Program-made: the position numbers and the translations under genes
Assembly (NCBI GenBank): GCA_963845355.1
Contig: CAWJRV010000038.1
Span: 13,590-77,589 of the forward strand
DNA length: 64,000 nucleotides
Direction: 5' to 3'
Origin: an uncultured Actinomycetes bacterium
GTDB lineage: Bacteria; Actinomycetota; Thermoleophilia; UBA2241
In this document: piece after piece, positions 1 to 64,000 of the stretch
Layout: the number at the start of each line of letters is the position of its first letter
How positions within the stretch are numbered: the stretch's first letter is position 1
Notes under the pieces: generated by a model
Database searches by the model: none
What the model was told of the DNA's origin: nothing
Seen by the model: the letters and a program-made list of their open reading frames with translations, nothing else

Positions 1-533
1 TCTTCGACTTCGTCGGTCGAGAAGGTCTTTGGCTCAGGACCGAAGCCATAGATGCGCCTGGCCTCGGCGGAGCCCCAGAACTCAGTGGTCCTGGGATCGT
101 ACTCCCAGCTACCGACGTGGCCGACCTCCTCGGCGCGGGCATAGCGCGCCTCCGACCTGCGCAGCTCCGCTTCGGCCCGCTTGCGCTCGCTGATGTCGAT
201 GGCGGTATGGACGGCGCCCGCGACGTTGCCGTCGCCGTCCTGCAGCGGCATCGCGGTGATGAAGAGGTCGCACCCGAGGGCGTCGCTGCGCACTTCGGCG
301 TAGTGCACCCCGCCGTCCACGAGCAGGTCCCCGAGCGGACATTCCGTGGGGACGGCGCCGGTGTGCATGAGCGCCGCGCAGCTGGTGCCCACGAGGTCGG
401 CCGGCTCACGGCCGAGAGCCTTCGCCAGTGACTCGCTCACCGCTACGACGCGGCGTTCGCGGTCGAGCACGAAGACGAGCTGCGAGCTGTCTGAGATCGC
501 TCGGGCCCAGAACTCGCGCCAGTCTTCGTTCAT
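1..533 (-). CDS. PAS-domain sensor protein, N-terminal part (gene runs off the left edge)
   Basis: Own minus-strand translation from ATG (531-533 complement): MNEDWREFWARAISDSSQLVFVLDRERRVVAVSESLAKALGREPADLVGTSCAALMH...AIDISERKRAEAELRRSEARYARAEEVGHVGSWEYD. This is a PAS fold, an ISERKxAE linker, then the start of a second PAS. The frame is open to position 1, so it is absent from the ORF track. Confidence 0.75.
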   Translation of the reverse strand, partial: MNEDWREFWARAISDSSQLVFVLDRERRVVAVSESLAKALGREPADLVGTSCAALMHTGAVPTECPLGDLLVDGGVHYAEVRSDALGCDLFITAMPLQDGDGNVAGAVHTAIDISERKRAEAELRRSEARYARAEEVGHVGSWEYDPRTTEFWGSAEARRIYGFGPEPKTFSTDEVE

Positions 534-758
534 CCGCTCCCTCCAGCCATCGACCCACTCACACAGGTGTCGGTCGCGAGGATACCCGGCATGAGGTCCC
601 GCGATGTTCGGACGTGCCCACGGGTCGACGCTGAAACAGTTCCGCGTGCGGGCGTCGGTTTCCTGTCGAAGCTCCGCAATGCGGGCGCCAACGGTTCCAA
701 GGCGGCCGCGGCGTGGGAGAGTGTGCCATCGGCCGACTATCTACCAGGGAGGGTACGA

Positions 759-956
759 ATGGTTGCAGCAACCGTCGCGGTGCTGGCGTTCTTGTGGTGG
801 CTGATCATCGTCGTCGCCTGGGTCATCTTCATCTTCATCACGATCAGCATCGCTCGCGCCAAGGGGCGCAGCGGGCTGCTGTGGGGCATCCTGGCCTGCT
901 TCTTCCCGCTGATCACCATCATCGTTCTGCTGGTGATCCCGCCGCGCCGCGCTTAG
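759..956 (+). CDS. small integral membrane protein (65 aa)
   Basis: Inner ATG of ORF 567..956 with GGGAGGG just upstream. MVAATVAVLAFLWWLIIVVAWVIFIFITISIARAKGRSGLLWGILACFFPLITIIVLLVIPPRRA gives two hydrophobic helices. Confidence 0.6.
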   Translation: MVAATVAVLAFLWWLIIVVAWVIFIFITISIARAKGRSGLLWGILACFFPLITIIVLLVIPPRRA

Positions 957-1116
957 CGCGGGGCAAGCCGGGCCGCCGGACGGCCGGCGCTACGGGACAC
1001 GGCGATTGCCCAATGGCCGGCGCTACGGGACACGGCGATCGTCCCGTGGCGGCCGCTCTGCCACTTGGCTTGAGGGTGCCGGGCATCCGGCTGTGAGCGC
1101 TCGTTTCGGCGGCGCG

Positions 1117-3114
1117 TCAGGGAGCGTTGCCCCCGGTGACCGTCGTGAGGATGTCGCCCTGGCCGCCGGCCACCCAGCCGTGCTTGGGGCTGACGAAGCT
1201 CACGGCTCTGAGACCGCCGGTGCCGGCATCCTGCCTGGTCCACGTGGTGCCACCGTCCGTCGTGGCGATGACGCTCAGGGTGCCGCTGTAGGTGCTGCCG
1301 ACAGCCCAGCCGCGGGTCGCGTTGGCAAAGACGACGTCGCTGAGCTCGAGCCCCCACGCCGCGGGTTCGACCACGCGGGTCCACGTGGCGCCGCCGTTTG
1401 CGGTGCGGAAGATCTCGGTGAAGCCGTTGCCGAAGCCCACTGCGACGGCGTGCGTGGCATCGACGCAGGCGACGCTGTCGAGCGAGGCGTCGCTCGAATT
1501 GCCGTCGTTGGGGGGGAAGTAGTCGAGCTGCTGGGTCCAGGTGGCGCCGCCGTCGGTCGTGCCGACGATCACGCTGGAGTTGTCGCCGGCATCGCCCATG
1601 ACCTCACCGACCGCCCAGCCGTGGAGACCGTCCGAGGCGAAGGCGACGTCGTTGAGCGAGATGCCGCTGAGCCGGTTCGGGTTGACGGTCGGCAGGGACT
1701 GCTGCGCCCAGGTCGCACCGCCGTCGGTGGTATGCACGACGACACCGCCGCCGGTATCGCCCCAGTCTCGCCGGCCGACCGCCCAGCCCTGCTCGGCATC
1801 GACGAACGCGACGCCCGCCAGTTCGTAGGGCAGTCCGGAGATGCCGGTGGTCTGCTGAGTCCAGGTAGCGCCGCCGTCGCTGGTAGTGAGCACGACGCTG
1901 CTGCTCTCGCTGTTCAGCCAGTCGTTGCTGCCGCCGACCGCCCAGCCGTCGCCTGCGTTGATGAACGTGAGGTCGTTCAGGTCTTGAGAGGTACCCGACG
2001 ACTGGGCGGACCAGTCGGCCCCGCCGTCGGTGGTCTTGAGGATCTCGCCGCCCTGTCCGCTGGCCCAGCCGGTGCTTGCGTCCGTGAACTGCAGGGCGTC
2101 GATGGCGCCGGTCACGTCGGCGGTCACCCGCGTGGTCGGCTGCCAGGTGGCGCCGGAATCGGAGGTGTGGCTCAGGGAATCGAAGTAGCCGACCACCGCA
2201 TCGGACGCCGCCGGCGCCACGACCCAGGCCCACGGGCCGGTGGGAGACGTCGTCTGCTGAGTCCAGTCGGCGCCTCCGTCGGTCGTGCGGTAGACCGCGC
2301 CGGCCGTTGCCCAACCGTGCGTTGCGTCCGCGAACGAAAGCGCGCTGACCCTTGCGTGGGGCACGGCGAGCTGGACGGTCCAGTGAGCGCCCCCGTCTGT
2401 GGTGTGGACGATCTTGCCCTCGCCGGTCACCCAGCCTGAGTCCTTGTTGGCGAAGTAGACCTGGCTCAGGTTCTTGGCCAGGCCGGTGTGGAGGCGCTGC
2501 CAGGTCACGCCGCCATCGACGCTGCGCAACACCGTGTCGCCGGCGCCGGCGACCCACACTCGTCGTGCGCTGCGCGCCTGCACGCCGTGCAGGATGTCGT
2601 GTGTGGACATGACGTGCGCGGTCCAGTGCAGACCGCCGTCGGTCGTGTGCCAGACGGCCTCGCGCGAGGTCGCCCAGCCGTCCCTTGTGTTGTCGAAGCT
2701 GACGGCGCCCAGCCCCGCGTGGAAGTCGAGCCGCACACGCGTCCACAGCAGGCCGCCGTTGGTGGTTCGGTAGACGATCGCCGTACCATGCTTGCCGCTG
2801 GCCGGATCGCCGACCGCCCAGCCGTGGCTCGAGTTGGCGAAGGTGATCGCCGTGAAGGTGACGTTGTGGCGGGTCTGCATGGTCAGCGTGAAACCGCCAT
2901 CGGAGGTGTGAAAGATGGTACCGCCGCTGAGCAGCCAGCCGTGCGTGGCATCGCGGAAATAGCCCCCGCTGTAGGCGCCGCCCTGGGGCAGCGGGCTCTG
3001 CCACTGCCAGCCGCCGTTGCCGGTAGAGAGAGCGGAGGCGGAGCCGCACAGAAGGAGGACCGCCAGGAAGATCGTGAGCAGTACGCTGCCGCAACGAAGT
3101 GCATCGCGTGTCAT
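1117..3114 (-). CDS. secreted multi-blade beta-propeller protein with BNR/Ycf48-like TTDGGxxW repeats
   Basis: Start chosen at MTRDALRCGSVLLTIFLAVLLLCGSASA (signal peptide, GGGGGAGG RBS) inside ORF 1117..3903. There are more than 10 repeats of the type HTTDGGLHWT, RSVDGGVTWQ, TTDGGADWT. Confidence 0.85.
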   Translation of the reverse strand: MTRDALRCGSVLLTIFLAVLLLCGSASALSTGNGGWQWQSPLPQGGAYSGGYFRDATHGWLLSGGTIFHTSDGGFTLTMQTRHNVTFTAITFANSSHGWAVGDPASGKHGTAIVYRTTNGGLLWTRVRLDFHAGLGAVSFDNTRDGWATSREAVWHTTDGGLHWTAHVMSTHDILHGVQARSARRVWVAGAGDTVLRSVDGGVTWQRLHTGLAKNLSQVYFANKDSGWVTGEGKIVHTTDGGAHWTVQLAVPHARVSALSFADATHGWATAGAVYRTTDGGADWTQQTTSPTGPWAWVVAPAASDAVVGYFDSLSHTSDSGATWQPTTRVTADVTGAIDALQFTDASTGWASGQGGEILKTTDGGADWSAQSSGTSQDLNDLTFINAGDGWAVGGSNDWLNSESSSVVLTTSDGGATWTQQTTGISGLPYELAGVAFVDAEQGWAVGRRDWGDTGGGVVVHTTDGGATWAQQSLPTVNPNRLSGISLNDVAFASDGLHGWAVGEVMGDAGDNSSVIVGTTDGGATWTQQLDYFPPNDGNSSDASLDSVACVDATHAVAVGFGNGFTEIFRTANGGATWTRVVEPAAWGLELSDVVFANATRGWAVGSTYSGTLSVIATTDGGTTWTRQDAGTGGLRAVSFVSPKHGWVAGGQGDILTTVTGGNAP

Positions 3115-3315
3115 GGGAGCCTCCCCCTGCTGCCAGACGATGATGACAGTATACCGCTCGCACCGGGGCGCGGCGGCACCGGATGCGCAGCGGACTCGCG
3201 GGAGGTCCGTCGTTGCGGTGACTCGTTGCGGTGGCCTGGGTCGCGCGCGCGTGCCGGCGCGCGTAGTACACTGCACGCCGCAGGTTCTCCGTGAGATGGC
3301 GAGGAGACGTTCACC

Positions 3316-4116
3316 GTGTCGATAGAGCTCGAGAAGGCCAAGGCGCAGATCGCGGCCGGACAGTACAAGCAGGCAGTGAGCACGCTGTGGGAGGCGGAAC
3401 GGTGGGCCCAGGGCGACCTCACCGAGGCCCACGGCTTGCTCGCAGTGGCCACGGCGCTGCGCGACAAAGCCGACGGACGGCTCAGGGGCGACTGCGACTA
3501 CTTCATCAAGTGGGCCGAAAGATGCATCGAAAAGGAGTCGGCGAAGCCTCTCGTCGCGCTCGCGGCCAATGCCATCGCGGTGGTCGGAGGCTGTAACGTG
3601 CTGGGTGGCCACGGACTGCCCCCGCAGGTCGGACAGTCGTGGAACCTCATCTTCAGCCGGGGCAGGCTTCACCTGGTACGCGGTCTGGTGATCGCCGATG
3701 TCCCCTACGCGGACATCGTCGCGCTCGAGATAGGCGGACCGGCCGCGCAGCGTCGCGGCGGCGGGTTCTTTGCGGGCGGGTTCGGTGTCACCGGAGCCGC
3801 CGAGGGGATGCTCGTGGCGGCGGCCTTGAACCTTCTGACGACCAGCACCACAGTCAGCACCGTCGTGTGTCTCATGACGTCGTCTGCCGAACTCTTCCTG
3901 CACACATCGAGCGAGACGCCGGACGACCTTCGCATGCGCCTGTCGCCGGTGTTCTCCGTCCTGCGACAGCAGGAGTCGGCTCAGGCCACAAACCAGGGCA
4001 ATGGCGGTGGCAGCGCCGTAGAGCGCCTGGCGAAGCTGGCGGGCCTTCTCGAGAAGGACCTGATCTCGCGCGAGGAGTTCGATCGGCTGAAGGCCGATCT
4101 GCTGCAGATCGTCTGA
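3316..4116 (+). CDS. hypothetical protein with C-terminal SHOCT domain
   Basis: ORF 266 aa. The C-terminus VERLAKLAGLLEKDLISREEFDRLKADLL matches the SHOCT short C-terminal motif. The middle part is Gly-rich and hydrophobic. Confidence 0.7.
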   Translation: MSIELEKAKAQIAAGQYKQAVSTLWEAERWAQGDLTEAHGLLAVATALRDKADGRLRGDCDYFIKWAERCIEKESAKPLVALAANAIAVVGGCNVLGGHGLPPQVGQSWNLIFSRGRLHLVRGLVIADVPYADIVALEIGGPAAQRRGGGFFAGGFGVTGAAEGMLVAAALNLLTTSTTVSTVVCLMTSSAELFLHTSSETPDDLRMRLSPVFSVLRQQESAQATNQGNGGGSAVERLAKLAGLLEKDLISREEFDRLKADLLQIV

Positions 4117-4171
4117 GCCGCGGCGTCGCCTCCCATCAGCGCCGGAACCTCCGCAACCGCCAGAACCCCCG

Positions 4172-5152
4172 TCACCGCCAGAACCACGAGCCGGCGTGCA
4201 ACTTCTCGAGGCTCAGCTTCGTGGATCGCTCGTGGCCGTCGATGAGCCAGCGCACCGTCATGCGGGTGTACAGTCCGCCACGCACCCGCAGCGCCGTCAC
4301 GCTGCCGGGATGGCCGAAGAAGGTACCCAGCGCCTCGTTGGGGATGCCGTTGTCGATCCACACCGTGCCCAGGCCGTAGGCTCTGCGTGCGCTCCACACC
4401 CGCCAGTGCAGCCGGCCGCCCAGGTCGCCGACGTTGAACGTGCCGTCTCCGCTGGGAGTGATGGTGGCCGGTCGTACGGCAAACGCACCGTAGTTGATCT
4501 TCAGCAGACGTGGGGTGACGACGCGGAAGGGCGTGGCGTAGTCGCTGACACTCGTCGCGGTGGGACTCACGACCTTGACCCAGTAGTGCCTCGCGACCGG
4601 AAGAGCCGGCACAGTGGCCGCTATCGTGGTGTCGCTCACGACCCGGAACGTTGCATCGAGGGGGTCGGCCAGAACGAAGGGCTCGTCGCCCTGCGTCGGC
4701 CAGCGCCAGGCGCCGAAGGCTACCCGGGTGGCTCCCGTGAAGCCGGAGCCGGTCAGGGTGATCGCCTCGCCGCGGGAACCCCGGTGCTCGGACAGACCGG
4801 CCCGGCCGTCGATGGCGAAGTCACCGACGCTGGTGGCGGGGCCGTCGGGAGTCTGCACGGTGAGCGTGGCCTCAAGCGGCACAGCGGCAAAGAACGGCAC
4901 TGTTGCCACGATGGTCGTGTCGTCCGGCACAGTGAACGTCGCCTGTTTGGGTGAGTAGGCGAGGTCTGTGGGCGTGAAGGTGACCGCCGTTGCTCCGGTA
5001 AAGCCTGTGCCGGTCAGGGTGACCGACCAGGCGGGCGGACCCGACGCGGGCGCGAAGCCCGTCACGGTTGGCGCGGCGGCCGCTGCGCTCTGCGCCGCCA
5101 CCGCCGCCAAGGCAACGGCAAGCAGCACCGCAAGCACCACGAGCCTCTTCAT
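4172..5152 (-). CDS. secreted IPT/TIG (Ig-like) repeat protein
   Basis: Signal peptide MKRLVVLAVLLAVALAAVAAQSAAAA. Repeated PxVTGFAPASG...VTLTGTGFTGATAVTF and ITLTGSGFTGATRVAF modules are typical of IPT/TIG domains. Confidence 0.75.
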   Translation of the reverse strand: MKRLVVLAVLLAVALAAVAAQSAAAAAPTVTGFAPASGPPAWSVTLTGTGFTGATAVTFTPTDLAYSPKQATFTVPDDTTIVATVPFFAAVPLEATLTVQTPDGPATSVGDFAIDGRAGLSEHRGSRGEAITLTGSGFTGATRVAFGAWRWPTQGDEPFVLADPLDATFRVVSDTTIAATVPALPVARHYWVKVVSPTATSVSDYATPFRVVTPRLLKINYGAFAVRPATITPSGDGTFNVGDLGGRLHWRVWSARRAYGLGTVWIDNGIPNEALGTFFGHPGSVTALRVRGGLYTRMTVRWLIDGHERSTKLSLEKLHAGSWFWR

Positions 5153-5203
5153 AGTTTCACGGCTCCTCTTCGGGGTCGGTGATACGGCTCCTCTTCGGCT
5201 CGG

Positions 5204-5452
5204 TCACCCTTCCTTGACCTCGTAGATCTCGTCGGCGACGAGCCCGTGAGCCTCGCGATGCACGGCGCTGGCGTCCTCTGCCGTCGGAGCTTCCACCAGG
5301 CAGAAGATACGGCCCGCCTTCTCGTCGACCCAGTAGCGCCGGTAGTCCACGCCGCGCGCTTCCTGCGTCGCGACGTCCTTGCGGTGCGCCTCCGCCACGT
5401 CGTCTGCGGATACTCCGCCGTCGATCCTGTGAATGTCCATGTACAGGGGCAT
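5204..5452 (-). CDS. DUF4242 family protein (SCO4226-like)
   Basis: 82 aa: MPLYMDIHRIDGGVSADDVAEAHRKDVATQEARGVDYRRYWVDEKAGRIFCLVEAPTAEDASAVHREAHGLVADEIYEV. This is the family signature as I recall it. Confidence 0.85.
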   Translation of the reverse strand: MPLYMDIHRIDGGVSADDVAEAHRKDVATQEARGVDYRRYWVDEKAGRIFCLVEAPTAEDASAVHREAHGLVADEIYEVKEG

Positions 5453-5763
5453 ACTCTCCTCCGGGTTCGTTCTGATCTGTGATTTCCGTCAGATCGATGA
5501 CACCTTGGGCGTTCCCACCTTGGCGGACCCGCTGAACCGTTTGCCGGTCGGGATCGCGTCCGGCTCGGGCCGTTGCCCCGGCCCCACCACCCTGCTGCCG
5601 TTGCCCCCGCGCCGCGCCGCCACCGCCCTGCCCCCGACGCCGTCGCCGCAGCTTCTCCCTGTCGCAGCCTCTCTGGCCGTCGGTCCACGCCTCGCGGCAA
5701 CGGTTTTCGTCAGGGTCGCGGTGGCGATGCTCATGTGTCCGGCTCGGATGCGGGGAGGCGACC

Positions 5764-6144
5764 ATGACAGACCAGGCAGACCTCTTCTTTGAGGGGATCG
5801 GCAAGGGGCGGCACATAGAGCTTCTGGAGGGCAGATCGGGGACGGTCCTGGTCGAGCTGAAGGACGGCGAGAAAGCAGAAGCGAAGCGCTGGTATATCAC
5901 CATCCATCGCGGCGACGTGAGCGTGTCTCGCAGCGGCTCGAAGCCCGACTGCGTCCTGAGGATAGACAGCAAGACTTTCGAGGCGATGGTCGCCGGCAAG
6001 CTGAACGCCATGCCGGCGCTGTTGCGAGGGCTGGCCACCGTGGACGGCAAAGTCGAACTGATGGTCGCGCTGCAGACCCTGTTTCGGCCGTCGGCGGGAG
6101 CAAGCGACCTGCGCACGGCCGGATACGCGGGGAGGCGGTCATGA
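5764..6144 (+). CDS. SCP2 sterol-binding-domain protein
   Basis: 126 aa. CVLRIDSKTFEAMVAGKLNAMPALLRGLATVDGKVELMVALQTLF is the SCP2 C-terminal pattern. It overlaps the next gene by 4 nt (ATGA). Confidence 0.75.
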   Translation: MTDQADLFFEGIGKGRHIELLEGRSGTVLVELKDGEKAEAKRWYITIHRGDVSVSRSGSKPDCVLRIDSKTFEAMVAGKLNAMPALLRGLATVDGKVELMVALQTLFRPSAGASDLRTAGYAGRRS

Positions 6145-8237
6145 GCACCGACGTCAAGATCCTGGACGGCAACACGTTCGTCGTCAGCGACAACGCCGGC
6201 GACATCGAGGCCTCGATGACCGACCCGACCGGTCTGTTCTCGTTCGACACGCGCTTTTTGTCGAAGTGGGTGCTGACGGTCGACGGGCAGCGCCTGAACC
6301 CGCTCTCGGTCGATGATCTGCAGTACTTCGAGTCGCGCTTCTTTTTGGTCCCGGGTACGGGCACCGTCTACGTCGACGCCAAGCTCTCGGTCATTCGCCA
6401 GCGTGCCGTGGGCGGCGGTTTTCACGAGGAGCTCACGATCTTGAACCATGACGACAAGGCGATCGACCTCGCCGTGCGCATCGAAGCCGACTGTGACTTC
6501 GCCGACCTGTTCGAGGTCAAGGACGCCCTGAAGAAGCAGGGTGAGTACTACCGCCGCGTCGACGGCGCACGCCTGGTGCTCGGCTACCGGCGCGAAACCT
6601 ACAATCGTGAGACATGGATCTCGGCGACGGCGCCCGGCACGGTCGACGAGGAGGGCCTGAGCTTCGCCGTCCACATCGAGCCCCACGGACAGTGGACGAC
6701 CGACTTGCACGTCAGCCTGGGGGTCGGCGTCGGCGGCGCGAGCATGGCCGAGCCCAAGTACGAGCGCGGCGCCAAAAAGGCCCGGCCCAACATGGAGCGC
6801 AGCCTCGACAGGTGGCTCGACGAGGCGCCCCGCCTGGAATGCGACTGGGACCCGCTCAAGACGACCTATCACCGCAGCCTGGTCGACCTGGCGGCGTTGC
6901 GCTTCTCGCCGCCGGTGCTGGCCGGCCACAGCCTGCCGGCTGCCGGCCTGCCCTGGTTCATGACCATGTTCGGGCGCGACAGCATCTTCACGAGCCTGCA
7001 GGCGCTGCCCTTCACCTCAGAGCTCGCGGCCAGCACGCTCAAGGCGCTCGGCCTCTGGCAGGGGACGCGCGTCGACGACTTCCGCGACGAGGATCCCGGC
7101 CGCATCCTGCATGAGATGCGTTACGGCGAGATGACGGCCTTCGAGGAGCGGCCGCACTCGCCCTACTACGGCTGCGCCGACGCCACGGCCCTGTACGTCG
7201 TGCTGCTCGACGAATACGAGCGCTGGACGGGGGACACCAAGCTGGTGCGCATGCTCGAGCCGGTGGCCCGCGCGGCGCTGAAGTGGATCGACGCTTACGC
7301 CGACCTGCAGGGCAACGGCTACATCGCCTACAAGCGTCGCAACGAGAAGACCGGCCTCGAGAACCAGTGCTGGAAGGATTCCTGGGACTCGATCTCCTAC
7401 CACGACGGACGGCTGCCGGGGTTCCCGCGTGCGACCTGCGAGCTGCAGGGCTATGCCTACGACGCCAAGATGCGCGGCGCCCGGCTGGCCCGAGAAATCT
7501 GGAAGGATCCCGACTACGCCGACAGCCTCGAAAAGCAGGCCGCCGATCTGAAGCGCCGTTTCAATCGCGACTTCTGGGTGCCGGAAGGCGAGTACTTCGC
7601 GCTGGCTCTCGATGTCGACGGCGCCCAGGTCGACGCGCTCTCTTCCAACAACGGCCACCTGCTGTGGAGCGGCATCGTCGACAAGAACAAGGCCAAGGCG
7701 GTGGCGCGACGCCTGATGGGCTCGCGACTGTACTCGGGCTGGGGAGTCCGCACGCTGGCCGAAGGCGAGGGCCGCTACAACCCGATCGGCTACCACGTGG
7801 GCACCATCTGGCCCTTCGACAACTCGTTCATCGCCTGGGGCCTGCGCCGCTACGGCTTCAGGGAGGAGGCGGCGCGCATCGCGGCCGGCATCCTCGACGC
7901 GGCCGAGTTCTTCGACGGACGCCTGCCCGAGGCATTCGGCGGGTATGCCCGCGAGGTGACCAAATACCCGGTGCAGTACCCGACCGCCTGCAGCCCGCAG
8001 GCCTGGTCCACGGGAGCTCCACTGCTCTTTCTGCGGACCATGCTCGGCCTCGAGCCGGTCGGCGAGCATCTGGTCGTCGACCCCGCCCTGCCGCAGGGCA
8101 TCGGCCATCTCGAGCTGCTCGATATCCCGGGCCGCTGGGGTCGCATAGACGCCTTCGGGCGGGGCACCGTCGACGTCGCCAAGATGGGACGAGCGCGTCG
8201 GCAATTGGGCGTGGAACGCAAGCCCCGGGTGGCGTGA
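6141..8237 (+). CDS. amylo-alpha-1,6-glucosidase / glycogen debranching enzyme family protein
   Basis: 698 aa. The N-terminus ILDGNTFVVSDNAGDI...DTRFLSKW is the GDE N-terminal (bis) domain. The central part is PWFMTMFGRDSIFTSLQAL...YGCADATALYVVLLDEY...CWKDSWDS (GDE_C six-hairpin). Confidence 0.9.
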   Translation: MSTDVKILDGNTFVVSDNAGDIEASMTDPTGLFSFDTRFLSKWVLTVDGQRLNPLSVDDLQYFESRFFLVPGTGTVYVDAKLSVIRQRAVGGGFHEELTILNHDDKAIDLAVRIEADCDFADLFEVKDALKKQGEYYRRVDGARLVLGYRRETYNRETWISATAPGTVDEEGLSFAVHIEPHGQWTTDLHVSLGVGVGGASMAEPKYERGAKKARPNMERSLDRWLDEAPRLECDWDPLKTTYHRSLVDLAALRFSPPVLAGHSLPAAGLPWFMTMFGRDSIFTSLQALPFTSELAASTLKALGLWQGTRVDDFRDEDPGRILHEMRYGEMTAFEERPHSPYYGCADATALYVVLLDEYERWTGDTKLVRMLEPVARAALKWIDAYADLQGNGYIAYKRRNEKTGLENQCWKDSWDSISYHDGRLPGFPRATCELQGYAYDAKMRGARLAREIWKDPDYADSLEKQAADLKRRFNRDFWVPEGEYFALALDVDGAQVDALSSNNGHLLWSGIVDKNKAKAVARRLMGSRLYSGWGVRTLAEGEGRYNPIGYHVGTIWPFDNSFIAWGLRRYGFREEAARIAAGILDAAEFFDGRLPEAFGGYAREVTKYPVQYPTACSPQAWSTGAPLLFLRTMLGLEPVGEHLVVDPALPQGIGHLELLDIPGRWGRIDAFGRGTVDVAKMGRARRQLGVERKPRVA

Positions 8238-8323
8238 CGGGACGGCCATAACGGCGGGACCCGCGAGCGCCGGCCGGAGAGCCGCGAGGCCCGGAGAGGG
8301 CGGAGCGGCCGGGGCCGGCCCGC

Positions 8324-8980
8324 TCAGTGCAGCAGGTTGTCCAATCCCTGGGCGGTGAACAGCACGCCCATGACGCTGAAGACGCTGATCAGCAGGGCGC
8401 GGTTGTGCACGGTCAACCAGCCCTTGAGGCGGCCCAACCGCACCTCGGCCCACGCGCGACGCACGAGGTAGAGGATCAGCGGTATCACCACCGTGCACAG
8501 CGCCAGCAGCACGAAGAAGGCCAGGGCTGCGACCTCCTGATTGGCCGGTACGCCCGACTTGAGGATCTTCTGGGTGCCCGACGAGAGCAGCGCGTAGTTG
8601 GTCAGTGACAAGCCGAGCACGATGGCCACGGTGAAGCCGGCCTCGTCCATCTTCTGCATCCACTTGGGCGACTGGGCTTCGGTCTTCGACCGGCTGCGCC
8701 ACTGCAGAAAGGCCATCGTGAGGAAGGCGAGGCCGAACACGGTCTGCACGGCGGCCTGGCCGGTGGTCGACCCGGACTGCGTCGAGGAGCCGGCCTTGCC
8801 CAGCAGGAAGATCGTGAGCAGGCCATCGGCCAGCATGATGACGACCAGCGTGGCCACGAAGACCGCGGTGTTGCGCCGGCCGTGGTCGGTCGTGAGGAGC
8901 GTGACCGCGACAATGATCGGGACCGGGTTCACCGCGATCAGCAGCGCCGGCACGATCAGGCTGGTGAGCAGGTCTCCCAT
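8324..8980 (-). CDS. GAP family membrane protein (Sap/LysE-like)
   Basis: 218 aa with about 6 TM. The N-terminus MGDLLTSLIVPALLIAVNPVPIIVAVTLLTTDHGRRN is typical of the family. Confidence 0.75.
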   Translation of the reverse strand: MGDLLTSLIVPALLIAVNPVPIIVAVTLLTTDHGRRNTAVFVATLVVIMLADGLLTIFLLGKAGSSTQSGSTTGQAAVQTVFGLAFLTMAFLQWRSRSKTEAQSPKWMQKMDEAGFTVAIVLGLSLTNYALLSSGTQKILKSGVPANQEVAALAFFVLLALCTVVIPLILYLVRRAWAEVRLGRLKGWLTVHNRALLISVFSVMGVLFTAQGLDNLLH

Positions 8981-9232
8981 CGGCGAAGACGTCCCCCCGG
9001 ATACGGATGCGGTCGTAGCAAGCTACCCCCGGCGCGCGGACGCGAACCCTGAAGTCCGCCCAGCGCGTCGGCGGCGCCGCGGAGCCCATTGCCGGCGCCG
9101 CGGAGCCCGGTCGCCGTTTCGGGTCAGAGCAGAGTGTAGCGATTGCCGCGGGTGGGAAGCCATCTTTTGCGACCCCCGGGTCACAATGCTCTGCAGAGTT
9201 CCAACGCCCGATGCCCGACAAAGGGAGTTCCC

Positions 9233-9688
9233 GTGAGTGACGAGGTAGGCAAGCAGCTCGAAGACATCCAGGCGCTGTTCGTGCAGGTGGCGCGCACCAT
9301 GACGAGGGAAGGCGACCGGGTCACGTTCCACGGACTGGCGCCCGCGACGCTGTACTTCTCCGATCGGCCGGAGCGTGTCGTCGGACATCTGAGCGCCAAG
9401 CAGTTCGTCGCCGAATGGGGCGAGGGCGAGAACAGCTTCGCCGAGGATCCGCCCAATGCCGTGATCGCCTTTCTGGACACCGACGACGAGACGCCCGAGG
9501 ACGCCATCGTGGTGCTCAAGGATCCGGGCCTCGAGGGCGACACGCTGAGCTACACGGTGCAGATCCTCGAGGGGAGCCTGCCCGCCAAGGCTGAGTCGTG
9601 CTCGGTGTTCATCGATCCTTTCGGACGACCGCTTTCACCGGTCTCGCTGGCCGGCATGAACCGCCGCGCGCGGCGCCGCGGGCGCTAG
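9233..9688 (+). CDS. hypothetical protein
   Basis: GTG start with AAGGGAG RBS inside ORF 9143..9688. The 151 aa are acidic and have non-shadow composition. Confidence 0.6.
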   Translation: MSDEVGKQLEDIQALFVQVARTMTREGDRVTFHGLAPATLYFSDRPERVVGHLSAKQFVAEWGEGENSFAEDPPNAVIAFLDTDDETPEDAIVVLKDPGLEGDTLSYTVQILEGSLPAKAESCSVFIDPFGRPLSPVSLAGMNRRARRRGR

Positions 9689-9717
9689 TCGAGAACTTTC
9701 GCGCGATGCCGCTCGAG

Positions 9718-10233
9718 CTACTTGGCGTGGGTCACGAAGAGCCGGGCGGCCGACAGGGCGCGTAATGCCCGCCGTCGTGCGTGGCCGGGCGTCTCGCGCC
9801 CGGGCGACCGGTAGCTCTCGCGTAGACGGGCGAGAAGCTCGAGCTCGGCGTGCTCGCCGGCGCCCCGGAGGTCGTGATCGACCGCGCGGCCCGCCTCGGC
9901 ATCGCCCCTGGTCTTGGCTGCCTGCCTGCCGCTCATCACAGTGACCACGCCGGGAACGATCTTCTTGGCCGACTCGAGAATGGACCAGGCACTGGCCGGC
10001 GTCGTGAAATCGGTGGTGGTCACCACCACCTGCGGCCAGAAATGTTCGATGTGCGCGTCGACCGACTCCGGCTCACGGCCCAGGGCGGAGGCGTCGCAGA
10101 CCTCGGGTTGCAGCCCGACACGCCGCAGTGATGCGTCCAGGTCGCTCCAGTCGACGGCGCCCGCGTCGTGCGTGGCTGCCGATCTACCGCAGGGCGGTGT
10201 GACCAGCAGCACTCTTGTGATCTCGTGACGCAT
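9718..10233 (-). CDS. stand-alone B12-binding-like domain protein (the N-terminal type of B12-binding radical SAM enzymes, with no radical SAM core)
   Basis: VLLVTPP...WPQVVVTTTDFTTPASAWSILESAKKIVPGVVTVMSGRQAA...DHDLRGAGEHAELELLARL follows the B12-binding Rossmann pattern. The ORF ends after 171 aa. Confidence 0.5.
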   Translation of the reverse strand: MRHEITRVLLVTPPCGRSAATHDAGAVDWSDLDASLRRVGLQPEVCDASALGREPESVDAHIEHFWPQVVVTTTDFTTPASAWSILESAKKIVPGVVTVMSGRQAAKTRGDAEAGRAVDHDLRGAGEHAELELLARLRESYRSPGRETPGHARRRALRALSAARLFVTHAK

Positions 10234-10521
10234 CGACCGAGCCCCTCTTCCCCCAGAGGTTCGCCGGGTGGTCGCCGCGGCATCTGTCCTGTCGGAGACC
10301 GATCATCACGCGGCAACACGATTGTGCTCATGGGATAGGCCGCACGAAACCCGTGTCCCCGTTGGACCAAGACATCAGGGCTGAGGCGAGTGATGTCGGG
10401 CGTGGTCGAGCGTCGCGGCCGAACGTCAACGGCGTGGACGGCCACGGTGAGGGGATATATGCGCGGCCCGGTGGCGGCTGATCGGCAGCGCCGTCGCACA
10501 CTCTCGAAGAAGCAACGACAC

Positions 10522-11232
10522 ATGGAGACACCACACTCAGGCCGCTCCGCCCGCCGGCTGAAGCGTCTCGAAGAGGCGCCGAACCTGCGTGGCGCCAATC
10601 GCTACCTTCTACTGCTGGTCCTGCTGACGGTGGACATCGTCCTGCTGTTCGTCGTGCCGGCCGACGAGTGGGGCACGCTCATCGTGGCGCCCTTCGTCGC
10701 GGCGACCCTGATGATCGGTCTGCTCACCTCCGATGCCGGTCTGCGCGCGACGCGAGTGGGCCTTGCCGCCGGCCTGGGCGTCATCGTATTCGCAGTCGTG
10801 CAGGTCATCCTGAACACGACGACGCTGCAGGGCGCCGTCGAGCTGCTGCTCGCCGTGTTGCTCGTCGGCACGCCGCTGGTCATTCTGCGGCGTATCTTCA
10901 CCGAACGCGTGGTCACCATGAGGCTCCTGCTCGGGGCGCTTTCGGTGTATCTGCTCATCGGGCTGACGTTCACGTTCATCTACCTCGGCGTGGGCCATGT
11001 CACCGGCGGCTTCTTCGCCCAGACGAACGCAAGGACACCCGCCGACTTCGTCTACTTCAGCTTCATCACGATGACGACGGTCGGCTACGGTGATCTGACC
11101 CCCCTGGGCAGCCTGCCGCGCGGCCTCGTGGTGTTCGAGGCTCTGCTCGGGCAGATCTTCCTGGTGACGGCCGTGGCGCGACTGGTCTCGCTGTACAAAC
11201 CGCCGGCGCGACATCTGGGGGACGGGGAATGA
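10522..11232 (+). CDS. potassium channel family protein
   Basis: Inner ATG of ORF 10390..11232. Several TM helices and the canonical selectivity filter FSFITMTTVGYGDLTP. Confidence 0.85.
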   Translation: METPHSGRSARRLKRLEEAPNLRGANRYLLLLVLLTVDIVLLFVVPADEWGTLIVAPFVAATLMIGLLTSDAGLRATRVGLAAGLGVIVFAVVQVILNTTTLQGAVELLLAVLLVGTPLVILRRIFTERVVTMRLLLGALSVYLLIGLTFTFIYLGVGHVTGGFFAQTNARTPADFVYFSFITMTTVGYGDLTPLGSLPRGLVVFEALLGQIFLVTAVARLVSLYKPPARHLGDGE

Positions 11233-11422
11233 GCCGCCGGCAACCCGCGCCGGCGGCCGGGTGCCGCCGGCGATGGGCGGTCGTATGCGTGGCAAACGGC
11301 GACCTTGGCCGGAGACGTGGGTTATATACGTAGCACATCGTCACCCAGGGTCGCCGGAGGGCGCTCGCGACGCGGTCAACATGGGTGCGCAAACGAATTC
11401 ATCACCAAAAGAGGAGGACGCG

Positions 11423-11713
11423 ATGTTCGGAAGGAGGCTCCTGGGAGCCGCGGTGGTCGGTGGGGTCGCCTACCATGCCGGAAAGGTGCGGCAGGGGAGC
11501 CGCGACCAGGATGCAAGCCAGCAGCAGCAGATCGACCAAATGCAGCAGCAACAGCAGGTACAGCAGCAGGCGCAGCAGGCGCCGCAGGCAGATTCCGGTT
11601 CCACCGAGGACAAGATGGCGCAGCTCCAGCAGCTGAAGCAGCTGCTCGACTCCGGCGTGCTCACCCAGGCCGAGTTCGACGCCCAGAAGCAGAAGATCCT
11701 GCAGAGCATGTGA
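11423..11713 (+). CDS. SHOCT-domain protein with Gln-rich linker
   Basis: ATG preceded by AAGAGGAGG. N-terminal TM, a poly-Q stretch, and the C-terminus KMAQLQQLKQLLDSGVLTQAEFDAQKQKIL (SHOCT). Confidence 0.75.
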   Translation: MFGRRLLGAAVVGGVAYHAGKVRQGSRDQDASQQQQIDQMQQQQQVQQQAQQAPQADSGSTEDKMAQLQQLKQLLDSGVLTQAEFDAQKQKILQSM

Positions 11714-11745
11714 GCGGCTGACCGCGCGACGGAGAGGAGACCAGA

Positions 11746-12252
11746 ATGGCAATGGGTCCGGTACAGGTCCTCGTGGTGGGCTTCGGCGAGGACGCCAACT
11801 TCACGGGCAAGGGGCTCGATGAGCTCATGCGCCTCAGGGAACACGACATCGTCCGGGTGGTCGATCTTCTGCTGGTCAGAAAGAACGCCGACGGAACGAT
11901 CGAACGGGTCGAGATCACCGATAGTGACGAGCTCGCGGAGATGGGCGCGTTCGCCGGCGCGCTCATCGGCCTGGGTGCCGCCGGCGAAGAGGGCGTCGTG
12001 GAGGGCGCCATCGTCGGGGCGGAGGTCGCGGCCGAACGGGGCTCCGCGTTCGACGATCAGGAGGTCTGGTACATCGCCGAGGCGATCCCCGAGGGCATGA
12101 CCGCGGCGGTCGCGGTACTCGAGCACCGCTGGGCCATCCCCCTGCGCGAGGCGATCACCGAAGCGGGCGGCGTGGCGCTCGTCGACAGGTGGATCCATCC
12201 GCAGGACCTGCTCGCCATCGGCGAGGAGATCGGCCTGGATATCGACGCCTGA
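11746..12252 (+). CDS. DUF1269/DUF6325-like protein
   Basis: MGPVQVLVVGFGEDANFTGKGLDELMRLREHDIVRVVDLLLVRK...VAVLEHRWAIPLREAI...WIHPQDLLAIG is the conserved family pattern as I recall it. Confidence 0.7.
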   Translation: MAMGPVQVLVVGFGEDANFTGKGLDELMRLREHDIVRVVDLLLVRKNADGTIERVEITDSDELAEMGAFAGALIGLGAAGEEGVVEGAIVGAEVAAERGSAFDDQEVWYIAEAIPEGMTAAVAVLEHRWAIPLREAITEAGGVALVDRWIHPQDLLAIGEEIGLDIDA

Positions 12253-12352
12253 CGAACGTTTCGGAAAGCGCGCGGCGGCCGTGACGGGCGACCCGGCCGC
12301 CGCGCCGCTCACGCGCCGCCCGCCGCGCGACCGTCGGTGAGCCGTGTCTCGT

Positions 12353-13165
12353 TCAGCCAGTCCCGGGGTCGCCGGACGGCTCAAAGACGGCGATCAGCCC
12401 CACCGATTCTTCTGCGAACCGTGACCCGTCGTAGTCGCCGTGGAGCGTGACGAGGCTGAAGCCGGCACGAGCGAGCAGATGCTCGAGCTCGTAGCGGAAC
12501 ACGTATCGCAGGGGAAACGTCTCAGTGACGCTCCTCGTCGTGCCGTCGACCTCGACGACCTCGTAGGTCATCGTGCATTCGCTGCACTGCAGCGTGCGTT
12601 GGTAGCCGGTGACGGTCATCGAGGAGCGGATCCGGCGGCCGTCGGTCCAGTCGATCTCCTCTGCGGCCGCCTCTTGGGCGGCCTGCTCCTCGTCGCGCAG
12701 GTACGCGGGCGGCGCCGGGTCGGGATTCAAGAGGTCGAGCACGAGTCTGCCGTGCGGCTGCAGATGAGTCCGGCACCGTTCGAGACACGCGAGCTGCTGC
12801 TCGACCGTGCGCAGATGGTGAAAGCTCCCGAAGGGGCAGATGATCAGCGCGAAGCGGCGGCCGAGGTCGAACGCCGTCATGTCGCCCACGAGCAAGCGGA
12901 CTCGATCGCGAACGGCCGCCGGCTCTCCGTGCAGCTTGGCTCGGCAGTGCTCGACCATAGGGGCCGATAGGTCGATCCCGGTGATCTCGAAGCCCGCGCG
13001 TGCGAGCGGCAGCAGCACGCGGCCTGTCCCGCACCCCAGCTCGAGCACGGGGCCGCCGCTCGCCGCCGCCATCGCAAGCCAGAAAGCGGCATCGTCGCGG
13101 CCGGCAAAGACCGCGTCATAAAGGGCGGCAGCCTCGGCCGTCTCATAGGCGCTGAAATCGTCCAC
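12353..13165 (-). CDS. class I SAM-dependent methyltransferase
   Basis: Motif I is VLELGCGTGRVLLPLARAGFEITGIDLS. 270 aa. Confidence 0.85.
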   Translation of the reverse strand: MDDFSAYETAEAAALYDAVFAGRDDAAFWLAMAAASGGPVLELGCGTGRVLLPLARAGFEITGIDLSAPMVEHCRAKLHGEPAAVRDRVRLLVGDMTAFDLGRRFALIICPFGSFHHLRTVEQQLACLERCRTHLQPHGRLVLDLLNPDPAPPAYLRDEEQAAQEAAAEEIDWTDGRRIRSSMTVTGYQRTLQCSECTMTYEVVEVDGTTRSVTETFPLRYVFRYELEHLLARAGFSLVTLHGDYDGSRFAEESVGLIAVFEPSGDPGTG

Positions 13166-13309
13166 CGTGTGCCTCGGTTCGCGGGCGGCCTTGGAGAACC
13201 GCGCCCGATCGTACCATCGGCCAACGCCGGGTCGGTTTGGCGCCGAAGGCTACGCCCTTGCTACTATGTCAACGTACAGCTATCCGCGAGCCGGTCACTC
13301 GACGAAGGG

Positions 13310-14254
13310 ATGCACGTGGGCCTGTCTGACTACCCGATCGACGTCAGGTTCGACTACCCGCCGCGCAGCTCACGCGGCTGGGCCGCGCTCACAATCATCT
13401 TCGTGAAGTTCCTGGCTCTGCTGCCGCACGGGTTCATCCTGTTCTTTCTCGACATCGCCCAGCTCGCCGTGGCCTTTGTCGCGCAGCTCGTGGTGGCCGT
13501 GACCGGGGAGTACCCGCCGCGCATGTTCGCCTTCGTGGCAGGAGTCCTGCGCTGGAATACGCGGGTGTCGGCCTTCCTCTTCTCGCTCACCGACCACTAT
13601 CCGCCGTTCACGCTCGACTCCGCGGACTACCCGGTCGACCTCGCCATCGAGCGACCCGCGCGCAGCAATCGCCTCTATGCGCTCTTCACCGCCCTCGTCG
13701 AGGTCGTCTTTGTCATCGCCGCCATCGGGCTCTTCATCCACTTCATCGGCGACGCCGCCAGGAGCGCTTCGGTCACGGCGGTCGGCGGAGGCGTCGGGAC
13801 CCAGGCGCCATCCTCGCCTCCCTTTGACTTCAATTGGCCGTCGTCCGGGTGGACCGGCCTGCTGCTTCGCCAGATCGCCGCCCTGCCGCACTTCATCGTC
13901 CTCACGATCCTGGGCATCGTCTTGTTGATCATCTGGGCCCTGGTGCAGTGGGTGATCCTGTTTCGGGCGGTCTACCCGCGCAGCATGTTCGACCTCTCCG
14001 CGGGGATCGTGCGGTGGCAGACGCGCGTGAACGGCTATGCGCTCGGATTGAGCGATCGCTACCCCCCGTTCACGTTCGAGCCGTCACTGACGGCGGCGGG
14101 TCTCCCGGTGGGTCCCGCGGGACTCGCCCCTGCCGAGTGGTATCCGGACCCTTCCGGTCGCCACGCATACCGGTTCTGGGATGGCGCGGGCTGGACGCCG
14201 CACGTGGCCGACGGCGGACAGATCGCCTTCGACCCTCCTGAACATACGAGCTGA
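13310..14254 (+). CDS. membrane protein with two DUF4389-like modules and a C-terminal DUF2510 motif
   Basis: Inner ATG of ORF 13169..14254. Duplicated pattern ...LPHGFILFFL...YPPRMF...VLRWNTRVSAFLFSLTDHYPPF and ...LPHFIVLTIL...YPRSMF...IVRWQTRVNGYALGLSDRYPPF. The C-terminus is WYPDPSGRHAYRFWDGAGWT. Confidence 0.75.
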   Translation: MHVGLSDYPIDVRFDYPPRSSRGWAALTIIFVKFLALLPHGFILFFLDIAQLAVAFVAQLVVAVTGEYPPRMFAFVAGVLRWNTRVSAFLFSLTDHYPPFTLDSADYPVDLAIERPARSNRLYALFTALVEVVFVIAAIGLFIHFIGDAARSASVTAVGGGVGTQAPSSPPFDFNWPSSGWTGLLLRQIAALPHFIVLTILGIVLLIIWALVQWVILFRAVYPRSMFDLSAGIVRWQTRVNGYALGLSDRYPPFTFEPSLTAAGLPVGPAGLAPAEWYPDPSGRHAYRFWDGAGWTPHVADGGQIAFDPPEHTS

Positions 14255-14784
14255 AAACGCCGTCAGCCGGCGCCTTCGGCAATCCGCTCCTGGTGTGCTC
14301 GCCGGTCTGCTGACGGTCGGAGACGCGGCCCGTCCGGCCGCCATGCGCTTCGTCCTCGGGCCATCGCGTTCGTGTTCATCACGGTCCAGCATTCCCGCCT
14401 GGCCCGGGCTCGTGGGGCCGGCACTCAAGGGCAGGCGCCGACTCCTGCTCGGCAACAGCAGGCTCACAGCGGAGGCCGGCAGCGGCGCGGAGGCCGCAAA
14501 CGATGAATTCACGCAAACGTGGGGCTTCGGCGCGCTGACACGGTGACACGAGAGAGAACGGTCATGCGCAGCGCCGGGCAACACTAGCGGCCGACGCTCG
14601 CCGGGGCGAACGTTCGCCTCGGCGGAGGGCGCGACAGGCCTACAATCGTTGCTCCCGGGAACCATCATGGGCAGCGCAGGTGGTCGAGCTCGCGCCTTGC
14701 CTCCGCTCCTGCTGCCGCGTCGTCGCATCGTGTGGCCCAAAGCACAGCGACCCTTTTGGCAAGGAGAGAAAGAGGAGTTGTCTC

Positions 14785-15195
14785 GTGTCTTCAGCGGTTC
14801 TGCGCCTCAGGGTGCCTGCCGACACCTCCACCCTGGCCGGCCATATCGAACGCGTGCGTGCGTTCCTTGCCGAACACGACGTCGCCCACGGCCTGTGCCA
14901 CGACATCACCCTGTGCGTCCATGAGTGCTGCGCCAACGCCATCCTCCACAGCGGCAGCCGCGCCGACATCGAGGTACGTCTCGGCGTCGACGAGAAGAGC
15001 GTCACGATAGTGGTGGCCGACAATGGACGCGGCCTCGACCTAAGGGGCTGCGACCCATTCGGCAGGCCGGAGCTCCTGAGCAGCTGCGGCCGGGGCCTCT
15101 ATCTCATGACCCACCTCATGGACGAGTTCGAGATGGACTCAGACCACGGCACCCAGATACGCATGACGAAGCGGTTGCCTACGCGCATCGCCTAG
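14785..15195 (+). CDS. anti-sigma factor serine kinase (RsbW/SpoIIAB-like HATPase)
   Basis: GTG after AAGAGGAG. ...LCVHECCANAILHSG...VVADNGRGLD...GRGLYLMTHLMDEF are the N-box and G-boxes of HATPase_c_2 type regulators. Confidence 0.75.
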   Translation: MSSAVLRLRVPADTSTLAGHIERVRAFLAEHDVAHGLCHDITLCVHECCANAILHSGSRADIEVRLGVDEKSVTIVVADNGRGLDLRGCDPFGRPELLSSCGRGLYLMTHLMDEFEMDSDHGTQIRMTKRLPTRIA

Positions 15196-15317
15196 CTTGA
15201 GCGAGCGGGCTGCGACCGCCGCCTGCCGGGAGCGCCGGGCGGCGACCGCGGGGGTGTCGCTTGCCCCTGCGGCGACGTATGCGGACCTACGGGCGCCCCG
15301 AGCCGCCCAGCGGCGAT

Positions 15318-15773
15318 CTACGCCGCCCGGCGCTCACGGTCGGTCTCGGACTCGACGGACTCGACGCCCTGCAACCGCGTCGCCTCGGCGACACGACCGC
15401 CGTAGACGGCCAGGCCGTAGATGACCAGGACGTCGACGCCGATGATGACCAGGCTCCACAGCGGGTAGGCCTGAGCGAACATCAGTTGGCCGATCGCGCT
15501 CAGGCTGGCGATGGCGATGCCAAACCAGCGCGCCCACTGGCGCCCGGTGAAGACACCAAAGCCGGCCAGCGTCTGGACGATGCCCAGCACCAGGACGATC
15601 CAGCCCCAGGTGCGCAGGCTGCTGAAGACGAAGTGGGCGTTGGCGGTGAAGAAGCTCGCGTTGGCCAACGCCACGATGCCGTCGATGATGCTGAACACGC
15701 CGGCGATGATCAGGACGTAGCCGGCGAAGGCCAGCCACCCGAAACCACGTCGCAACTCGGTATCCATTGACAC
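15318..15773 (-). CDS. integral membrane protein (about 4 TM)
   Basis: 151 aa: GFGWLAFAGYVLIIAGVFSIIDGIVALANASFF...WGWIVLVLGIVQTLAGFGVF... Confidence 0.7.
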   Translation of the reverse strand: MSMDTELRRGFGWLAFAGYVLIIAGVFSIIDGIVALANASFFTANAHFVFSSLRTWGWIVLVLGIVQTLAGFGVFTGRQWARWFGIAIASLSAIGQLMFAQAYPLWSLVIIGVDVLVIYGLAVYGGRVAEATRLQGVESVESETDRERRAA

Positions 15774-15909
15774 TCCTTGTTGCGTTGATTTTCGTTATTG
15801 CCGCCACGCCGACCAGGCGCGCGCGCCTTGGCCACCGCGTACGGCAGGTCAACTCAGGTGGTTCCCATTGTCGCGCCGGGTAGTCCGTTGGGCGTCGCTC
15901 GGGCGACTC

Positions 15910-16131
15910 CTACTTCTTGCCGGACGCCATCCAGGCCCCGATGAAGCACAGGACACCGACGATGAGCGCCGCCACGCCGTGCTTCACGTGCTTGTGGGCA
16001 GAGCCCGCCAGATGACCCGGGAAGAAGCCGGGTAGCGACCCGGCAGGGGTCACCCAGTAGTAGATGGCGACCGCGATGAGCGCGACCCCGATGATCACGA
16101 GAACGACCGTGAGGACCCTCCACTTGCTCAT
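15910..16131 (-). CDS. small membrane protein (73 aa)
   Basis: Inner ATG with GAGGAAGGGAG upstream. MSKWRVLTVVLVIIGVALIAVAIYYWV...AALIVGVLCFIGAWMASGKK gives two TM. Confidence 0.6.
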   Translation of the reverse strand: MSKWRVLTVVLVIIGVALIAVAIYYWVTPAGSLPGFFPGHLAGSAHKHVKHGVAALIVGVLCFIGAWMASGKK

Positions 16132-16615
16132 GCCCGGCTCCCTTCCTCGGCTCGGTTCCTCCACGAGAGATTCGTCTCGCACGACGGGATCACCTTTGAG
16201 GCGTCACCCTTGAGCGGCGCTGCCATCATCGCGTCCACCTGTTTCGCCCAACTGTTTCTGCTGCGAAGGAAGTGGAAAGTCGAGCTCGGGCTGCACAAGA
16301 GTGATCGTTCGTCGACGTCCGACCATACCGCGGCGGGCGACATCCTCTGCGTCTCGCCACGTGCGATGATCATGAGCAAGGTCGCCTGAGCGCAAGGCGA
16401 CACCGGCGTGGTGGAGCGGCGGGGCGGCTCTCGAGTCGCCTCGCCTTCTGCTTACTGCCTGCGCGCCGTCGGGCGCGACAGACGGTGGTGGTCGCCAGTG
16501 AAGTCGGCAGGCCGGTCTGCCGATAGGCAGAAGCAGCGCGACCACATTTCACCCGGAGGGATGTCCAGATGAGTGAGGCGCATTCGCATCTGTTTCGTAA
16601 CGCGAGTGAGGCGCT

Positions 16616-17446
16616 GTGTTCATCCTCGTCGTAGCTCTCGTCGGCGGTCTGCTCGCCGGTGCCCTGCTTGGCGGTTCGCTGGCCAACCTCGAGCGCCTGT
16701 CGCTGCGGCTGGCGTGGTTCGTCGTGCTCGCATTGGCCCTGCAGATCGTGGCCTTCTCGCCCGTCGGACACCAGCTGCCGAGCACCGTCGACGTTACCCT
16801 GCACATCGCCTCGTATGTTCTGCTGCTGAGTTGTGTGGCGGCCAACATCCGCCGCCCGCCGGTAGTCTGCTTCGGCGTGGGTGTGGTCAGCAACGCGGTC
16901 ACCATCTTCGTGAACGGCGGCTACATGCCCGCGAGCCGCGCCGCCCTGCGGCTGGCCGGCTTTGCCGTCTCGGCCCAGCCCCACAACAACTCGGTGCTCG
17001 CCGGAGCAGGCACGCATCTGGCGTTCCTCGGCGACGTCTTCGCTCTGCCCCACGGCGTGCCGCTGGCCAACATCTTCAGTGTCGGCGATATCCTGATCGC
17101 GGTCGGACTGGCGTGGATGATCGCCGATGGGATGAGGCAGCCGGCAGGTGATTCCGGCAGCCAGGTCGGGGCGCAGACGCCCTCGGTCGAGCCACAGATG
17201 CCCGCTGCCGAGCGACAGCTGCCCGCTGCCGAGCCGCACACGCCCGCTGCCGAGCCGTCACCCCTCGTCCTCAGATGCACGCGCTGCGGAGCCACCTTTG
17301 CGGACTGCTGGCGGCTGCGCGCGCATCTCCTCGAGCATGGCGGCTCTGCGCAGTGGCAGCCGTCGATCGACCGCAAGCCGCGCGTGGTACCGGTCCCCCC
17401 GGAGCTATCGGCCCGGCCTCACGCACGAGACCGCCGCAGCGCCTGA
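16616..17446 (+). CDS. DUF5317-type polytopic membrane protein fused to a C-terminal C2H2 zinc finger
   Basis: The N-terminal 170 aa are hydrophobic, with FVNGGYMPAS and FSVGDILIAVGLA motifs. Then a PAAE-repeat linker, then LRCTRCGATFADCWRLRAHLLEH at 17276-17338. Confidence 0.75.
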   Translation: MFILVVALVGGLLAGALLGGSLANLERLSLRLAWFVVLALALQIVAFSPVGHQLPSTVDVTLHIASYVLLLSCVAANIRRPPVVCFGVGVVSNAVTIFVNGGYMPASRAALRLAGFAVSAQPHNNSVLAGAGTHLAFLGDVFALPHGVPLANIFSVGDILIAVGLAWMIADGMRQPAGDSGSQVGAQTPSVEPQMPAAERQLPAAEPHTPAAEPSPLVLRCTRCGATFADCWRLRAHLLEHGGSAQWQPSIDRKPRVVPVPPELSARPHARDRRSA

Positions 17447-17635
17447 CAGACCATGACCCCGTCTTCTGTGCCGAGCACTGGCGCCCGTGCTACCGCGCGT
17501 CACCATGGGCGGCGGTATGCTGAGGGGAGCGATGGGAGCGACGGGTCTTCGTGCGACGCTTGTCGACGGAGTCGCTGTGGGAACAATCAGACCGACGTAC
17601 CGGGCGCTGCAAACAGGCAAAGGAGGGAGTCGACG

Positions 17636-18427
17636 GTGCCACGACTTCTGCCAGGGCTCTCAGCCGAAGAGGAGGTCTCTCTCGCCAAGCGGATCGAGGC
17701 GCGTGACATGGCGGCCAAGTGCATGGTGGTCGAGGCCAATCTGCACCTGGTCGAGCCGGTGGCCAAGCGCTACGTCGGTCGCGGAGTCCCCTTGGCCGAG
17801 CTGATCCAGGACGGCAGCCTCGGCCTTATCCGCGCGGTCGAGACCTACGACTACCGCACGGGTACCGGATTCTCGACCTTCGCCCGACGCTCCATTCGCC
17901 TGGCCATCACGCACGCCATCGCCGAGCAGGCCAGCACCATCCGTGTCCCCAGACAGGTGATCGACGCGCTCGACGCCCTGCAGCGCGTCCGGCGTGCCGT
18001 GACGCTCAGACTTGATCGCGGGCCCGCCGGCGAACGCGGCGCCTCCACGAAGGCGACCTCGCGGAAGGCGCGTGAGATGCCCGGGAGCAGTGAAGGTCCC
18101 CGACCGGCGGAGGCGGCGCTCGACGACAAGGCGAAGAGGCGCCTCGACGACCTGATCGAAGACCAGCAGGCCGTCGACCTGCTCGAGGCGGTCGGCGAGA
18201 GCCTGCAGGCGGAGGAGCTGCGCGAGGTGCTGAACGCCCTCACGCCTCGCGAGCGCAGAGTGATCGAGCAGCGTTTCGGCCTGAAGAGCGAGCGCCTGCG
18301 TACCCTCGATGAGATCGGCAAGAGCCTCGGTCTCACCCGCGAACGCATCCGCCAGGTCGAGGCCAAGGCGCTCGTGGCCCTGCGAAGTTGCCGCGACTCG
18401 CGGCGCTTGCGCGAGTTTCTGATCTAG
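17636..18427 (+). CDS. sigma-70 family RNA polymerase sigma factor
   Basis: GTG after AGGAGGGAG inside ORF 17453..18427. Region 2 is LVEPVAKRYVGRGVPLAELIQDGSLGLIRAVETYDYRTGTGFSTFA. Region 4 is LTPRERRVIEQRFGL...TLDEIGKSLGLTRERIRQVEAKAL. Confidence 0.85.
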   Translation: MPRLLPGLSAEEEVSLAKRIEARDMAAKCMVVEANLHLVEPVAKRYVGRGVPLAELIQDGSLGLIRAVETYDYRTGTGFSTFARRSIRLAITHAIAEQASTIRVPRQVIDALDALQRVRRAVTLRLDRGPAGERGASTKATSRKAREMPGSSEGPRPAEAALDDKAKRRLDDLIEDQQAVDLLEAVGESLQAEELREVLNALTPRERRVIEQRFGLKSERLRTLDEIGKSLGLTRERIRQVEAKALVALRSCRDSRRLREFLI

Positions 18428-18620
18428 GGGGGCGTTGCCCCGGTCGAGGTCATTGCCCGGCGGCGGACCTCAGCCTTCGGGACCGCGAGCCCGGATAGTG
18501 CGTCCCCAGAGGTCGAAGGAGCTCACGAGGCGCATGCCCATCCTCTCGTACAGCGATACCTCCGCGTCCCGTGTGATCGGGGTGCACGAAGCGAATGGCC
18601 GCTGCCCAGCGGTCAGCCCG

Positions 18621-19703
18621 ATGAGCGCCGTCAGGGGACAACGAGAGACCGCCGTCGGCGGTCGGCGGCGACTCCTGCCCATCGCCCTCGCGTTCCTGTG
18701 CGTGCTCGCGTCGGCGGGCGCGCTCGCGCTGCGTGCGCCCGCGCCCGCTCTTGCCGACACCGGCTCCATCAGCGGGACGGTCACCGGCAGCGAGTTCTAC
18801 TCGGTGAATGTGGCGGTGTACAACACCTACAACGGTGCAACGCCCGTCTACTCAGCCTTTCCGGACAACATCACTCACGCCTATACGGTCACGGGCATCT
18901 CGCCGGGCACCTACAAGGTCGGCTTCTCGATCGGCGACGAGAGCCTCGGCGCCCAGTACTACGACGGCAAAGGCACCTTCGAAGGTGCCGACCCGGTGAC
19001 CGTCACCAGCGGGCAGGACACTGCACTTGGCGCGACGGCGATGCAGACGGCCGGCACGATCAGTGGCAACGTCTATGACTCGTCTTCGCTCGACCCTCTC
19101 GGCGGCGTGTCTGTGTACGTCTACAACAGCGCCGGCGAGTACGCCGGCGAGACCAGCACCTCGGCGACCGACGGCAGCTACGCCATTACGGGGCTCGGCG
19201 ACAGCAGCTACCAGGTCCGCTTCGAGGACTCCGGCTACGACGAACAGTGGTACAACGGCAAAGACGACACGACGGCCGATTGGGTCTCGGTCAGCCCCGG
19301 CGCCAACACGCAGGCGATCAACGCTGACCTGGTAGCGACGGGCGGGAGTCTGCCGGTCGTCGACACGGTGACGAGCAGCACGCACCCCGACCCCTCGAAG
19401 TGGTACTCCAACAGTCATCCATCATTCTCCTGGGTGACGAACGCCTTCAGCCGGACGATCACGGGCTACTCGTGCGCGCTCGACCAGTCGCCGACCACGC
19501 TGCCGGCCGCCTCGGTGACGACGACGACCGCGGACTGGGGCTACACAGGCATCGCCGACGGGGTCTGGTACTTCCACGTCCGTGCCGAGACAGGCGCAGG
19601 CTGGGGCGGCGCTACGGCGCTGAAGATCCAGATCGACACCCATGCCCCCACCGCCACCGCCAAGGCGCTGAGCGTCAAGGCGGCTACGGCCAAGAAGGGC
19701 TAG
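18621..19703 (+). CDS. secreted surface protein with carboxypeptidase-regulatory-like beta-sandwich repeats, ended by an in-frame TAG
   Basis: Start chosen at MSAV..RRRLLPIALAFLCVLASAGALALRAPAPALA (signal). Repeats are GSISGTVTG... and GTISGNVYD...GSYAITGL. The stop TAG at 19701-19703 falls inside a domain (see next feature). Confidence 0.75.
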   Translation: MSAVRGQRETAVGGRRRLLPIALAFLCVLASAGALALRAPAPALADTGSISGTVTGSEFYSVNVAVYNTYNGATPVYSAFPDNITHAYTVTGISPGTYKVGFSIGDESLGAQYYDGKGTFEGADPVTVTSGQDTALGATAMQTAGTISGNVYDSSSLDPLGGVSVYVYNSAGEYAGETSTSATDGSYAITGLGDSSYQVRFEDSGYDEQWYNGKDDTTADWVSVSPGANTQAINADLVATGGSLPVVDTVTSSTHPDPSKWYSNSHPSFSWVTNAFSRTITGYSCALDQSPTTLPAASVTTTTADWGYTGIADGVWYFHVRAETGAGWGGATALKIQIDTHAPTATAKALSVKAATAKKG

Positions 19704-19964
19704 ACGCTCAAGATCAGGGTCACGATCAGCGACCCCAAGCCGACCTACGGTAGCGCGGCTCTGACGCTCACCCTGACCACCAAGAAGGGCGCCAAGCTGG
19801 CGAGCCTGGTCAAGGCCGCCGAGCCGACCAACAAGGCGCTGGTGGTCTCCTTCAAGCTCAAGAAGACACTCAAGAAGGGCAGCTACTTCATCGTCTGCCG
19901 GGCGACCGACGCGGCACACAACGCGCAGGCGACGGCGAGAAGGGCGAAGCTGAAGATCACCTGA
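19704..19964 (+). other. in-frame continuation of the preceding gene beyond its TAG, encoding the missing Ig-like C-terminal domain
   Basis: Own translation in the same frame: TLKIRVTISDPKPTYGSAALTLTLTTKKGAKLASLVKAAEPTNKALVVSFKLKKTLKKGSYFIVCRATDAAHNAQATARRAKLKIT, then TGA at 19962-19964. It parallels ...GKPVVIRFKASDATSG...GSYRIVVRATDWAGN at the end of gene 20073..22799. Confidence 0.7.
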
Positions 19965-20072
19965 CGAAGTTGGCGTTGCCCGCGACGCACCCATCAACGC
20001 ATGAAGAGCTGTCATTCTGCGATGCTCCTTGTACTATGGTGACGAGACATCGAGCCATGTTTGGGGGGCGTC

Positions 20073-22799
20073 ATGAGACGGATCCGGGCCGCGGTCCTTG
20101 CCACTATCGCACTGGCGTGTCTGGGGGCCGTCGCGGCTCCAGCCGCCCGTGCCTTCGCACCCGACGGCAACCAGGGCTGGTACTGGCAGATGCCCCAGCC
20201 GGGGGGAACTCTCGTCGATGTCACCTTCGTCGACGCAAGCGACGTGTGGGCCGTTGGCGTGGGCGGCGCCATCCTGCACAGCACCGATGCCGGAGCGACG
20301 TGGTCCGCACAGCAGTCCGGCACTCTCGCTGAGCTCGACTCCGTCAGCTTCGTCGATGCGCAACACGGCTGGGTCTGCGGTAACTCCGATCTGTTGGAAC
20401 CCGGGGTCGGCACGTTGCTTGCCACGACCGACGGTGGTGTGAGCTGGACCGATAGCACACCGAGCGGTCTGGGTACGGCGCTGACCAACGTGAGCTTCGT
20501 CGACGCGCAGCACGGCTGGGTCGGAACCTCGAGCGGCCACGTCCTTCGTACGACCGACGGGGGCACCTCGTGGGCGAGCGTCCGTGTCGGCAACTCCAGA
20601 CGCTTCCTCAGAGTCGACTTCGTCGACGCCGCCCACGGCTGGGCGTTCAACGGCGACACCGGCGCCCTGTGGCGCACCACCGATGGCGGCACTGTCTGGG
20701 GCAGGGTACACCGCTTCTATCGCAGAGACGACCAGATAGTGGGCGTCGACCTCGTCGACCGAAGTCACGGGTGGGCGTACTCCGTGACCTATGGTGAGAC
20801 CCTCACCACCTCGACGATCCTGGTCACAAGGGATGCCGGCAAGACCTGGCGACCCGTGCGCTCGTTCGCTGCCTGCGCGATCGAAGATCTCGAGGGCGCG
20901 AGCCGCTCCGACGTAGCCTTTATCAGCCAGCGCCAGAGCGACAACGTCCCCGACAACTTCGGCGGGCTTGCGGCCCTCAGCTCCTCGAGCGACGCTGGAG
21001 CCCATTGGACGACACGTACCATCGGGCTCTCCGTCCAGCCCTGGTCGATCGCCGGTAACGGCGGCAACTCTCTGTGCGCCGTTGGCGACGGGATCGTGAC
21101 CTCGTCCGACGAAGGCGCCACGTGGCGCGGGGCAAGCTCCGGCCAGTTCTACTCCCTCGACGATGGCATAGCCGTCTCAAACACCGACCTGTGGGCTGTC
21201 GATGACTTCGGCGCCTTGCTGCACAGCTCAGACGGGACGAGCTGGACCGAACAGGCAACCCCTGTGCGCTACGCCCAGGAACTGCGTGCCGTGAGCTTCC
21301 CCGACACAAGCAACGGCTGGGTCGTGGGAGAGACCGATTCCTTTCCGCACAGGGGCGTGATCCTGCACACCACCGACGGCGGCGCGAGCTGGAGTCCGCA
21401 AGCTTCCAGCCTCGACGGCGAGCTCGTCGGCTGCGACTTCGTCGATGCCGCGAACGGCTGGGCTATCAGCGACGACCCTGGCGAGGAGACCGGCGCCATG
21501 ACGGCGATCGAACACACCACCGATGGCGGCCAGAGCTGGCTTGCGCAGCACCTGCCCAACCAGAGCGGTGGCGGTCTCGACGCGCTCAGCTTCATCAGCG
21601 ACAGCACCGGCTGGGCGGGAGGCGAGCGCTTTGGACCCGGCACCGCCGTGTACAAGACGACCGACGGTGGCCAGAGCTGGGCGCAGGAGAACCTCCCCAG
21701 CAAGATAGACAACCTGTGGGGACTTCAGTTCCTCGACGCCGAGCACGGCTGGGCGCTGGGCATGAGCTACTCGCAGAGCGGCACACCGACAAGCTGGCTC
21801 ATGCAGACCACCGACGGTGGCTCGAGCTGGACCCGGGTCACCCTGCCGAGCGCGGCATATTACTTGACCAGCGTCCACTTCGTCGACGCGCAGCACGGCT
21901 GGGTGGGCGGCGACGCCGTGTGGGAGACGACCGACGGTGGGGCGACGTGGACCAAGGTAGCCTACGGCGGCTTCGGTGCGATCGCGGCCACCGACACGAG
22001 CCACGTCTGGGCCTTTGGCGACGGCATAGTCTCGACGGTCGATGCCGGCGACATCGACGCTGCCCCGCCGCAGACCCTGGACAACGCCGACTGGCGCTGG
22101 CATCGCAGGCCTGTCACGATCATGCTTACCGCGAACGATACGGGTGGTTCGGGCCTGGCGGGGACGCAGTTCAGCTCAGACGACGGCACGACCTGGCAGA
22201 GCGGCACGAGCATCGACGTGCCGGCTCCGGCCGACCACGCCAACGACGGCCTGCACAGCTTCCTGTACCGCTCCTTCGACAACGCCGGCAACGTCGAGGC
22301 GACCGAGATCTGCGGGGTCGGCATCGACACCCTGGGACCGACCTGCGGCGCCCCCAAGGAGGCCGTCGCCGATGTCGGCAAGCCGGTCGTCATCCGCTTC
22401 AAGGCCAGCGACGCGACCAGCGGTGTGGCGCGGGCGACGATCACCATCGCCACGCGCGGCGGCCGGACCATCAAGCGGCTGGTCAGCCACTCCGGCAACT
22501 GGAGCGGCTCGCCCGTGCCGTACTACTGGCTACGTTTCACCTGCACGCTCGCGCCGGGCTCGTACCGGATCGTGGTGCGGGCCACAGATTGGGCCGGCAA
22601 TCGCCAGGTCACGGTCGGTCGCAACTGGCTGCGCGTGGTGCTCACGGGAGCACCGGCGGCCAGCAGCCCCGGCTGGCCGGCGGGACTGCCCGACACCACG
22701 CAGCCGACGAGCTCACCGGGTCCCGGGGGCCCCGTGGACGGACTCCTTGGAACATCGGCGGCGAGCTCGCTGCGGCACTACTCGTGGAAGGCCGGATAG
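20073..22799 (+). CDS. secreted multi-blade TTDGGxxW (BNR/Ycf48-like) propeller protein with C-terminal Ig-like domains
   Basis: MRRIRAAVLATIALACLGAVAAPAARA signal. About 14 repeats (STDAGATWS, TTDGGVSWT, TTDGGQSWA and others). The C-terminus is IDTLGPT...VVIRFKASDATSGVA...YRIVVRATDWAGN. Confidence 0.85.
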   Translation: MRRIRAAVLATIALACLGAVAAPAARAFAPDGNQGWYWQMPQPGGTLVDVTFVDASDVWAVGVGGAILHSTDAGATWSAQQSGTLAELDSVSFVDAQHGWVCGNSDLLEPGVGTLLATTDGGVSWTDSTPSGLGTALTNVSFVDAQHGWVGTSSGHVLRTTDGGTSWASVRVGNSRRFLRVDFVDAAHGWAFNGDTGALWRTTDGGTVWGRVHRFYRRDDQIVGVDLVDRSHGWAYSVTYGETLTTSTILVTRDAGKTWRPVRSFAACAIEDLEGASRSDVAFISQRQSDNVPDNFGGLAALSSSSDAGAHWTTRTIGLSVQPWSIAGNGGNSLCAVGDGIVTSSDEGATWRGASSGQFYSLDDGIAVSNTDLWAVDDFGALLHSSDGTSWTEQATPVRYAQELRAVSFPDTSNGWVVGETDSFPHRGVILHTTDGGASWSPQASSLDGELVGCDFVDAANGWAISDDPGEETGAMTAIEHTTDGGQSWLAQHLPNQSGGGLDALSFISDSTGWAGGERFGPGTAVYKTTDGGQSWAQENLPSKIDNLWGLQFLDAEHGWALGMSYSQSGTPTSWLMQTTDGGSSWTRVTLPSAAYYLTSVHFVDAQHGWVGGDAVWETTDGGATWTKVAYGGFGAIAATDTSHVWAFGDGIVSTVDAGDIDAAPPQTLDNADWRWHRRPVTIMLTANDTGGSGLAGTQFSSDDGTTWQSGTSIDVPAPADHANDGLHSFLYRSFDNAGNVEATEICGVGIDTLGPTCGAPKEAVADVGKPVVIRFKASDATSGVARATITIATRGGRTIKRLVSHSGNWSGSPVPYYWLRFTCTLAPGSYRIVVRATDWAGNRQVTVGRNWLRVVLTGAPAASSPGWPAGLPDTTQPTSSPGPGGPVDGLLGTSAASSLRHYSWKAG

Positions 22800-22857
22800 C
22801 ACCTACACGCGCGTATGTGGTCTCGCGGCCTGGCCTTCCGCGGCCACGCGGGGTCTC

Positions 22858-23085
22858 TCAGTGCGCCTCGTAGGCCGGCGTGCCGCTGTGGCCGCCGGCG
22901 GCCCAGCCGTCGGCCCAACTCTCAGTGATGTTGACGCCCCCGCTCACGGTGGTGAACATGCCACTGGCCGTGTTGTTGGCACCGCCGCTCACGCAGGATG
23001 CCGGGCTGCTCACCGAGTTGCCGACGCGGGCGACGAAGCGTGCTGCCACGGTGGGCGACGGGGCAAACGTGATCATGCGACGCAA
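22858..23085 (-). pseudogene. probable C-terminal remnant of a fibre-like repeat protein
   Basis: 75 aa with SVSSPASCVSGGANNTASGMFTTVSGGVNITE repeats (SGGxNxA type). There is no signal peptide or N-terminal domain, and the ORF starts inside the repeats. Confidence 0.35.
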
Positions 23086-23175
23086 TCGCTGACATCATAC
23101 GCAGAGGAGCGTATGGTTTGATGGACGCCCCGCAAGGGCTCTCGGAGCCCCACGCAGAGCGACACCGCATCGCCG

Positions 23176-24366
23176 ATGCGGCGACGCATGGCGAGGAGGG
23201 GAGCCGCAGTGAGACGCTGGCTTATCACATGCACCATAGTGGCTTTGATCGCCGCGAGCCTCATTCTGCCCGGCGCGGCGCTCGCCCGCGCTGCCGCGCC
23301 GTCGGCGGCCAAGATGCGAAACATGGCGACGATCGGCCGGGCGCAGATCGCGGCCGGATGGTGGTGCGGCTACGCGATCCGGCCGAACGGTTCGCTGTGG
23401 TCCTGGGGCCTGAACACATCGGGCCAGCTCGGGCTCGGCGACACGAAGAGTCGGCGTTTGCCGACACACCTCGGCCGCAGCGTCGGCTGGACGACGATCG
23501 CTGCCAGCGATCAGCACTGTCTGGCAGTCAAGCTCGACGGTTCACTGTGGGCCTGGGGGGCAAACGACGAGGGCCAGCTGGGCATCGGTATCAATGGGAA
23601 GTACGGCAACCGTCCGCGGCTTCGCCCCCAGAGGGTCGCCGGTGGCGGCTGGAAAGCCGTCGGGGCCGGCTCCTCCGAGTTCAGCATCGGGCTCAAACGA
23701 GACGGTTCGCTGTGGGCCTGGGGCAACAACGATCACGGCGATCTGGGCCTCGGCACGACGAGTGACGTGCTTGGCAGTCACGCCGTGCCGACGCGCATTG
23801 GCACCGGCAGCGACTGGAAGGCGATCGCCGTCGGCTACGACTGGGTCTTTGCCCTCAAGAGCGACGGCTCGCTGTGGGCCTGGGGCGACAACAGTTCCGG
23901 CCAGCTCGGCTTGGGCACGACCGACGACCTCGCACATCCCACTCCGACACGTATTGGCAGCGGCCTCGACTGGACGGCGATCTGCGCCGACACCTATGCG
24001 ATCAAACGTGACGGCTCGCTGTGGTCGTGGAGCGGGACTTCGGTGCCGACGCGCGTCGGGACCGGAAACTCGTGGAAGAGCGTCGCCGCCGGGTTTGGAG
24101 ACGTCTTTGCCCTCAAGACCGACAGCTCGCTGTGGGCTTGGGGTGTCAACGGCGGCGGCCAGCTCGGCCTGGGCGATCGGGTCGCCCGAACATCGCCGAC
24201 CCGCGTGCGGGGCGGCTGGGCGAAGGTCGCCGTGGGGAACGCCTGGACCCTGGGACTCAAGTCAAACGGCACGTTCTGGAGCTGGGGGATCGACCACGCC
24301 ATGCAGCTCGGCCAGCCAGTCGTGCGCACGCGCGGAGTCCCGACCAGGATCTTCAGCCTCTCGTAG
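23176..24366 (+). CDS. secreted RCC1-repeat beta-propeller protein
   Basis: Signal/TM WLITCTIVALIAASLILPGAALA. Seven repeats of the type DGSLWAWGxNxxGQLGLGTT. Confidence 0.85.
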   Translation: MRRRMARRGAAVRRWLITCTIVALIAASLILPGAALARAAAPSAAKMRNMATIGRAQIAAGWWCGYAIRPNGSLWSWGLNTSGQLGLGDTKSRRLPTHLGRSVGWTTIAASDQHCLAVKLDGSLWAWGANDEGQLGIGINGKYGNRPRLRPQRVAGGGWKAVGAGSSEFSIGLKRDGSLWAWGNNDHGDLGLGTTSDVLGSHAVPTRIGTGSDWKAIAVGYDWVFALKSDGSLWAWGDNSSGQLGLGTTDDLAHPTPTRIGSGLDWTAICADTYAIKRDGSLWSWSGTSVPTRVGTGNSWKSVAAGFGDVFALKTDSSLWAWGVNGGGQLGLGDRVARTSPTRVRGGWAKVAVGNAWTLGLKSNGTFWSWGIDHAMQLGQPVVRTRGVPTRIFSLS

Positions 24367-24427
24367 CTGCTCGGCGCGATCGACGACCAGTGGGTCAGGA
24401 ACCTCACAAGGCACCGAGGGAGTAGCG

Positions 24428-24823
24428 ATGTCGATGCCCATGCCACCCAATCCGCCCGAGTTCGGCCCCGACATCCCCGGAGGCGACGTTCAGGCCGCGC
24501 TCTCGGAGGTCGACGAGCTGCGCGGCGGCGTGTACGACACCTCGTCAGACCTTGGCCGCTGGACGCTGGCCTGGGGGCTGATCGGCCTGCTCGTCGGGCT
24601 GTTCCTCCACGGCGCCGTCTTCTTCGTCGCGCAGCTTGTTCTCAGCGGCGCGGCCTTCGTCGCCTGGCTGCTCTGCGGCCGGCGCTTCCGGGCGGGTATC
24701 CCGCAGTCGCGGGGCCTGGCGTGGACCGGCTTGTTGCTGGCTCTTCTCGGCCTGGGGCTGGGCTTTGCGGGCGCCATCGGCCACCCTCTCGTCAGCTTCG
24801 GCGTGACCTGGAGGCTGACCTGA
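24428..24823 (+). CDS. membrane protein (131 aa)
   Basis: ATG after GAGGGAG, in the tail of ORF 23594..24823. About 3 TM helices (WTLAWGLIGLLVGLFLHGAVFFVAQLVLSGAAFVAWLL..). Confidence 0.6.
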   Translation: MSMPMPPNPPEFGPDIPGGDVQAALSEVDELRGGVYDTSSDLGRWTLAWGLIGLLVGLFLHGAVFFVAQLVLSGAAFVAWLLCGRRFRAGIPQSRGLAWTGLLLALLGLGLGFAGAIGHPLVSFGVTWRLT

Positions 24824-24916
24824 GAGGTCGGCCTGACGACGTCGCAGCCGGTGCGTTGGCAATGGTCCTGTTTGCTGCAGCTTGCGGTCACTCGTCTTCG
24901 GGCAGTGCGAGCGCCT

Positions 24917-25138
24917 CTATTCATCGTTCCTGACCCTTCGGCTTGCTGATCCTGAGCCGGAGACCCGCTTGTAGACCTGCGCGGACAGGTGCCAGTCGGC
25001 GGGGTAGCGCACGGAGATCCCCAAAGAAGGGTTCGTGTACGCTCTGGGCAGGGATGGCCCCGACGAGCCACAGGCGGCGGCGGTGACGGCCAAGACAGTG
25101 ACCGCTACAACGGTCCAGCAGATGCGACGCAGTAGCAC
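24917..25138 (-). pseudogene. truncated lipoprotein (PsbP/DUF1795-like start only)
   Basis: GTG with GAGGAG 5 nt upstream. VLLRRICWTVVAVTVLAVTAAACGSS lipobox, then LGISVRYPADW as in the lipoprotein at 48399, but it stops after 73 aa. Confidence 0.4.
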
Positions 25139-25243
25139 GGCGCTCCTCGGGGCAGGGCGGTTGCGAGGAGGAGCATATGCCTCTTCGACATTGCCTGCTA
25201 AGGTCTGGACGCGCGGTTCAGGCGACTTCGGTAGGCCGCTGAC

Positions 25244-25340
25244 TCCGAGTACCTCGCCGAGACCGAGGAGGGGCTCTCCGTCACGCTGAGAGACAGTCGA
25301 GGCCATCCGTGGCCGAAGTGATCGCGAGAACGCAGGGAAT
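25244..25340 (+). repeat. copy A of an unexplained intergenic element of about 100 nt
   Basis: ...GACCGAGGAGGGGCTCTCCGTCACGCTGAGAGACAGTCGAGGCCATCCGTGGCCGAAGTGATCGCGAGAACGCAGG aligns by eye with copies at 46351 and 47583. Confidence 0.6.
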
Positions 25341-25385
25341 GGGCCGGCTTGCGTCAATAAGTGACGGGAGTATCAGGGAGTGCCG

Positions 25386-25898
25386 ATGAACGCAGACGAG
25401 CTGCCCCACGTGCTGGACACGCTGGCCGCACTCGGCGATCACGAGACGGCGCTAGCCGGCCTGTACGACGCCTGCGGCCAGACCTGGAGCGACGACGCCG
25501 TCCTGTGGGACGGTCTGGCCGGCTCCGAACGCGGCCATGCGGAGGGCTTGACGCTGATGGCCCGGATCGTGGCCGAGCGGCCGGCCGCATTCGAGCTCGG
25601 CCGACCCTTCAGCGCCGCCGCCGGTCGCCTTCAGGCGGAGTTCGTCGAGAACCGCACCGGCGAGGTCCGGCGTGGCGGCATGGCGCGTCGCACTGGGTTG
25701 CTCATGGCGCGCGAAATCGAACGTTCGATCATCGAGACGCGTCTGAACGAGCTTCTGCTGACCATGGAGCGTGACTACCTAGAGATCGTCGACAGGGTCG
25801 TCGCCGAGACTGGGGACCATTACCGCCTGCTGCAGCGCGAGCTTCTGGACGACAGAGAGGTGAGCAGTTCGCAGACCCCTTACCAGGGGGACGTCTAG
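25386..25898 (+). CDS. hypothetical helical protein (possibly ferritin-like)
   Basis: ATG after GGGAG. The 170 aa have an alpha-helical composition with E/H-containing segments (GSERGHAEGL, MAREIERSIIE). The fold assignment is weak. Confidence 0.6.
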   Translation: MNADELPHVLDTLAALGDHETALAGLYDACGQTWSDDAVLWDGLAGSERGHAEGLTLMARIVAERPAAFELGRPFSAAAGRLQAEFVENRTGEVRRGGMARRTGLLMAREIERSIIETRLNELLLTMERDYLEIVDRVVAETGDHYRLLQRELLDDREVSSSQTPYQGDV

Positions 25899-25939
25899 GC
25901 GCGACTGCGCTCTCCCCCGTACTCGATCATCCTCGCTGT

Positions 25940-26584
25940 TCACACACCTGTCACATGCACCGTGGCAGCCGACCGCTCGTCCTCTTCACCTTCTCGCTGT
26001 CGCGAGTATGTCGTGAGCATGGCACCGTCGTTTGTGATCTCGTGTTCCGTGAGCCGGAATCGGCGCAGTCTGCCGTCCTCGGGGAAGATGCGCTTACCGC
26101 CGCCCAGCACGAGCGGGGCGATCATCAGGCGGAGCTCGTCGACCAGGTCGTCGGTGAGCAGGCTGCACACCAATTGGGTGCTGCCGATCACGTGCAGGTC
26201 GCGGCCGTCCTTCTGCTTGAGCGCCCGCAGGGCGGTGGCGACATCGGGGCGCAGCAGACTCGAGTTGTGCCACGCCAGAGGCTCGGTCAGCGTGCTCGAG
26301 GCCACGTACTTCGGCAACCTGTTGAACGGCTCGGCGACGGCGGCCGACTCCTCGGGCGCGTTCGGCCAGTAGCCGGCGAAGATCTCGTAGGTGCGCCGCC
26401 CAAGGACGAGGGCGCCGAGCTCGGCGATGTACTTCATGACCCACGCCCGCACCCGTTCGTCCGGCGCGTAGTGCATGTGCCAGCCGCCGTGCGCGAAGCC
26501 GCCCGAGGGGTCTTCCTCCGCTTCGCCGGGCGCCTGTGCCACGCCGTCCATGCTCATGAACTCGTTGACGATCAGCTTACGCAT
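25940..26584 (-). CDS. dihydrofolate reductase family protein (RibD C-terminal domain)
   Basis: Inner ATG with GGGAGGG RBS. MRKLIVNEFMSMDGVAQAPG...LVLGRRTYEIFAGYWP...LHVIGSTQLVCSLLTDDLVDELRLMIAPLVLGGGKRIFPE. Confidence 0.85.
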   Translation of the reverse strand: MRKLIVNEFMSMDGVAQAPGEAEEDPSGGFAHGGWHMHYAPDERVRAWVMKYIAELGALVLGRRTYEIFAGYWPNAPEESAAVAEPFNRLPKYVASSTLTEPLAWHNSSLLRPDVATALRALKQKDGRDLHVIGSTQLVCSLLTDDLVDELRLMIAPLVLGGGKRIFPEDGRLRRFRLTEHEITNDGAMLTTYSRQREGEEDERSAATVHVTGV

Positions 26585-26622
26585 GTGTCCCTCCCGATGG
26601 GTCGCTCGCCGAGTGGGCCGCT

Positions 26623-26865
26623 GTGAGGCCCGCTGGAGAGGACTGTTGCCGGGGCCGGACGGGGGGAAACTGCGCCATAGCACCTGTGATGCCCGACGGG
26701 ACGGTCACCGACGGCCCGTACCCGGAGACCAAGCAGTACCTCGGCGGATTGGCGGTCGTCGACGTGCCCTCACGCGACGAGGCACTGGAGTGGGCCGCCG
26801 GGATCGCCGTCGCCGGCCACTGTGCTCAAGAGGTCCGCGAGTCGCTGCCCGACCCGACCGTCTGA
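26623..26865 (+). pseudogene. C-terminal fragment of a YCII-related domain protein
   Basis: Only ...DGTVTDGPYPETKQYLGGLAVVDVPSRDEALEWAAGI... is present, which is the last half of a YCII domain. The upstream part of the ORF is Arg/Gly junk. Confidence 0.5.
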
Positions 26866-26896
26866 TCGAAGGCACCAAACACGCGGCCGCGGTTGC

Positions 26897-27751
26897 TCAC
26901 CTTCGTTGCGCTGTGACCAGCACGGCGAGCGTGCTCGAGCGGATCGGCCGGCCGAGTCGCTCATAGATGGCGACGCTTTCGCTCTCGAGCGCGCGACGCT
27001 GATCCGGCGAGATTCGCTGGTAGAACGACGCCGTGCGAAGCAAGGCGTTGAGCTCGGCGGCGGTCTGTTCGAGAAGCGTCGGTACGGCGGCCACCTGCAC
27101 GTCGCAAAACAGGTCGCCCGCCTGGGCCCGCGCCACGTCGTGGCTTCCCAGCCAGGCCCACGCCTCTGAGACGTTGTCGCGACGCCGCTTTGCCCCGGCG
27201 ACGGTTGTGGCAAGATCCCGGTAGGAGGGCCAGTCGGCGGCGATCTCGGGGGCGACCATTGCCAGGGCGGCACGGAGCGCCTCCTGGTCGCGAGCATGGC
27301 GCCGCTCTTGCAGGCCGAAGTACTGCAGGAGAGCAAGCGTTCCACCCGCGACCAGCGCGTCGGCGGCCTTCCGCCAACTGACGTCGGGGTCGATCCAGTG
27401 AAACGCCGAAGCCGAGAAGACGGCTCGGAAATGGTGCTCGGGAAGCTCCGCGTCCTCGAACCGCGTGGTGACGAACTTCACCTGACCGGAGCCCTCCAGC
27501 TTGCGCGCGGCGAGCGACGCGAGCTGCTTGCCCGGCTCGACCGCTGTGACCCGAAGGCCGCGGGCGACCAGGCCGCGGGTCAGCTGCCCGCTGCCACATC
27601 CGATCTCGAGCACGCGATCGCCGTCCGTCAGTCCGGCGATGCCGCAGGCGCGATCGATGAGTTGGTCGGGGTAGGTTGGCCGGCGGCGATCGTACTCCGC
27701 TGCCACCTCATCGAACACCTTGCCGTACGCTTGTAGCGAACCGTCACCCAT
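26897..27751 (-). CDS. class I SAM-dependent methyltransferase
   Basis: Motif I is VLEIGCGSGQLTRGLVARGLRVTAVEPG. 284 aa. Confidence 0.85.
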   Translation of the reverse strand: MGDGSLQAYGKVFDEVAAEYDRRRPTYPDQLIDRACGIAGLTDGDRVLEIGCGSGQLTRGLVARGLRVTAVEPGKQLASLAARKLEGSGQVKFVTTRFEDAELPEHHFRAVFSASAFHWIDPDVSWRKAADALVAGGTLALLQYFGLQERRHARDQEALRAALAMVAPEIAADWPSYRDLATTVAGAKRRRDNVSEAWAWLGSHDVARAQAGDLFCDVQVAAVPTLLEQTAAELNALLRTASFYQRISPDQRRALESESVAIYERLGRPIRSSTLAVLVTAQRR

Positions 27752-27811
27752 TCTCAGGTGCTTTCGGGCTGGAACCTCTGATGTCGGCGTCCTGTCTACG
27801 ATCGGCCGACC

Positions 27812-28015
<204 letters not shown>

Positions 28016-28187
28016 AAGGCGTCATCGCAGCCATAAGTCGAGGCCGGCGGCAGAGGCCACCCAGCGCGCGTAAGCGAGATCTCTGCGCCGCTCCTGGAGT
28101 GCTCGCTGCCATAGAGACGATACCTACCAGCAGCCGCCGCAGTGCGGCGACCATGGGCGACGTGGCGCCGTGTCGACGACACGCCCG

Positions 28188-28595
28188 CTACATGCCCTCC
28201 ACGTAGACGATCACCCGACTGTACTGGCCCGCCTTCACCGTCACGAAGGTCGGCCGCGGACCGCCGCCGCTCTTGGGGACGACTGCCTGCAGCATGTACT
28301 TTCCGGGCGCGAGGGTCAGCCTGAAGGTCGATTGTGGGCCAAACTGGGCTCTGGCCACGAGTTTGCCGAGCTTCCCGCCCCTGACGGTCCAGACGTGAAC
28401 GCCATCGACCGACAGAATGCGGCCCTGAAGACCGGAACCGAAGCCGTCGGGCAGTGGTGAGGGCGCAGTGATGGGCGGACCACCATCGAGCAGCACTATG
28501 CCGTAGACGCCCGAGGGCTGGGCGGCCGCGCCGCAGGATGCCAGTGCCAAGGCGAGGGCCGTTGCCGCGGCTACCACGGAGATCCGTCTCGACAT
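28188..28595 (-). CDS. lipoprotein, beta-sandwich type (paralog of 33264..33629)
   Basis: MSRRISVVAAATALALALASCG lipobox and GGGGAGG RBS. ...TFRLTLAPGKYMLQAVV...VTVKAGQYSRVIVYV. Confidence 0.65.
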   Translation of the reverse strand: MSRRISVVAAATALALALASCGAAAQPSGVYGIVLLDGGPPITAPSPLPDGFGSGLQGRILSVDGVHVWTVRGGKLGKLVARAQFGPQSTFRLTLAPGKYMLQAVVPKSGGGPRPTFVTVKAGQYSRVIVYVEGM

Positions 28596-28649
28596 CAGTG
28601 CCTCCCCAGCTCCGATTCTGCCCGACACGCTTGGTGGCTGCGCTGACCT

Positions 28650-28979
28650 CTACGCTTGGGACTCCGGCGCGGAGAGCTCGGCCAGGATGCGGCGGGCCTC
28701 GTCGGCGTCGCTGCCCAGGACCTGCAGATCGACAGGGAAGGCGCCGGGGTACGGGAGCAGCTCGCCGCGCACCGAGAAGTGGATGTCGGCCGACTGGAGC
28801 AGGGATTCGGCGATCGCCGCCAGGCCGCGGTCGTGACTGGAGAAGACGGTCTCCAGGTGGTCGGCTGCGTCGCTGCGTCTGGGCTCGGCGGTGGGCAGCG
28901 CCTCGACAAGCTCGACGTCGCAGTCGGCGCAGTGGGTGAAGCCTGGCATGTACTCAGCATGGCATTGAGGGCAGTACAT
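28650..28979 (-). CDS. DUF2007-type protein with N-terminal zinc ribbon
   Basis: MYCPQCHAEYMPGFTHCADCDVELV, then a small alpha/beta domain (AAIAESLLQSADIHFSVRGE...). Confidence 0.7.
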   Translation of the reverse strand: MYCPQCHAEYMPGFTHCADCDVELVEALPTAEPRRSDAADHLETVFSSHDRGLAAIAESLLQSADIHFSVRGELLPYPGAFPVDLQVLGSDADEARRILAELSAPESQA

Positions 28980-29337
28980 CTCACCCCTTCGGAGAATCGG
29001 TCACGGCCAACAGTGATTGTGCAGACTGCATGACACCTGGTTGCAGCCTACGCCTTTCTGCGTGGGACGTCATCGCAGGCGGCGGCCGCCTCGGATGCAT
29101 CTGCGAGGCCACGGGGTCGAGGGCGCGGACAAGACCGGCGGCCAACGAACTCACCGACTGAGATCCAGCCGACGCGAGCCCGGGGCGCCCCGTTACCGCC
29201 GACCGACACTTTCTGGCGAAACTACGGTCTAATCGACCAACAATGATCCACTGCCCAGCCGGGATGGGACCGCATGGCATCTCTCAGACAGGCTCTGATG
29301 CCCGACCGGGTCCTCATGTTCCTGAAAGGACGCTGAG

Positions 29338-31251
29338 ATGAAGGGTGCAATCCGTTGCCTCCTGCCGACCGCGCTTGCGGTCGCCGTGATCGCCACGGCC
29401 GGGGGCGCGATCCTGGCTGCTCTCGCCGGTGCCGCCCCCCTCACCTCACCCGACGGTCTTTGGACCTGGTCGCGACCCCTGCCGTTCGGCTACCCGGCGA
29501 GTTCCATCGCGGCGCCGGCGCCCGGCGAGCTGTTCGTCGCAACTAAGGTGAGCGACCTCCTGGCCACCACCGACGGCGGCACGAGCTGGACGTGGAGTCG
29601 TACGGGCGCCGTGCCAGGCTTTGCCGAGCCGCAGGGCGTCCAGTTCGTTTCGGCGACCGAGGGTTGGGCGTGGGGCGTCGACACGACACTGCTGAACGGG
29701 ATGCTGCTCCACACGACCGACGGCGGGGCCAGCTGGCAGTCCAGCTTCACCGCGCCATCGCAGGTCGGGCCGCGGATGGTGCGCTTTGCGGGGCCGCTCT
29801 CGGGCTGGGTCGTGAGTGGTGACTACGAGGACTTCGTGCTCGACACCACGAGCGACGGCGGCCAGACCTGGAGTGGGCCCCTCGCCGTGCCGAATGGCGA
29901 CGGTGATTCCTTCGAGACACTGGCCCCACAGGGTGCCGGCAAGGCGGTCGTCTTCGAGGCGGTGTACGAGGCCGGTTGGGCAGACGGCGATTTCGTGGGA
30001 ACGAGAGTCGAGCGCACCACCGACGGAGGCGCCACCTGGCTCGCGCCCACGATGTTGAAGGGCGTCGAGTTCGTCGATGCCGCCTTCTCCTCGTCGACCA
30101 AGGGGTGGGCCACCGACGACAATGCAGGCTGCTGGCTGTGGCGTACCACCAACGGCGGGGCAAGCTGGCACAAGGCCCACCGGGCGATGCTCGGCGCGCA
30201 CATCCTCACGGTGGGCGACGATGTATGGGTGGTGAGTGCCGGCTCGAGCGGCTCTCTCCACTCATCCGACGGGGGCAGGACGTGGCAGACGCTGCCCCGA
30301 CTCTCTGCCTCCTGCATCTCCTTCTCCGACCCCTCGAACGGCTGGATCGCAGACGGCGCCGGCTATCGGCGCACGACCGACGGCGGCAAGACCTGGCAGC
30401 GCATCACTCCCGCTTCGCAAGAGACAGTCGGCAGCCTGGCGGCGGTCGGCGACGAGACGGTCTGGGGGGTCAGCGGCCGTGTCATAAAGACCACCGACGG
30501 TGGCCAGCACTGGAGATCTGCCTCCAAACGGCAGGTGGCGGCGTTGGCGGCGGTCAGCGCCCTCAGGGCGTGGGCGGTCGGTGACAGAGGCCTGATCATC
30601 CACACCACGGACGGTGGCCACTACTGGGCCCGACAGCCGAGCGGCGTCACCGTCGGCTTGAGCGACGTCTTCTTTCTCGACGCCAGGCACGGCTGGGCAA
30701 GCGGCGGCAACAAGCTGTTGCGCACCATCGACGGCGGACGCCGCTGGACCCACACGCACGTCGCGGTCCCGGCCGACATCAGTGAACTGGACTTCGCCGA
30801 TGCCCGGCATGGCATTGCCATCGACTCATCGCGCGGCATCCTGATCACGGGCAACGGTGGACGCACTTGGTCGAAGACGCAGCTCCCCGTCTCGAAGTAC
30901 CTGCCTACGGCCGCGATCATGCAGGACGCCTCTGACGCTCTGATCATCGCCTGGAGCCAGCTTGGCCCCGCTGCCGCCTGGACCACGAGCGACGGCGGCG
31001 AGACCTGGCAGCTCGGTGGCGATCTTCCTAACGACGATCGCTACGTCGGTATCGCCCGCTCCGGGTCGCTGCTCTGCGCAGTCGGCGGAGGAGTCCCCAC
31101 GAGCCGGGATGGTGGTGCGACGTGGTCCGCCGGCGGGGCGCCCCCAGGCGTCGCGATGACCAGCGCCCAGTTCGTGGACACCGACACGCTGATGGTCGCC
31201 GGCTTCTACGGCGTCATGACCAGAAACCTGACCACTGCGCCACTGCCTTGA
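29338..31251 (+). CDS. secreted multi-blade TTDGGxxW (BNR/Ycf48-like) propeller protein
   Basis: Signal MKGAIRCLLPTALAVAVIATAGGAILAALAGA. Repeats are TTDGGTSWTW, TTDGGASWQ, TSDGGQTWS, TTDGGKTWQ and others. Confidence 0.85.
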   Translation: MKGAIRCLLPTALAVAVIATAGGAILAALAGAAPLTSPDGLWTWSRPLPFGYPASSIAAPAPGELFVATKVSDLLATTDGGTSWTWSRTGAVPGFAEPQGVQFVSATEGWAWGVDTTLLNGMLLHTTDGGASWQSSFTAPSQVGPRMVRFAGPLSGWVVSGDYEDFVLDTTSDGGQTWSGPLAVPNGDGDSFETLAPQGAGKAVVFEAVYEAGWADGDFVGTRVERTTDGGATWLAPTMLKGVEFVDAAFSSSTKGWATDDNAGCWLWRTTNGGASWHKAHRAMLGAHILTVGDDVWVVSAGSSGSLHSSDGGRTWQTLPRLSASCISFSDPSNGWIADGAGYRRTTDGGKTWQRITPASQETVGSLAAVGDETVWGVSGRVIKTTDGGQHWRSASKRQVAALAAVSALRAWAVGDRGLIIHTTDGGHYWARQPSGVTVGLSDVFFLDARHGWASGGNKLLRTIDGGRRWTHTHVAVPADISELDFADARHGIAIDSSRGILITGNGGRTWSKTQLPVSKYLPTAAIMQDASDALIIAWSQLGPAAAWTTSDGGETWQLGGDLPNDDRYVGIARSGSLLCAVGGGVPTSRDGGATWSAGGAPPGVAMTSAQFVDTDTLMVAGFYGVMTRNLTTAPLP

Positions 31252-31411
31252 TGTGGGTCAGTCCAGACAGCCGCATCGAGCGGAAAGCTCGCACGAGGCA
31301 TTCGAGTGGGCCGGCGTCGACCGGCGGTGCGGGCTCGGACTCCGAAGGACCTGCAGCGCGAACCGCAGACGAACCGGGCGCCCACGACCGCGGCGCACCA
31401 AGGTCAGTGGC

Positions 31412-31705
31412 CTAGCGCTGCCTCACGTCACGATAGAAGCCGCCGTCGCGGGTTTTGGTCTGGCATGCCTCGCAGTAGTCTTCAAGGTTGTACACCGACA
31501 GCAGTGCCTGGCAGCGGCAGCAGCGCCGAACGACCTTCTGCGGCGCCCAGTCCGCCGTCTCTTCGCGAAGGCGCTGGCGTTCGGACGCCAGGAGCCGGAC
31601 GCCCGATCCGGCGAGGCAGCGCAGGCAGCGGCCCGTGTTCATCTCTGAACCGAGACCGGCGAGTTTCGCGCCACACGACCGGCAGTAGACGTAACGGTAC
31701 GGCAT
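31412..31705 (-). CDS. Cys-rich small protein (two zinc-ribbon-like CxxC pairs)
   Basis: MPYRYVYCRSCGAKL...GRCLRCL...RRCCRCQALLSVYNLEDYCEACQ. It overlaps the 3' part of ORF 31482..31868. Confidence 0.55.
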   Translation of the reverse strand: MPYRYVYCRSCGAKLAGLGSEMNTGRCLRCLAGSGVRLLASERQRLREETADWAPQKVVRRCCRCQALLSVYNLEDYCEACQTKTRDGGFYRDVRQR

Positions 31706-31868
31706 GCTGCCAGCCTACCATCGTCTGCTTCTTCAGGAATCTCAAGTAGAAGGCCGCAAGGACCATGACGATGCCGCTATTCACTATCAGCCGTGGCCAG
31801 AAGTGATGCCTGAAGAACAGAACATCCAGGCTGACGACGACGGCTATCAATACCACGACGTAAGGCAC
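31482..31868 (-). CDS. small membrane protein; only the first 50 codons or so look genuine
   Basis: MPYVVVLIAVVVSLDVLFFRHHFWPRLIVNSGIVMVLAAFYLRFLKKQ gives two TM in a locally lower-GC stretch. The remainder is Arg/Pro-rich and overlaps 31412..31705. Confidence 0.45.
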   Translation of the reverse strand: MPYVVVLIAVVVSLDVLFFRHHFWPRLIVNSGIVMVLAAFYLRFLKKQTMVGWQHAVPLRLLPVVWRETRRSRFRDEHGPLPALPRRIGRPAPGVRTPAPSRRDGGLGAAEGRSALLPLPGTAVGVQP

Positions 31869-32040
31869 CGCGGGGTCGCGACGTCCCGTGGCGTGTCGTC
31901 GGGGTCGTCGCTCGGGCCGTTCCCATCCGCCTGCGTCACCACGTTCCTGCCAGGGTCGCGATGCTCAATTTGGTCATGCTCGATTCCGGAGCGGCCGATG
32001 ACGTTCGTATGGGTCGCCAGAATCACGACAGAGCTCGGAC

Positions 32041-33006
32041 ATGACACGCGGGAAGGCCGCCACGCGGTCGAAGGCCGTGCTGATATGTGCTGGGCTCGCT
32101 CTGCTGGCCGGCGTCCTGCTCAGCCCTTGGCTGGTGGCGCCGGCCAGGGGTCAGCGCGGCATACAGTCAGGACCGGCTCGTCACCTGATCCGCTACACCG
32201 CCTGGGACGGGCACCTGCGGTCCGCCGTGCTGCTCCTGCCCGCCTGGTACAAGCGAGGTTCCACGGCGAACCTGCCGCTGGTGATCACGCCTCATGGCCG
32301 CGGCGAGAGTCCGGTGTTCATGGCCGACCGTTGGGGGCGGCTGCCGAACCGCGAGGGCTTTGCCGTCATCTGCCCGGCGGGTGAAGGCGAACGGCTGCCT
32401 GGTTACTCGTGTGCCGCCCCCGGCCAGATCTCCGATCTGGCCCGCATGCCGGCCGTCATCGAGAGCGCTCTGCCGTGGGTGCATATCGACCGGCGCCGGG
32501 TCTACGTTGTGGGCTGCAGCATGGGCGGACAGGAGGCCCTGGTCCTGGCGGCCAGGTACCCCGACCGCATCGCCGCCGCCGTGAGCGTCGACGGCCTGGC
32601 TGATCTGGCGAGCCACTACTATGACATGCCGTGCCCCCGACGAAGCGGCCGTGTGGTCTTGCACGACATGGTTGTCGAGTGCGGCGGCACGCCCGCGCAG
32701 AAGCCGCTTTCCTACGCTCTGCGCAGCCCGCTGACATACGCCGAGGATCTGGCCTTCGACGACGTGCCTGTCGAGCTCTGGTGGAGTCGCAGCGACCAGG
32801 TCGTGGTCGACCAGGCCCGCGCTCAGTCGGGCCTGCTCTATCGTCGCATTCGGTCGTTGAATCCGGGCGCGCCCGTTCGGGAGATCGTGACCAACTACCC
32901 TCACTGCGCTGCGTTCTGTGCCGCGATCGCCTTGCCGCGCGTCGTTGCGTTCCTGCGGCCCGATGGACGCTGGCGCTGCGCGCGGACCGCACCGCCCCTC
33001 CGGTGA
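32041..33006 (+). CDS. secreted alpha/beta hydrolase (esterase/depolymerase-like)
   Basis: N-terminal TM/signal and the nucleophile elbow VYVVGCSMGGQEALVLAARYPDR. 321 aa. Confidence 0.8.
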   Translation: MTRGKAATRSKAVLICAGLALLAGVLLSPWLVAPARGQRGIQSGPARHLIRYTAWDGHLRSAVLLLPAWYKRGSTANLPLVITPHGRGESPVFMADRWGRLPNREGFAVICPAGEGERLPGYSCAAPGQISDLARMPAVIESALPWVHIDRRRVYVVGCSMGGQEALVLAARYPDRIAAAVSVDGLADLASHYYDMPCPRRSGRVVLHDMVVECGGTPAQKPLSYALRSPLTYAEDLAFDDVPVELWWSRSDQVVVDQARAQSGLLYRRIRSLNPGAPVREIVTNYPHCAAFCAAIALPRVVAFLRPDGRWRCARTAPPLR

Positions 33007-33263
33007 TGCGGTCGCGGCTCTGAGGCCCCACGAGTGGGCAAGCCTCTCATCGACCAGCTGTTGCAACGACTCGCACTCGCCGGCGGCGTCTCGGAGCTTG
33101 GCCGCTCGGTGCGGGCCCTGCCCGAGCAAGCGGGCCTTGCCGGTCCCCGAGGCTGCGGAGGTGTCTTCGTCGCGTCCGGAGAGTCCCAGCCGTGCCTGCG
33201 GGTGAACTCGAAGCCCCACGTCTGCGTCTCCATGATCGAACGCTGACCGATCAGGGAGCCGTC

Positions 33264-33629
33264 ATGTCAAGATTCTCACGCTGCCTTGCGATCGCACCGC
33301 TGGTCGCTCTCGCGATGCTCTCGCTCTCGTCCTGCGGCACGGCCGCGCCGGCGGCCCACAGCGGCGTACAAGGCATGGCGATGCTCGCGGGTGGACCGGC
33401 TCCGGGGAGCCCCCGGCCCGAGCCCGGCGTCGCTATCGCCGTCCATCAGGACGACCTCCACGGCACGATCGTGGCCCGGACCAAGGCGGGCCCCTCCGGA
33501 GCGTTCAAGGTCGACCTCTCGCCGGGCACCTACACGCTCATCGAAGGCTCCGATGCGGCTCAGTCTCAGACGATCGTCGTCGAGCCAGGCAAGTACATCA
33601 CGGTCACGCTCACGATCGATGCCCCATAG
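33264..33629 (+). CDS. lipoprotein, beta-sandwich type (paralog of 28188..28595)
   Basis: ATG after GGGAG. MSRFSRCLAIAPLVALAMLSLSSCG lipobox. ...FKVDLSPGTYTLIEG...IVVEPGKYITVTLTI. Confidence 0.65.
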   Translation: MSRFSRCLAIAPLVALAMLSLSSCGTAAPAAHSGVQGMAMLAGGPAPGSPRPEPGVAIAVHQDDLHGTIVARTKAGPSGAFKVDLSPGTYTLIEGSDAAQSQTIVVEPGKYITVTLTIDAP

Positions 33630-34170
33630 GCGCTGCTAGGACGGCACGAGGGCGGTGCTCTGCGGGTATGCAGTTGGGCTGCGACCAACCGCTGACGTGC
33701 ATGGTCAACCGCCGATTGTTGGCCTCGCCCACCTGGGTCGGGGAGTTCCTCTCCTTGCTGTCGCCCAAGCCGAGCTGCCCCTTCCAGTCGGCTCCCCAGG
33801 CCCATAGCGTGCCATTCTTCTTGATAGCGAAGCTGGAGCCGACGTCGCTTGCGATGGTCGACCAGTCACGGGCGGCACCGACTCTGGTCGGGCTGAGACG
33901 CGTCTCGGTGTTGCCCAGGCCCAGCTCGCCGACCTCGCCGCTGCCCCAGGCCCACAACGTGCCGTCTTTGGCGAGGGCCAGCGTGTGATCGTACCCGCCG
34001 GCGACCCTCAGCCAGTCGCTCGTGGCTGCCGCCGTGTGGGTTGCGGTCGCGGTGGCGCTTGCGCCGGGCGGTGAGGAGCCGACAGAAGCACTGCGATCAC
34101 CACACCCGTAGAGGAGAGGCGCGACAAGCAAGCCGGCACAGGCGAGCAGACGGACAAAAGTGCGTCGCAA
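33610..34170 (-). CDS. short RCC1-repeat lipoprotein (2-3 blades only)
   Basis: MRRTFVRLLACAGLLVAPLLYGCG lipobox. DGTLWAWGSGEVGELGLGNT and NGTLWAWGADWKGQLGLGDS. The C-terminal 40 aa are unlike RCC1. Confidence 0.7.
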   Translation of the reverse strand: MRRTFVRLLACAGLLVAPLLYGCGDRSASVGSSPPGASATATATHTAAATSDWLRVAGGYDHTLALAKDGTLWAWGSGEVGELGLGNTETRLSPTRVGAARDWSTIASDVGSSFAIKKNGTLWAWGADWKGQLGLGDSKERNSPTQVGEANNRRLTMHVSGWSQPNCIPAEHRPRAVLAAPMGHRS

Positions 34171-34363
34171 GAAGAACCTCCTTCAGCGGCCTGGTAGCCG
34201 ACTCTTCGACCGTGGTGTCGACAAGTCGGCGCACCGAGCTTAGGCCTGTCGAAAGCCCCATGGTTGGTCTGTTCAAGCCTTGGTTATCGGTGCTTGCGTG
34301 CGGGCAGGTCGTATGGCAGCGGCCATCTGCGGCCCCCGGGGAGCGCAGAGTGGTTGCGGTCCC

Positions 34364-34774
34364 TCAGTCCGGCCACACGACCTGAAGCATCTCGCCGTCG
34401 CCGCCTTCGGGCTTCGGTCCGCCGATGGCGATCAGCTCGAGGCCCTCGGACCCCGCCGCGAACGCTCTGACGACCTCAGGCGCGACGCGCACCACGTCCC
34501 ACTGGTGGAGCTCATACGCCGTGCCGTCGAGCAGCACCTGACCGGCGCCGGCGGCCACGATGTAGACCTCTTCCTGTTGGCCGTGACGATGCCCGGTCGA
34601 GCCGCGCAGGTTCGGCGCGTAGCGAAAATGGCTGACGCCGATGTCGCGCGAGTCCAGGCTCGTGCGGGCGAAGCGACCCTCGAGGCCCTCGACCCGTCCC
34701 GAGACGGAGTCCTCGACCTCGAGCAAGTTGATGATGGTGAACCCTTCCATGAGCGCCTTTCGCTCGGGGATCAC
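34364..34774 (-). CDS. cupin domain protein
   Basis: GHRHGQQEEVYIVAAGAGQVLLDGTAYELHQWDVVRVAP contains cupin motifs 1 and 2. Confidence 0.8.
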   Translation of the reverse strand: MIPERKALMEGFTIINLLEVEDSVSGRVEGLEGRFARTSLDSRDIGVSHFRYAPNLRGSTGHRHGQQEEVYIVAAGAGQVLLDGTAYELHQWDVVRVAPEVVRAFAAGSEGLELIAIGGPKPEGGDGEMLQVVWPD

Positions 34775-34940
34775 TGCCCCGGCAGTCGCCCACCGGGATC
34801 GGAGCGGCGAGAAGCCTGCTCGGCTTGTTGACGCTAACGCAGGTGACAGTCGCGATTACCTACGACATCCGTGTGATCGCACCGGAACCGCCAGCCTGCA
34901 TGTCGCCTCGCCGCCGGTGAAGCGGCACCGAGGCGGGATC

Positions 34941-36293
34941 TCACCTGCGCACGGCCACCCTGACGACGGGAGTGAAGGCCGTGAACCCTGCGTCTTCGTC
35001 CGAGAAGCGGACCGCGTACCAGGTGGTGCGCGAAGGCCGCAGCAGGGGGCTGTGGAACTTGCCTTCGCTGCCGACGTAGAGATCTACGACCTTTGTCCAC
35101 CCCGGCGCCCTCAGATGCGAGGGCTCGCCCGCGCGGTGGTGCGTCATGAAAAGAGTGACCGTGAAGCCCTCCATGGTCGCCGTCTGGCCGCGGAGGCGCA
35201 CGACGCCGCCACGGTGAATCGACTGCCGCGAAGCGCCGATCGTGCAGACCTGGTAGTCGTCGTAGAGTTCAAGCAGGCTCTGTGGGTCGTCGCTGCGCGT
35301 GGCATAGATCTCATAGACATCGCCGACCGTCGCCCGCTTGGGGATGCGCAGCGAGACGGTGTAGCTCTGGTCGGTCCCCGTCGAGGTGACGACGGTCGCA
35401 GGATAGGTCTGGGTGCCCCAGTCGTCGGGCGAAAGCGAGGAGCCGAAGAACGACATCTGCTGGCCCGCCGGCAGGTTGGAGACGGCGAACCTGACGAGAC
35501 TGCCCGGCCGTCCGGCGTGCTGGCACAGCGGCCCCACCAGACGGCCAAGGACCGCCTGGCTCCAGTCGAACGAGACGGTGGTGCCGGCAAGCGTCCCCGG
35601 CGTCACAGCGACAGGGGTGTGGCTCGGGTTGACCCACTCGCACTCGGCCGACACCGTGTCGTGCGGGTTGTAGGAGTAGGCAACGCCGCTGTTGAAGTCC
35701 GGAGGAGCGGCGTTCACAACGCCTGAGCCCTGGGTGAGATCGATCTGGGTGTCTGCAGACGAACTGGCAGCGTCGCCCAGTGTCACGCCGATGGGCTGGC
35801 CGTCGAGGCCGTGAGCCACGGTCACGGCGACATGGCCCGGACGTAGCGTGTAGTTGTGGGTGGTCGAGAAGTCGAGTCCCCACTGGTCCAAGAAGTAAGA
35901 GCCCGTGTCGGAGTCAAAGACGAAAAGGTCATCGTGACCAGGGTCGGAGGTGACGGCTGGAAGCGAGAAGGTGCCGTCGCCGGCGGTGTTCGTTGTGCCA
36001 CCGTGGTGGTAGACGCCGGCGGTGGGAGACCAGGAGTCGCCGTCGGGGTCAAACCAGCCCCAGTCCACCTCGTAACCGGCCTGAGGATTGCCGAAGAAGT
36101 CCTCGGCAGTGCCGTTGATCGAGTAGGTGGAAGCCGACGACAGAATCGGCATTGAGAGCCGGCTCGGGGCCACCGAGTGCAAACGGAACGCGCGCGCCAT
36201 GGCCAGGTGGCCGTTCATGGTCGCTGCGTGGGCGGCGGGCGCTACGAGCAGCCCGATCGTCAGGAGTGCGACAAAAGCCAGACTGCGTTTCAT
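34941..36293 (-). CDS. secreted protein of an uncharacterised family of about 450 aa (paralog of 44941..46263)
   Basis: Inner ATG MKRSLAFVALLTIGLLVAPAAHA (signal). It shares blocks with 44941..46263, e.g. GPLCQHAGRPGSLVRF, YTVSLRIPKRATVGDVYEIY, LLRPSRTTWYAVRF, FTPVVRVAVR. Confidence 0.8.
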   Translation of the reverse strand: MKRSLAFVALLTIGLLVAPAAHAATMNGHLAMARAFRLHSVAPSRLSMPILSSASTYSINGTAEDFFGNPQAGYEVDWGWFDPDGDSWSPTAGVYHHGGTTNTAGDGTFSLPAVTSDPGHDDLFVFDSDTGSYFLDQWGLDFSTTHNYTLRPGHVAVTVAHGLDGQPIGVTLGDAASSSADTQIDLTQGSGVVNAAPPDFNSGVAYSYNPHDTVSAECEWVNPSHTPVAVTPGTLAGTTVSFDWSQAVLGRLVGPLCQHAGRPGSLVRFAVSNLPAGQQMSFFGSSLSPDDWGTQTYPATVVTSTGTDQSYTVSLRIPKRATVGDVYEIYATRSDDPQSLLELYDDYQVCTIGASRQSIHRGGVVRLRGQTATMEGFTVTLFMTHHRAGEPSHLRAPGWTKVVDLYVGSEGKFHSPLLRPSRTTWYAVRFSDEDAGFTAFTPVVRVAVRR

Positions 36294-36488
36294 GTGCCCC
36301 CCCAAGTCCACGCGTTCAGAAGATGGCCTGCGCTGCGGCCAGGCCCATATTATCTCATACGGACCACAGAAACTGGGCATCAGTGCTAGTGGGCGACATC
36401 GCACGAACCAACGGCCTTCGCCGTGGCTGGGCTGAGTGCCACCGAATGCATCGAGCACCGCTCACCGCCATCTTCTGCCCCCAGTTTC

Positions 36489-36506
36489 GGTTACAGGAGG
36501 GTTGCA
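36489..36506 (+). repeat. two GGTT(A/G)CA iterons, 11-bp phasing
   Basis: cGGTTACAggagGGTTGCAcgg. The flanking 60 nt or so resemble the arm next to tRNA-Glu (…CCATCTTCTGCCCCCAGTTTCGGTTACAGGAGGGTTGCA). Confidence 0.6.
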
Positions 36507-36672
36507 CGGCTAACCGATCGTTAGGGCATCTCCGACGGTGTCTCGGTCGCGAGAGCAGGCCGAAACTGTGTCCTGTCTCGCAAGACTCAAAGGCCGGCAG
36601 AGAGCAAGGAAGAAGCCAACGCGTTCCTCACTGTCCTGCCGCCGGTATCCACGTTTTGCCATCGGTCGACAA

Positions 36673-36888
36673 GTGCCCGCCAAGCTCCTCGTCAGCTTGG
36701 CAGCCTCGCTTGTGGCCTTGGTCGTCGCCGTCCCCGCCCTCGCCGATGGCGAGCCGCCGGCGCCCCTCTCGTCCTCGACTACCAACCTCGTCATCACCGG
36801 CATCGTGGTGGCCGCCGTGACCGTCGCGGCGGGGTTGGTCACAAGTCAAAGGCAACGCAGCGGCTACCGACAAGCCAGGGGTATATAG
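36673..36888 (+). CDS. possible small secreted/anchored protein
   Basis: GTG start. VPAKLLVSLAASLVALVVAVPALA signal-like, plus a C-terminal hydrophobic helix. There is no clear RBS. Confidence 0.35.
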   Translation: MPAKLLVSLAASLVALVVAVPALADGEPPAPLSSSTTNLVITGIVVAAVTVAAGLVTSQRQRSGYRQARGI

Positions 36889-36953
36889 CGTCGTGCTCCA
36901 CCTTCGCGGTGAGTGAGATTACGCCGGGACCTTTAGAGAAAGGACGCGGGACC

Positions 36954-37343
36954 ATGTCTAAGCCGACTCACGAGGATGCCGACCTGATGCTTCAGCTGGT
37001 ACGGTCGTGGCCAGTAGAGGCCACCGATTGGATGTGGAGCGACGAGTTCGTCGCCGACCCCAGCGAGTTCTCGGTCAAGAACGCCGAGGGCGGCAAGGGC
37101 TATGCCAACATCCGGGCCGTGCTCAACTGGTACGAGACGCTCGGCACCCTCCACAAGCACGGGCTGCTCAACGAGGACCTGCTGTTCGACTGGCTGGCGG
37201 TCGATCTCTCGTGGGACAGGATGAAGGGCCACGCTGTCGCGTGGCGTGCGGAGATCGGCAACCCGCACATGTATGAGAACTTCGAGGCCATGGCGAATGC
37301 GCAGAAGACGTGGGCGGCTGCCCGCGATCGCGAGGCCGCGTGA
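36954..37343 (+). CDS. hypothetical protein
   Basis: ATG after GAAAGGA. The 129 aa have normal composition (…NIRAVLNWYETLGTLHKHGLLNEDLLFDWLAV…). Confidence 0.6.
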   Translation: MSKPTHEDADLMLQLVRSWPVEATDWMWSDEFVADPSEFSVKNAEGGKGYANIRAVLNWYETLGTLHKHGLLNEDLLFDWLAVDLSWDRMKGHAVAWRAEIGNPHMYENFEAMANAQKTWAAARDREAA

Positions 37344-37415
37344 CGAGAGGCACAGGGCCGGTCTCCTCTCGCCACGGTCACTACGGTTCACGTGCTCGCC
37401 TAGGTGGGTACAGTC

Positions 37416-37525
37416 GCGCAGTCTCCGAGTTCGGAAGTCCTAAGGGCGCAACGGCCTAAGGTGCCCGAGCCGGTAGGGTGCAGTGCGAAAGCGCCGTGCC
37501 TCCCAGTGCGGAAAGGAGATGGCGC
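37416..37525 (+). promoter_or_regulatory. Moco/Tuco-type (molybdenum/tungsten cofactor) riboswitch candidate
   Basis: The closing stem GCGCAGUCUCC / GGAGAUGGCGC encloses CUCCGAG, GCCCGAGCCGGUAGGGUGC, a GUGC-GAAA-GCGC hairpin, GCCUCCC and GGAAAGGAG. These are the conserved blocks of the Moco RNA motif as I remember it. It lies upstream of a molybdate/tungstate transporter. Confidence 0.6.
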
Positions 37526-37667
37526 CATCAAGACCAGCGTCGCTAGTAGAGGGGACCTACACACCGTGCTTCTTGCGGACGGTCCGCGTTTCGGCGGAAT
37601 AGCCGGTGTGGTGGCCAACCTTCCTTCGCGTGCCGGGGTTTCGTGAATCGCGGCAGAGGAGGAAGAG

Positions 37668-38685
37668 TTGCACGCATTCGATCGAACGAAAATGCCTCGC
37701 AAGTGGTTGGCCCGGGCAGCCGCGCTTTCTGCCGTGGTGCTCGTGGTCGTCGCTGCGGCCGCCTGCGGCTCGAGTTCGAGTTCGTCAGCATCCACGAGCC
37801 CCAGCCCGAGCGCGGCGACTGCCAGCAAGACCCTGATCGTCTTCGGCGCCGGCACGCTGGCCAACCCCTTCACCCAGGATGATCGCCGCCTTCAAGGCGG
37901 CAAATCCCGGCGTCACCGTGAACTCCCACTTCGGCGCCAGCGGCGACGATGTCAAGGATATCACCCAGCTCGGGCAGCCCGCCGATGTGCTCGGCGTCGC
38001 CGACTACTCGCTGATTCCCAGCGAGATGTTCAACGTCAACGGGAAGAGCTACGCGAGCTGGTACATCGGCTTCGTCTCCAACCAGATCACCTTCGCCTAC
38101 ACAGCCACAGCAAGGGCGCCGCGCAACTGACGGCCAGCAACTGGTACAAAGTCCTGGCCGAGCCCGGGGTGCGCATCGGTCGCTCCAACCCGGCGGCCGA
38201 TCCCTCCGGCTATCAGATCCTTCAGGCGCTCAAGCTGGCGCAGAGCTACTACCACGACCCGAACTTTCGGCCTCGGTGCTGAAGAACTCACCCAGCTCCT
38301 CCGAGGCCGAGACCGAGACCTCGTTGCTCGGCGCCCTGCAGAGCGGCCAGATCGACTACCTGGCGATCTACCGCTCCGACGCCCTGCAGAACCACCTGAA
38401 GTACATCCATCTGCCCGCCGCAGATCAGCCTCTCTGACCCCGCTCTGGCCAAGTCCTATGCGACCGTAAGCGTGCAGGGCCCGACGGAATGGTCACTGGC
38501 AAGCCGATCATCTACGGCTTGACGGTTCCCAGCAACGCTCCCAACTCGGCCCTCGGCGAGCAGTTCGTCGCCTTCGTTCTGGGCCCAAGGGCCAGGCGAT
38601 CATGCGCGCCAACGGTTTCGTGGTCATCTCTCCAGCGCTGGCCAGCAGCACGAGCGCCGATTCCGGCGTCACTCGAGCTCGCTGA
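37668..38685 (+). pseudogene. molybdate/tungstate ABC transporter substrate-binding protein (WtpA/ModA type), multiply frameshifted
   Basis: TTG after GAGGAGGAAG with lipobox VVAAAACGSS. The recognisable sequence hops frames: TLIVFGAGTLANPFTQ | MIAAFKAANPGVTVNSHFGASGDDVKDITQLGQPADVLGVADYSLIP...ITFAYTA | AQLTASNWYKVLAEPGVRIGRSNPAADPSGYQILQALKLAQSYYHDPNF | ...LLGALQSGQIDYLAIYRSDALQNHLKYIHLP | QISLSDPALAKSYATVSVQG | VTGKPIIYGLTVPSNAPNSALGEQFVAFVLGP | KGQAIMRANGFVVISPA. Confidence 0.8.
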
Positions 38686-38716
38686 CCAAGGCCGTGGCCG
38701 AAGTAAGAGCTGTGTC

Positions 38717-39606
38717 ATGACTGATTCTCGGGCCACCGCCGAACATCCAGGTGTAGCCGGCGGTGGCCCGGCCGACAGATCGGCGGGCCGGCGCCCGCCG
38801 CGGTGGCCTTCCGGCCTGTTCCAGGCACTGCTGTGGTTGGCTCAGCGGCTTGCTGATTGCCTTCATCGTGCTGCCCATCGTGCGCCTGGCGGCGACTTCG
38901 TCGCCCTCTAGCCTGATCAGCGCGGCAAGCGAAGCCGAGGTACGTAACGCCATCGTCTTGAGCCTGCAGGATGCGGCGATCACGGCCGTGATCGCCACCC
39001 TGCTGGGCGTGCCGCTTGCCTACCTGCTCGCCCAGCGTCGCATCCCCGCGCCCGGACTCGTGCAGGCCATCGTCGATCTGCCACTGGCGGTGCCGCACAC
39101 GGTGGCTGGCATCGCCCTGCTCGTTCTTGCTGGGGCGCACCGGCTGGGTCGGTGCCCCGGCGGGGCACCTCGGCGTGTCCTTCTACGGGTCACAGTGGGG
39201 CATCGTGGCAGCCATGCTTTTCGTCAGTGCGCCGTTTGCCGTCAACAGCGCGCGGGTCGCCTTCGAGGCGATCGACCCCAATCTCGAACGCGCCGCCCGC
39301 AGTCTGGGCGCCACTCGCGCGCATACCTTTCGTCGCATCACGCTGCCGTTGGGCGCCCGCGGCGTGCTCACCGGTGCCGTGCTGGTATACGCACGTTCGA
39401 TCGCCGAGTTCGGCGCTGTGGTGATCATCGCCTACTACCCTGTCACGGCGCCCGTCGAGATCTACAATCTGTTCCTGCGTTCCGGTCTGGCGGCTGCTTC
39501 GTCAGCCTCCGTGCTGCTGCTGATCGTGGCGCTGGCGACCTTCCTCGTGCTACGCACTCTGGCCTCTGGCCGCTGGCTGTGGATCGCTGACCGTGGCCCT
39601 CGCTGA
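38717..39606 (+). pseudogene. ABC transporter permease (molybdate/tungstate type), frameshifted
   Basis: Three frames are needed: MTDSRATAEH.. | LLIAFIVLPIVRLAATSSPSSLISAASEAEVRNAIVLSLQDAAITAVIATLLGVPLAYLLAQRR...VDLPLAVPHTVAGIALL | LLGRTGWVG...AMLFVSAPFAVNSARVAFEAIDPNLERAARSLGATRAHTFRRITLPLGARGVLTGAVLVYARSIAEFGAV (EAA-loop region). Confidence 0.8.
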
Positions 39607-40686
39607 CAGCGGCCTGGTCATCGAGGGCGTCAGAGCGCGCGCCGGCTCATTCGAGCTTGGCCCGATCGATCTCGACGTGAAATGTGATCGCGTGCTGGCG
39701 GTCCTCGGGCCCTCCGGTGCTGGCAAGACGATGCTGCTCGAGACGATCGCCGGCTTTCGCGCGGCTGCTGGCGGGCGCCATCTCGCCTGGGCGGCAGGCA
39801 GCTGGGGCGGCTGCCCCCGGAAGAGCGCGCCATCGGCTTCGTCTTCCAAAACGCAGCCCTGTTCCCGCACCTGTCGGTGCGCGACAACGTGGGCTTTGCC
39901 CTTCGCGCCCGCGGCGAGCGCCACTACGGCAGCGCGTTGACGCGCTGCTGGCTCGCTTCGAAATCATGTCACTTGCCGAGCGATCACCTGCGCTCACTGA
40001 GCGGCGGCGAGCGTCAGCGCGTGGCTCTGGCGCGAGCGCTGGCCGCGGCACCCGGGCTGCTCCTCTTGGACGAACCGCTCTCGGCGCTCGACCGACCCAC
40101 GCGCGACGATCTGCGCATCGTCCTGCAAGAGCTGCTTGGCGGACTGGGGATCCCGGCTATCCACGTCACCCACGACCGCGACGAGGCGCTCAGCATCGCG
40201 GACCAGGTCGCCGTCGTTGTCGCTGGGAAGGTTCGCCAACTGGCCGGTGCCCACGAGATCGTTGCTCAGCCGGCAGATGACACCTGCGCGCGGCTGCTGG
40301 GCTGGTCCGAGCTTGGTGTCGGACGCCTCGATCACGGCGTGCTGACGGTAGGTGCCCTCGTGCTCCCCGCTCACGGCGCTCTCGACGGCTGGAATGGTCC
40401 GGTCTCAGTCTTCTACCGGCCTGAGTCTGTGCTTCTGGGCGTCGAGGCCGCAGGAAACCCCGGCGGCGCAGCGTTCGAGGCCACGGTCGATCGCGTCCTA
40501 CCGACGACGCCGCTTGCTCGAGTCGTTCTTGGGGGCGAGACGGCCATGACCGCTCTGCTACTAGCACGCGACCTGGGGCCGCTGGACCTGCGACCTGGAG
40601 CATCAGTCAAGGTCGGGCTGCCGCCGGGCTCACTGTGCATCTTCCCGCTGGCTGATGTGCGCGACGGATCAGACCCGGTCGACTGA
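39593..40686 (+). pseudogene. ABC transporter ATP-binding protein, frameshifted
   Basis: Walker A LGPSGAGKTMLLETIAGF is in one frame. LPPEERAIGFVFQNAALFPHLSVRDNVGFAL is in a second. RVDALLARFEIMSLAERSP is in a third. It then returns to LSGGERQRVALARALAAAPGLLLLDEPLSALD...HVTHDRDEAL. The GTG start overlaps the permease stop. Confidence 0.8.
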
Positions 40687-40926
40687 TTCTTTGCTCCACG
40701 ACGGTGGCGTAGCGTTACGCTTGGAGAAGCTCGCGGGATAACCGTGCGCCAGGGAAGCCCTGCCGGTGAGTTGCAGGTGAGCTGCGGCATGGCGGCGTCC
40801 GCCATCCTGAGTACTCACGTCCATGGAATCAGGCGACGCGAACTCGACGGGCTTCATGCCTGACCTGCGGCCAGCTTGGCGCGAACCTTACGGCCAACCC
40901 TTCAGCTCCGCCCCTGTTGTGTCGAT

Positions 40927-40967
40927 GTGATTTACATCCTTATCGGAACGTGATTACCATGTATATT
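40927..40967 (+). promoter_or_regulatory. AT-rich patch with a direct repeat and a -10-like hexamer upstream of the TA pair
   Basis: GTGATTTACAT (40927-40937) and GTGATTACCAT (40950-40960), followed by TATATT. This is the only AT-rich stretch for kilobases. Its role as promoter or operator is inferred. Confidence 0.3.
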
Positions 40968-40981
40968 GCCGGGGGATAGCT

Positions 40982-41416
40982 ATGTTGTACGTAGCCAAGA
41001 GTGAAAGGTCGAGGACGATGACTGCTACCAAGTCCAACCTGGGGGAGCTGAATGGGGCGTGCCGCGCCGAGGCGATCAGGCTCGCGTTTCCGGAGCTCGT
41101 GTCGAAGCTGCAGGATCTGCTGACCCCACGACTCGTGGCCTATATCGGTTCAGTTGGTGAGACGCGCGCGGTCCGCCAGTGGGCGGAGGGCTCGCGAAAG
41201 CCGCAGGGTGACGTTGCGCGCCGGTTACGCGAGGCATACGCCCTCGCGTTGTGTATCTCACGAGAAGAGGATATCGAGGCAACTCAAGCCTGGTTTCAAG
41301 GGCTGAACCCGCTGCTCGGTGATGCTGCGCCTGCCCGGCTGCTTCGGGACGGCGACCTTGACAAGGTCGGTCCCATGGTCATCAGGGCTGAACGGCACTT
41401 CCTTGCCGAAGGGTGA
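40982..41416 (+). CDS. Xre/ParS/MbcA-type antitoxin (DUF2384 toxin-binding domain)
   Basis: 144 aa. ...TRAVRQWAEGSRKPQGDVARRLREAYALALCIS...EATQAWFQGLNPLLGDAAPARLLRDGDLDKV. The stop overlaps the GTG of the RES gene (GTGA). Confidence 0.8.
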   Translation: MLYVAKSERSRTMTATKSNLGELNGACRAEAIRLAFPELVSKLQDLLTPRLVAYIGSVGETRAVRQWAEGSRKPQGDVARRLREAYALALCISREEDIEATQAWFQGLNPLLGDAAPARLLRDGDLDKVGPMVIRAERHFLAEG

Positions 41417-42105
41417 CTCTGCTCCTCGACACCGAGGCGGCACCCACTACGCTCTACCGCGTGGGAAACGAACCGGACCCCTGGGATTGGCCGGGTTGGT
41501 CATACATCGGTGGTGAACGGTGGGATGACCCCCGTCGTGAATACCGGGTTCTCTACGCAAGCTACGATCGGGTCGGTGCACTTCTCGAGGTGTTCGCCAA
41601 GTTCCGGCCTGGCCTTGATCAGATAGTGAACGAGAGCGACCCGCATGCTGCGTCTCCCTTTCCAATGGGCGTTGTCCCTGTGGGCTGGCTGTCCCGACGA
41701 GTGATCACAAGGGGCGTCGCGTCCGGCGTGCATGGGCCGCTTGTCAAGGTGGGAGGGGAGCAGTCACTCGCGGCGCTTCGTCGTGCCTCCGATCTCGCCG
41801 CGCTGCTCGTCGCGCACGGGGTCGAGGACCTCGACACGAGCACGATCCGCAGCGCTGACGCAGACGTGACTCAGGCAATCTCAAGGGTCGTATTCGAAGA
41901 GATGCAGGCCAACGGGGACTCCTACGCCGGCATCTACTACCTCTCGCGGTACAGCGACAACGTTCCGAACTGCGCCCTTTTTGAACGCGCAACCGGAGCC
42001 CCTGTTTCGGTGACGCTCTTGGACCGCTCTTCAATCGATCCCGACGACCCCGATGTCAAGAAGGCCTGCTCGTTGCTCGACCTCGAAATGGAGCCGCTCC
42101 ACTAG
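41413..42105 (+). CDS. RES domain toxin (NAD+-targeting family)
   Basis: YIGGERWDDPRREYRVLYASYDRVGALLEVFAKF (R and E regions) and YAGIYYLSRYSDNVPNCALFE (S region). At 230 aa it is longer than the usual RES proteins. Confidence 0.85.
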   Translation: MTLLLDTEAAPTTLYRVGNEPDPWDWPGWSYIGGERWDDPRREYRVLYASYDRVGALLEVFAKFRPGLDQIVNESDPHAASPFPMGVVPVGWLSRRVITRGVASGVHGPLVKVGGEQSLAALRRASDLAALLVAHGVEDLDTSTIRSADADVTQAISRVVFEEMQANGDSYAGIYYLSRYSDNVPNCALFERATGAPVSVTLLDRSSIDPDDPDVKKACSLLDLEMEPLH

Positions 42106-42355
42106 GATGTTCGGGCCGGCGGGGAGGTGGGACAGCTCACAGTAGCTGTCGAAGGACGGCATATGACCTGACTACAGAGCGGGCCCCCGCCGGTCAATCG
42201 CCGACGGGAGCTCGCTGTGCGCGTGCTTGTGCGGTCTGGACGGGAGCAGGTGAACCCAGAGGAGTTCGAGCGGACGGAACTGCCACTGACTTTGCGGGCG
42301 GATCACAAGACCTACCGCCTCGACTGAAGGCCTGATCGAGGGAGACGGACGCCGG

Positions 42356-42736
42356 CTACGGCATGGTGTCGGGGGGCTTGTCTGACACTCGCGAAAGCGT
42401 CTCCACTGTCACCTCGGGGGACTCGTACTGGAGATGGCCCGCCGAATCGCGTTGGACGACATGCGTCTCGAACCTGGGCTTGTGGGTTGCCGGGTCTTGG
42501 AACTTCATCTCCATGATCAACTCGTTGCCGTCTCGCCTGTACAAGCTCGTGTCCAATCCGTGGCCGCGCTGGAGCACATCGACCTGGTAGACACTGTAGG
42601 TCTTGAAGATGCGCACCTCATAGGTGTCCGCCCGCCACGTCCCGACGAACGGATCCTTCGTGGCGCGGAAGGCACCCCCGGAACCGGCCAGCAGCAGGAC
42701 GACAGCAAGAATGGTGAAGTTGGCTATCACGCGCAT
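42356..42736 (-). CDS. secreted small protein (GTW lipocalin-like family, related to 47087 and 47805)
   Basis: MRVIANFTILAVVLLLAGSGGA signal, then DPFVGTWRADTYEVRIFKTYSVYQVDVL. The stretch is lower in GC. Confidence 0.65.
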   Translation of the reverse strand: MRVIANFTILAVVLLLAGSGGAFRATKDPFVGTWRADTYEVRIFKTYSVYQVDVLQRGHGLDTSLYRRDGNELIMEMKFQDPATHKPRFETHVVQRDSAGHLQYESPEVTVETLSRVSDKPPDTMP

Positions 42737-43011
42737 CGTGCGCTCCGAAGTCGCAGTTGGTCACCTTATCGGCAGCGGGGGACCCTGGCGTGAGCCACTT
42801 GCCCGCTTCCTCGATCCGGTGGGCGGGTGGCCCACACTGGTGTCAACGAAGGGCATCAAGCCCAGGCCCATGCGCGTCTTGTGGGGCGTTCTGACGCGAC
42901 TTCGGCAACGGCTTGCTCCGTCGCATATTAAGCAAAGATTAAGAACAATCGTCATTGGTGTTACGCACGCCCTAGAGGCGTCTACGCGAAGGTTGCCGGG
43001 GCAGCCTGATT

Positions 43012-43098
43012 GCGAAGGCACGAAAGGCAAACCGCCTGTGAGGGCGGGGCGCAAAGCCACAGGACTCGGAACACGGGAGTCGGCTGGGTTGCCGCGGC
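43012..43098 (+). promoter_or_regulatory. c-di-GMP class I (GEMM-I) riboswitch aptamer
   Basis: GCACGAAAGGCAAACC-[CCGCC UGUGA GGGCGG]-GGCGCAAAGCC-ACAG-[GACUC GGAACACG GAGUC]-GGCUGGGUUGCCG. It matches the GEMM-I hallmark blocks (GGCAAACC, ACGCAAAGCC, GGGUUGCCG) and the two-hairpin layout of Vc2-type aptamers. Confidence 0.75.
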
Positions 43099-43120
43099 AG
43101 CGCGCGTGACGCTGCAGTAC

Positions 43121-43160
43121 GACCTGTGGCTAGCCGGAGAGGAGCCGCGGGTCGTTTTTT
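43121..43160 (+). terminator. intrinsic terminator (riboswitch expression platform)
   Basis: GACCUGUGGC (43121-43130) pairs with GCCGCGGGUC (43144-43153): 10 bp, two of them G-U. A 13-nt loop, then GUUUUUU. It sits 69 nt before the pilin ATG. Confidence 0.7.
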
Positions 43161-43228
43161 CGTGGTCACCTCGCAAACAGCAGGGTCTGTAAGGTTTCGA
43201 CTCGATTGCGAAGGAGGTGACAACTCAC

Positions 43229-43648
43229 ATGAAGTCATTCACCAAGACCAAGGGCGAAAAGGGGTTCACCCTCATCGAGCTCCTGATCGTGATCATCATC
43301 ATCGGTATCCTGGCGGCGATCGCCATCCCGATGTTCCTGAATCAGAGGGACAAGGCCAAGGACGCCGCCGTCAAGGAGGGCATCCACAGCATCCAGGTGG
43401 GTATCGAGAGCTACGCGGTCGACCACAGCGACGCCTTCCCGGGCACCATCACCGACAAGACGCAGCTCGTCGACGCCAACGGCAACAACTACGTGGACAA
43501 CTGGCCCAAGAACCCGTTCTCCACGACCGGCGCCTACATGCAGAGCGGTACCGACCAGGGCAACTACACCTACACCGACATCCCGGCCTCGAGCACCTTC
43601 ACGCTGCAGGGCCACCTGTCCAACAGCGGACAGTTCCAGGTTCCGTGA
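43229..43648 (+). CDS. type IV pilin (prepilin N-terminal cleavage/methylation domain)
   Basis: ATG after [43 protein letters not shown] is the class III signal. Confidence 0.9.
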
Positions 43649-43674
43649 TCCAGGTTCGTCTGGATTGAGTGCCC

Positions 43675-43710
43675 CGAGGGGGCGGCTCTGCCGGTGCAAA
43701 GCCGCCCCCT
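43675..43710 (+). terminator. perfect 12-bp hairpin between the two pilin genes (no U-tract)
   Basis: GAGGGGGCGGCT (43675-43686), a 12-nt loop, AGCCGCCCCCTC (43699-43710). Confidence 0.35.
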
Positions 43711-43758
43711 CGAACGAGCATCGTGCCGGCAACCGATGGACCAGGGAGGGCAGCTCAG

Positions 43759-44157
43759 ATGAGAAAGCGCGCAGGCCAAAGGGGCTTCACGCTCATCGAG
43801 CTCCTGATCGTGATCATCATCGTCGGTATCCTGGCGGCGATCGCCATCCCGATGTTCTTGAACCAGAGGAACAAGGCCAAGGACGCCGCCGTCAAGGGCG
43901 GCGTGCACGTCATCGAGCTCGGCATCGCAAGCTACGCCATCGACCATGCCGACACGTATCCGGTCGCAGTGTCGAAGGCTACTCTGCTCGACACCAACGG
44001 CAGCTCCTACGTCGACAACTGGCCGAAGAACCCGTGGACGAATGTCGACATGCAGGACAGCTCCAATCTCGGCGACTACACCTACACGCAGATCGGCGGC
44101 GGCACGAACTTCCAGGCCGTGGGCCACATGAGCAGCGGCGGTTGGACAGTCCCGTAG
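43759..44157 (+). CDS. type IV pilin, tandem paralog
   Basis: ATG after [53 protein letters not shown]. It shares YVDNWPKNP with the first pilin. Confidence 0.9.
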
Positions 44158-44478
44158 GCGCTGCCGTCGTGACGAGGCATCCGTCGGTCGTAGCGGGCTC
44201 GAACCGCGCTTCACCCAAGTCGACGAGCGGACGGCGCGGCGCGGCGCACAATCCTTCAGGCTCGCCGAGCCACTTCTGCCGTTGCCGTCGCTGGTCTCGC
44301 CCACAGCCCAGCCGTGAGAGGGCAGTAGCGTACCTGTTCACGCCGAACGTTCCGCGCCCATGGTAGCCACGCTTCCACGCCCGCTTCAACCGGGCCGGAG
44401 GACGCTTCTCCAAAGCGGGCTGCGAGTGTCGCTGAGTGTCGTCGGGGCCGCTCCGTACCATCTTCTAGCGCCACGTTC

Positions 44479-44507
44479 GGTTGCAGGAGGGTTGCAAGCG
44501 GGTTGCA
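44479..44507 (+). repeat. three GGTTGCA iterons at 11-bp phasing
   Basis: cGGTTGCAggagGGTTGCAagcgGGTTGCAgaa. The copies start at 44479, 44490 and 44501. Confidence 0.85.
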
Positions 44508-44567
44508 GAAGGCGTTCCGAGAACACCGAGAAATGCATAAAACACCTGCAAATACGCCTGAAATGGG

Positions 44568-44614
44568 TGGTAGCGCATACCGGATTCGAACCGGTGTTAC
44601 CGCCGTGAGAGGGC
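44568..44614 (-). repeat. duplicated 3' half of tRNA-Glu (att-type direct repeat)
   Basis: TGGTAGCGCATACCGGATTCGAACCGGTGTTACCGCCGTGAGAGGGC is identical to 52041-52087. It covers the stretch from the anticodon stem to CCA. Confidence 0.9.
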
Positions 44615-44730
44615 AGTAGCCTTGGTGTCAGGGAGTGCCGCCGAGTGCCTTCAAGTGCCATCTCACGCTTGGCAAACCGAACCGAATTGCCGCCGAGTAC
44701 CACTGAGCGCCACCTAACGCAGCTGCCTTC

Positions 44731-44748
44731 GGTTGCAGGATGGTTGCA
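44731..44748 (+). repeat. two GGTTGCA iterons at 11-bp phasing (left arm of the island)
   Basis: cGGTTGCAggatGGTTGCAaga, in the same orientation as the triplets at 44479 and 51952. Confidence 0.8.
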
Positions 44749-44940
44749 AGACGCCGATGCGTGGCCGAAACCGCGCTACCGAGACGTCCGACTGTGAGGG
44801 CCCTGACCAAGACAGCCACCGCCCTCCATTTTCGCGCGAGCCTACGTTGCACAGCCGCCGCAGAGGTCTAGTATGGATATCGGAGGGGCCTGCGCCGGCG
44901 CGGCTGTGTGCAGCCCGACACGCATCGGTGGGGGGTCGCT

Positions 44941-46263
44941 GTGAGACGCCTGTTGACTTGTGCGTTCGCCGTGCTTGGCGCTGTGCTGCTTCTGGTGCCC
45001 GCCCCGGCGCTGGGGTCGCCAGGCGCGAGTCTCACCCCGGGTGCGGTACCGGTGAGTCATGTCGAGTCAGCGCAACTCGGCGGGGTCACCTATGCCATCA
45101 GCGGCACCGTCCTCGACTACTCGGGTAACCCCGTCAGTGGTGCTGCCGTCGGGTGGGGATGGATGCCGCCCGGCTATGAGCTGGATCCTTTGGTCGCGGC
45201 TCAGTTCGGAGGAGGCGTGCTAAGCACAGGTGGCCAGTTCTCGTTTACCACCGTCAGCTCGCACCCGGGCAACGACTGCCTCTTGGTGGAATACGAGGCT
45301 GCGTTTTCGCAACCACAATGGCTGGCAAGCTGGGCGTATGATTTCTCGGCGAATAACCAGGCAAGCTCGTACCGCTACTCCGTGCAGCCCGGCGCCATCG
45401 ACATACAGATCACCAAGCCGCCCGTCGGCTTCGATCCTCAGGTCGATGTCTACGGCGCTAACGGCATGGCTCAGTCCTTCCCCTCCCTGTTTTCGGGCGT
45501 GGAGCTCGTCCCGATGGCACCGCCGAGCTTCAACGACGTCGTGGTCAGTGACGTGCAGACGCCAGGCGACGCACAGAACGTGACGGCGGCTGCCGAGTGG
45601 CTGAGCCCAAGCGCGGTTCCTGTGGCCGCCGGGTCACAGGCATCCAGCCCGGTCGTCTTCGACTGGAGCCACGCCCAGCGCGCCTACCTCGCCGGGCCAC
45701 CCTGCCAGCACTGCGGTCGGCCGGGAAGCGTCGTCAGGGTGGTCCTCAAGGGCTGGCCGGCCGGTGAGAAGGCCGGCTTTCAGCTCACCGACTACAAGCC
45801 CTACCCGACCCAGGTGTCCTCCGCTGGTACCGACAAGACCTACGTCGTCAAACTACGAATCCCCAATAGCGCTGATCCGGGCGAGTCCTACGACCTGACC
45901 ACCTACCGCACCGACGACCCTGCCAGTCACCTCAGTCTGTGGGATGGTTTCCAGGTGTGCGCCTTCAGATCGACTGCCGACGTCGTCGTGCGCGGCACGG
46001 GCATCCGACTGCGCGGCACGGTGCCGTCGGCCGCACGGACTGTCTGGCTGTTCGCACGACACAGCGCAGCGGCGCGGCCGGCAACAGTGACTGCGCCGGG
46101 TTGGCACAAGGTCGGCCACTACCGGGCAAACGACAACGGCACGTTCGTGAGCGCTCTGCTTCATCCGAGCCGTACCACCTGGTATGTGGCGCGGTACCCG
46201 CGCAGCAGTGACGACGGCCCGAGCTTCTACTTCACACCGGTCGTCAAGGTCAGCGTGCGCTAG
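44941..46263 (+). CDS. secreted protein of an uncharacterised family of about 450 aa (paralog of 34941..36293)
   Basis: GTG (or the upstream start at 44908). VRRLLTCAFAVLGAVLLLVPAPALG signal. Shared blocks are GPPCQHCGRPGSVVRV, YVVKLRIPNSADPGESYDLT, LLHPSRTTWYVARY, FTPVVKVSVR. Confidence 0.8.
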   Translation: MRRLLTCAFAVLGAVLLLVPAPALGSPGASLTPGAVPVSHVESAQLGGVTYAISGTVLDYSGNPVSGAAVGWGWMPPGYELDPLVAAQFGGGVLSTGGQFSFTTVSSHPGNDCLLVEYEAAFSQPQWLASWAYDFSANNQASSYRYSVQPGAIDIQITKPPVGFDPQVDVYGANGMAQSFPSLFSGVELVPMAPPSFNDVVVSDVQTPGDAQNVTAAAEWLSPSAVPVAAGSQASSPVVFDWSHAQRAYLAGPPCQHCGRPGSVVRVVLKGWPAGEKAGFQLTDYKPYPTQVSSAGTDKTYVVKLRIPNSADPGESYDLTTYRTDDPASHLSLWDGFQVCAFRSTADVVVRGTGIRLRGTVPSAARTVWLFARHSAAARPATVTAPGWHKVGHYRANDNGTFVSALLHPSRTTWYVARYPRSSDDGPSFYFTPVVKVSVR

Positions 46264-46350
46264 GGGCGCTGCCCAAACGCCTCGCGTTCGGCAGTCAGCG
46301 TAGGACGTGGCTCGTTGGATGCGGGCATCTGCGGGTGGGCAAGGTGGCCG

Positions 46351-46450
46351 TCCCGGATACATCTCCGAGGCCGCGGAAGGTATCTCCGTCGCGCTCAGAG
46401 GTGGTCGGGGCTATCCGTGGCCGCGGTGAGCAGGAGAAGGCGGGGAAAGG
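46351..46450 (+). repeat. copy B of the unexplained intergenic element
   Basis: It shares the 25-mer GGCCGCGGAAGGTATCTCCGTCGCG with copy C, plus ...GGGCTATC(C/T)GTGGCCGCG(G/A)TGAGCA... Confidence 0.75.
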
Positions 46451-46584
46451 CCGCGAAATACGCCGAGTCGATGCCGACGGTGTCGCGCATCAAGGCATGC
46501 CCGTGCGACCGTGACGGCTTACGGAGAGAAGCGTAGGCTTTGTCGCAGTTGCTCGGCATGCACAACTACTGTCAGGCAGGGTGA

Positions 46585-46968
46585 ATGTTCGGACGCCAGC
46601 ACAACAAGCTCGTCAGTCACTTCCGCGCTTCGGCCGAGGAGGGCTTCGTCAACCTGCGCTGGCGTGTCACAGAAGCAAACGACGCTCGCTACCGAGTGTT
46701 GCGCTCGGAGCGACGCTACCCCGAGACGCCTGAGGCCACCGCCGACTGGGATCTCCTGTGGGAGGGTGCCGACTGCGACTATCAGGACCGCGGGGCGGCC
46801 GGGCAGCGACACTACTTCTATGTTCTCTACGCCCGCGGTCCTGCCGGTGACTGGCAGGAGCAGAGTCGCGCCCGCGTGAAGGCCAAGTCGTCGCCGGTAG
46901 AGCGCGCGTCTATTGAAGCGCGCAACCTCGGCATCGGGACCTATCCCATCCCTCCGACCGGACACTAG
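46585..46968 (+). CDS. small cytoplasmic Fn3-like protein (family with 52382 and the fragment at 49287)
   Basis: 127 aa. HFRASAEEGFVNLRWRV...YRVLRSE...WDLLWEG...GQRHYFYVLYARGPAGDW. No signal peptide. Confidence 0.6.
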   Translation: MFGRQHNKLVSHFRASAEEGFVNLRWRVTEANDARYRVLRSERRYPETPEATADWDLLWEGADCDYQDRGAAGQRHYFYVLYARGPAGDWQEQSRARVKAKSSPVERASIEARNLGIGTYPIPPTGH

Positions 46969-47086
46969 GCGCCGCCACATCTAGCAAGCGCATCAACATG
47001 ACGCGCCCGAGTGCCGCGATAGACTCCAGCCGCAGTCCGCGCAGGTTGTGCGCCCGACGTTAGCCCGACAGGCAGAAGGGGGAGCA

Positions 47087-47554
47087 ATGCTACTCCGCAG
47101 GTCTCGAATCCGCTGCGCTGCGCTCGGGCTTACGCTACTGCTGTCACCTTGCATGGTGGCCTCCGCCTGCGGCTCCGCCTCCGCCTCTTGGCAGGGAACC
47201 TGGATACCGACCTCCGGCGCGCTGCGTTTCCCCCATGAACTGGGGGAGGGTGGGCTCGCCTGGGCTCCGTCGGCCAAGTCCGGAGGCGGCATCGTTATCA
47301 CCAAGGCCGGCGACTCCTATGTCGCCACCCTTGTCAGCGACGACGGCACCCGCGTCCAGGGCAAGGCCGTAGTGCAAGGCAGAGACCTGCTCGTCTCCTA
47401 CGGCGTAGCCCGGTACCTCCTGCTCCCCGACGCGGCCGACAAGACCCGCCTGCTGCTGGCGGGCGACCAGGGCGGCTCGCCCGCGCCCCAGGTGGCGGCC
47501 ACCCTGCAGCCTGGCGCTCTTGCCCCGACACCCGTCGCGACGAATCTGCCGTGA
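47087..47554 (+). CDS. lipoprotein (GTW lipocalin-like family)
   Basis: ATG after GGGGGAG. LLLSPCMVASACGS lipobox. WQGTWIPTSG...IVITKAGDSYVATLVSDDGTRV. Confidence 0.7.
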   Translation: MLLRRSRIRCAALGLTLLLSPCMVASACGSASASWQGTWIPTSGALRFPHELGEGGLAWAPSAKSGGGIVITKAGDSYVATLVSDDGTRVQGKAVVQGRDLLVSYGVARYLLLPDAADKTRLLLAGDQGGSPAPQVAATLQPGALAPTPVATNLP

Positions 47555-47582
47555 ACTACTCAATGATCGTTAAGGCTCTCCA

Positions 47583-47682
47583 CCTCCGGATGCGCCTCCG
47601 CGGCCGCGGAAGGTATCTCCGTCGCGTTTCGAGGAGTCCGGGCTATCTGTGGCCGCGATGAGCACAAGAACGCGAAGGAGAG
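47583..47682 (+). repeat. copy C of the unexplained intergenic element
   Basis: CTCCGGATGCGCCTCCGCGGCCGCGGAAGGTATCTCCGTCGCGTTTCGAGGAGTCCGGGCTATCTGTGGCCGCGATGAGCACAAGAACGCG... Confidence 0.75.
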
Positions 47683-47804
47683 GCGTCGAGCGCACGCGGG
47701 TCGAGAGCGCGGGAAGGTCGAAGGCCAGAGCCATCACCCTGGCCCTACTGCTATGCTAGTCGTCAGGCGTACAGCGTCAACGCGACACAGGGGGTGTGAG
47801 GCCG

Positions 47805-48215
47805 ATGCGTTTCGTTACCAAGGCAGCCCTTGCCGCTTCGGTCGCGCTGACCTGCCTTCTTACGGTATCGGCCTGCGGCAACGGCATGAGCGGCTCGTGG
47901 GTGCCCAGTCGGGGAAGCGTCGTCTGGACAGACAAACAGGGGACTAGCGGCTACGACTTCGGCGGCACGGCGGCGCGGCCGGGTGGGCTGATCATCTCGA
48001 AAGACGGCGGGGGCTACAAAGTGACCCTCGTGAGCCGCGACGGTTCGCGCTACCCGACCATCGCGGGGATGGGCGGGGCCAGGCTGGAAGTCTTCGTTGG
48101 CGGCGCGCTCGTGCCGATGTTCTTCCTCTCCCAAGCCGCTACGAACACCTTGTCCATGGAGGCGCAGGAAGGTGGCTTTGTACACGTCATGGACTTCAAG
48201 CGGGGTTCGCCCTAG
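47805..48215 (+). CDS. lipoprotein (GTW lipocalin-like family, paralog of 47087)
   Basis: MRFVTKAALAASVALTCLLTVSACGNG lipobox. SGSWVPSRG...LIISKDGGGYKVTLVSRDGSRY. Confidence 0.7.
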   Translation: MRFVTKAALAASVALTCLLTVSACGNGMSGSWVPSRGSVVWTDKQGTSGYDFGGTAARPGGLIISKDGGGYKVTLVSRDGSRYPTIAGMGGARLEVFVGGALVPMFFLSQAATNTLSMEAQEGGFVHVMDFKRGSP

Positions 48216-48398
48216 CCGTTCGTCACACTCGCCGGGATGAAGCCCACCCCTCACGACCCCGCCTCCGGCTCCAGCAGGCGACCCGGCACGACTGCGCGCG
48301 CCTATCGGGTGCGCCGTGAGCGCGACCGCGGCGAAGGGCGACCGGGTCAAGGCCGCGGGCGATCGTGCTCAAGGTCGCCACAGTGTTAGGATTATCAG

Positions 48399-49034
48399 AT
48401 GAGGCGCGGCCTTGTCATGGTTCTCGTGGCGGTCTTTCTCGTTGGGGGCTGCACGAGCAAGTCCGCCGCGCCTCCAATCGCCACCCCCATCCCGCACGCG
48501 AAGACCTTCGCCAGCCGCGACCTGCGCTTCTCGGTGTCCTACGACGCGAGCAGACTCGTCGACAGCATCAGCAGTTCCTACTCCGGGCTAGCAGGAAACT
48601 GGCTCGTCGTCTACTTCACCGACGGCGACACCAGAGGACGGCCATCGACGCGGCCCTACGGTCCGAACGGGGGGCTCGGCATCGACGCTGAAGAGGTCAT
48701 GCTCCCCGAGCCGTCGCTTTCCGCTGCCCGCGTCTCGCTGTCGACCGACTACACTGCGGTGGGCGCGCCGCCCGGAACCACCGTCTTCATGATGAAGCAG
48801 CAGTTCGCGCACTTCACCGTGGGCGCGGTCGAACCCATCACGTTGAACGGGCTTTCGGGTTACCGAATCCACTACTCGTGGACCGGCGGCTCCGCGGAGA
48901 CGTACGAGCTGTACAAGCTCCTCGACCACACGCCCTACGGATACACGCTCACGCTCACGCTCAGCGGCAAGGCTCGCCCTGCCTACAGGCAGGCGCTGGA
49001 CGCCGCCCTGCAGTCGTTCGCCGTCACGCGGTAG
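48399..49034 (+). CDS. lipoprotein, possibly PsbP/DUF1795-like
   Basis: MRRGLVMVLVAVFLVGGCTS lipobox. ...LRFSVSYDASRL...ITLNGLSGYRIHYSW...YTLTLTLSGKARPAYRQALDAALQSF. The fold call is inferred. Confidence 0.7.
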   Translation: MRRGLVMVLVAVFLVGGCTSKSAAPPIATPIPHAKTFASRDLRFSVSYDASRLVDSISSSYSGLAGNWLVVYFTDGDTRGRPSTRPYGPNGGLGIDAEEVMLPEPSLSAARVSLSTDYTAVGAPPGTTVFMMKQQFAHFTVGAVEPITLNGLSGYRIHYSWTGGSAETYELYKLLDHTPYGYTLTLTLSGKARPAYRQALDAALQSFAVTR

Positions 49035-49286
49035 CGCCTGCTGCCTGACTAGATCACCCTGCGGGAATGCGGGCACGTGCGGGTAGGTAGGACGGCCACT
49101 CCGAACGCCGCAACCGATTCGAGGCCGTTGGCGTCCCACTAGCCTGGCCACCCAGCCGCAAGGCGACGTGTGCCCGAAAGCGTGGGCCGAGCATACACTC
49201 ATGCGGCTTGTGCTATCGTCACCGTAGTAGCTTCGTCAGGCCGGTTGCCAGCGACGACGCCGGCGCGGGCACTGGGAAGGATGGTC

Positions 49287-49466
49287 ATGCACCTGTTCGG
49301 AAACAGCAGCGGACCGCATCTGGCTCACTTCCAGGCCTACCGCGATCACGGTCACGTCGAACTGGACTGGGAGGTGCGAAACGCTCCTCCGCTGAACTGG
49401 CCCAGGCGGCCAGGAGCCTTTGGCCGAAGCACCGATAGGAAGCCTTTTGGACTGACCGACCCCTGA
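49287..49466 (+). pseudogene. N-terminal fragment of an Fn3-like protein of the 46585 family
   Basis: MHLFGNSSGPHLAHFQAYRDHGHVELDWEVRNAP resembles LVSHFRASAEEGFVNLRWRVTEAN. The rest diverges and stops early. Confidence 0.35.
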
Positions 49467-49756
49467 GTCGTATGCGGTGCACTCCCCACAAACCCAGGCT
49501 GCTCTTAGGATTCTGACGCCTCATCCGGCGCGAAATCGTGGCTGATATCGGCCTGTGCCAACGATCCGCCAACGTCAGGGAGGGCAGCCTCGGCGTACCG
49601 GCACCCCGTCTGGACGTCGCGCGCGCCCGTGCGGGCGCGCGCGACTGGGCAATCCGTGCCCGCCGCGAGTGCCCTCCGACTTCCGATCAGCAGACCGTGT
49701 CGGAGGCCAGCGCGGCCGGCCCGGCTGCTCTATGCCGGTCCGCTTCGAGCCATCGC

Positions 49757-50144
49757 CTACCTACCAAGAGCCAGCTGAATCACGATGAAGACCAGCGAGG
49801 GCAGGGCGAAGCCGATGAAGACAAGGCCCGGTGCGACGAGCGGCGCAGGATATGCCCTGAACCGTCGACTACGGGAGAATCCTCGACTGACCGGCAGAGG
49901 CGAGAGCAACCCGATGCCGAGCGTCAAGCCGCCCAAGGCGATGACGGTTACTCCACCGGTTAGCAAGCGGTGAGCAGCCGAGATCGAGCAGGCCTAGAAC
50001 TGCGGCACCCAATACGGGAGCGCCCGCAACTAGGAGCACGCCAGGCCACGGCGACGGCCGGGGCTCAGGTGGTCGCGGGACGGCGACGTGCCCTTGCCAG
50101 TGCTCGACCTTGCCTTGCTTCGGTTCTTGTGGCGTGTCACTCAT
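49757..50144 (-). pseudogene. membrane protein apparently split by a frameshift near 49970
   Basis: MSDTPQEP...WPGVLLVAGAPVLGAAVLGLLDLG is in one frame. It continues as LLTGGVTVIALGGLTLGIGLL...LVAPGLVFIGFALPSLVFIVIQLAL in another (ORFs 49869..50192 and 49757..49966). Confidence 0.35.
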
Positions 50145-50411
50145 CGCGCGCACCTGTTTCTGCGTGGGTCGTCCCCAGGCAATCCTACTCAACTACATCA
50201 TACTGCAGCGACCGCGCAGCACAGCCTGGGTGTCCTGGCCAGGGCCCGGTGCCGGCCAAGCCAAGGCGGCCAGATCGGCTGCGGTGGCACGGTGGCAACG
50301 TGGTCGGCACCTGGAGGGTACCGATATCGATGAGGAGGTCGCGATGGGGGAGTTGCTCGCCGACTAGGCACTCAGTAGGCTGTTGGAGTCGACTCAGGGG
50401 GGCTGACTGAC

Positions 50412-50723
50412 GTGATTGCTGCGCTGCTGATCATCGCGGCCATCTTCTGGGTCGGCGCAGCTTTTGGTCTCGGATACTGGTGCAAGATCATCTGGCAGCG
50501 CAAAGCGCGTTCGCCGTGGGCTGGTTTTGCCTTGGGGACCCTGCTGTCTCTCTTGGAGACTCCCATCGCCGGACTCGCCGTGGTGGGTGTAAGTTACGCG
50601 CTTGCCGACCGGTCCAAGGGGCCGTCGCCTCGCTCCGCCGTCGCCGTCGTCGGCCTGGTTGCGGTGGCCGCGATCGTCGTGTTCAGCGTTGTCTTTCAAG
50701 CCGTGGTACACGCCCATGGCTAG
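50412..50723 (+). CDS. small membrane protein (3 TM)
   Basis: GTG start. IAALLIIAAIFWVGAAFGLGYWCKII...FALGTLLSLLETPIAGLAVVGVSYAL...AVVGLVAVAAIVVFSVVF. Confidence 0.6.
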   Translation: MIAALLIIAAIFWVGAAFGLGYWCKIIWQRKARSPWAGFALGTLLSLLETPIAGLAVVGVSYALADRSKGPSPRSAVAVVGLVAVAAIVVFSVVFQAVVHAHG

Positions 50724-50812
50724 GTCGTGAGAGTCGCGAGCATCTTGCTGGCTCCCGTTTTGGCCCTGGGCTGCTGTGCCGGCAAGTCTGTCGCAGGGCG
50801 GAGGTTCTGCAC

Positions 50813-51094
50813 GTGAGACCGACCGGCGCAGCGGCTGTCGTTGTCGTGATTCTCGCTAGTCTGCTCGCGGCGTGCGGCGGACAGGCGTCACACGCGCAAA
50901 GTCCGTCGCAATCAGCCATGCCGTTACAACCCTCCCTCGGCTTCACTGTGGACCGAACGACGGCCGACCCAATCCGCATGTCGGCGATCCACTCGCGGAA
51001 TAAGCTCGCAGACATTTACTCTCGGACATCACTATCACCTCGTCTAATTCTGGCAATGCTCCGACTTCCGCAAAGGATCGCAGTTCGAGTTTGA
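50813..51094 (+). CDS. short lipoprotein; the C-terminus is doubtful
   Basis: GTG after GGAGG. VRPTGAAAVVVVILASLLAACGG lipobox. The last 40 codons are in lower-GC sequence and may be out of frame with 51091..51591. Confidence 0.45.
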   Translation: MRPTGAAAVVVVILASLLAACGGQASHAQSPSQSAMPLQPSLGFTVDRTTADPIRMSAIHSRNKLADIYSRTSLSPRLILAMLRLPQRIAVRV

Positions 51095-51591
51095 CCTCGA
51101 GGAGAACTCTCCGAGCGGGGGAGGTGGCGACGAGCTGGTGGGAGTGGGACGGTACGGCAGAAATCAGTACGGCACGGACCAGGTTACTGGAAGTGACCAT
51201 ACGCAGCTATCTCGACCGCTCGGACTATACGAACGGCAAGCGGGTCTACCCGAGCTCGTACGAACTTCGGGTCTCCGCCAAGGCATGCCATTGGTCGCTT
51301 GAGGTGCTCTGCGACGGGCATTCGCTGCTCACCTACACAGGACGTGGCTTCGCCGTGACCTACGATCCCGCCAAGGCTAGCCTCTCGGCCGCTCCGATGT
51401 TCAAGAAGGGCGCCTCTGTGATCGTTGGCGAAGGCATGCAGATGTACAACGACCAGTACGCCCTCGTACTGGAAATCGTCAACGATGGGGCGTCCCGCAT
51501 CGGCCGCAGAAGCCACGATGATGGCTCGCGTGATGCACAGGCGGCCTCGACCTTGCTCGACTCGACGGCGCACGGGGTTATGAGGTCATGA
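51091..51591 (+). CDS. hypothetical protein
   Basis: 166 aa from a TTG. The start is uncertain and the composition is normal (…YELRVSAKACHWSLEVLCDGHSLLTYTGRGFAVTYDPAKA…). Confidence 0.45.
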   Translation: MTSRRTLRAGEVATSWWEWDGTAEISTARTRLLEVTIRSYLDRSDYTNGKRVYPSSYELRVSAKACHWSLEVLCDGHSLLTYTGRGFAVTYDPAKASLSAAPMFKKGASVIVGEGMQMYNDQYALVLEIVNDGASRIGRRSHDDGSRDAQAASTLLDSTAHGVMRS

Positions 51592-51951
51592 TGCGGCAGG
51601 ACGGCACCGATGTGGGCCGGTACCTGCTTGAGGCTACGCCGTTTTCGCTACATGATGGTGACCATGACCGACAGCAAACCACGGTGGTCGAGTCGTCTGG
51701 AGCGGCTCGTCAGGTCGGTGAGATTCCTACGCTGACCGCAGGGGCGTAACAGGAGCGAACGGCTCGGGAGCCAAATCCGTTACAGCGCGGGGTGTTCACT
51801 TTCGGGGCGGTCGCTATACCCCCGCTGAGCAGCCCGGAGGCTGGCGTGGTGGGCGACGTTGGAATCGGACCAGCGACCTCCACCGCGGGTGAGCGGTGTG
51901 CGGATGAGTGTCGTCGAGCGTCGCTCCGCGCCATCTTGTAGCGCGGATTTC

Positions 51952-51980
51952 GGTTGCAGACGGGTTGCAAGCTGGTTGCA
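51952..51980 (+). repeat. three GGTTGCA iterons at 11-bp phasing (tRNA-proximal arm of the island)
   Basis: cGGTTGCAgacgGGTTGCAagctGGTTGCAgag. The copies start at 51952, 51963 and 51974. Confidence 0.85.
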
Positions 51981-52040
51981 GAGAGGCTTCTGAGGCAGGC
52001 GAGAAACGCACAAAACCCCTGCATCTACGCCTGAAGAGGG

Positions 52041-52116
52041 TGGTAGCGCATACCGGATTCGAACCGGTGTTACCGCCGTGAGAGGGCGGCGTCCTAGGCC
52101 CCTAGACGAATGCGCC
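52041..52116 (-). tRNA. tRNA-Glu(CUC): tRNA-Glu, anticodon CUC, CCA encoded
   Basis: The reverse complement is GGCGCAT TC GTC TAGGGGCCTA GGAC G CCGCC CTCTCAC GGCGG TAAC ACCGG TTCGAAT CCGGT ATGCGCT A CCA. It forms a cloverleaf with a G1-U72 wobble and has the same architecture as E. coli tRNA-Glu. Confidence 0.9.
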
Positions 52117-52277
52117 CCGATGGGCTGGCGATGGCTGCAAGACGAGCATCCGGACATCGAAGTCGTGGTCCGGAGACGCGTGTTCGGCCATGAGCCGATC
52201 CCGCAGAGATAGCGGGGAGGTAGGATACCACAACGATGAACGCCGCCGAAACCGTCCCGGCCGACCCTTTCGCGATC

Positions 52278-52376
52278 GCTCCGGCTGACCCGCTCCGCCT
52301 GTTCGGGAGGGCTCGAGCGGACCCGCCACGCCTGTGCGCGAGCGCTCGAGTGGAGCCGCGCCGCCTGTCCGCGAGC
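52278..52376 (+). repeat. three imperfect 33-bp tandem repeats
   Basis: GCTCCGGCTGACCCGCTCCGCCTGTTCGGGAGG / GCTCGAGCGGACCCGCCACGCCTGTGCGCGAGC / GCTCGAGTGGAGCCGCGCCGCCTGTCCGCGAGC. They lie between tRNA-Glu and the GTG at 52382. Confidence 0.85.
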
Positions 52377-52381
52377 ACTCC

Positions 52382-52765
52382 GTGAGCGACTTCTCCAAGC
52401 GTGTCGAGACCGACGTCAACGCCTACCGGCTGCGCCTTGCGGCGCTGCCGGAGGGCGTTGTCGTCCTTGCCTGGGATTACCCAGGCTCCACGCTGCTGCG
52501 CGTGCGCATCATGCGCGCCTCGACCGACGACGTCGCGGCAGCCCCTCGGGCGTCGTCTTTGGCGCTGCCCTCCGGCACCGATCTTGCGCCCGACGCGCAC
52601 TGGCAGGTGGTCTACGACGCCGAATCGGGCTCGTGCCGCGATCATGCCGTCGAGCCGGGACACAGGTACCGCTACGCCGTCTTTGCCCGCAACGGCGACG
52701 AGCCTTGGGTGCTGTGGCGCGACGAGACGGTCACGGTGCCGTGTGCCGTGACACCCTCACCCTAG
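52382..52765 (+). CDS. small cytoplasmic Fn3-like protein (family with 46585)
   Basis: GTG start; the alternative is 52334, inside the repeats. ...YRLRLAALPEGVVVLAWDYPGSTLLRVRIMRAS...HWQVVYDAESG...GHRYRYAVFARNGDEPW. Confidence 0.6.
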   Translation: MSDFSKRVETDVNAYRLRLAALPEGVVVLAWDYPGSTLLRVRIMRASTDDVAAAPRASSLALPSGTDLAPDAHWQVVYDAESGSCRDHAVEPGHRYRYAVFARNGDEPWVLWRDETVTVPCAVTPSP

Positions 52766-52881
52766 CGGCCTGTGGCACCCTCCCCTTGGCTGGTCGCGCG
52801 CCCGCGAGGTGGGCCCTGCTCAGCCTCGCAGGCCTTCTGCCCGCGGCGTGGGCCCAGCCCAGGCCATGGCTGCGACCTTTC

Positions 52882-53220
52882 TCAGGCCGCCTTGATCGCC
52901 GCGCTCGGCGACTCGTCGGCCACCACCTCGTAGCGCTCGACGGCGGTGCGCCGGCCAACGCTGCCCTGTGGCGACATCGCGTCCAGCAGGCGGTCGGCCT
53001 CGCGGAGCTTCTCCTCGGTCTCGCAGAAGACGATCGTGGTCGCCGTGCCGTTCTCGCGATCGACGAGCATGAGCACGCGGTCGACCGCCCGACTCAGCTC
53101 GGCCATGGCAGGGTTGCCAGACCCTGCCTTCGTGGCGCTTAAGTCCCGGCTAAGCCGGTCGGCCTCGGACCGAAACGTCTCCGCCGCGCCGCCTTCGAAG
53201 CGAGCTATCCTCGCATACAT
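52882..53220 (-). CDS. hypothetical protein (ferredoxin-like/ABM-like size)
   Basis: Inner ATG after AAGGAGA. MYARIARFEGGAAETFRSEADRL...VLMLVDRENGTATTIVFCETEEKLREADRLL. Confidence 0.65.
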   Translation of the reverse strand: MYARIARFEGGAAETFRSEADRLSRDLSATKAGSGNPAMAELSRAVDRVLMLVDRENGTATTIVFCETEEKLREADRLLDAMSPQGSVGRRTAVERYEVVADESPSAAIKAA

Positions 53221-53402
53221 CGTGTCTCCTTTGCTCAAGGGGCGGGTCGAACGGCTCCCGCACAAGAGGGCGCTTCACAGTGCGCACCAAGGTCGCGGCC
53301 ATCCGTCCGCTCGTACAGGTCAGTGAGAAGACCCTTGCCGGGCGGGCGCCGGGGCAACCCCGTTGGTCGGCGGTCTCAGCGCACTCGGCGGTCTCAGCGC
53401 AC

Positions 53403-53780
53403 TCAGCGCTCGATCAGCTCGACCCAGGTGCCGTCGGGATCGGCCACGAAAGCGATGCGAGGGCGTCCGCCCTCGAGCCCGGCCGGCGGGCGGCCGACCT
53501 CGGTCGCGCCGGCCGCCACCAGCCGGGCGTAGGTTCCGTCCAGGTCGTCGACGTCAAAGGCGAAGTGGCCGAACCGGTCGCCGCCGTCGTAGGGTGAGTC
53601 TCTATCCCAGTTGTAGACGAGCTCGATCGCGAAGTTACCTTCGGCCGGCGCCATGAAGACCAGCGTCGCGCGGCCCTTGGTGAGCTCGCTGCGCCGCGCC
53701 TCGTGCAGGTCGAGCTGCTCGTAGAAGCGGATGGCGGCGTCGAGGTCGGTGGTGCGCGTGGCCGCGTGCACGAACTTCAT
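53403..53780 (-). CDS. VOC family protein (glyoxalase I-like)
   Basis: MKFVHAATRTTDLDAAIRFYEQ...FAIELVYNWD...GHFAFDVDDLDGTYARLVAAG...IAFVADPDGTWVELIE. Confidence 0.85.
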   Translation of the reverse strand: MKFVHAATRTTDLDAAIRFYEQLDLHEARRSELTKGRATLVFMAPAEGNFAIELVYNWDRDSPYDGGDRFGHFAFDVDDLDGTYARLVAAGATEVGRPPAGLEGGRPRIAFVADPDGTWVELIER

Positions 53781-53830
53781 CTCTGTCTCCCTCCGGGGGC
53801 CTGAAAAGGATGCACGGCATCCTACCCGGC

Positions 53831-53884
53831 GGACCGTGCGCTAACCTGACGGACCGTGCGCTAACCTGACGGACCGTGCGCTAT
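53831..53884 (+). promoter_or_regulatory. 2.7 copies of a 20-bp tandem repeat in a divergent promoter region, ending in a -10-like TATACT
   Basis: GGACCGTGCGCTAACCTGAC x2, then GGACCGTGCGCTAT. TATACT is at 53882-53887, 7 nt before the ATG at 53895. Confidence 0.6.
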
Positions 53885-53894
53885 ACTCCCGCGC

Positions 53895-54416
53895 ATGCCG
53901 CTGGTTTCCTTTAGAGGCAAGACCCCGCAGCTCGGTCACCAGGCGTTCGTCTTTTCGACCGCGGTGCTCATAGGCGACGTGGCCCTCGAAGAAGGCGCCA
54001 ACGTCTGGCCCGGCGCCGTGCTGCGCGGCGACGTCGAACACATACAGCTCGGCGCCTACACGAGCTTTCAGGACAACTCCGTGGCGCACACCGACCCGGG
54101 ATTTCCCATCACCGTGGGGGCCGACTGCATCATCGGCCACGGCGTCATTCTGCACGGCGCCACCATCGGCGCGCGCTGCCTCATAGGCATGGGAGCCATC
54201 CTGCTGAACGGCTGTGAGATCGGCGACGAGTGCATCGTCGGTGCCGGGGCGCTGGTCACGCAGGGCAAGGTCTTCGCGCCGCGCAGCCTCATAGTCGGCT
54301 CGCCGGCCAAGGCCGTGCGCGAGGTGACCGACGACGACCTCAAGCCGCGCGCCGAGCTGCGCGAACGCTACGCGCGGCGCGCGCTCGCCTACCTCGGGGC
54401 GGGGCTCGGCGTCTGA
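53895..54416 (+). CDS. gamma-carbonic anhydrase family / hexapeptide-repeat protein
   Basis: FVFSTAVLIGDVALEEGANVWPGAVLRGDVEHIQLGAYTSFQDNSVAHTD...IGHGVILHGATIG is the left-handed beta-helix pattern. Confidence 0.85.
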   Translation: MPLVSFRGKTPQLGHQAFVFSTAVLIGDVALEEGANVWPGAVLRGDVEHIQLGAYTSFQDNSVAHTDPGFPITVGADCIIGHGVILHGATIGARCLIGMGAILLNGCEIGDECIVGAGALVTQGKVFAPRSLIVGSPAKAVREVTDDDLKPRAELRERYARRALAYLGAGLGV

Positions 54417-54431
54417 GGCAACGATGCCGGC

Positions 54432-55028
54432 GTGAAGGCCATCACCGAGACCTTCTTTGCCGCCGATCGCGAGGCTTGGCGCGCCTGGCTTGCCCAACAC
54501 CACGCCGACCACGCCGAGATCTGGCTCGTGTTCTTGAAGAAGCACGTCGGGGAGCCTTGCGTCACGCTCGATGAGGCGGTCGAAGAGGCGCTCTGCTTCG
54601 GCTGGATCGACGGCCTGCTGCGCCGCATCGACGACCGCAGCCACGCTCTGCGCTTCAGCCCGCGCAAGGCGACGAGCCTGTGGTCGGCCAGTAACAAGGC
54701 GCGGGTCGAGCGGCTCACGGCTGAAGGACGCATGGCCCCGGCCGGCCTGGCGGTCGTCGAGGCGGCCAGGGCCAACGGCTCGTGGGACGATCTCACCTCG
54801 CGGATGGTCGACAGGACTCCCGACGACCTCGAGCGGGCGCTGGCGGGTGTGCCCGCGGCAGCCGCGCGCTGGCGCGCCTGGCCGCCGTCGCACCGGCGGG
54901 CGTTCGTCGCCTGGGTGACCCAGGCAAAGCGCTCCGAGACGCGGCAGCGGCGCGTCGACGAAGTCGTGCGCCGCGCCGCGGCGAACCTGCGGCCCGGCGA
55001 CGAGCTCAGGAGATCGCCGGCCGACTGA
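54432..55028 (+). CDS. YdeI/OmpD-associated family protein
   Basis: GTG start. WRAWLAQHHADHAEIWLVFLKK...EEALCFGWIDGLLRRIDDRSHALRFSPRKATSLWSASNKARVERL. Confidence 0.8.
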   Translation: MKAITETFFAADREAWRAWLAQHHADHAEIWLVFLKKHVGEPCVTLDEAVEEALCFGWIDGLLRRIDDRSHALRFSPRKATSLWSASNKARVERLTAEGRMAPAGLAVVEAARANGSWDDLTSRMVDRTPDDLERALAGVPAAAARWRAWPPSHRRAFVAWVTQAKRSETRQRRVDEVVRRAAANLRPGDELRRSPAD

Positions 55029-55149
55029 GACCGGGCGACGATGTCAGGGGGCCGCCGACCGACTCGATCGACCAAGGGCCGGGCGCCGGGCGCGCACCGG
55101 CTGCGTTCGCCGGCCGCGTGCGCCGATCGCGCGCGTCGGCCGTGTGCGG

Positions 55150-55923
55150 CTACTCCTCGCGCTGTCGCCTGACCTCGGCGACCAGCCGCGGCAGCACCTC
55201 GCCGCCTGGCCCCTGAAGGAACCAGTCGGCCATGGTCGCGATGGCGTCGGATTCGGGGTTGACGTCGATCAGAGCCGCACCGGCCTGCTGGGCGAGCACC
55301 GGCACCATGGCGGCTGGGTAGACCACTCCCGAGGTGCCGACGGCCAGCAGCACCTCGCAACGCGAGGCCAGCTCGAGCGCCCGGTCGAGCGCCGCGGGCG
55401 GCAGCCCCTCGCCGAACCAGACGACGTCGGGGCGCACGATATCGCCGCAGTGCGGGCAGCGAGGCGGAGCCTCGTCGCTGCCCCCGAGGTCGGCCAGCGT
55501 GAGTCCGGTGTGGCGCTCGGTCAGGCACTTGAACCGCTGGGCGCTGCCGTGCAGTTCGATGACGTCGCGCGAGCCGGCGCGCTGGTGCAGTCCGTCGATG
55601 TTCTGGGTGACGATGGTGAGCGGCACGAGCTCGGCGAGCTCGACCAGCGCGATGTGTCCGGGATTGGGCTGAGCCTGCTCGATCTGCCCGAAGCGGTCCA
55701 TGTACCAGCCCCATACGAACGCCGGGTCGCGCGCGTACGCTTCGGCGGTGGCGAGTTTCATGGGGTCGTACCTGGCCCAAAGGCCTGTGCCGGGTTCACG
55801 AAAGGTCGCGATGCCCGACTCCTTCGACACGCCGGCGCCGCTGTAGACAACGACGCGCCGCGCGCCCGCCAGGCGCGTCGCTGCCGCTCGCAGATCGGTC
55901 GCAAGTCGTTCGTCGTCACTCAC
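55150..55923 (-). CDS. cobB: NAD-dependent protein deacylase (Sir2 family)
   Basis: VVVYSGAGVSKESGIATFR...TQNIDGLHQRAG...ELHG...CPHCGDIVRPDVVWFGE...VGTSGVVYPAA. Confidence 0.9.
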   Translation of the reverse strand: MSDDERLATDLRAAATRLAGARRVVVYSGAGVSKESGIATFREPGTGLWARYDPMKLATAEAYARDPAFVWGWYMDRFGQIEQAQPNPGHIALVELAELVPLTIVTQNIDGLHQRAGSRDVIELHGSAQRFKCLTERHTGLTLADLGGSDEAPPRCPHCGDIVRPDVVWFGEGLPPAALDRALELASRCEVLLAVGTSGVVYPAAMVPVLAQQAGAALIDVNPESDAIATMADWFLQGPGGEVLPRLVAEVRRQREE

Positions 55924-56266
55924 CTTGCGCCGCCGCTCGTCTCATGCCGCCACTCGTCTGTCGTTGCCCGCGTCGCTCATGGGTCGCCGCCGCTCATCTC
56001 TCCCGTCCGTCTCATCGATGCCGTCGTGCGCCACCGTCGAGGGTTGCCAGGCGCCAACGTGGCGACGTGCGAACGTCACCCAAATCGGCACGGCGTGTCG
56101 TCGTGCACACCTGCCTTGGGCACTATACGCTTGGAGCGACCTCATGGGCCTTCTCGAGCGTCAGGGCACGCAGCTCCAGGTGCCGCGGCCGTCCCGGTCA
56201 CGGGTAAGACCATGAGACATGCCGGCGCCAGCGTGAATGCCGGCGCTATCGTGAAGGAGTAGCGAC

Positions 56267-56782
56267 TTGGGCGGCGAGGCCCAGAAGCTCAGATTCCATC
56301 TCGAGCCCGGTGCGCCCGAACCGCCGCGTCCCGAGCCGCCCCGCGTCGGCCTGTGGAGCCTTGTAGCGCACATGGTGCTCATGGTCCCGCTCATACCGGC
56401 GACCATCCTCAACGCGGTCGTCACGGTCCTGACGGTGCCGTATGTCTTTCGTGCGCTGAGCTCGCCTGGGCATAAGGTCGCCACGAGCATCGGGACGGCT
56501 CCCGTGTCGGTCGTCGTGCTCGCCCTCTTTCTGGTCGTCATGATCCTGGGGCTGGCGCTGCTCACTGCGACGATGGTCCTGCTGGCTCGAACCATCATCG
56601 CGCATCGCCCGTGGCGGGTCATCCTGTTCGGCGCCGTCGGCATGCTCGCCGTGGGCGCGGCCGCGCTGGTCTTCACCAGCGACGGCACGGCGGCGACGGC
56701 GGCGGTGTTCGGGGTCTACGTCTACGTGGCGGCGGTCGCGCTCGGTCACTTGCTCTGGCCGGTTCAACGCAGTACGCCGTGA
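56267..56782 (+). CDS. integral membrane protein
   Basis: TTG start, 171 aa with about 4 TM helices. Confidence 0.55.
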   Translation: MGGEAQKLRFHLEPGAPEPPRPEPPRVGLWSLVAHMVLMVPLIPATILNAVVTVLTVPYVFRALSSPGHKVATSIGTAPVSVVVLALFLVVMILGLALLTATMVLLARTIIAHRPWRVILFGAVGMLAVGAAALVFTSDGTAATAAVFGVYVYVAAVALGHLLWPVQRSTP

Positions 56783-57057
56783 CCTTGCCGTCGCGCCGCA
56801 CCGGGGCTTTACTGGGGCGGTCGCCAACGCTGGTGAGACCACTCCTAGGGGGGTAGAACCAGGGGGCACGCGGTGGCCGCCGCCGCCGCGGCACGCAAGG
56901 GGGTATCGTGCCGGAACATGCAGCTGAGCCTGAGCGAGGCTTGCGCGATTTGCGCGCGCTGGGTGCGCTCACACCGCCCGGTGTGCAGTTCCCAGCCGTC
57001 GGAGGCGTTCGTCACCTCCTCGAGCGTGGGCGCCGTCGTCTGGCGCGGCTACGCTTT

Positions 57058-57819
57058 ATGCCGCTCCTGCGCCCCGTCGGGCCGCTGCCGCTCATCGTCA
57101 TCATCGCGCTGGCCCTGCCGTCGACGATCAGCCTGACGGTCAGTATGGGGATCAGCGTGGCGCGCTACCACGCGGCGTCAATACCGCCGCGGCTCGGTCA
57201 GGGCGCCCTCGAGACGTCGAGTAACTGGGCCGGCTACGTGGCCTCCCACGGCCGTTTCACCAGCGTGAGCGCCTCGTGGACGGTGCCGCTCGTCAAGGGT
57301 GGCCTCCAGCCGACCGAGGTCGCGGCGATGTGGGTCGGTCTCGACGGTCGCGGCACCTCGACCCTCGAGCAGATCGGCACGATCAGCGGCATGCTCGGCG
57401 GCAGCCCCGCCTACGAGGTCTGGTTCGAGATCGTCCCCAAGGCGCCCGAGTACGTGCAGATGACTCTCAAGCCCGGCGACTCGGTCACCGCGAGCGTCAC
57501 CGCGAGCGGAAACGGCCAGTTCACCCTGTTCATCAGAGACAACACGACCCACACCGACTTCTCCACCGTGCAGCCGAGCGCCGGCGCCGAGCTGGTCACA
57601 GCCGAGGTGGTCGCCGAAGCGCCGGCCACCATATCGGGGCCGTCGCCGCTGCCCGACTTCGGCACGGTCCGCTTCACCAACGCGAGGGCCAACGGCCGGC
57701 CGATCGGCACCTTCACCTGGGATCGCCTGAGCATGAGCTCCGGGACCATTGCGCAAGCCGACACGTCGGCGCTGGCGCGCGACGCCGGCAGCTTCTCGGT
57801 GACCTGGCGGCACGAGTAG
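57058..57819 (+). CDS. membrane-anchored peptidase G1 (eqolisin/scytalidoglutamic, A4) family protein
   Basis: Inner ATG and a TM LPLIVIIALALPSTISL, then SSNWAGYVAS...MWVGLDG...YEVWFEIVP...AEVVAEAP...PLPDFGTVRF. Confidence 0.8.
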   Translation: MPLLRPVGPLPLIVIIALALPSTISLTVSMGISVARYHAASIPPRLGQGALETSSNWAGYVASHGRFTSVSASWTVPLVKGGLQPTEVAAMWVGLDGRGTSTLEQIGTISGMLGGSPAYEVWFEIVPKAPEYVQMTLKPGDSVTASVTASGNGQFTLFIRDNTTHTDFSTVQPSAGAELVTAEVVAEAPATISGPSPLPDFGTVRFTNARANGRPIGTFTWDRLSMSSGTIAQADTSALARDAGSFSVTWRHE

Positions 57820-57916
57820 ATCCGCACCACCCGGGAACAGTCTCCCTGTTGACTCACGCGCGTGGCGGGCACGGACCCGTGCCGGTCACGTCGACCAACA
57901 GAGAAGACGGACGATC

Positions 57917-58738
57917 ATGGCAGACGATCACGACCCGGGCGTCGCCGCGGGGCCCCCTGGTTCCCCAGCGCCCATCTCGAATCTGCCGCGGCCTCGGTTG
58001 CCGCTCTGGCCGGTGCTCGCGGCGCTGCTGCTGATCGTGGCGATCGCCACGGGTCTCACCATCCACCTCGCCCGCAGCGGCGCGCTCACACTCATGGGGA
58101 TCACGAACGGTGACACCGAGAGCTCGCTCAACTGGTCCGGGTATCTGGTTTCGCACGCCCGCTTCACGAGCGTCACGGCGACCTGGACGGTGCCGGCCGT
58201 GCTGTCGACCTCCGACTCCAGAGCCACGGCGAGCTTCTGGGTCGGGCTCGACGGTCGCGACGGTCGCAGCCTGCAACAGATCGGCACGACAAGCGGTGCG
58301 ACGGGCTCCATGACGGGCCCCGCGGCGCGGTATGGCGCCTGGTGGGAGATGCTGCCCGGGCCGGCGGTCGACGTGCCCGTGACGATCGCGCCGGGCGACT
58401 CGATCACTGCCAGTGTCGTGGCCGACGGCCACGGCACGTTTCTTTTGAGCCTGAGCGACAACACGAACGGTCAGCGGTTCACGACCAGGCAGGTCGACGC
58501 CGCGGCGACTCTGTCGTCGGCCGAGGTCGTCGCCGAGGCGCCCTCGTCGGCGGACGGGCTGCTGCCGCTGGCCGACTTCGGCGTGGTCCATTTCGTCGGC
58601 GCGCGGGCCAACGGCAAGCCGCTCGCGACGTTCGCTCTGAGCAGGGTGATCATGACCTCGGGCCCGCGGACCGTCGCCGCGGCGTCGCCGCTGTCACGCA
58701 CAGGTACGGACTTCACTGTGGCCTGGGAACGGCCCTAG
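57917..58738 (+). CDS. membrane-anchored peptidase G1 family protein, tandem paralog
   Basis: TM LWPVLAALLLIVAIATGL, then SLNWSGYLVS...FWVGLDG...YGAWWEMLP...AEVVAEAP...PLADFGVVHF. Confidence 0.8.
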   Translation: MADDHDPGVAAGPPGSPAPISNLPRPRLPLWPVLAALLLIVAIATGLTIHLARSGALTLMGITNGDTESSLNWSGYLVSHARFTSVTATWTVPAVLSTSDSRATASFWVGLDGRDGRSLQQIGTTSGATGSMTGPAARYGAWWEMLPGPAVDVPVTIAPGDSITASVVADGHGTFLLSLSDNTNGQRFTTRQVDAAATLSSAEVVAEAPSSADGLLPLADFGVVHFVGARANGKPLATFALSRVIMTSGPRTVAAASPLSRTGTDFTVAWERP

Positions 58739-58933
58739 CCGGTCCCATCTGCTCGCCGCCACCAACCTGGTGGCGCCCGTTACGCGTGTGCTAGGTTACG
58801 GCTGGAATTCCAGCGACCGCGGCCGGGGGGTGCGAGGCTCGACGCTTTGGTGGTCCGCCTCGTCATGCGCCGGTCGACACGCCAGCCGCTGATCCGCCCC
58901 GTATCGCAGAAACGACCGACAAGGAGGCTGACG

Positions 58934-60514
58934 TTGGCCACTGAAGAGCAGCAGCCGACGGCCGAGGAGCTCAAGGCCAAGGCCTACCAGCCCATGGACG
59001 ACGCGATCAAGCTCCATCCGTTCTACCGCGGCAAGATCGAGACCACGCTCAAATGCTGCGTGCGCGACTTTCAGGACTTCGCCATCTGGTATACGCCGGG
59101 CGTCTCCAAGCCCTGCCTCGAGATTCAGGCCGACCCCGAGAAGGCCTACGAGTACACCAACAAGTGGAACACGGTGGCGGTCATCTCCGACGGCACCCGC
59201 GTGCTGGGCATGGGCGACATCGGTCCCAAGGCCGGCCTGCCGGTCATGGAAGGCAAGTCACTGCTCTACCGGTATCTCGGCGGGGTCGACGGCTTTCCGC
59301 TGATGGTCGACACCAAAGACCCCGACAAGTTCATCGAGTTCGTCAAGCTGGCGCAGCCCGGGCTGGGGGGCGTGAACCTCGAAGACATCGCCCAGCCCAA
59401 GTGCTTCCGCATCCTCGACACGCTGCGCGAGGAGTGCGAGATCCCGATCTGGCACGACGACCAGCAGGGCACCGCCTGCGTCACCCTGGCCGGCCTCATC
59501 AACGCTCTCAAGGTCGTCGGCCGCAACATGGCCGACGTGAAGATCGCGTTCATCGGCTGCGGCGCCGCCAACGTCGCCATCAGCCGCCTGATCTTTGCCT
59601 TCGGCGCCGACCCTGCCAAGGCCATGCTGGTCGACAGCAAAGGCATCCTGCACAAGGGCCGCGCCGACATCGAGGCCGTCAAGGACGAGTGGCGCGACAA
59701 GTACAAGTACTGCCAGATCACCAACGCAGAGCAGCGCACCGGCGGCATCGCCGACGCGCTCAAGGGCGCCGACGTCTGCATCGCCCTGTCCAAGCAGGGC
59801 CCCGACACGATCGACAAGGAATGGATCCGCGCCATGGCGCCCGACCCGATCGTCTTTCTGTGCTCCAACCCCATCCCCGAGATGTGGCCCTGGGACGCCA
59901 AAGAGGCCGGCGCCGCGGTCGTGGCCACCGGGCGCTCCGACTTTCCAAACCAGGTCAACAATTCGGTCGGGTTCCCCGGCATCTTCCGGGGCACGCTCGA
60001 CGTGCGCGCCAAGACGATCACAGACGAGATGTGCATCGCCGCCGCGGTCGAGCTCGCCAAGGTGGCAGAGGACAAGGGACTCACGGCCGACTTCATCATG
60101 CCGACCATGGACGACTGGGAGGTCTTCCCGCGCGAGGCGGCGGCGGTGGCCACGAAGGCCATCGAGCAGGGCGTGGCGCTGCGCACAGACGTCACGTTCG
60201 AGCAGGAGGTCGCCGAGGCGACGGCGATCATCGCCCGGGCCCGCGGCCTGGTGCAGGACGCCGAGTCGCTGGGCTACATCAAGATGCCCGAAGGCAGCCC
60301 GCCGCCGCTGCCGAGCGCCGAGAGCATGAAGGCCCTCGGGCGCACGATCGCCGCGCAGGCCGCCGGCGCCGCCGGCGGGGCCGCCGACAAGGCGGGCGGC
60401 GCCGCGCAGAGGGCCGGCGACGCGGCGCAGAAGGCCGCCGAGACCATCCAGGAGTACGCTCGCAAGGCGGCCGAGGCCGCCCGCAAGGCGATGGAAGACC
60501 GGCGCAACAAGTAG
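58934..60514 (+). CDS. NAD(P)-dependent malic enzyme with an Ala/Lys-rich C-terminal tail
   Basis: TTG after AAGGAGG. FAIWYTPGVSKPC...VAVISDGTRVLGMGDIGPKAGLPVMEGKSLLY...NLEDIAQPKCF...WHDDQQGTA...IGCGAANVA. The last 100 aa or so are low complexity (AAGAAGGAADKAGGAAQRAGDAAQKAAE...). Confidence 0.9.
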   Translation: MATEEQQPTAEELKAKAYQPMDDAIKLHPFYRGKIETTLKCCVRDFQDFAIWYTPGVSKPCLEIQADPEKAYEYTNKWNTVAVISDGTRVLGMGDIGPKAGLPVMEGKSLLYRYLGGVDGFPLMVDTKDPDKFIEFVKLAQPGLGGVNLEDIAQPKCFRILDTLREECEIPIWHDDQQGTACVTLAGLINALKVVGRNMADVKIAFIGCGAANVAISRLIFAFGADPAKAMLVDSKGILHKGRADIEAVKDEWRDKYKYCQITNAEQRTGGIADALKGADVCIALSKQGPDTIDKEWIRAMAPDPIVFLCSNPIPEMWPWDAKEAGAAVVATGRSDFPNQVNNSVGFPGIFRGTLDVRAKTITDEMCIAAAVELAKVAEDKGLTADFIMPTMDDWEVFPREAAAVATKAIEQGVALRTDVTFEQEVAEATAIIARARGLVQDAESLGYIKMPEGSPPPLPSAESMKALGRTIAAQAAGAAGGAADKAGGAAQRAGDAAQKAAETIQEYARKAAEAARKAMEDRRNK

Positions 60515-60542
60515 GCGCGACAGCGCGGGACCGCGGGGCGCG

Positions 60543-60677
60543 GTGATCGTGAGCGACCAGGAGTGGCAGACTCGATCGGCATGGCGCTTCATGCTGCCCT
60601 GGGCGCTGCTGCCGCTGGCGCTCGCGATCATCACGGCGGCGGATTGGTTGAGCCATCGGCGTGGCCGGGGCAAGTGA
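60543..60677 (+). CDS. possible 44-aa membrane peptide
   Basis: Own reading: V IVSDQEWQTRSAWRFMLPWALLPLALAIITAADWLSHRRGRGK. It has one TM, is below the ORF-track cutoff, and has no strong RBS. Confidence 0.3.
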   Translation: MIVSDQEWQTRSAWRFMLPWALLPLALAIITAADWLSHRRGRGK

Positions 60678-60722
60678 GTCGCGTTCCGCGTCTGGTCGCC
60701 GACCGGCAGAAAGGGGGTTGAC

Positions 60723-61580
60723 GTGGGGAGTGCCTTTCGCGAGGTCGACGTCGCGCTCATCACCGACGCCGTGCGCGCGATGTGTATCGAGGCCAATTAC
60801 GACCTGCCCGACGACGTCTGCGAGGCGCTCCAGCGGGGTGCACGCGACGAGCAGTCGCCGGCGGGCAAGGCGGTCTTCGCCCAGCTCACGGAGAACGCCG
60901 CCATCGCCCGGCGCGACCGCGTGCCGATCTGCCAGGACACCGGCTTTGCCGTGTTCTTCGTCGAGCTTGGCCAGGACGTGCACCTTGTCGGGGGTTCGTT
61001 CGAGGACGCGGTCAACGAGGGCGTGCGACGCGGCTACGGCGACGGCTTCCTGCGCAAGTCGATCGCCGAACAGCCGGCCCAGGCGCGCAGGAACACCACC
61101 GACAACACGCCCGCGGTGCTGCACACCAGCATCGTTGCCGGCGACAGGGTCGAGATCTGGATGATGGCCAAGGGCGGCGGCGCCGAGAACATGTCGTCGC
61201 TCAACATGCTCAAGCCCTCGCAGGGCTGGCCCGGCATGGTGCAGGCGGTTCTCGACACCGTCTCGCGGGCGGGCTCCAACCCCTGCCCGCCGATCATCCT
61301 CGGTGTGGGCATCGGCGGCACCATCGACATGGTGACCGTGCTGGCCAAGAAAGCCCTGCTGCGCGACGTCGGCTCCGCGCACCCGGACGCGCGCCTGGCC
61401 GCCATGGAGACCGAGCTGCTCGACAAGGTCAACGCGCTCGGCATAGGCCCGCAGGGGCTGGGCGGCACGCAGACCTGCCTCGCGGTCTTCATCGAGGAGA
61501 TGCCCTGCCACATCGCCAGCATGCCGCTGGCCGTCAACGTGCAGTGTCACGCCCAGCGCCACCGTCATGTGGCGCTCTAG
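60723..61580 (+). CDS. class I fumarate hydratase / Fe-S hydro-lyase, alpha (N-terminal type) subunit
   Basis: GTG start. ...RDRVPICQDTGFAVFFVELGQDV...MMAKGGGAENMS...PPIILGVGIGGT... Confidence 0.9.
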   Translation: MGSAFREVDVALITDAVRAMCIEANYDLPDDVCEALQRGARDEQSPAGKAVFAQLTENAAIARRDRVPICQDTGFAVFFVELGQDVHLVGGSFEDAVNEGVRRGYGDGFLRKSIAEQPAQARRNTTDNTPAVLHTSIVAGDRVEIWMMAKGGGAENMSSLNMLKPSQGWPGMVQAVLDTVSRAGSNPCPPIILGVGIGGTIDMVTVLAKKALLRDVGSAHPDARLAAMETELLDKVNALGIGPQGLGGTQTCLAVFIEEMPCHIASMPLAVNVQCHAQRHRHVAL

Positions 61581-61594
61581 GCAAGGGGGACGAG

Positions 61595-62152
61595 ATGGCG
61601 GTCAAGCAGATCACGACGCCCCTCTCAGACGAGGTCGTGCGCAGCCTGCGGGCCGGCGACGAGGTGGCCATCACGGGGGTTGTCTACCAGGCTCGCGACG
61701 CCGCCCACAAGCGGCTCGTGGCGTTGCTCGACGCGGGTCAGCCTCTGCCGTTCGAGCTGCAGGGCGCCGTCGTCTACTACATGGGGCCGTCGCCGGCCAA
61801 GCCGGGCAAGGTCATCGGCTCGGCCGGACCCACCACGTCCGGTCGCATGGACGCCTACGCACCACGGCTCATGCGGCATGGGCTCAAAGGCATGATCGGC
61901 AAGGGGCTGCGCAGCGCCGAGGTAAAAGAGACCATGGTCGACACGACGGCGGTCTACTTCGCCGCCACCGGCGGCGCTGGGGCGCTGCTTGCCCAGCGCA
62001 TCGTCGGCAACGAGGTGATCGCTTACCCTGAGCTCGGCGCCGAGGCGATCGCCCGGCTCGATGTCGTCGATTTTCCGGCGATCGTCGTGAACGACTGCTA
62101 CGGCGCCGACCTGTATGAAGAGGGACGCGCGAAGTACGCGCGCCAGACGTAG
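61595..62152 (+). CDS. class I fumarate hydratase / Fe-S hydro-lyase, beta (C-terminal type) subunit
   Basis: ATG after AAGGGGGA. ...GDEVAITGVVYQARDAAHKRL...GPTTSGRMDAY...GLKGMIGKG... Confidence 0.9.
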   Translation: MAVKQITTPLSDEVVRSLRAGDEVAITGVVYQARDAAHKRLVALLDAGQPLPFELQGAVVYYMGPSPAKPGKVIGSAGPTTSGRMDAYAPRLMRHGLKGMIGKGLRSAEVKETMVDTTAVYFAATGGAGALLAQRIVGNEVIAYPELGAEAIARLDVVDFPAIVVNDCYGADLYEEGRAKYARQT

Positions 62153-62189
62153 GCGGCAGGCTGATCCGCGCCGGCCGGGTCGTCGGCGA

Positions 62190-62879
62190 CTACTCCGCGC
62201 TCGCCGGGTCGTCGGCGTCGCTCTCCCGTTGGGCGCGCACCATGTCGGCAAGGAGCGCAAAGACCGCGTCGCGGTCGACTCCGTCGGGATCGACCGCGAC
62301 CTGCAGCGAGAGCCCGTCGATGACCGCGATGATCAGGCTGGCCAGCGTCTCGAGGCGTGCGGCGCGGGTCGCTTCGTCTGGCCGCAGTCCCGTGACTTCG
62401 AGCGTGCTGGCGCGCGCCATGTCGTAGTCGTCGGCGAGCTTCTCGCGCACGACCGGGTCGCGAAACCCGTGGGCGGCGAGCTCGACGAGTCCCACCGCCA
62501 CGAGCGGGTCGGCGATCAGGTCGCCCAGCCCGCTGATGTAGGCGTGCAGGCGCTCGTCGAGCGGCTCGACGTGCCTCACCCGCTCGACGAGGGCCTCCCA
62601 GGGCTCGATCTGCAGACGATCCCAGACGGCGTGGAGCAAGCCGGCCTTGCTGGCGAAGAGGCGGCGCACGGTGGCGGGGGCGACGTTCGCTTCGAGCGCG
62701 ACGTTCTCGATGGTGAGCGCGTCGAAGCCACGCTCGATCAGAAGCTGCCGGGCAACGTTGACGATGTGCAGTGCGGTCGGCGACAGATCGTTCAGCCACT
62801 GGTCGGGCGGCCCCTGGGGGTGCGAGTAGCGTCGCGGGCGACCAGGGCGTGCGGGGCGTGGCGCTTTGTCAGGACTCAC
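62190..62879 (-). CDS. TetR family transcriptional regulator
   Basis: HTH is IVNVARQLLIERGFDALTIENVALEANVAPATVRRLFASKAGLL. 229 aa. Confidence 0.85.
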   Translation of the reverse strand: MSPDKAPRPARPGRPRRYSHPQGPPDQWLNDLSPTALHIVNVARQLLIERGFDALTIENVALEANVAPATVRRLFASKAGLLHAVWDRLQIEPWEALVERVRHVEPLDERLHAYISGLGDLIADPLVAVGLVELAAHGFRDPVVREKLADDYDMARASTLEVTGLRPDEATRAARLETLASLIIAVIDGLSLQVAVDPDGVDRDAVFALLADMVRAQRESDADDPASAE

Positions 62880-63014
62880 GGCTACTCACGCGTCACGCGC
62901 CTCCGGCATTTCATGGCCTTGACAGATGCCCCCGGCACTCTAGCGTCGCCAGTGTAGCGCACAAGCCGCGGCGCGGCTGGGGCGGCCACGCTGTTTCCGA
63001 GCAGGGGGTGGGTC

Positions 63015-64000
63015 ATGAAGAAGAAGGTCCGTCTGTCACGGGTCGGTGTGGTGCTCGTGCTCACGGCGATGCTGGCTGCCGGTGTCGTGTGGGGCGTGGT
63101 CTCCGCTCTGGCGTCGAGCACGGCGCCGTCGCCTGCTGCCGGCACGATCACCCTGCACGTGGGCTGGACGGCCGAGCCCGACAACCTGAACCCGTTCATC
63201 GGCTACGAGTCGTCGGCGCTCGAGATCTTCCACCTGAACTACGACTTCCTGGTCGGCTTTCGGGCGAGCGACCTGCAGCCCGTGCCCGAGCTGGCCACAA
63301 GCTGGTCGCACTCGCCCGACGGCAAGACCTGGACGTTCGACCTGCGCCACGGCGTCACCTGGCAGGACGGCGTGCCGTTCACGGCCAAAGATGTGGTCTT
63401 CACGTTCGACTACATCATCAAGAACCAGATGACGAACTTCACGACCTATACGGACTTCATCAAGGACGTGGTCGCGGTCAACGACTACACCGTCCGGTTC
63501 GACTGCACGAAGCCCAAGTCCAACATGCTCGGCATGGTCGTCTACATCCTGCCGGCACACATCTGGTCGAAGATCCCGCCCAAGGCGGCGGCCAACAGCT
63601 TTGCCAACAGTGCGCCGATCGTCGGCACCGGGCCCTTTCAGACCGTCCAGTGGGTCAAGGGCAACTACGTGCGCATGGTCGCCAACAAGCACTACTGGCG
63701 GGGCGCTCCCAGGATCGACCAGATCATCTTCCAGTTCTACTCGAACGCCGACACGATGGCCTCCGACCTCAAGTCCGGCGCGCTGCAGCTCGCCTGGGAC
63801 ATACCGCAGGCGCAGTTCTCGAGCTTGAACGGGACGAACGGCCTGACCGCGATCGGCGGCGTGCTGAACGGCTTCGACGAGCTGGGCTTCAACTGTTACT
63901 CAGGGCCGACATCGCTCGGCAACCACGTGCTCACGGACTGGCGCTTTCGCCAGGCCCTGCAATACGCGGTCGACAGGAACAAGATCGTGCAGATCGGCTA
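63015..64000 (+). CDS. ABC transporter substrate-binding protein, family 5 (peptide/nickel type), 5' part; continues beyond the window
   Basis: Own translation from ATG 63015: MKKKVRLSRVGVVLVLTAMLAAGVVWG...TLHVGWTAEPDNLNPFIGYESSALEIFHLNYDFLVGF...WQDGVPFTAKDVVFTFDYI...GTGPFQ... The frame is open to position 64000. Confidence 0.85.
   Translation, partial: MKKKVRLSRVGVVLVLTAMLAAGVVWGVVSALASSTAPSPAAGTITLHVGWTAEPDNLNPFIGYESSALEIFHLNYDFLVGFRASDLQPVPELATSWSHSPDGKTWTFDLRHGVTWQDGVPFTAKDVVFTFDYIIKNQMTNFTTYTDFIKDVVAVNDYTVRFDCTKPKSNMLGMVVYILPAHIWSKIPPKAAANSFANSAPIVGTGPFQTVQWVKGNYVRMVANKHYWRGAPRIDQIIFQFYSNADTMASDLKSGALQLAWDIPQAQFSSLNGTNGLTAIGGVLNGFDELGFNCYSGPTSLGNHVLTDWRFRQALQYAVDRNKIVQIG

Follow-up and report, generated by a model that had tools for sequence, protein, structure and literature searches.

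There are three co-directional genes at positions 37668-40686 of the window, which is the whole 64,000-nucleotide stretch of contig C38 that was analysed. These genes encode a substrate-binding lipoprotein, a permease, and an ATPase of an ABC transporter. None of the genes can be read in one frame and no long open reading frame (ORF) spans any of the three. Thus, the statement of a preliminary description of this DNA that the genes are readable only by hopping between frames is confirmed. The three genes, and the stretch in which all of the breaks lie, are as follows.

37668-38706, plus strand: gene for a WtpA-like substrate-binding lipoprotein (SBP_bac_11), start TTG at 37668, stop TAA at 38704-38706, nine one-base indels
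38717-39606, plus strand: gene for a WtpB-like ABC permease (BPD_transp_1), start ATG at 38717, stop TGA at 39604-39606, four indel events
39593-40686, plus strand: gene for a WtpC-like ABC ATPase with a C-terminal TOBE_2 domain, start GTG at 39593, stop TGA at 40684-40686, four one-base indels
37880-39991, strand not applicable: indel patch of 2.1 kb that holds all 16-17 indel events

The start of the ATPase gene (GTG at 39593) overlaps the end of the permease gene (TGA at 39604-39606). The operon is also present in G004 and G005, which are genomes from the same genus, with 84-85% nucleotide identity. A comparison with orthologous operons had been proposed as a check and was run on these two genomes; both operons are intact. 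In G004, the orthologues are three intact ORFs of 345 aa (binding protein), 296 aa (permease), and 354 aa (ATPase). A second, intact copy of the operon was not found in the genome that contains the window, and the only matches there were weak ones to ABC-ATPase paralogues.

The family of the transporter was assigned with the intact G004 orthologues, which were searched with Pfam and NCBIfam profiles. The G004 binding protein matches PF13531 (SBP_bac_11), the permease matches BPD_transp_1, and the ATPase matches ABC_tran and TOBE_2. The best NCBIfam matches of all three proteins are the WtpA, WtpB, and WtpC models. The operon resembles WtpABC (NF003196/TIGR03730, NF040839, and NF040840) in these best matches, in its order of binding protein, permease, and ATPase, and in the TOBE domain of the ATPase. 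It differs from WtpABC in that all three proteins score under the curated equivalog cut-offs. The G004 orthologues reached 251.9 bits against a cut-off of 355 for the WtpA model (225.1 against 242.75 for TIGR03730), 242.3 against 340 for WtpB, and 261.9 against 440 for WtpC. The transporter would therefore be a Wtp-like relative of an actinobacterial (Thermoleophilia-type) lineage. ModABC (TIGR01256, TIGR02141, and TIGR02142) has the same superfamily and operon architecture, and the permease and the ATPase also match the ModB and ModC models. However, the G004 binding protein misses the cut-off of the ModA model TIGR01256 (21.7 bits against 62.5) and all three proteins score higher on the Wtp models. 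The earlier identification of a molybdate/tungstate ABC operon is correct, with WtpABC as the best family match. More exactly, it can be labelled Wtp-like, as a predicted tungstate/molybdate ABC importer.

The indels were called from DNA alignments of the window with the intact operons of G004 and G005. Sixteen events were seen against both relatives and one more against G005 alone, which gives 16-17 events. There are ten insertions, at 37880, 38414, 38657, 38674, 38690, 38842, 39122, 39768, 39784, and 39989. Six deletions are common to both comparisons, at 38105, 38266, 38484, 38589, 38782 (2 nt), and 38802. The extra event, a -1 near 39930, shows up in the comparison with G005 alone because G004 contains a 3-nt gap of its own at this position. 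The binding protein gene contains nine of the events, the permease gene four (38782, 38802, 38842, and 39122), and the ATPase gene four (39768, 39784, ~39930, and 39989). Each of the roughly 11 sites counted before, in a 6/2/3 division over the three genes, was recovered, but that total was too low, as the alignments give 9/4/4. The six events beyond those 11 sites lie toward the 3' end of the binding protein gene and toward the 5' end of the permease gene. Indels are absent from the first ~210 nt of the operon (37668-37879) and from the last ~700 nt (39992-40686).

All of the events are 1 nt in size except for the one of 2 nt, and both signs are represented (10 insertions and 6-7 deletions). 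Homopolymer runs hold only one or two of the 17 events. No shared motif was found among the contexts of the indels, which are unrelated to one another. One break near 38590 (GGCCCAAGGGCC) had been described as a 1-nt loss in a homopolymer, with A as the missing base. This does not hold, as the relatives read AGC GG at this position. What is missing is thus a C that follows AAG.

The residues can be read on both sides of every break, and this is what would be expected if the ribosome shifted frame, or decoded a quadruplet, at each of them. Programmed recoding of this kind is exceedingly improbable here. It would have to explain 17 events of mixed sign (+1 and -1) that share no slippery or four-base motif, and it was rejected on these grounds. 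In addition, a single frame suffices for the same protein in the orthologues and in the near-identical strains, and the same pattern is present in unrelated genes.

The neighbouring 20 kb of the window were used as a control. Logan contigs from anaerobic-digester runs, of strains that are 98-100% identical, were aligned to the better-covered positions 17501-37500. Three or four one-base indels were found in these 20 kb, at 17523, 20001, 20062, and a minor one at 33254. One in-frame 3-nt deletion polymorphism was also found at 31851. For these 20 kb, the remark that the rest of the window has no such density of disruptions is borne out. With about 8 indels per kb in the patch versus about 0.2 per kb in the neighbouring 20 kb, the cluster is far beyond chance and local within this window. 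The longest pieces of the control have 128 substitutions in 11,174 nt (1.15%). In comparable pieces of the patch, 2,375 nt contain about 41 substitutions (1.7%) and 14 gaps. The indel-to-substitution ratio is about 1:3 inside the patch versus about 1:30 or lower outside of it. Indels are enriched 15- to 40-fold in the patch, the range reflecting per-nt rates in the pieces versus per-kb site densities, and substitutions are about equal.

Some of the isolated differences in the control can be described further. Behind 17523, the short-read contigs of near-identical strains carry one extra G. The differences at 20001 and 20062 form a -1/+1 pair with a spacing of 61 nt and lie near divergent gene starts. 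These one-base differences (17523, 20001, and 20062) could be additional consensus errors or could reflect intergenic variation between strains.

Near-identical strains from other metagenomes were compared over the patch itself. Short-read (Logan) contigs of strains that are 97-100% identical were available from five runs, of which X1, X3, X4, and X8 are from digesters and X2 is from soil. Of the 17 sites, about 10 have such contigs and seven have none, and the intact state was found at every covered site. The intact state was seen at 37880, 38266, 38413, 38484, 38777, 38802, 38840, 39122, and 39991. Every contig difference at these sites restores the frame of G004 and G005. The version in the window is backed by no contig of these strains at any covered site. 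Little coverage over the patch was added by runs X7, X8, X5, and X9, and the best share of the flanking sequence's sampled words among the public runs searched was 0.53. The contigs belong to related strains with 1-2% substitutions from other samples and not to the source population. They prove that intact alleles circulate but strictly not that the allele of this strain is intact. As far as these alignments go, the allele in the window differs from those of the near-identical strains almost only by indels.

Patches of the same kind are present elsewhere in the assembly. The training set of a 3-periodic second-order Markov model was 482 long ORFs with high GC3 from this genome, and the model separates the right frame from the wrong frame by 0.32 nats per nt. 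A 7-state Viterbi frame-tracking HMM was run over all contigs of the 2.16-Mb genome. A patch was defined as four or more same-strand frame changes with a spacing of 500 nt or less. The scan found at least 13 other patches in unrelated genes, a number that is a lower bound and not a census, and two of them have been confirmed by comparison. The HMM is conservative in that very short segments go to the non-coding state. The patch in the operon was itself only partly caught and is unflagged under the strict rule.

The first of the confirmed patches (C23:22078-24173; L011:1579-3674) is in a gene that is sulfatase-like. Compared with a single row, the G005 orthologue, which is 88% identical, this gene differs by 13 one-base indels, of which 12 are insertions and one is a deletion. 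These indels coincide with the frame-switch positions of the HMM. The second (C38:98242-99753; L014:2243-3754) lies on the same contig as the operon, past the end of the window. It has nine insertions of 1-2 nt against short-read contigs from runs X3 and X7, and no indels were found in its well-covered flanks of 2 kb. The following candidate patches were flagged by the HMM.

C5, 117.6-121.2 kb: candidate patch
C24, 13.2-17.1 kb: candidate patch
C33, 33.1-34.8 kb: candidate patch at the contig end
C20, 5.8-6.8 kb: candidate patch
C37, 32.1-32.8 kb: candidate patch
C8, 16.8-17.7 kb: candidate patch
C15, 5.2-6.3 kb: candidate patch
C22, 73.7-74.5 kb: candidate patch
C32, 1.1-2.1 kb: candidate patch

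The genome is a metagenome-assembled genome (MAG) of 2.16 Mb in 53 contigs of up to 183 kb. It is 56.6% complete and has a G+C content of about 69%. The sister genomes are all MAGs as well (Actinomycetota/Thermoleophilia), and several have Flye-style contig names and come from a long-read soil survey. The length of the contigs (183 kb at most) for a MAG that is about half complete, together with the Flye-style names of the sisters, suggests that this is a long-read assembly, and we infer the platform from the same two observations.

The operon is at the edge of a lower-GC stretch at ~36-52 kb of the window, with 62-66% G+C versus 67-70% elsewhere. The genes in this stretch (~36000-52000) are short. 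Just upstream of the operon is a gene on the plus strand (36909-37343) that encodes a 144-aa DUF4760 protein (PF15956, E = 3.9e-15), and about 0.5 kb of poorly coding sequence lies between this gene and the operon. Directly 3' of the operon, on the plus strand at 40982-42105, a 144-aa ORF with no Pfam match overlaps by 4 nt the ORF of a protein of 230 aa with a RES domain (PF08808, E = 1.9e-10). In its arrangement, the pair is a putative toxin-antitoxin module of the RES type, with an Xre/ParS-like antitoxin. What comes after the operon in G004 is instead a gene for an adenylyltransferase of the MoeB/ThiF family, and synteny therefore breaks downstream of the operon. The operon is essentially undetectable in run X7, though this run holds 49% of the words of the backbone at 21001-31000. 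The operon is thus likely to be accessory in the population, and the stretch at ~36-52 kb probably represents an accessory or island region. Accessory regions are the kind in which depth drops and haplotypes mix in a metagenome assembly.

Two readings of the broken frames had been offered before, a very recent pseudogenisation of the whole operon and a local sequencing or assembly problem. In the first, the 17 indels in the operon would be real, as would similar loads in a dozen other genes. The indels are indeed present in the deposited sequence. The lower-GC, apparently accessory region and the failure to detect the operon in X7 also indicate that its loss could be tolerable in some strains. 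Selection on the operon was explored through dN/dS, which was calculated by the Nei-Gojobori method over 960 codons with the frame corrected through the alignment. The values are 0.169 against G004 and 0.169 against G005, versus 0.165 for the intact pair of G004 and G005, and the excess dN of the operon in the window is 0.009 or less. Relaxed selection on this lineage was not found in this comparison. Substitutions outnumber indels roughly 5- to 20-fold in bacterial pseudogenes, and 17 neutral indels would therefore imply about 85-340 substitutions in the 2.1 kb. Such a load is not compatible with so small an excess. Real bacterial decay is also biased to deletions, and these are of varied length, whereas the insertions here outnumber the deletions and nearly all of the events are exactly 1 nt. 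Furthermore, the 2-kb patches are in unrelated genes and are interspersed with flanking genes that are intact, and the near-identical contigs from other samples are all intact at the covered sites.

The need for the transporter can be considered from other genes in the genome, and the persistence of Mo/W enzymes and cofactor genes had been named as something to check. Such genes do persist. The gene for MoeA is open, with MoeA_N inside a 425-aa frame, and two genes of the molybdopterin oxidoreductase family (PF00384), of 776 and 1410 aa, are open as well. One of the PF00384 genes could encode a NuoG-like protein. Neither the MoaA C-domain nor PF02738 (MoCoBD_1, xanthine-dehydrogenase-type) was found in the genome, and this has little meaning as the MAG is only 57% complete. 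Loss or decay of the Mo/W cofactor pathway was not found in this 57%-complete MAG, in which MoeA and the PF00384 genes are open; the open MoeA gene and molybdoenzyme candidates count against decay of the operon. Pseudogenisation is unsupported because there are patches in unrelated genes, the near-identical strains are intact, dN/dS is unchanged, and the Mo-cofactor genes are kept. A genuine, very recent pseudogenisation is thus very unlikely. The other of the two readings, a local sequencing or assembly problem, is supported.

A variant of pseudogenisation would perhaps involve tract-wise, error-prone repair that gives mainly one-base indels over 1.5-4 kb. It is very unlikely that the indels are real and were left by a tract-wise process, for example long-patch error-prone repair synthesis, with about 1% one-base indels in at least a dozen segments of 1.5-4 kb. 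If they were real, they would be too recent for substitutions to have followed, and the W/Mo importer would be among the genes knocked out. They would also represent an undescribed form of tract-wise indel mutagenesis, and the evidence is against this.

The 16-17 frame breaks are very probably consensus errors in the MAG and not gene decay, in an operon that is otherwise ordinary. An ordinary operon for a WtpABC-like tungstate/molybdate importer, predicted to be functional, would underlie the broken reading frames. The assembly would most likely have been built from noisy long reads, a platform that we infer as above. In the accessory region, local low depth or mixed strains could be the cause. 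Poor polishing there would have left about 0.8% single-base insertions and deletions, confined to 2.1 kb. An artefact of this class is marked by one-base indels of both signs without a motif, by recurrence in unrelated genes, and by intact near-identical strains, and each of these was found.

Errors of this type have been described for other assemblies. Genes are known to be fragmented by indel noise in long-read assemblies; in published benchmarks, such noise truncates predicted proteins in long-read metagenome assemblies, and this is worse in soil-type, low-coverage data (PMC13087279; PMC12007338). The indels of the operon are like the indel errors of long-read (Nanopore or PacBio CLR) assemblies and MAGs with low or heterogeneous coverage in that they are single-base, are of both signs, and truncate conserved genes (PMC12007338, PMC13087279). 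They are also alike in that the indels here recur in unrelated genes and are absent from the short-read data of near-identical strains. Unlike such errors, the indels here are not evenly spread and occur in patchy tracts of 1.5-4 kb with clean flanks. A further difference is that the indels here lie mostly outside homopolymers, in an assembly whose platform and depth are themselves presumed.

These results call for caution in what is said of this bacterium from its genome. Automatic annotation would call the W/Mo operon, the sulfatase, and other genes pseudogenes or fragments. Such miscalls would depress estimates of completeness and could pass for genome decay or niche adaptation. The errors are also patchy, and a clean neighbourhood is thus no guarantee that a cluster of frameshifts is real.

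Follow-up and report, generated by a model that had tools for sequence, protein, structure and literature searches.

A class I c-di-GMP riboswitch ahead of a tandem type IV pilin pair in an uncultured actinobacterium: a predicted OFF switch acting by premature termination

Analysis of the window (the whole stretch of 64,000 nucleotides examined here) confirmed a c-di-GMP-I (GEMM-I) riboswitch aptamer of the ordinary class, predicted to bind c-di-GMP, followed by an intrinsic terminator and two type IV pilin genes in tandem (Table 1). We surmise that the mRNA for both pilin paralogues begins with this element, which controls them by premature termination so that pilin synthesis is OFF at high c-di-GMP, and that the window carries an orphan paralogue of a unit found in related genomes; on the basis of RNA folding and comparison with related loci, we consider this reading as a whole to be probable.

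Table 1. Features of the riboswitch-pilin cassette, in window coordinates
Feature	Position	Strand	Evidence
Conserved blocks GCGTCTAC (42978-85) and GGGGCAGCCT (42998-43007; GGCA 43000-03), 14 nt apart	42978..43007	+	family conservation
c-di-GMP-I (GEMM-I) aptamer	43016..43098	+	RF01051 full model, RF03167 alignment, family covariation
Block GCACGAAAGGCAAACC	43018-43033	+	read in sequence
First aptamer hairpin CCGCCU/GGGCGG, GNRA loop GUGA (43038-41)	43032..43047	+	sequence, RF01051, covariation
Block GGCGCAAAGCC	43048-43058	+	read in sequence
Second aptamer hairpin, without tetraloop receptor	43055..43090	+	RF01051, covariation
GACUC/GAGUC pairing	43063-67 and 43077-81	+	read in sequence
Block GGCUGGGUUGCCG	43082-43094	+	read in sequence
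Small hairpin GCAGCG...CGCUGC in the spacer ahead of the terminator	43097..43115	+	folds
Intrinsic terminator: 12-bp stem 43120-31/43143-54 (two G.U pairs), 11-nt loop, U6 43155-60	43120..43160	+	folding
Anti-Shine-Dalgarno stretch GUGGUCACCUC, pairs with ribosome-binding site	43162..43172	+	inverted repeat of 11 nt, 91% complementary
Shine-Dalgarno GGAGGUGA of pilin A	43213..43220	+	sequence
Pilin A, 139 aa, leader (12 residues, letters not shown)/FTLIELL	43229..43648	+	PF07963 E 6e-9; TIGR02532
Intercistronic hairpin, 13-bp G+C stem 43675-87/43700-12, no U tract	43667..43715	+	fold
Pilin B, 132 aa, leader MRKRAGQRG/FTLIELL	43759..44157	+	PF07963 E 2e-9; TIGR02532

The sequence 43016-43096 on the forward strand matched RF01051 (c-di-GMP-I) over the entire model (positions 1-87 of 87) with 57.9 bits (gathering score, 35), the E value being 9.9e-9 in a search of the whole 64-kb window, and alignments to both RF01051 and RF03167 placed the canonical residues G43026, A43053 and C43092 at G20, A47 and C92 (Vc2 numbering), the ligand-contacting positions of GEMM-I. 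The first-pass annotation of this DNA had read a GEMM-I aptamer with two hairpins from a series of sequence blocks, all of which are in place, and had named the RF01051 search and the alignment of the ligand-contacting positions as the checks to be made; both bore it out. As GEMM-I requires, the junction sequences GGCAAAC, CGCAAAGC and GGG(Y)UGCC join the two hairpins, with the base of P2 formed by G43027-C43052 and C43028-G43051 and with a weak P1 (2+2 bp) that, in the RF03167 alignment, is made up of C43021-G43094, G43022-C43093 and C43019/G43018 with G43097/C43098. The window holds one such aptamer only, so placed that it reads in the sense orientation on the strand of pilin A, ~130 nt ahead of the ATG of this gene at 43229 (~210 nt when counted from the aptamer start); pilin B is without a copy of its own. 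Elsewhere in the assembly, modA shows frameshifts, and single-base details may hence be unreliable.

The window was compared with 51 related pilin loci, all of them from uncultured Actinomycetota/Thermoleophilia MAGs; together these and the window contain 56 homologous aptamers, each in sense orientation and at least 54 of them directly upstream of a GFTLIE prepilin. Across 24 base pairs, 98.6% of the cells were paired and 8 pairs had changed on both sides, vs. 32-47% paired after the 3' partners had been slid by 1-3 columns, and none of 500 shuffles reached the observed value; within the first hairpin, compensatory changes were found in 3 of 6 pairs in the family. With an extended alignment, RNAalifold recovered the GEMM-I fold, P1 included, and with a short alignment it returned a partly non-GEMM structure. 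In addition, 12 of the relatives' loci gave 17 Rfam matches above gathering.

Downstream of the aptamer, a G+C-rich hairpin (43120-43154) followed by a U tract has the make-up of an intrinsic (Rho-independent) terminator, with a folding energy of about -24 kcal/mol for the hairpin alone, in agreement with the dedicated terminator that had been claimed earlier. The 10-bp stem quoted at that time (GACCUGUGGC/GCCGCGGGUC) does exist as part of the 12-bp hairpin, but the spacer from aptamer to terminator measures about 24-27 nt instead of ~20 nt. A generic terminator scan missed this hairpin because its 11-nt loop exceeds the 8-nt limit of the tool. The small hairpin occupying the spacer is not kept beyond the closest relatives.

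The 5' arm of the terminator also has a potential partner within the aptamer: AGCCACAGG (43055-63), which forms the 5' side of the second aptamer hairpin, can pair over all 9 nt and without mismatch with CCUGUGGCU (43123-31) in the terminator arm, and none of 200 shuffles of this arm paired as well with 43055-63. The first-pass annotation had advised folding with and without aptamer constraints to find the strand that competes with the terminator; we regard the pairing of 43055-63 with 43123-31 as a candidate antiterminator. In nascent transcripts ending at 43131-43144, the antiterminator is the computed minimum-energy fold (-52.3 to -54.2 kcal/mol vs. -45.3 to -47.4 kcal/mol with the aptamer enforced), and in the full-length minimum-energy fold aptamer and terminator coexist with no overlap. 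Another alternative pairing, 43092-98 with 43144-50, was read from the sequence and also destroys the aptamer. Among the relatives, a gap of at least 5 nt separates aptamer and terminator in 43 of 43 and the antiterminator pairing reaches at least 7 bp in 36 of 43, with at least 4 U residues after the hairpin in only 23 of 43; in only 13 of 43 does the nascent transcript adopt the antiterminator at minimum energy. The core CCUGUGG of the terminator 5' arm recurs in 29 of 37 relatives, facing a 3' partner that occurs in at least 8 variants, mostly with G opposite U; a constant 5' arm with a variable 3' arm is characteristic of a strand under constraint from two partners. Matching changes on both antiterminator strands were seen in L022_1701 (CCACGGG with CCCGUGG) and, as judged by eye from the sequences, in L035_5685, where GCCGC faces GCGGC.

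The first-pass annotation had assigned no sign to the switch. Based on these pairings, we postulate that at low c-di-GMP the segment 43123-31, once made, would invade the second aptamer hairpin and pair with 43055-63, and that the antiterminator so formed would block the terminator and allow RNA polymerase to continue into the pilin genes. At high c-di-GMP, the ligand would lock the aptamer and leave the 5' arm of the terminator free, the hairpin with its U6 would form, and transcription would end at about 43155-43160. This arrangement resembles that of Cd1 from the Clostridioides difficile flgB operon, an OFF switch whose aptamer and terminator can be present together, with an antiterminator as the competitor of both (PMC9262584), and the class I switches of C. 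difficile are OFF switches (PMC11477304). In silico, the same logic was found here, with aptamer and terminator compatible and the antiterminator exclusive of both. Besides the class I aptamer, the separate terminator and the competing antiterminator, Cd1 shares with the window a surface appendage as target (PMC9262584; PMC11477304), but its antiterminator recruits the 3' strand of the aptamer together with the C that pairs with the ligand (PMC9262584), whereas that of the window would use the 5' side of the second hairpin; furthermore, Cd1 serves flagella in a Bacillota host, whereas the window element, with a predicted function, precedes pilins in a high-GC member of the Actinomycetota. The OFF model depends on kinetics, since in the full-length RNA the terminator is favored thermodynamically with or without the aptamer constraint.

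Further upstream, the motif GTCTAG-N14-GGCA lies at fixed spacing before nearly every family aptamer (window match 42980-43003) as well as before two pilin genes without aptamer (L021 and L027). As the GGCA block precedes aptamer-less pilins too, a role as promoter is more likely than one in RNA pairing, and we infer from this candidate promoter a transcription start at about 43012-43015. Pairing of the GGCA block with the 3' strand of the aptamer (GGCAACC with GGUUGCC) showed some clade-level agreement that was broken by L029 and L010, and it was rejected. By folding, a transcript starting upstream of ~43000 would form a helix 43000-07:43086-93, extendable to 42978-43112, that would outcompete the binding pocket. 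A sigma-54 promoter was likewise discarded: GGCAGCCTGATTGC fits GG-N10-GC, but the -12 GC is present in only about a third of the relatives by eye count, and the implied start at ~43025 would remove P1, which covaries. No recognizable sigma-70 promoter was found upstream of the window aptamer. A scan for WhiG-type promoters (TAAA-N15/16-GCCGATAA, up to two mismatches, 90 nt upstream) gave none in the window but hits ahead of 23 of 55 family aptamers, vs. a background of 0.086 per kb.

Both downstream ORFs are intact prepilins, as had been proposed for the tandem pair, each showing the N-methylation motif, in which a short basic leader that ends in G precedes FTLIE and a hydrophobic helix; pilin A is 94% identical to its counterpart in L001. 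The Shine-Dalgarno sequence of pilin A had an unpaired probability of 0.15 in all three states (free, aptamer-enforced and antiterminator-enforced). State-dependent sequestration of the ribosome-binding site was therefore rejected, this site being equally paired in all three folds, with no evidence of coupled translational control in them; given its predicted sequestration in every state, read-through need not mean translation.

In relatives, the promoter-riboswitch-pilin unit forms part of the main type IV pilus cluster (pilB-pilT-pilC-sigma...pilD), and the window cassette is an orphan paralogue of this unit. Pilus machinery was not found among the 41 window ORFs scanned, local GC drops to about 62% vs. 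64-72% elsewhere, homology to the relatives is confined to 42998-44160, and the cassette lies between an upstream toxin-antitoxin pair and a downstream partial tRNA-Glu duplicate. For the window copy, the early description of orphan pilins in an accessory region was right, as evidenced by the lack of machinery, the GC dip, the limited homology and the signs of rearrangement. The host is an uncultured soil actinobacterium. The window sigma factor at 17447-18424, considered as a WhiG candidate, proved to be RpoD/SigB-like, and the sigma gene beside the riboswitch in relatives resembles SigB/F/G more than FliA/WhiG and thus cannot be called WhiG. The PilB ATPase of the relatives carries a c-di-GMP-binding MshEN domain, a domain that activates pilus assembly in other bacteria, which would be opposite in sign to an OFF switch.

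Could the resemblance to GEMM-I have arisen by chance in G+C-rich DNA? Only the G+C richness of the window speaks for this; with an E value of 1e-8, a core pattern (GGCAAAC-N10-30-GCAAAGC) that has a single match in the window and none in 100 shuffles, and 56 covarying homologues preceding one gene family, we consider it refuted and its probability negligible. The subtype and ligand deserve closer weighing. Vc2, the Vibrio cholerae structural reference for GEMM-I and the source of the G20/A47/C92 contacts, has these residues and the conserved junction sequences in common with the window aptamer, but it possesses a tetraloop receptor, whereas the window aptamer has deletions at the receptor positions of RF01051 (51-54 and 68-69), which leave the GUGA loop without its docking site. 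The first-pass label of Vc2 type had to be dropped because of this missing receptor. The periphery is closest to the model RF03167, the c-di-GMP-I-GGC variant reportedly defined by Weinberg et al. (PNAS, 2017), whose P1 and peripheral layout almost coincide with those of the window; a ligand other than c-di-GMP, either 3',3'-cGAMP or that of the GGC variant, would find some support in clan competition on short stretches, which picks RF03167 (54.5 bits), in the relatives' loci (6 of the 12 scanned have an aptamer exceeding the RF03167 gathering score of 59) and in L002, L003 and L007, where position 20 is A, said to be a cGAMP signature (by Kellenberger in 2015 and Nelson in 2015). However, the window score lies below that gathering score, the RF03167 consensus has a G after ACGC where the window (A43053) and the family aptamers have A (the G being found in 0 of 56), and the window retains G20, A47 and C92, with no A at position 20 as would mark a cGAMP-sensing GEMM-Ib. 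We thus regard a different ligand as very unlikely for the window copy.

The sign of regulation might also be the opposite, with c-di-GMP binding promoting read-through as in the class II pilin switch of C. difficile or at Geobacter pilM. In line with this, type IV pili are induced by c-di-GMP in C. difficile (PMC11477304), the GEMM-type switch of Geobacter pilM is ON (PMC9262584), the MshEN domain in the relatives' PilB points the same way, and the antiterminator prevails energetically in only the 13 relatives mentioned above. However, such ON switches need a terminator that overlaps the aptamer and thereby excludes it (PMC9262584), whereas here 24 nt lie between the two and every fold accommodates both; moreover, both alternative pairings that were examined (43055-63:43123-31 and 43092-98 with 43144-50) destroy the aptamer, so that ligand binding would favor the terminator. 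An ON switch is therefore unlikely in our view, and OFF remains the predicted sign. Another reading is that the orphan copy carries a decaying or bypassed relic, or an element acting mainly on translation or mRNA stability instead of termination, as might be surmised from: 1) the weak P1; 2) the lack of a recognizable sigma-70 or WhiG-type promoter upstream; 3) the upstream segment able to pair with the aptamer 3' strand; 4) the ribosome-binding site sequestered in all states; 5) the position of the cassette in a rearranged region. Against this stand the intact aptamer core, terminator, U6, antiterminator complement, promoter blocks and both pilin ORFs, these elements being 88-90% identical to the copies of the closest relatives, and the 82.5 bits that the window scores with the family model; we judge decay or action at another level to be distinctly improbable.

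By itself, the window element is a further c-di-GMP-I riboswitch of the kind that Rfam detects, and control of pili by c-di-GMP is already familiar. What is added is a predicted sign (OFF) with a concrete and testable strand-exchange mechanism, in a poorly known uncultured actinobacterial lineage where riboswitches of this class occur almost only ahead of pilin genes (54-55 of 56 copies upstream of a prepilin) and where relatives combine it with a pilus-cluster sigma factor and WhiG-type promoters. In the CD3513-03 operon of C. difficile, as in the window, a c-di-GMP riboswitch immediately precedes the pilin gene in a monoderm host, but its aptamer is of class II, with an unrelated fold, and it is an ON switch, whereas the window aptamer is of class I (PMC11477304). 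The pilM switch of Geobacter metallireducens shares with the window the aptamer fold, transcriptional control and a downstream type IV pilus gene, but it senses cGAMP, has a terminator overlapping the aptamer (ON) and regulates an assembly gene, not a pilin (PMC9262584). In Rubrobacter (Rubrobacteria, the sister class of Thermoleophilia), c-di-GMP lowers type IV pilus transcription via RsiG-WhiG, the same direction as predicted here, but through a protein anti-sigma mechanism at initiation whereas the window element is RNA (PMC8325347). A riboswitch is not mentioned in the accounts searched of this Rubrobacter circuit (PMC8325347 included), and our literature search turned up no report of riboswitch-pilin units for Thermoleophilia or Rubrobacteria. 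If the OFF sign is true, c-di-GMP would repress pilin supply at initiation and at elongation, opposite to the C. difficile paradigm. A wider reading, which we offer tentatively as possible, is that a Thermoleophilia-like lineage made class I switches into dedicated OFF switches of major pilins, placed before nearly every pilin paralogue at several loci per genome. The switch would then be one layer of a c-di-GMP circuit beside the group-3 cluster sigma with its promoter block, the WhiG-type promoters and the MshEN-domain PilB, while serving as a portable cassette that keeps orphan variants under the same signal, with a few copies having switched to an A20 (cGAMP-like) pocket.

Lastly, the region between the two pilin genes contains the strong hairpin listed in Table 1 (fold of 43646-43762, -59.4 kcal/mol, z -3.4), which may serve in attenuation or in stabilization of the mRNA.

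Scanning of the whole window with Rfam at curated thresholds gave three matches, to a tRNA-Glu, a Moco riboswitch and the c-di-GMP-I (GEMM-I) riboswitch RF01051. The last of these spans model positions 1-87 of 87 with 57.9 bits (E 9.9e-9; gathering score, 35), and the window has a single copy of the core pattern GGCAAAC-N10-30-GCAAAGC, which none of 100 dinucleotide-preserving shuffles contains. The sequence blocks described in the first-pass annotation were all found in their places on reading 42800-43500, and all testable defining features of the class are present, confirming that the combination of GEMM-I aptamer, terminator and pilin genes is real and ruling out a chance match. Alignment to RF01051 and to RF03167, the c-di-GMP-I-GGC variant, revealed canonical residues at all three ligand sites, with G43026, A43053 and C43092 corresponding to G20, A47 and C92, the positions known to touch the ligand in the structure of Vc2, the Vibrio cholerae reference. 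We are all but certain that the window element is a genuine canonical c-di-GMP-I riboswitch belonging to RF01051.

Three related assignments were weighed and rejected. The first aptamer hairpin carries a GNRA loop (GUGA), and the tetraloop-receptor model positions are deleted in the second hairpin, so the element is not of the Vc2 subtype. With short stretches, clan competition chooses RF03167, whose gathering score of 59 is not reached (54.5 bits), and the residue after ACGC is A in the window vs. G in the RF03167 consensus; since this A is kept, the likeness to the GGC variant lies in the periphery and not in the binding pocket. Position 20 being G43026, the element is not of the A20 (cGAMP) type either.

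Features of the window and of related pilin loci in other genomes (L handles)
Feature	Coordinates	Strand	Remark
tRNA-Glu	52041-52116	-	Rfam
Moco riboswitch (RF01055, Moco/tungsten)	37411-37534	+	Rfam, 56 bits
c-di-GMP-I riboswitch (RF01051)	43016-43096	+	Rfam, 57.9 bits
First aptamer hairpin	43032-43047		
Second aptamer hairpin	43055-43090		
Antiterminator strands	43055-63 with 43123-31		predicted
Second alternative pairing	43092-98 with 43144-50		read from sequence
Terminator hairpin; U6	43120-43154; 43155-43160		
GTCTAG; GGCA blocks	42980-85; 43000-03		
Direct repeat	42991-43005; 43087-43101		
Exact 11-mer	43008-43018; 43204-43214		
Pyrimidine-rich stretch; ribosome-binding site	43162-72; 43214-43224		
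Pilin A	43229-43648	+	PF07963, E 6e-9
Pilin B	43759-44157	+	PF07963, E 2e-9
Hairpin between pilin genes	43675-87 with 43700-12		no U tract
RES-domain toxin ORF; with preceding ORF	41413-42105; 40982-42105		
tRNA-Glu direct repeat	44449-44625; 51922-52098		
tRNA-Glu repeat fragment	44311-44329		19 nt
modABC-like ORFs; ModA-like segments	37668-40686; 37668-38282		
BNR/Asp-box / RCC1-repeat proteins	1120-4212 (-), 20043-22796 (+), 29326-31248 (+), 23122-24363 (+), 33613-34182 (-)		
Aptamers with A at G20 equivalent	L002:5192-5290, L003:633-729, L007:5767-5863		
Aptamers passing RF03167	L022:1692-1766, L038:3103-3177, L010:5784-5858, L040:6586-6660, L004:1806-1888, L047:6482-6556		
Blocks before aptamer-less pilins	L021:5896-5919, L027:5919-5942		
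WhiG/sigma-28-type match (example)	L038:2156-2182		
Pilus cluster of L048	545-11900		pilB to pilD + prepilin-motif genes

With pilin A as query and one genome per species, we recovered 51 related loci, all in MAGs of uncultured Actinomycetota, 'Actinomycetes' or Thermoleophilia with the sole exception of L025, a short contig labelled Armatimonadota; multiple pilin loci per genome are frequent, and the closest relative of pilin A (L001) is 94% identical. A family covariance model trained on 42 aptamers detected 56 across these loci and the window, each on the same strand as its pilin; 54 have a GFTLIE motif within 330 nt downstream (by regular expression) and one more, in L043, has GFTLIEF. Rfam alone, run on 12 loci, called 17 aptamers above gathering. 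Across the 42 aligned sequences, 98.6% of cells are paired in the GEMM-I structure, P1 included, and 8 pairs have changed on both sides, values reached by 0 of 500 shuffles. As a control, sliding the 3' partners by 1-3 columns lowered pairing to 32-47%, and RNAalifold on a longer alignment recovered the same GEMM-I fold with P1. Given this covariation, the extent of pairing and the pilin-strand copies before prepilins, comparative sequence evidence indicates that the aptamer is selected as an RNA structure and tied to pilin genes, and the association of GEMM-I with pilin genes in this uncultured actinobacterial lineage is near-exclusive.

Within the clade of the window itself, three aptamers in pilin leaders (L002, L003 and L007), reading ...AAGAGCAAACC or ...AAAAAGCAAACC, have A for G at the G20 equivalent, the substitution that makes GEMM-I a 3',3'-cGAMP sensor in Geobacter; the pilin and terminator that follow do not otherwise differ. 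Six other family aptamers pass the RF03167 gathering score, all with the canonical A where the variant has G, and would be mislabelled by automated annotation using clan competition; their scores also suggest that the RF03167 seed was drawn from closely related leaders.

The stem GACCUGUGGC/GCCGCGGGUC lies within a 12-bp hairpin (two G.U pairs, 11-nt loop, ~-24 kcal/mol) directly followed by U6, bearing out the dedicated intrinsic terminator that had been proposed; with its loop limit of 8 nt, a generic terminator scan passed it over. The gap between aptamer and terminator is ~24 nt, both form together in the leader's minimum-energy fold, and a terminator-like hairpin starts at least 5 nt past the aptamer in 43/43 relatives examined. 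The second aptamer hairpin has AGCCACAGG as its 5' strand, perfectly complementary over 9 nt to CCUGUGGCU in the terminator 5' arm, and no shuffled arm paired as well with it (0/200). For transcripts running from 43012 to 43131, 43136 or 43144, which still lack the terminator 3' arm, this antiterminator is the minimum-energy fold (-52.3 to -54.2 kcal/mol vs. -45.3 to -47.4 kcal/mol with the aptamer enforced); with the 3' arm present, the fold returns to aptamer plus terminator. At least 7 bp of the corresponding pairing is kept in 36/43 leaders, and the pairing is better than 95% of shuffles in 30/43. The core of the terminator 5' arm is CCUGUGG in 29/37 family leaders, and its 3'-arm partner comes in at least 8 variants (CCGCGGG, CCGCAGG, CCACGGG and others), with G mostly opposite the two U. 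As an arm with a single partner could freely change U to C, the retained U would fit a second pairing with A residues of the aptamer strand. Matching changes on both antiterminator strands were found in two relatives (L022_1701 and, by eye, L035_5685), and a second, clade-specific pairing of CCGCGGC with GCCGCGG would also destroy the aptamer.

Comparison of Cd1, the class I switch of the C. difficile flgB operon, with the GEMM-type pilM switch of Geobacter metallireducens has linked coexisting aptamer and terminator with a competing antiterminator to an OFF design, and a terminator overlapping the aptamer to ON switches (PMC9262584). Based on the modeled folds, we consider it fairly probable that c-di-GMP turns pilin transcription OFF, whereby the ligand would lock the aptamer, the terminator would form and pilin transcription would halt; this predicted mechanism is a gain over the first-pass annotation. 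The OFF model is kinetic and has weak points: 1) the antiterminator is the nascent minimum-energy fold in only 13/43 relatives; 2) in only 23/43 is the hairpin followed by 4 or more U; 3) P1 is weak in the window copy (G43022-C43093 and C43021-G43094, an internal loop, then C43019/G43018 with G43097/C43098). Closest in working to the window switch is Cd1, also a class I OFF switch, from which it differs in the aptamer strand captured by the antiterminator (PMC9262584; PMC11477304). Pilus genes are controlled by a class II c-di-GMP ON switch in C. difficile (PMC11477304) and by the pilM cGAMP switch, also ON, in Geobacter (PMC9262584), and in Rubrobacteria, a sister class, c-di-GMP represses pilus transcription via RsiG-WhiG (PMC8325347). 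No riboswitch is mentioned in that Rubrobacter paper or in its 2026 follow-up, and a literature search of incomplete coverage found no published description of this riboswitch-pilin unit.

A promoter scan found no sigma-70-like promoter upstream of the window switch. Nearly every family aptamer is preceded by GTCTAG and GGCA blocks 14 nt apart, and GTCTAG-N14-GGCA also precedes two pilin genes without aptamer or terminator (in L021 and L027), so the blocks work independently of the riboswitch. Most simply, they are probably a promoter, which would put the start at ~43012-43015, just before P1. L021 resembles its paralogue L019 minus the aptamer-terminator module, suggesting that the riboswitch may behave as a discrete insertion or deletion module. 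With a start farther upstream, the binding pocket would face competition from a long predicted helix between 43000-07 and 43086-93 that can extend to 42978-43112. There are also two short direct repeats: in the first, upstream GGTTGCCGGGGCAGC nearly duplicates the aptamer 3' end GGTTGCCGCGGCAGC, making a long alternative helix possible if transcribed; the second is an exact 11-mer, GATTGCGAAGG, that immediately precedes both the aptamer and the Shine-Dalgarno. WhiG/sigma-28-type promoters (TAAA-N15/16-GCCGATAA, up to 2 mismatches allowed) were matched in the 90 nt 5' of 23/55 family aptamers vs. a background of 0.086 per kb, an enrichment of ~50-fold; by the same search, none was found in the window.

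Both downstream ORFs match PF07963 and TIGR02532, carry the prepilin N-methylation motif and have leaders ending G/FTLIELL, which substantiates the tandem type IV pilin pair. After the terminator, pyrimidine-rich GUGGUCACCUC base-pairs with the ribosome-binding site of the pilin; in close relatives, too, the terminator is succeeded by C/U-rich stretches of a similar kind. In the predicted folds the Shine-Dalgarno is paired in all conformers, and thus no coupled translational switch was seen, sequestration being the same in every riboswitch state. A strong hairpin without a U tract lies between the pilin genes.

In relatives, the riboswitch-pilin unit lies inside a pilus cluster (in L048 and, by tblastn, in ~27-31 of 51 loci) with the order pilB, pilT, pilC, sigma gene, promoter block-aptamer-pilin unit (1-2 times), pilD and further prepilin-motif genes. 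The cluster pilB has a c-di-GMP-binding MshEN domain, and the sigma gene, immediately 5' of the unit in 29 loci, encodes a 246-aa group-3 factor nearer SigB/F/G than FliA/WhiG; this placement of the unit, in a pilus cluster that has a sigma factor of its own, is a further gain. The MAG of the closest relative holds an orphan copy (L001) in addition to the full cluster (L009), and the window cassette is of this orphan kind: among 41 window ORFs scanned there was no pilus machinery, GGDEF or EAL protein, or WhiG, in keeping with the orphan pilins of an accessory region noted at first pass.

The cassette region shows signs of rearrangement, as evidenced by: 1) a GC content of ~62% vs. 64-72% elsewhere in the window; 2) a RES-domain toxin ORF ~0.9 kb upstream of the riboswitch, overlapped and preceded by a 144-aa ORF in antitoxin position with no recognised family; 3) a 177-nt direct repeat, 82% identical, of the tRNA-Glu(CUC) 3' part and downstream flank, with the partial copy 290 nt past pilin B and 7.47 kb from the intact gene; 4) nucleotide homology to every relative restricted to 42998-44160. 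The tRNA-Glu repeat is possibly an integration or duplication scar beside the cassette. A further short fragment of it lies nearby, and the repeats bracket ~7.3 kb of small ORFs without family match, several with signal-peptide-like N-termini, and one 451-aa ORF. Downstream of the Moco riboswitch are ORFs that, from their translations alone, resemble the molybdate-transport genes modABC; the modA frame has two or more breaks, ModA-like segments being spread over two frames, which points to assembly indel errors or a pseudogene and calls for caution over single-base details elsewhere. Large BNR/Asp-box (YCF48-like) and RCC1-repeat proteins, unrelated to the riboswitch finding, are scattered through the window.

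Follow-up and report, generated by a model that had tools for sequence, protein, structure and literature searches.

How did the 3' half of a tRNA-Glu gene come to lie far from the intact gene, with cargo but no integrase in between? This is the question raised by the window, as the whole stretch of DNA analysed is called here: 64,000 nt of contig CAWJRV010000038.1 from Thermoleophilia UBA2241, to which all coordinates refer. The region is very probably one segment, now decayed and without an integrase (CIME-like), of a tandem-accretion array, which originated by integrase-driven accretion and decay.

The tRNA-Glu gene, its displaced half and the attachment-site arms

The sole tRNA gene detected in the window by ARAGORN is an intact tRNA-Glu(CUC) on the minus strand (52041-52116; Rfam 56.9 bits). 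Its 3' 47 nt, which constitute the attL core identity block (52041-52087, minus), recur exactly and in the same orientation, as originally reported, in a displaced 3' half at 44568-44614 (minus; 47/47 identical) that forms the core of an internal attP-like junction. The identity runs from tRNA position 30, three base pairs into the anticodon stem, through CCA, and in all aligned copies, those of the window as well as those of relatives, the boundary of tRNA identity falls at position 29-33. Crossover appears to take place within the 7-nt anticodon loop, CTCTCAC. The window has three copies of the 13-nt core where 0.34 would be expected, three being reached in 0/100 shuffles.

The imperfect similarity of about 150 nt that had been noted beyond the tRNA end was recovered in a gapped alignment of 44418-44567 with 51901-52040 (114 identities in 153 columns); an ungapped pairing of 44449-44625 with 51922-52098 is 82% identical over 177 nt, and a profile search with nhmmer lengthens both P' arms, to 44384 and 51854. 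The element-derived P' arm downstream of the tRNA, arm A (51854-52040, minus; nhmmer 52089-51854 = profile 190-434, E 1.2e-61), bears GGTTGCA at 51952, 51963 and 51974, an 11-nt period, together with the conserved block CCC..TTCAGGCGTA.ATGCAGGGGTTTTG. P' arm B (44384-44567, minus), about 75-82% identical to arm A, has the same heptamer at 44479, 44490 and 44501. The P arm of the 7.47-kb unit, arm C (44615-44773, minus; within an nhmmer match of 44773-44384, E 1.5e-110), contains the AGTAGC junction, four GTG(T/C)C repeats with an exact 10-nt period (44625, 44635, 44645 and 44655) and two GGTTGCA sites (44731 and 44742), and its columns are kept in 13 complete units. AGTAGC directly follows the core in both units, at 44324 and 44615, in agreement with the original prediction. 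The window has 12 GGTTGCAR sites, eight of which fall within the three arms at the 11-nt period; about 3 would be expected per window, and 12 were reached in 0/100 shuffles. Judged from their sequence, the repeats of the att arms may have binding roles.

The same site in relatives, and a full-length element

The window repeats are pieces of one conserved attP-like site of about 400 bp, in which two TGCAACC motifs are followed by GGCAC-type repeats, the anticodon-loop core, the remaining tRNA and three further TGCAACC motifs. The site was found in metagenome contigs of the window's lineage and, at the orthologous tRNA-Glu, in two MAGs from Thermoleophilia, orthology being indicated by flanking glyoxalase and LbH genes that are 60-70% identical in amino-acid sequence. 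Three lineages supplied 13 complete internal junctions, which align across about 400 nt, with the core and the TGCAACC and GGCAC repeats as conserved columns. In both MAGs the intact tRNA-Glu(CUC) is followed by displaced halves that all begin at tRNA position 29-33, at least 10 of them across about 150 kb in one case. The exact 47-mer is present in 37 metagenome contigs, among them about 20 intact tRNAs, which the P' arm follows in most, and about 11 displaced halves, which the P arm precedes. Relatives differ in arrangement, as had been anticipated, the cargo downstream of the orthologous tRNA-Glu being unlike in every genome and contig examined.

Such arrays, including those of both Thermoleophilia MAGs, contain a tyrosine integrase of 384-387 aa, the 384-aa protein having Phage_integrase (4e-26) and Phage_int_SAM_3 domains and a weak match to Arm-DNA-bind_4; the MAG arrays also hold truncated integrase copies and fragments. 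The window's lineage does contain the full-length partner that the original prediction sought, with the same arms, 47-nt core and GCTACT junction and with a tyrosine integrase; it was reconstructed from contigs L187, L186 and L191. L187 carries a complete unit, in which the GCTACT junction and an identical 47-nt half are both present, and, about 6.3 kb downstream of this unit, Prim-Pol/PriCT/AAA_25, integrase (P0004), HTH and HD genes; the element continues on L186/L191 up to a second complete unit, for a total of about 20.6 kb. No conjugation genes were seen in this element. The integrase clade and the TGCAACC arms are linked by co-occurrence in three contexts. In those elements the integrase and the att site are not adjacent but 4-7 kb apart, which counts against the main reading.

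Near its P-arm end the 20.6-kb element has an ORF that shares 85% of amino acids and 88% of nucleotides with window positions 44846-45529; it matches the start of the window's 451-aa gene and has, with respect to the P arm, the orientation of that gene. The other cargo of the 7.47-kb unit has no similarity to the 20.6-kb element and, with a single gene shared, descent from that element by deletion is one possibility among others.

Cargo and older remnants

The plausible genes of the cargo region (44774-51853), as judged from ORFs, translations and Pfam, all lie on the plus strand. They encode a secreted protein of 451 aa (44908-46263), an Fn3-like protein of 127 aa (46585-46968), two lipoproteins (47048-47554 and 47796-48215), a DcrB-like lipoprotein (48399-49034), an Fn3-like fragment (49170-49466) and a small membrane protein (50412-50723), followed by an ORF of 166 aa (51091-51591). 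The original claim that no integrase lies between the repeats was borne out by Pfam (30 ORFs) and by tblastn on the whole window, in which no cognate-type integrase from relatives matched at better than E 0.3; excisionase and replication genes are likewise absent from the 7.47-kb cargo by ORF translations and Pfam. When the element proteins of relatives were compared with the window by tblastn, the sole matching region was 44956-45522. Frameshifted cargo is present in the window, and the codon-position GC signal is weak across 49.1-51.1 kb. A paralogue of the 451-aa gene, 40% identical to it, lies at 34941-36458, and G+C content is only slightly under that of the flanks. The cargo looks lineage-native rather than foreign, which was counted against the island reading.

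Beyond the 7.47-kb unit, the 19-nt junction repeat GCCGTGAGAGGGCAGTAGC is found at 44311-44329 and 44602-44620, exactly as first described. It belongs to a truncated junction (44311-44337, minus; nhmmer 44337-44311, E 0.02) in which the last bases of the P arm (..GTACGCTACT) are followed by the 13-nt core GCC-CTCTCAC-GGC, and from which the remaining tRNA half is absent. The loop 9-mer occurs 65 times across all related loci, and among these 44311-44337 is the sole truncated copy of this type. Of the 0.3-kb "miniature element" proposed for this stretch the junction repeat stands and the element does not: a P' arm is followed by the truncated P-end/core junction and, since a profile search recognised no P arm with TGCAACC sites in this unit, "att remnant" is the better term.

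A decayed P'-arm fragment without a core (GTGCAACCCTCCTGTAACCGAAACTGG..GATGG..) lies at 36426-36506 (minus; nhmmer E 1e-14, profile 310-391), matches by blastn the arms of contigs L149, L155, L157, L165, L173 and L182, and adjoins the start of the paralogue gene, which encodes 505 aa on the minus strand. It marks an older array segment, so that the span of 44311-52116 first given for the island has correct coordinates but falls short of the full extent. The intervening 36507-44310, which has the lowest G+C of the window (0.62-0.66) and att remnants at its ends (44311-44337 and 36426-36506), probably belongs to the array. It includes a DUF4760 gene (Pfam), an ABC-transporter operon with a frameshift (37668-40686), a RES toxin pair (40982-42105), one gene for a lipoprotein, and two pilin-like genes preceded by an element that resembles a c-di-GMP riboswitch. 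In relatives, att units have homologues of window 31.4-33.6 kb and of 20-22.8 kb as immediate neighbours.

Origin of the array and comparison with known systems

Several other origins for the displaced half have to be weighed. That it was duplicated during assembly is scarcely credible: the source contig is metagenome-derived, and an independent short-read contig, L193, ends inside the repeat, at 44591, but the flanks of the two copies are unlike on both sides and more than 15 further contigs and MAGs show the P-core-P' junction in assemblies of their own. Because the arms are about 20-25% diverged while the core is identical, and the same architecture appears in independent assemblies, the repeat is not an assembly artefact. 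Recombination of a homologous or illegitimate kind, without a site-specific integrase, might have duplicated the segment that holds the tRNA 3' region; such an event would also produce a direct repeat, and duplication plus divergence could give the 150-190 nt or so of similar sequence downstream of both copies. This origin is disfavoured and quite improbable, as the core matches at 47/47 and the arms at about 75-82%, whereas uniform divergence would leave 47 straight matches with an estimated p of about 1e-5. Moreover, the 5' boundary is the anticodon loop in every copy from several genomes, the displaced halves are preceded by a conserved P arm that is unrelated to the tRNA 5' half and is not found upstream of tRNA-Glu in relatives as ordinary chromosomal sequence, and the same sites bound integrase-bearing elements.

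The many copies per genome, in relatives, of a unit of about 300-400 bp with a tRNA fragment might instead suggest a transposing, tRNA-derived non-autonomous repeat (MITE- or SINE-like) that is near the tRNA by chance. This is highly improbable, given that the copies lie on one side of tRNA-Glu (in genome A, 9/9 blocks at 1.072-1.224 Mb of one contig), that unit ends have no terminal inverted repeats or target-site duplications, and that the units join unrelated multi-gene segments, each beginning exactly at the anticodon loop. An integron-like cassette platform, wherein a resident integrase captures and reshuffles integrase-less, att-flanked cassettes at tRNA-Glu and the integrase-less state is normal, accords with several observations: most segments between halves lack an integrase in both MAGs, with one intact copy per array in the blocks examined; internal junctions retain complete sites of about 400 bp with motif columns conserved across lineages; the units of the genome A array face both ways, which is what site-specific inversion would yield; and the cargo genes of the window unit all point one way. 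Such a platform is nevertheless unlikely. Pieces and shortened copies of the integrase are scattered through the arrays, some att sites are truncated or decayed and the window has frameshifted cargo, all of which indicates decay, not maintenance; the integrase moves in an element that is complete in itself, replication module included, and is not fixed beside the tRNA; and the segments are multi-gene blocks of 0.3-20 kb with no evident shared promoter.

Tandem accretion at tRNA-Glu, the origin first proposed, is supported by the integrase-bearing element with the same sites in the lineage and by the same anticodon-loop boundary in all copies. Elements of this family, with a gene set of three-domain tyrosine integrase, Prim-Pol/helicase replication gene, HTH protein and HD protein, would insert through recombination between their attP and the anticodon-loop region of tRNA-Glu(CUC). 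The attP, of about 400 bp, comprises, in order, two TGCAACC motifs, four GGCAC-type repeats of 10-nt period, GCTACT, the core and remaining tRNA, a conserved trailer and three TGCAACC motifs. Every integration would rebuild the tRNA and displace older elements outward, such that the internal junctions would all resemble attP (P-core-P'). Integrase and replication genes would have been lost through later deletions. The tRNA-proximal unit (44615-52040; 7,473 bp core to core) still has a complete attL and a complete internal attP-like junction and has lost all mobility genes, the next unit is down to a P' arm ending at the truncated junction, and the older arm fragment at 36.4 kb is a further survivor.

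Lacking mobility genes, the 7.47-kb unit is unable to move on its own. As the core and all eight heptamer sites are intact, circular excision in the manner of a CIME could occur if a cognate integrase and a directionality factor were provided in trans, and present-day mobilisability in trans is conceivable, if rather doubtful, on the strength of these sites; current mobility is unsupported, as the unit yielded neither an excision junction nor an empty site, nor any polymorphism for its presence or absence. Since relatives keep the same insertion-site signature with an integrase, the region is of a kind already known, an ordinary remnant of a genomic island, here in an actinobacterial lineage from soil that has been little studied.

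In Dehalococcoides, islands at ssrA reportedly form direct-repeat tandems in a variable region. The high-plasticity regions of these genomes harbour ssrA-targeted genomic islands and, as far as the source describes them, share with the present locus site-specific integration at one small-RNA gene, and differ in the target, tmRNA there and tRNA here, and in integrase family and cargo (PMC3146451). The tDNA islands of Islander/TIGER likewise have an intact tDNA with a displaced direct 3' fragment and a crossover centred on the anticodon loop, a class accounting for 2083/3919 islands in the database, and tandems are recognised there, 125 of two or more and 4 of three or more (PMC4383910). Islander requires an integrase gene per island, whereas the window units have none, and the arrays of relatives, with at least 10 fragments, are larger than the integrase-bearing tandems listed there (PMC4383910).

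Prochlorococcus tycheposons, which carry tyrosine recombinase, primase/helicase and excisionase genes and integrate at tRNA genes, offer a likeness of organisation: in their islands, too, successive integrations displace older elements inward, and the islands contain degenerate elements, integrases in fragments and partial tRNAs at scattered places (10.1101/2020.12.28.424599). They differ in phylum, habitat (soil and peat metagenomes here) and target tRNA; the att site described here is unusually long and richly patterned, and the window is without the hallmark genes (10.1101/2020.12.28.424599). Tandem accretion itself is known from the ICESt1/ICESt3-type elements and CIMEs of streptococci (Pavlovic 2004; Bellanger 2011; both as summarised in PMC5704250). 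Compared with the systems outlined in that summary, the present array belongs to Thermoleophilia and uses the tRNA-Glu anticodon loop in place of the fda 3' end or tRNA-Lys, its integrase-bearing partner has a Prim-Pol/helicase module with no conjugation genes seen, and cis-mobilisation is putative (PMC5704250). By the same outline, both share site-specific integration beside a resident element, which yields tandem arrays with an attP-like internal junction (PMC5704250).

The displaced tRNA-Glu half and its att sites

The window contains a single tRNA gene, a tRNA-Glu(CUC) at 52041-52116 on the minus strand (ARAGORN; Rfam score 56.9 bits). The last 47 nt of this gene (52041-52087) recur with 100% identity and in the same orientation at 44568-44614, the identity beginning at tRNA position 30. 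An ungapped pairing of the two copies that runs past the tRNA 3' end gives 82% identity over 177 nt, and 44418-44567 agrees with 51901-52040 in 114 of 153 columns when gaps are allowed. The 19-mer GCCGTGAGAGGGCAGTAGC is found at both 44311-44329 and 44602-44620; its first 13 nt, comprising the 7-nt anticodon loop CTCTCAC and 3 bp of stem on each side, are present three times in the window against an expectation of 0.34. Repeat, arms and 19-mer were all rechecked, and every coordinate of the original prediction was correct. The fragment boundary at the anticodon loop is a canonical sublocation, and is the same in all related copies.

The flanking arms share a heptamer, GGTTGCA (TGCAACC in the tRNA orientation), that forms direct repeats with an 11-nt period in all three arm regions: three copies after the displaced half (44479, 44490 and 44501), three after the intact tRNA (51952, 51963 and 51974) and two within the 7.47-kb unit, close to its far end (44731 and 44742). 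Eight of the 12 GGTTGCAR sites of the window fall in the arms; about three sites would be expected in the window, and no shuffled sequence reached 12. Between the far-end heptamer pair and the core lie four copies of GTG(T/C)C with an exact 10-nt period (44625-44655). Read in the tRNA orientation, the region consists of the tRNA, P' arm A, cargo, P arm C, the displaced half, P' arm B and a truncated junction. Within it, 44384-44773 is an internal junction built like an attP (P arm, core, P' arm), which is the expected product of tandem integration of related elements. The core is identical at 47 of 47 positions whereas the arms are about 75-82% identical, as fits two related but different elements supplying arms A and B.

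An alignment of thirteen complete internal junctions, drawn from the window, MAGs and metagenomes, spans about 400 nt. Conservation falls on the core and the rest of the tRNA half, on a trailer (CC..TTCAGGCGTA..GCAGG.GTT.TG), and on the TGCAACC and GGCAC repeats; between and outside these the sequence is variable, and the flanking cargo is unrelated. A search of 43-53 kb against Rfam at E<=1 found no RNA family in the arms, the only matches being the tRNA and a riboswitch-like sequence described below.

A profile of the att unit (nhmmer) gave four matches in the window, all of them on the minus strand: a full unit at 44773-44384, the core with its P' arm at 52089-51854, the end of a P arm with core at 44337-44311 (E 0.02), and a newly found, decayed P'-arm fragment at 36506-36426 (E 1e-14), which abuts the start of a 505-aa paralogue of a cargo protein. 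The third match bears on the 0.3-kb (291-bp) unit, which had been proposed to be a miniature element. This unit is a P' arm, homologous to other P' arms as far as about 44384, where it changes abruptly to ..GTACGCTACT followed by 13 nt of core. The P-arm match of the 291-bp unit in the profile search is limited to 27 nt (E 0.02), on which ground the reading as a cargo-less complete element was discarded. The loop 9-mer occurs 65 times in related loci, with no second copy of such a truncated junction. The unit is best read as an element deleted down to one arm, or as a secondary-site event, and not as a functional miniature element.

Cargo, missing mobility genes and the extent of the array

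The cargo of the 7.47-kb unit lies entirely on the plus strand and encodes a 451-aa secreted protein, two small Fn3-like ORFs, three lipoproteins (one DcrB-like), a small membrane protein and a 166-aa ORF; the codon-position G+C signal is weak at 49.1-51.1 kb. No integrase, excisionase, relaxase or replication protein was matched by Pfam among 30 ORFs in and around the region, and integrases from the relatives gave no homologue in the whole window by tblastn (best E 0.3), in agreement with the original claim that such genes are missing between the repeats. Likewise there are no HTH_17 excisionase, Prim-Pol or relaxase-like matches in 44.3-52.1 kb, and the 7.47-kb unit yielded no trace of an integrase or replication pseudogene.

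The 451-aa protein (44908-46263, plus strand) belongs to a very narrow family, for which a search of 5.8 billion proteins gave eight homologues at E<=1e-10, and has a 40%-identical secreted paralogue, over about 410 aa, in the 505-aa protein encoded at 34941-36458 on the minus strand. The gene of the latter starts at the att-arm remnant, and the 451-aa gene adjoins the P arm. In exact-protein look-ups the 451-aa sequence matched just one 2-kb Logan contig, from run ERR11594402 and identical to the window, and the glyoxalase beside the tRNA had no match. A conserved non-coding motif of about 100-130 nt (..CCGAGTAC.TCTCCGAGGCCGCGGA.GGTATCTCCGTCGCGCT..GGGGCTATCTGTGGCCGC..GAGCGCGAGA..) is located 35-135 nt upstream of plus-strand genes at 46353-46450, 47586-47684 and 25241-25344, and is also present in array cargo of related loci (L187 3870-4002; L182 731-866 and 1521-1657; L178 64-207; L155 402-505). 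This leader-like motif has no Rfam match, and its predicted hairpin is without covarying pairs.

Several lines of evidence extend the array beyond the span originally reported, 44311-52116, which holds its best-preserved part. In addition to the arm fragment at 36426-36506, the G+C minimum of the window (0.62-0.66) falls at about 36 to 52 kb. On the metagenome contig L160, the 268 nt that come immediately after the tRNA and P' arm match window 31460-31727 at 95.5% identity, and in L155 a homologue of window 33143-33649 sits 1.2 kb from an att unit. An ABC-transporter operon at 37668-40686 on the plus strand (substrate-binding protein, permease and ATPase) is split over several frames, with partial Pfam matches only, whereas long genes elsewhere in the window are intact; its genes are probably real pseudogenes in the low-G+C array region and not sequencing errors. 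Together the profile matches, the G+C minimum, L160 and L155, and the split ABC genes place the reach of the hotspot at 36.4 kb at least, and it probably extends beyond 31 kb.

Other features of this region were also recorded. A 97-aa zinc-ribbon-like ORF is shared with L160 (window 31412-31705, minus strand; L160 267-534), where the P' arm immediately precedes it; its 95.5% nucleotide identity is far above the 86% of the arms. A match to the c-di-GMP-I-GGC riboswitch at 43019-43097 on the plus strand (54.5 bits, E 7e-11, slightly below the gathering score, which is 59) is followed after about 120 nt by two pilin-like genes in tandem (43217-43648 and 43669-44157). Both genes have N_methyl motifs, and they have in common a 190-nt stretch of 85% identity. 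At 40982-42105 (plus strand) there is an overlapping ORF pair, the second member of which contains a RES toxin domain (E 2e-10); the first has no Pfam match and looks like the cognate antitoxin.

The site in relatives and an integrase-bearing element

A scan for the triple heptamer in one genome per species returned many unrelated repeats, for example in an Alloprevotella MAG, as did a scan of a viral collection. Among the matches listed only those of Thermoleophilia are relevant, and repeated matches were found in at least two uncultured MAGs of this class. Both MAGs have an intact tRNA-Glu(CUC) with the upstream neighbours of the window, glyoxalase and LbH genes at 60-70% amino acid identity, and the tRNA-Glu locus is therefore orthologous in the two. 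(Between the divergent glyoxalase and LbH genes of the window, at 53824-53883, a 20-nt unit, ACCYGRCGGACCGTGCGCTA, is repeated three times in tandem.) Downstream, both MAGs contain displaced 3' halves, every one of which starts at tRNA position 29-33. Counts read from the 8-kb blocks that contain an exact pattern match are minima: at least ten halves, in both orientations, from 1,080,186 to 1,222,664 of one contig (CAVYDV010000008.1) of MFD03804.bin.2.198, and at least two on the tRNA-bearing contig of MFD09964.bin.1.34, with more on another contig. In the former array, covered at 1.072-1.224 Mb by blocks L068, L008, L022, L100, L012, L040 and L024, the halves (at least ten) occupy about 150 kb on the downstream side of the orthologous tRNA; their orientation is direct to 1.126 Mb, inverted at 1.158-1.217 Mb and direct again after 1.220 Mb. 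They carry two T-loop variants, TTCAAAT and TTCGAAT, and IS110, IS3 and IS256-type transposase genes lie among them.

The exact 47-mer was found in 37 metagenome contigs. About 20 of these contain the intact tRNA, followed in most by a P' arm of the window type, and about 11 contain displaced halves that are preceded by the same P arm, ending ..GACACCAACGCTACT. The upstream flanks of many are 77-87% identical in nucleotide sequence to window 52.1-55.9 kb, and these contigs belong to the lineage of the window itself. The empty tRNA-Glu site that the original prediction had hoped for was sought among these relatives, and none was found: each intact copy with enough downstream sequence carries some element arm.

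The identical tRNA-Glu 3' half is also joined to different arms, in other element families (L158, L179, L152/L183 and L194-L197). L158 and L179 have integrases of their own, about 40% identical to the clade studied here where compared; the arms of L179 contain TTGTTGCCG repeats and those of L152/L183 TGCTACC repeats. Four IMG/VR contigs with the same tRNA half likewise belong to families with other arms. Most families that use the tRNA-Glu core have in common the first 11 nt or so past CCA (CC.TCTTCAGG), so the common core may extend beyond the tRNA end. The tRNA-Glu site is a general hotspot, used by several element families with different arms and integrases. Known phages and plasmids yielded no similar attP, merely a 45-nt tRNA-like match, and integrases at most 37-40% identical.

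A 384-aa tyrosine integrase is encoded inside the arrays of both MAGs, the two copies being 88% identical to each other (Pfam: Phage_integrase, 4e-26; Phage_int_SAM_3; a weak match to Arm-DNA-bind_4). Near it are a truncated second copy and C-terminal fragments. Homologues with 59-63% identity are present on metagenome contigs, among them P0004, and this protein leads to what the original prediction had called for, a full-length element that has these arms and an integrase. Contig L187 has a complete att unit (nhmmer E 2e-100) whose 47-nt half and GCTACT junction are identical to those of the window. About 6.3 kb downstream are two small ORFs, a Prim-Pol/PriCT_1/AAA_25 gene, the integrase P0004, an HTH gene, two small ORFs and an HD gene. 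L187 overlaps L186 with 99.9% identity, L186 is the reverse of L191, and L191 supplies the other end of the element, a second complete att unit (E 7e-101); arithmetic on the coordinates puts the two cores about 20.6 kb apart. The arms of the window are about 81-84% identical to the two att units of this element, with the core and GCTACT junction identical. On L185, a related contig, a gene of the HTH_17 excisionase type lies upstream of the one for replication.

The P arm of the 20.6-kb element is adjoined by a gene for a 914-aa BNR-repeat protein with 91% nucleotide identity to window 19965-22804. Beside it, a 288-aa ORF (P0125) is 85% identical in amino acid and 88% in nucleotide sequence to window 44846-45529, that is, to the upstream region and first part of the 451-aa cargo gene, and its orientation with respect to the P arm is the one seen in the window. 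This is the one gene (85% aa) that the 7.47-kb unit shares with the element, the remaining cargo being unrelated.

Probable accretion and decay, and known systems

The att sites have a conserved architecture, a constant boundary at the anticodon loop and physical linkage with one integrase clade, and integrase fragments, truncated sites and frameshifted cargo are the products of decay. By analogy with tyrosine integrases that have arm-binding domains, the crossover would occur inside the 7-nt loop, flanked by the inverted stem bases GCC/GGC. The TGCAACC repeats would then be arm-type sites for the N-terminal domain of the integrase or for a directionality factor, and the GGCAC repeats may be arm-type sites too. 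Elements integrating one after another, at the tRNA or at att sites already resident, with later loss of mobility genes by deletion, would yield the present arrangement. The complete attL and internal junction would allow an integrase acting in trans to excise a circle of 7,473 bp, a product predicted from the intact sites. With these refinements, the sites of the relatives and the integrase element support the original reading of accreted integrase-less elements, or fossils of them.

Other accounts fare less well. The unit is not an integron, in that there is no integrase beside the tRNA in the window or the MAGs, the segments are multi-gene, and the sites are attP-like units of about 400 bp, rich in direct repeats, and not the hairpins of attC. 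Nor is it a MITE- or SINE-like repeat: the units are bounded by no inverted repeats, and the copies cluster downstream of tRNA-Glu. A bolder version of accretion holds that, in this Thermoleophilia lineage, a single tRNA-Glu(CUC) gene is the anchor of a large stock of att-flanked segments under active reshuffling, which extends over 20 kb here and over at least 150 kb in a relative. The recombination would be supplied in trans by one Int/Prim-Pol element family, and most of the segments, though without an integrase, would keep complete sites of about 400 bp under selection, the whole being a tycheposon- or integron-like plasticity engine for secreted and surface proteins, not a graveyard. We consider this unlikely.

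Accretion and decay at a tDNA are well known; what is new here is the host lineage, together with an att site that is long and well defined and the large extent of the arrays in relatives. The site and integrase family document how the variable genome region is built in an actinobacterial class that has hardly been studied and is known mostly from metagenomes of soil and peat. The att definition, a core with two phased classes of direct repeats, is precise enough for automatic detection of islands, whereas annotation tools that demand an integrase miss integrase-less islands of this sort. The clade of P0004 and the L102-type integrase, together with its site of about 400 bp, is a candidate tool for site-specific integration at tRNA-Glu(CUC).

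Three known systems come closest. Prochlorococcus tycheposon islands arise by successive integrations that drive older elements inward, leaving fragmented integrases and scattered partial tRNAs (10.1101/2020.12.28.424599). The hallmark set of tyrosine recombinase, primase/helicase and excisionase is absent from the window. A comparable set exists in the relatives (Int with Prim-Pol/PriCT_1/AAA_25 in L186/L187, HTH_17 in L185), the likeness being one of gene content. Of partial tRNAs beside the tRNA, another trait of these islands, the window has one full half, one 13-nt core and one arm fragment, and the relatives have at least ten halves with several integrase fragments. Islander catalogues tDNA islands with an anticodon-centred attP and tandem arrays (PMC4383910). 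The window has the intact tRNA and directly oriented displaced 3' fragment of such an island, but an Islander island has an integrase between tDNA and fragment, and the window unit, which has none, falls outside that definition. Cis-mobilizable elements (CIMEs) and their tandem accretion are known in streptococci (PMC5704250). Like these, the window unit lies between att sites that are related to the sites of an element with an integrase, and it is without integration, excision and transfer genes of its own; the 7.47-kb unit is, by structural definition, a CIME.
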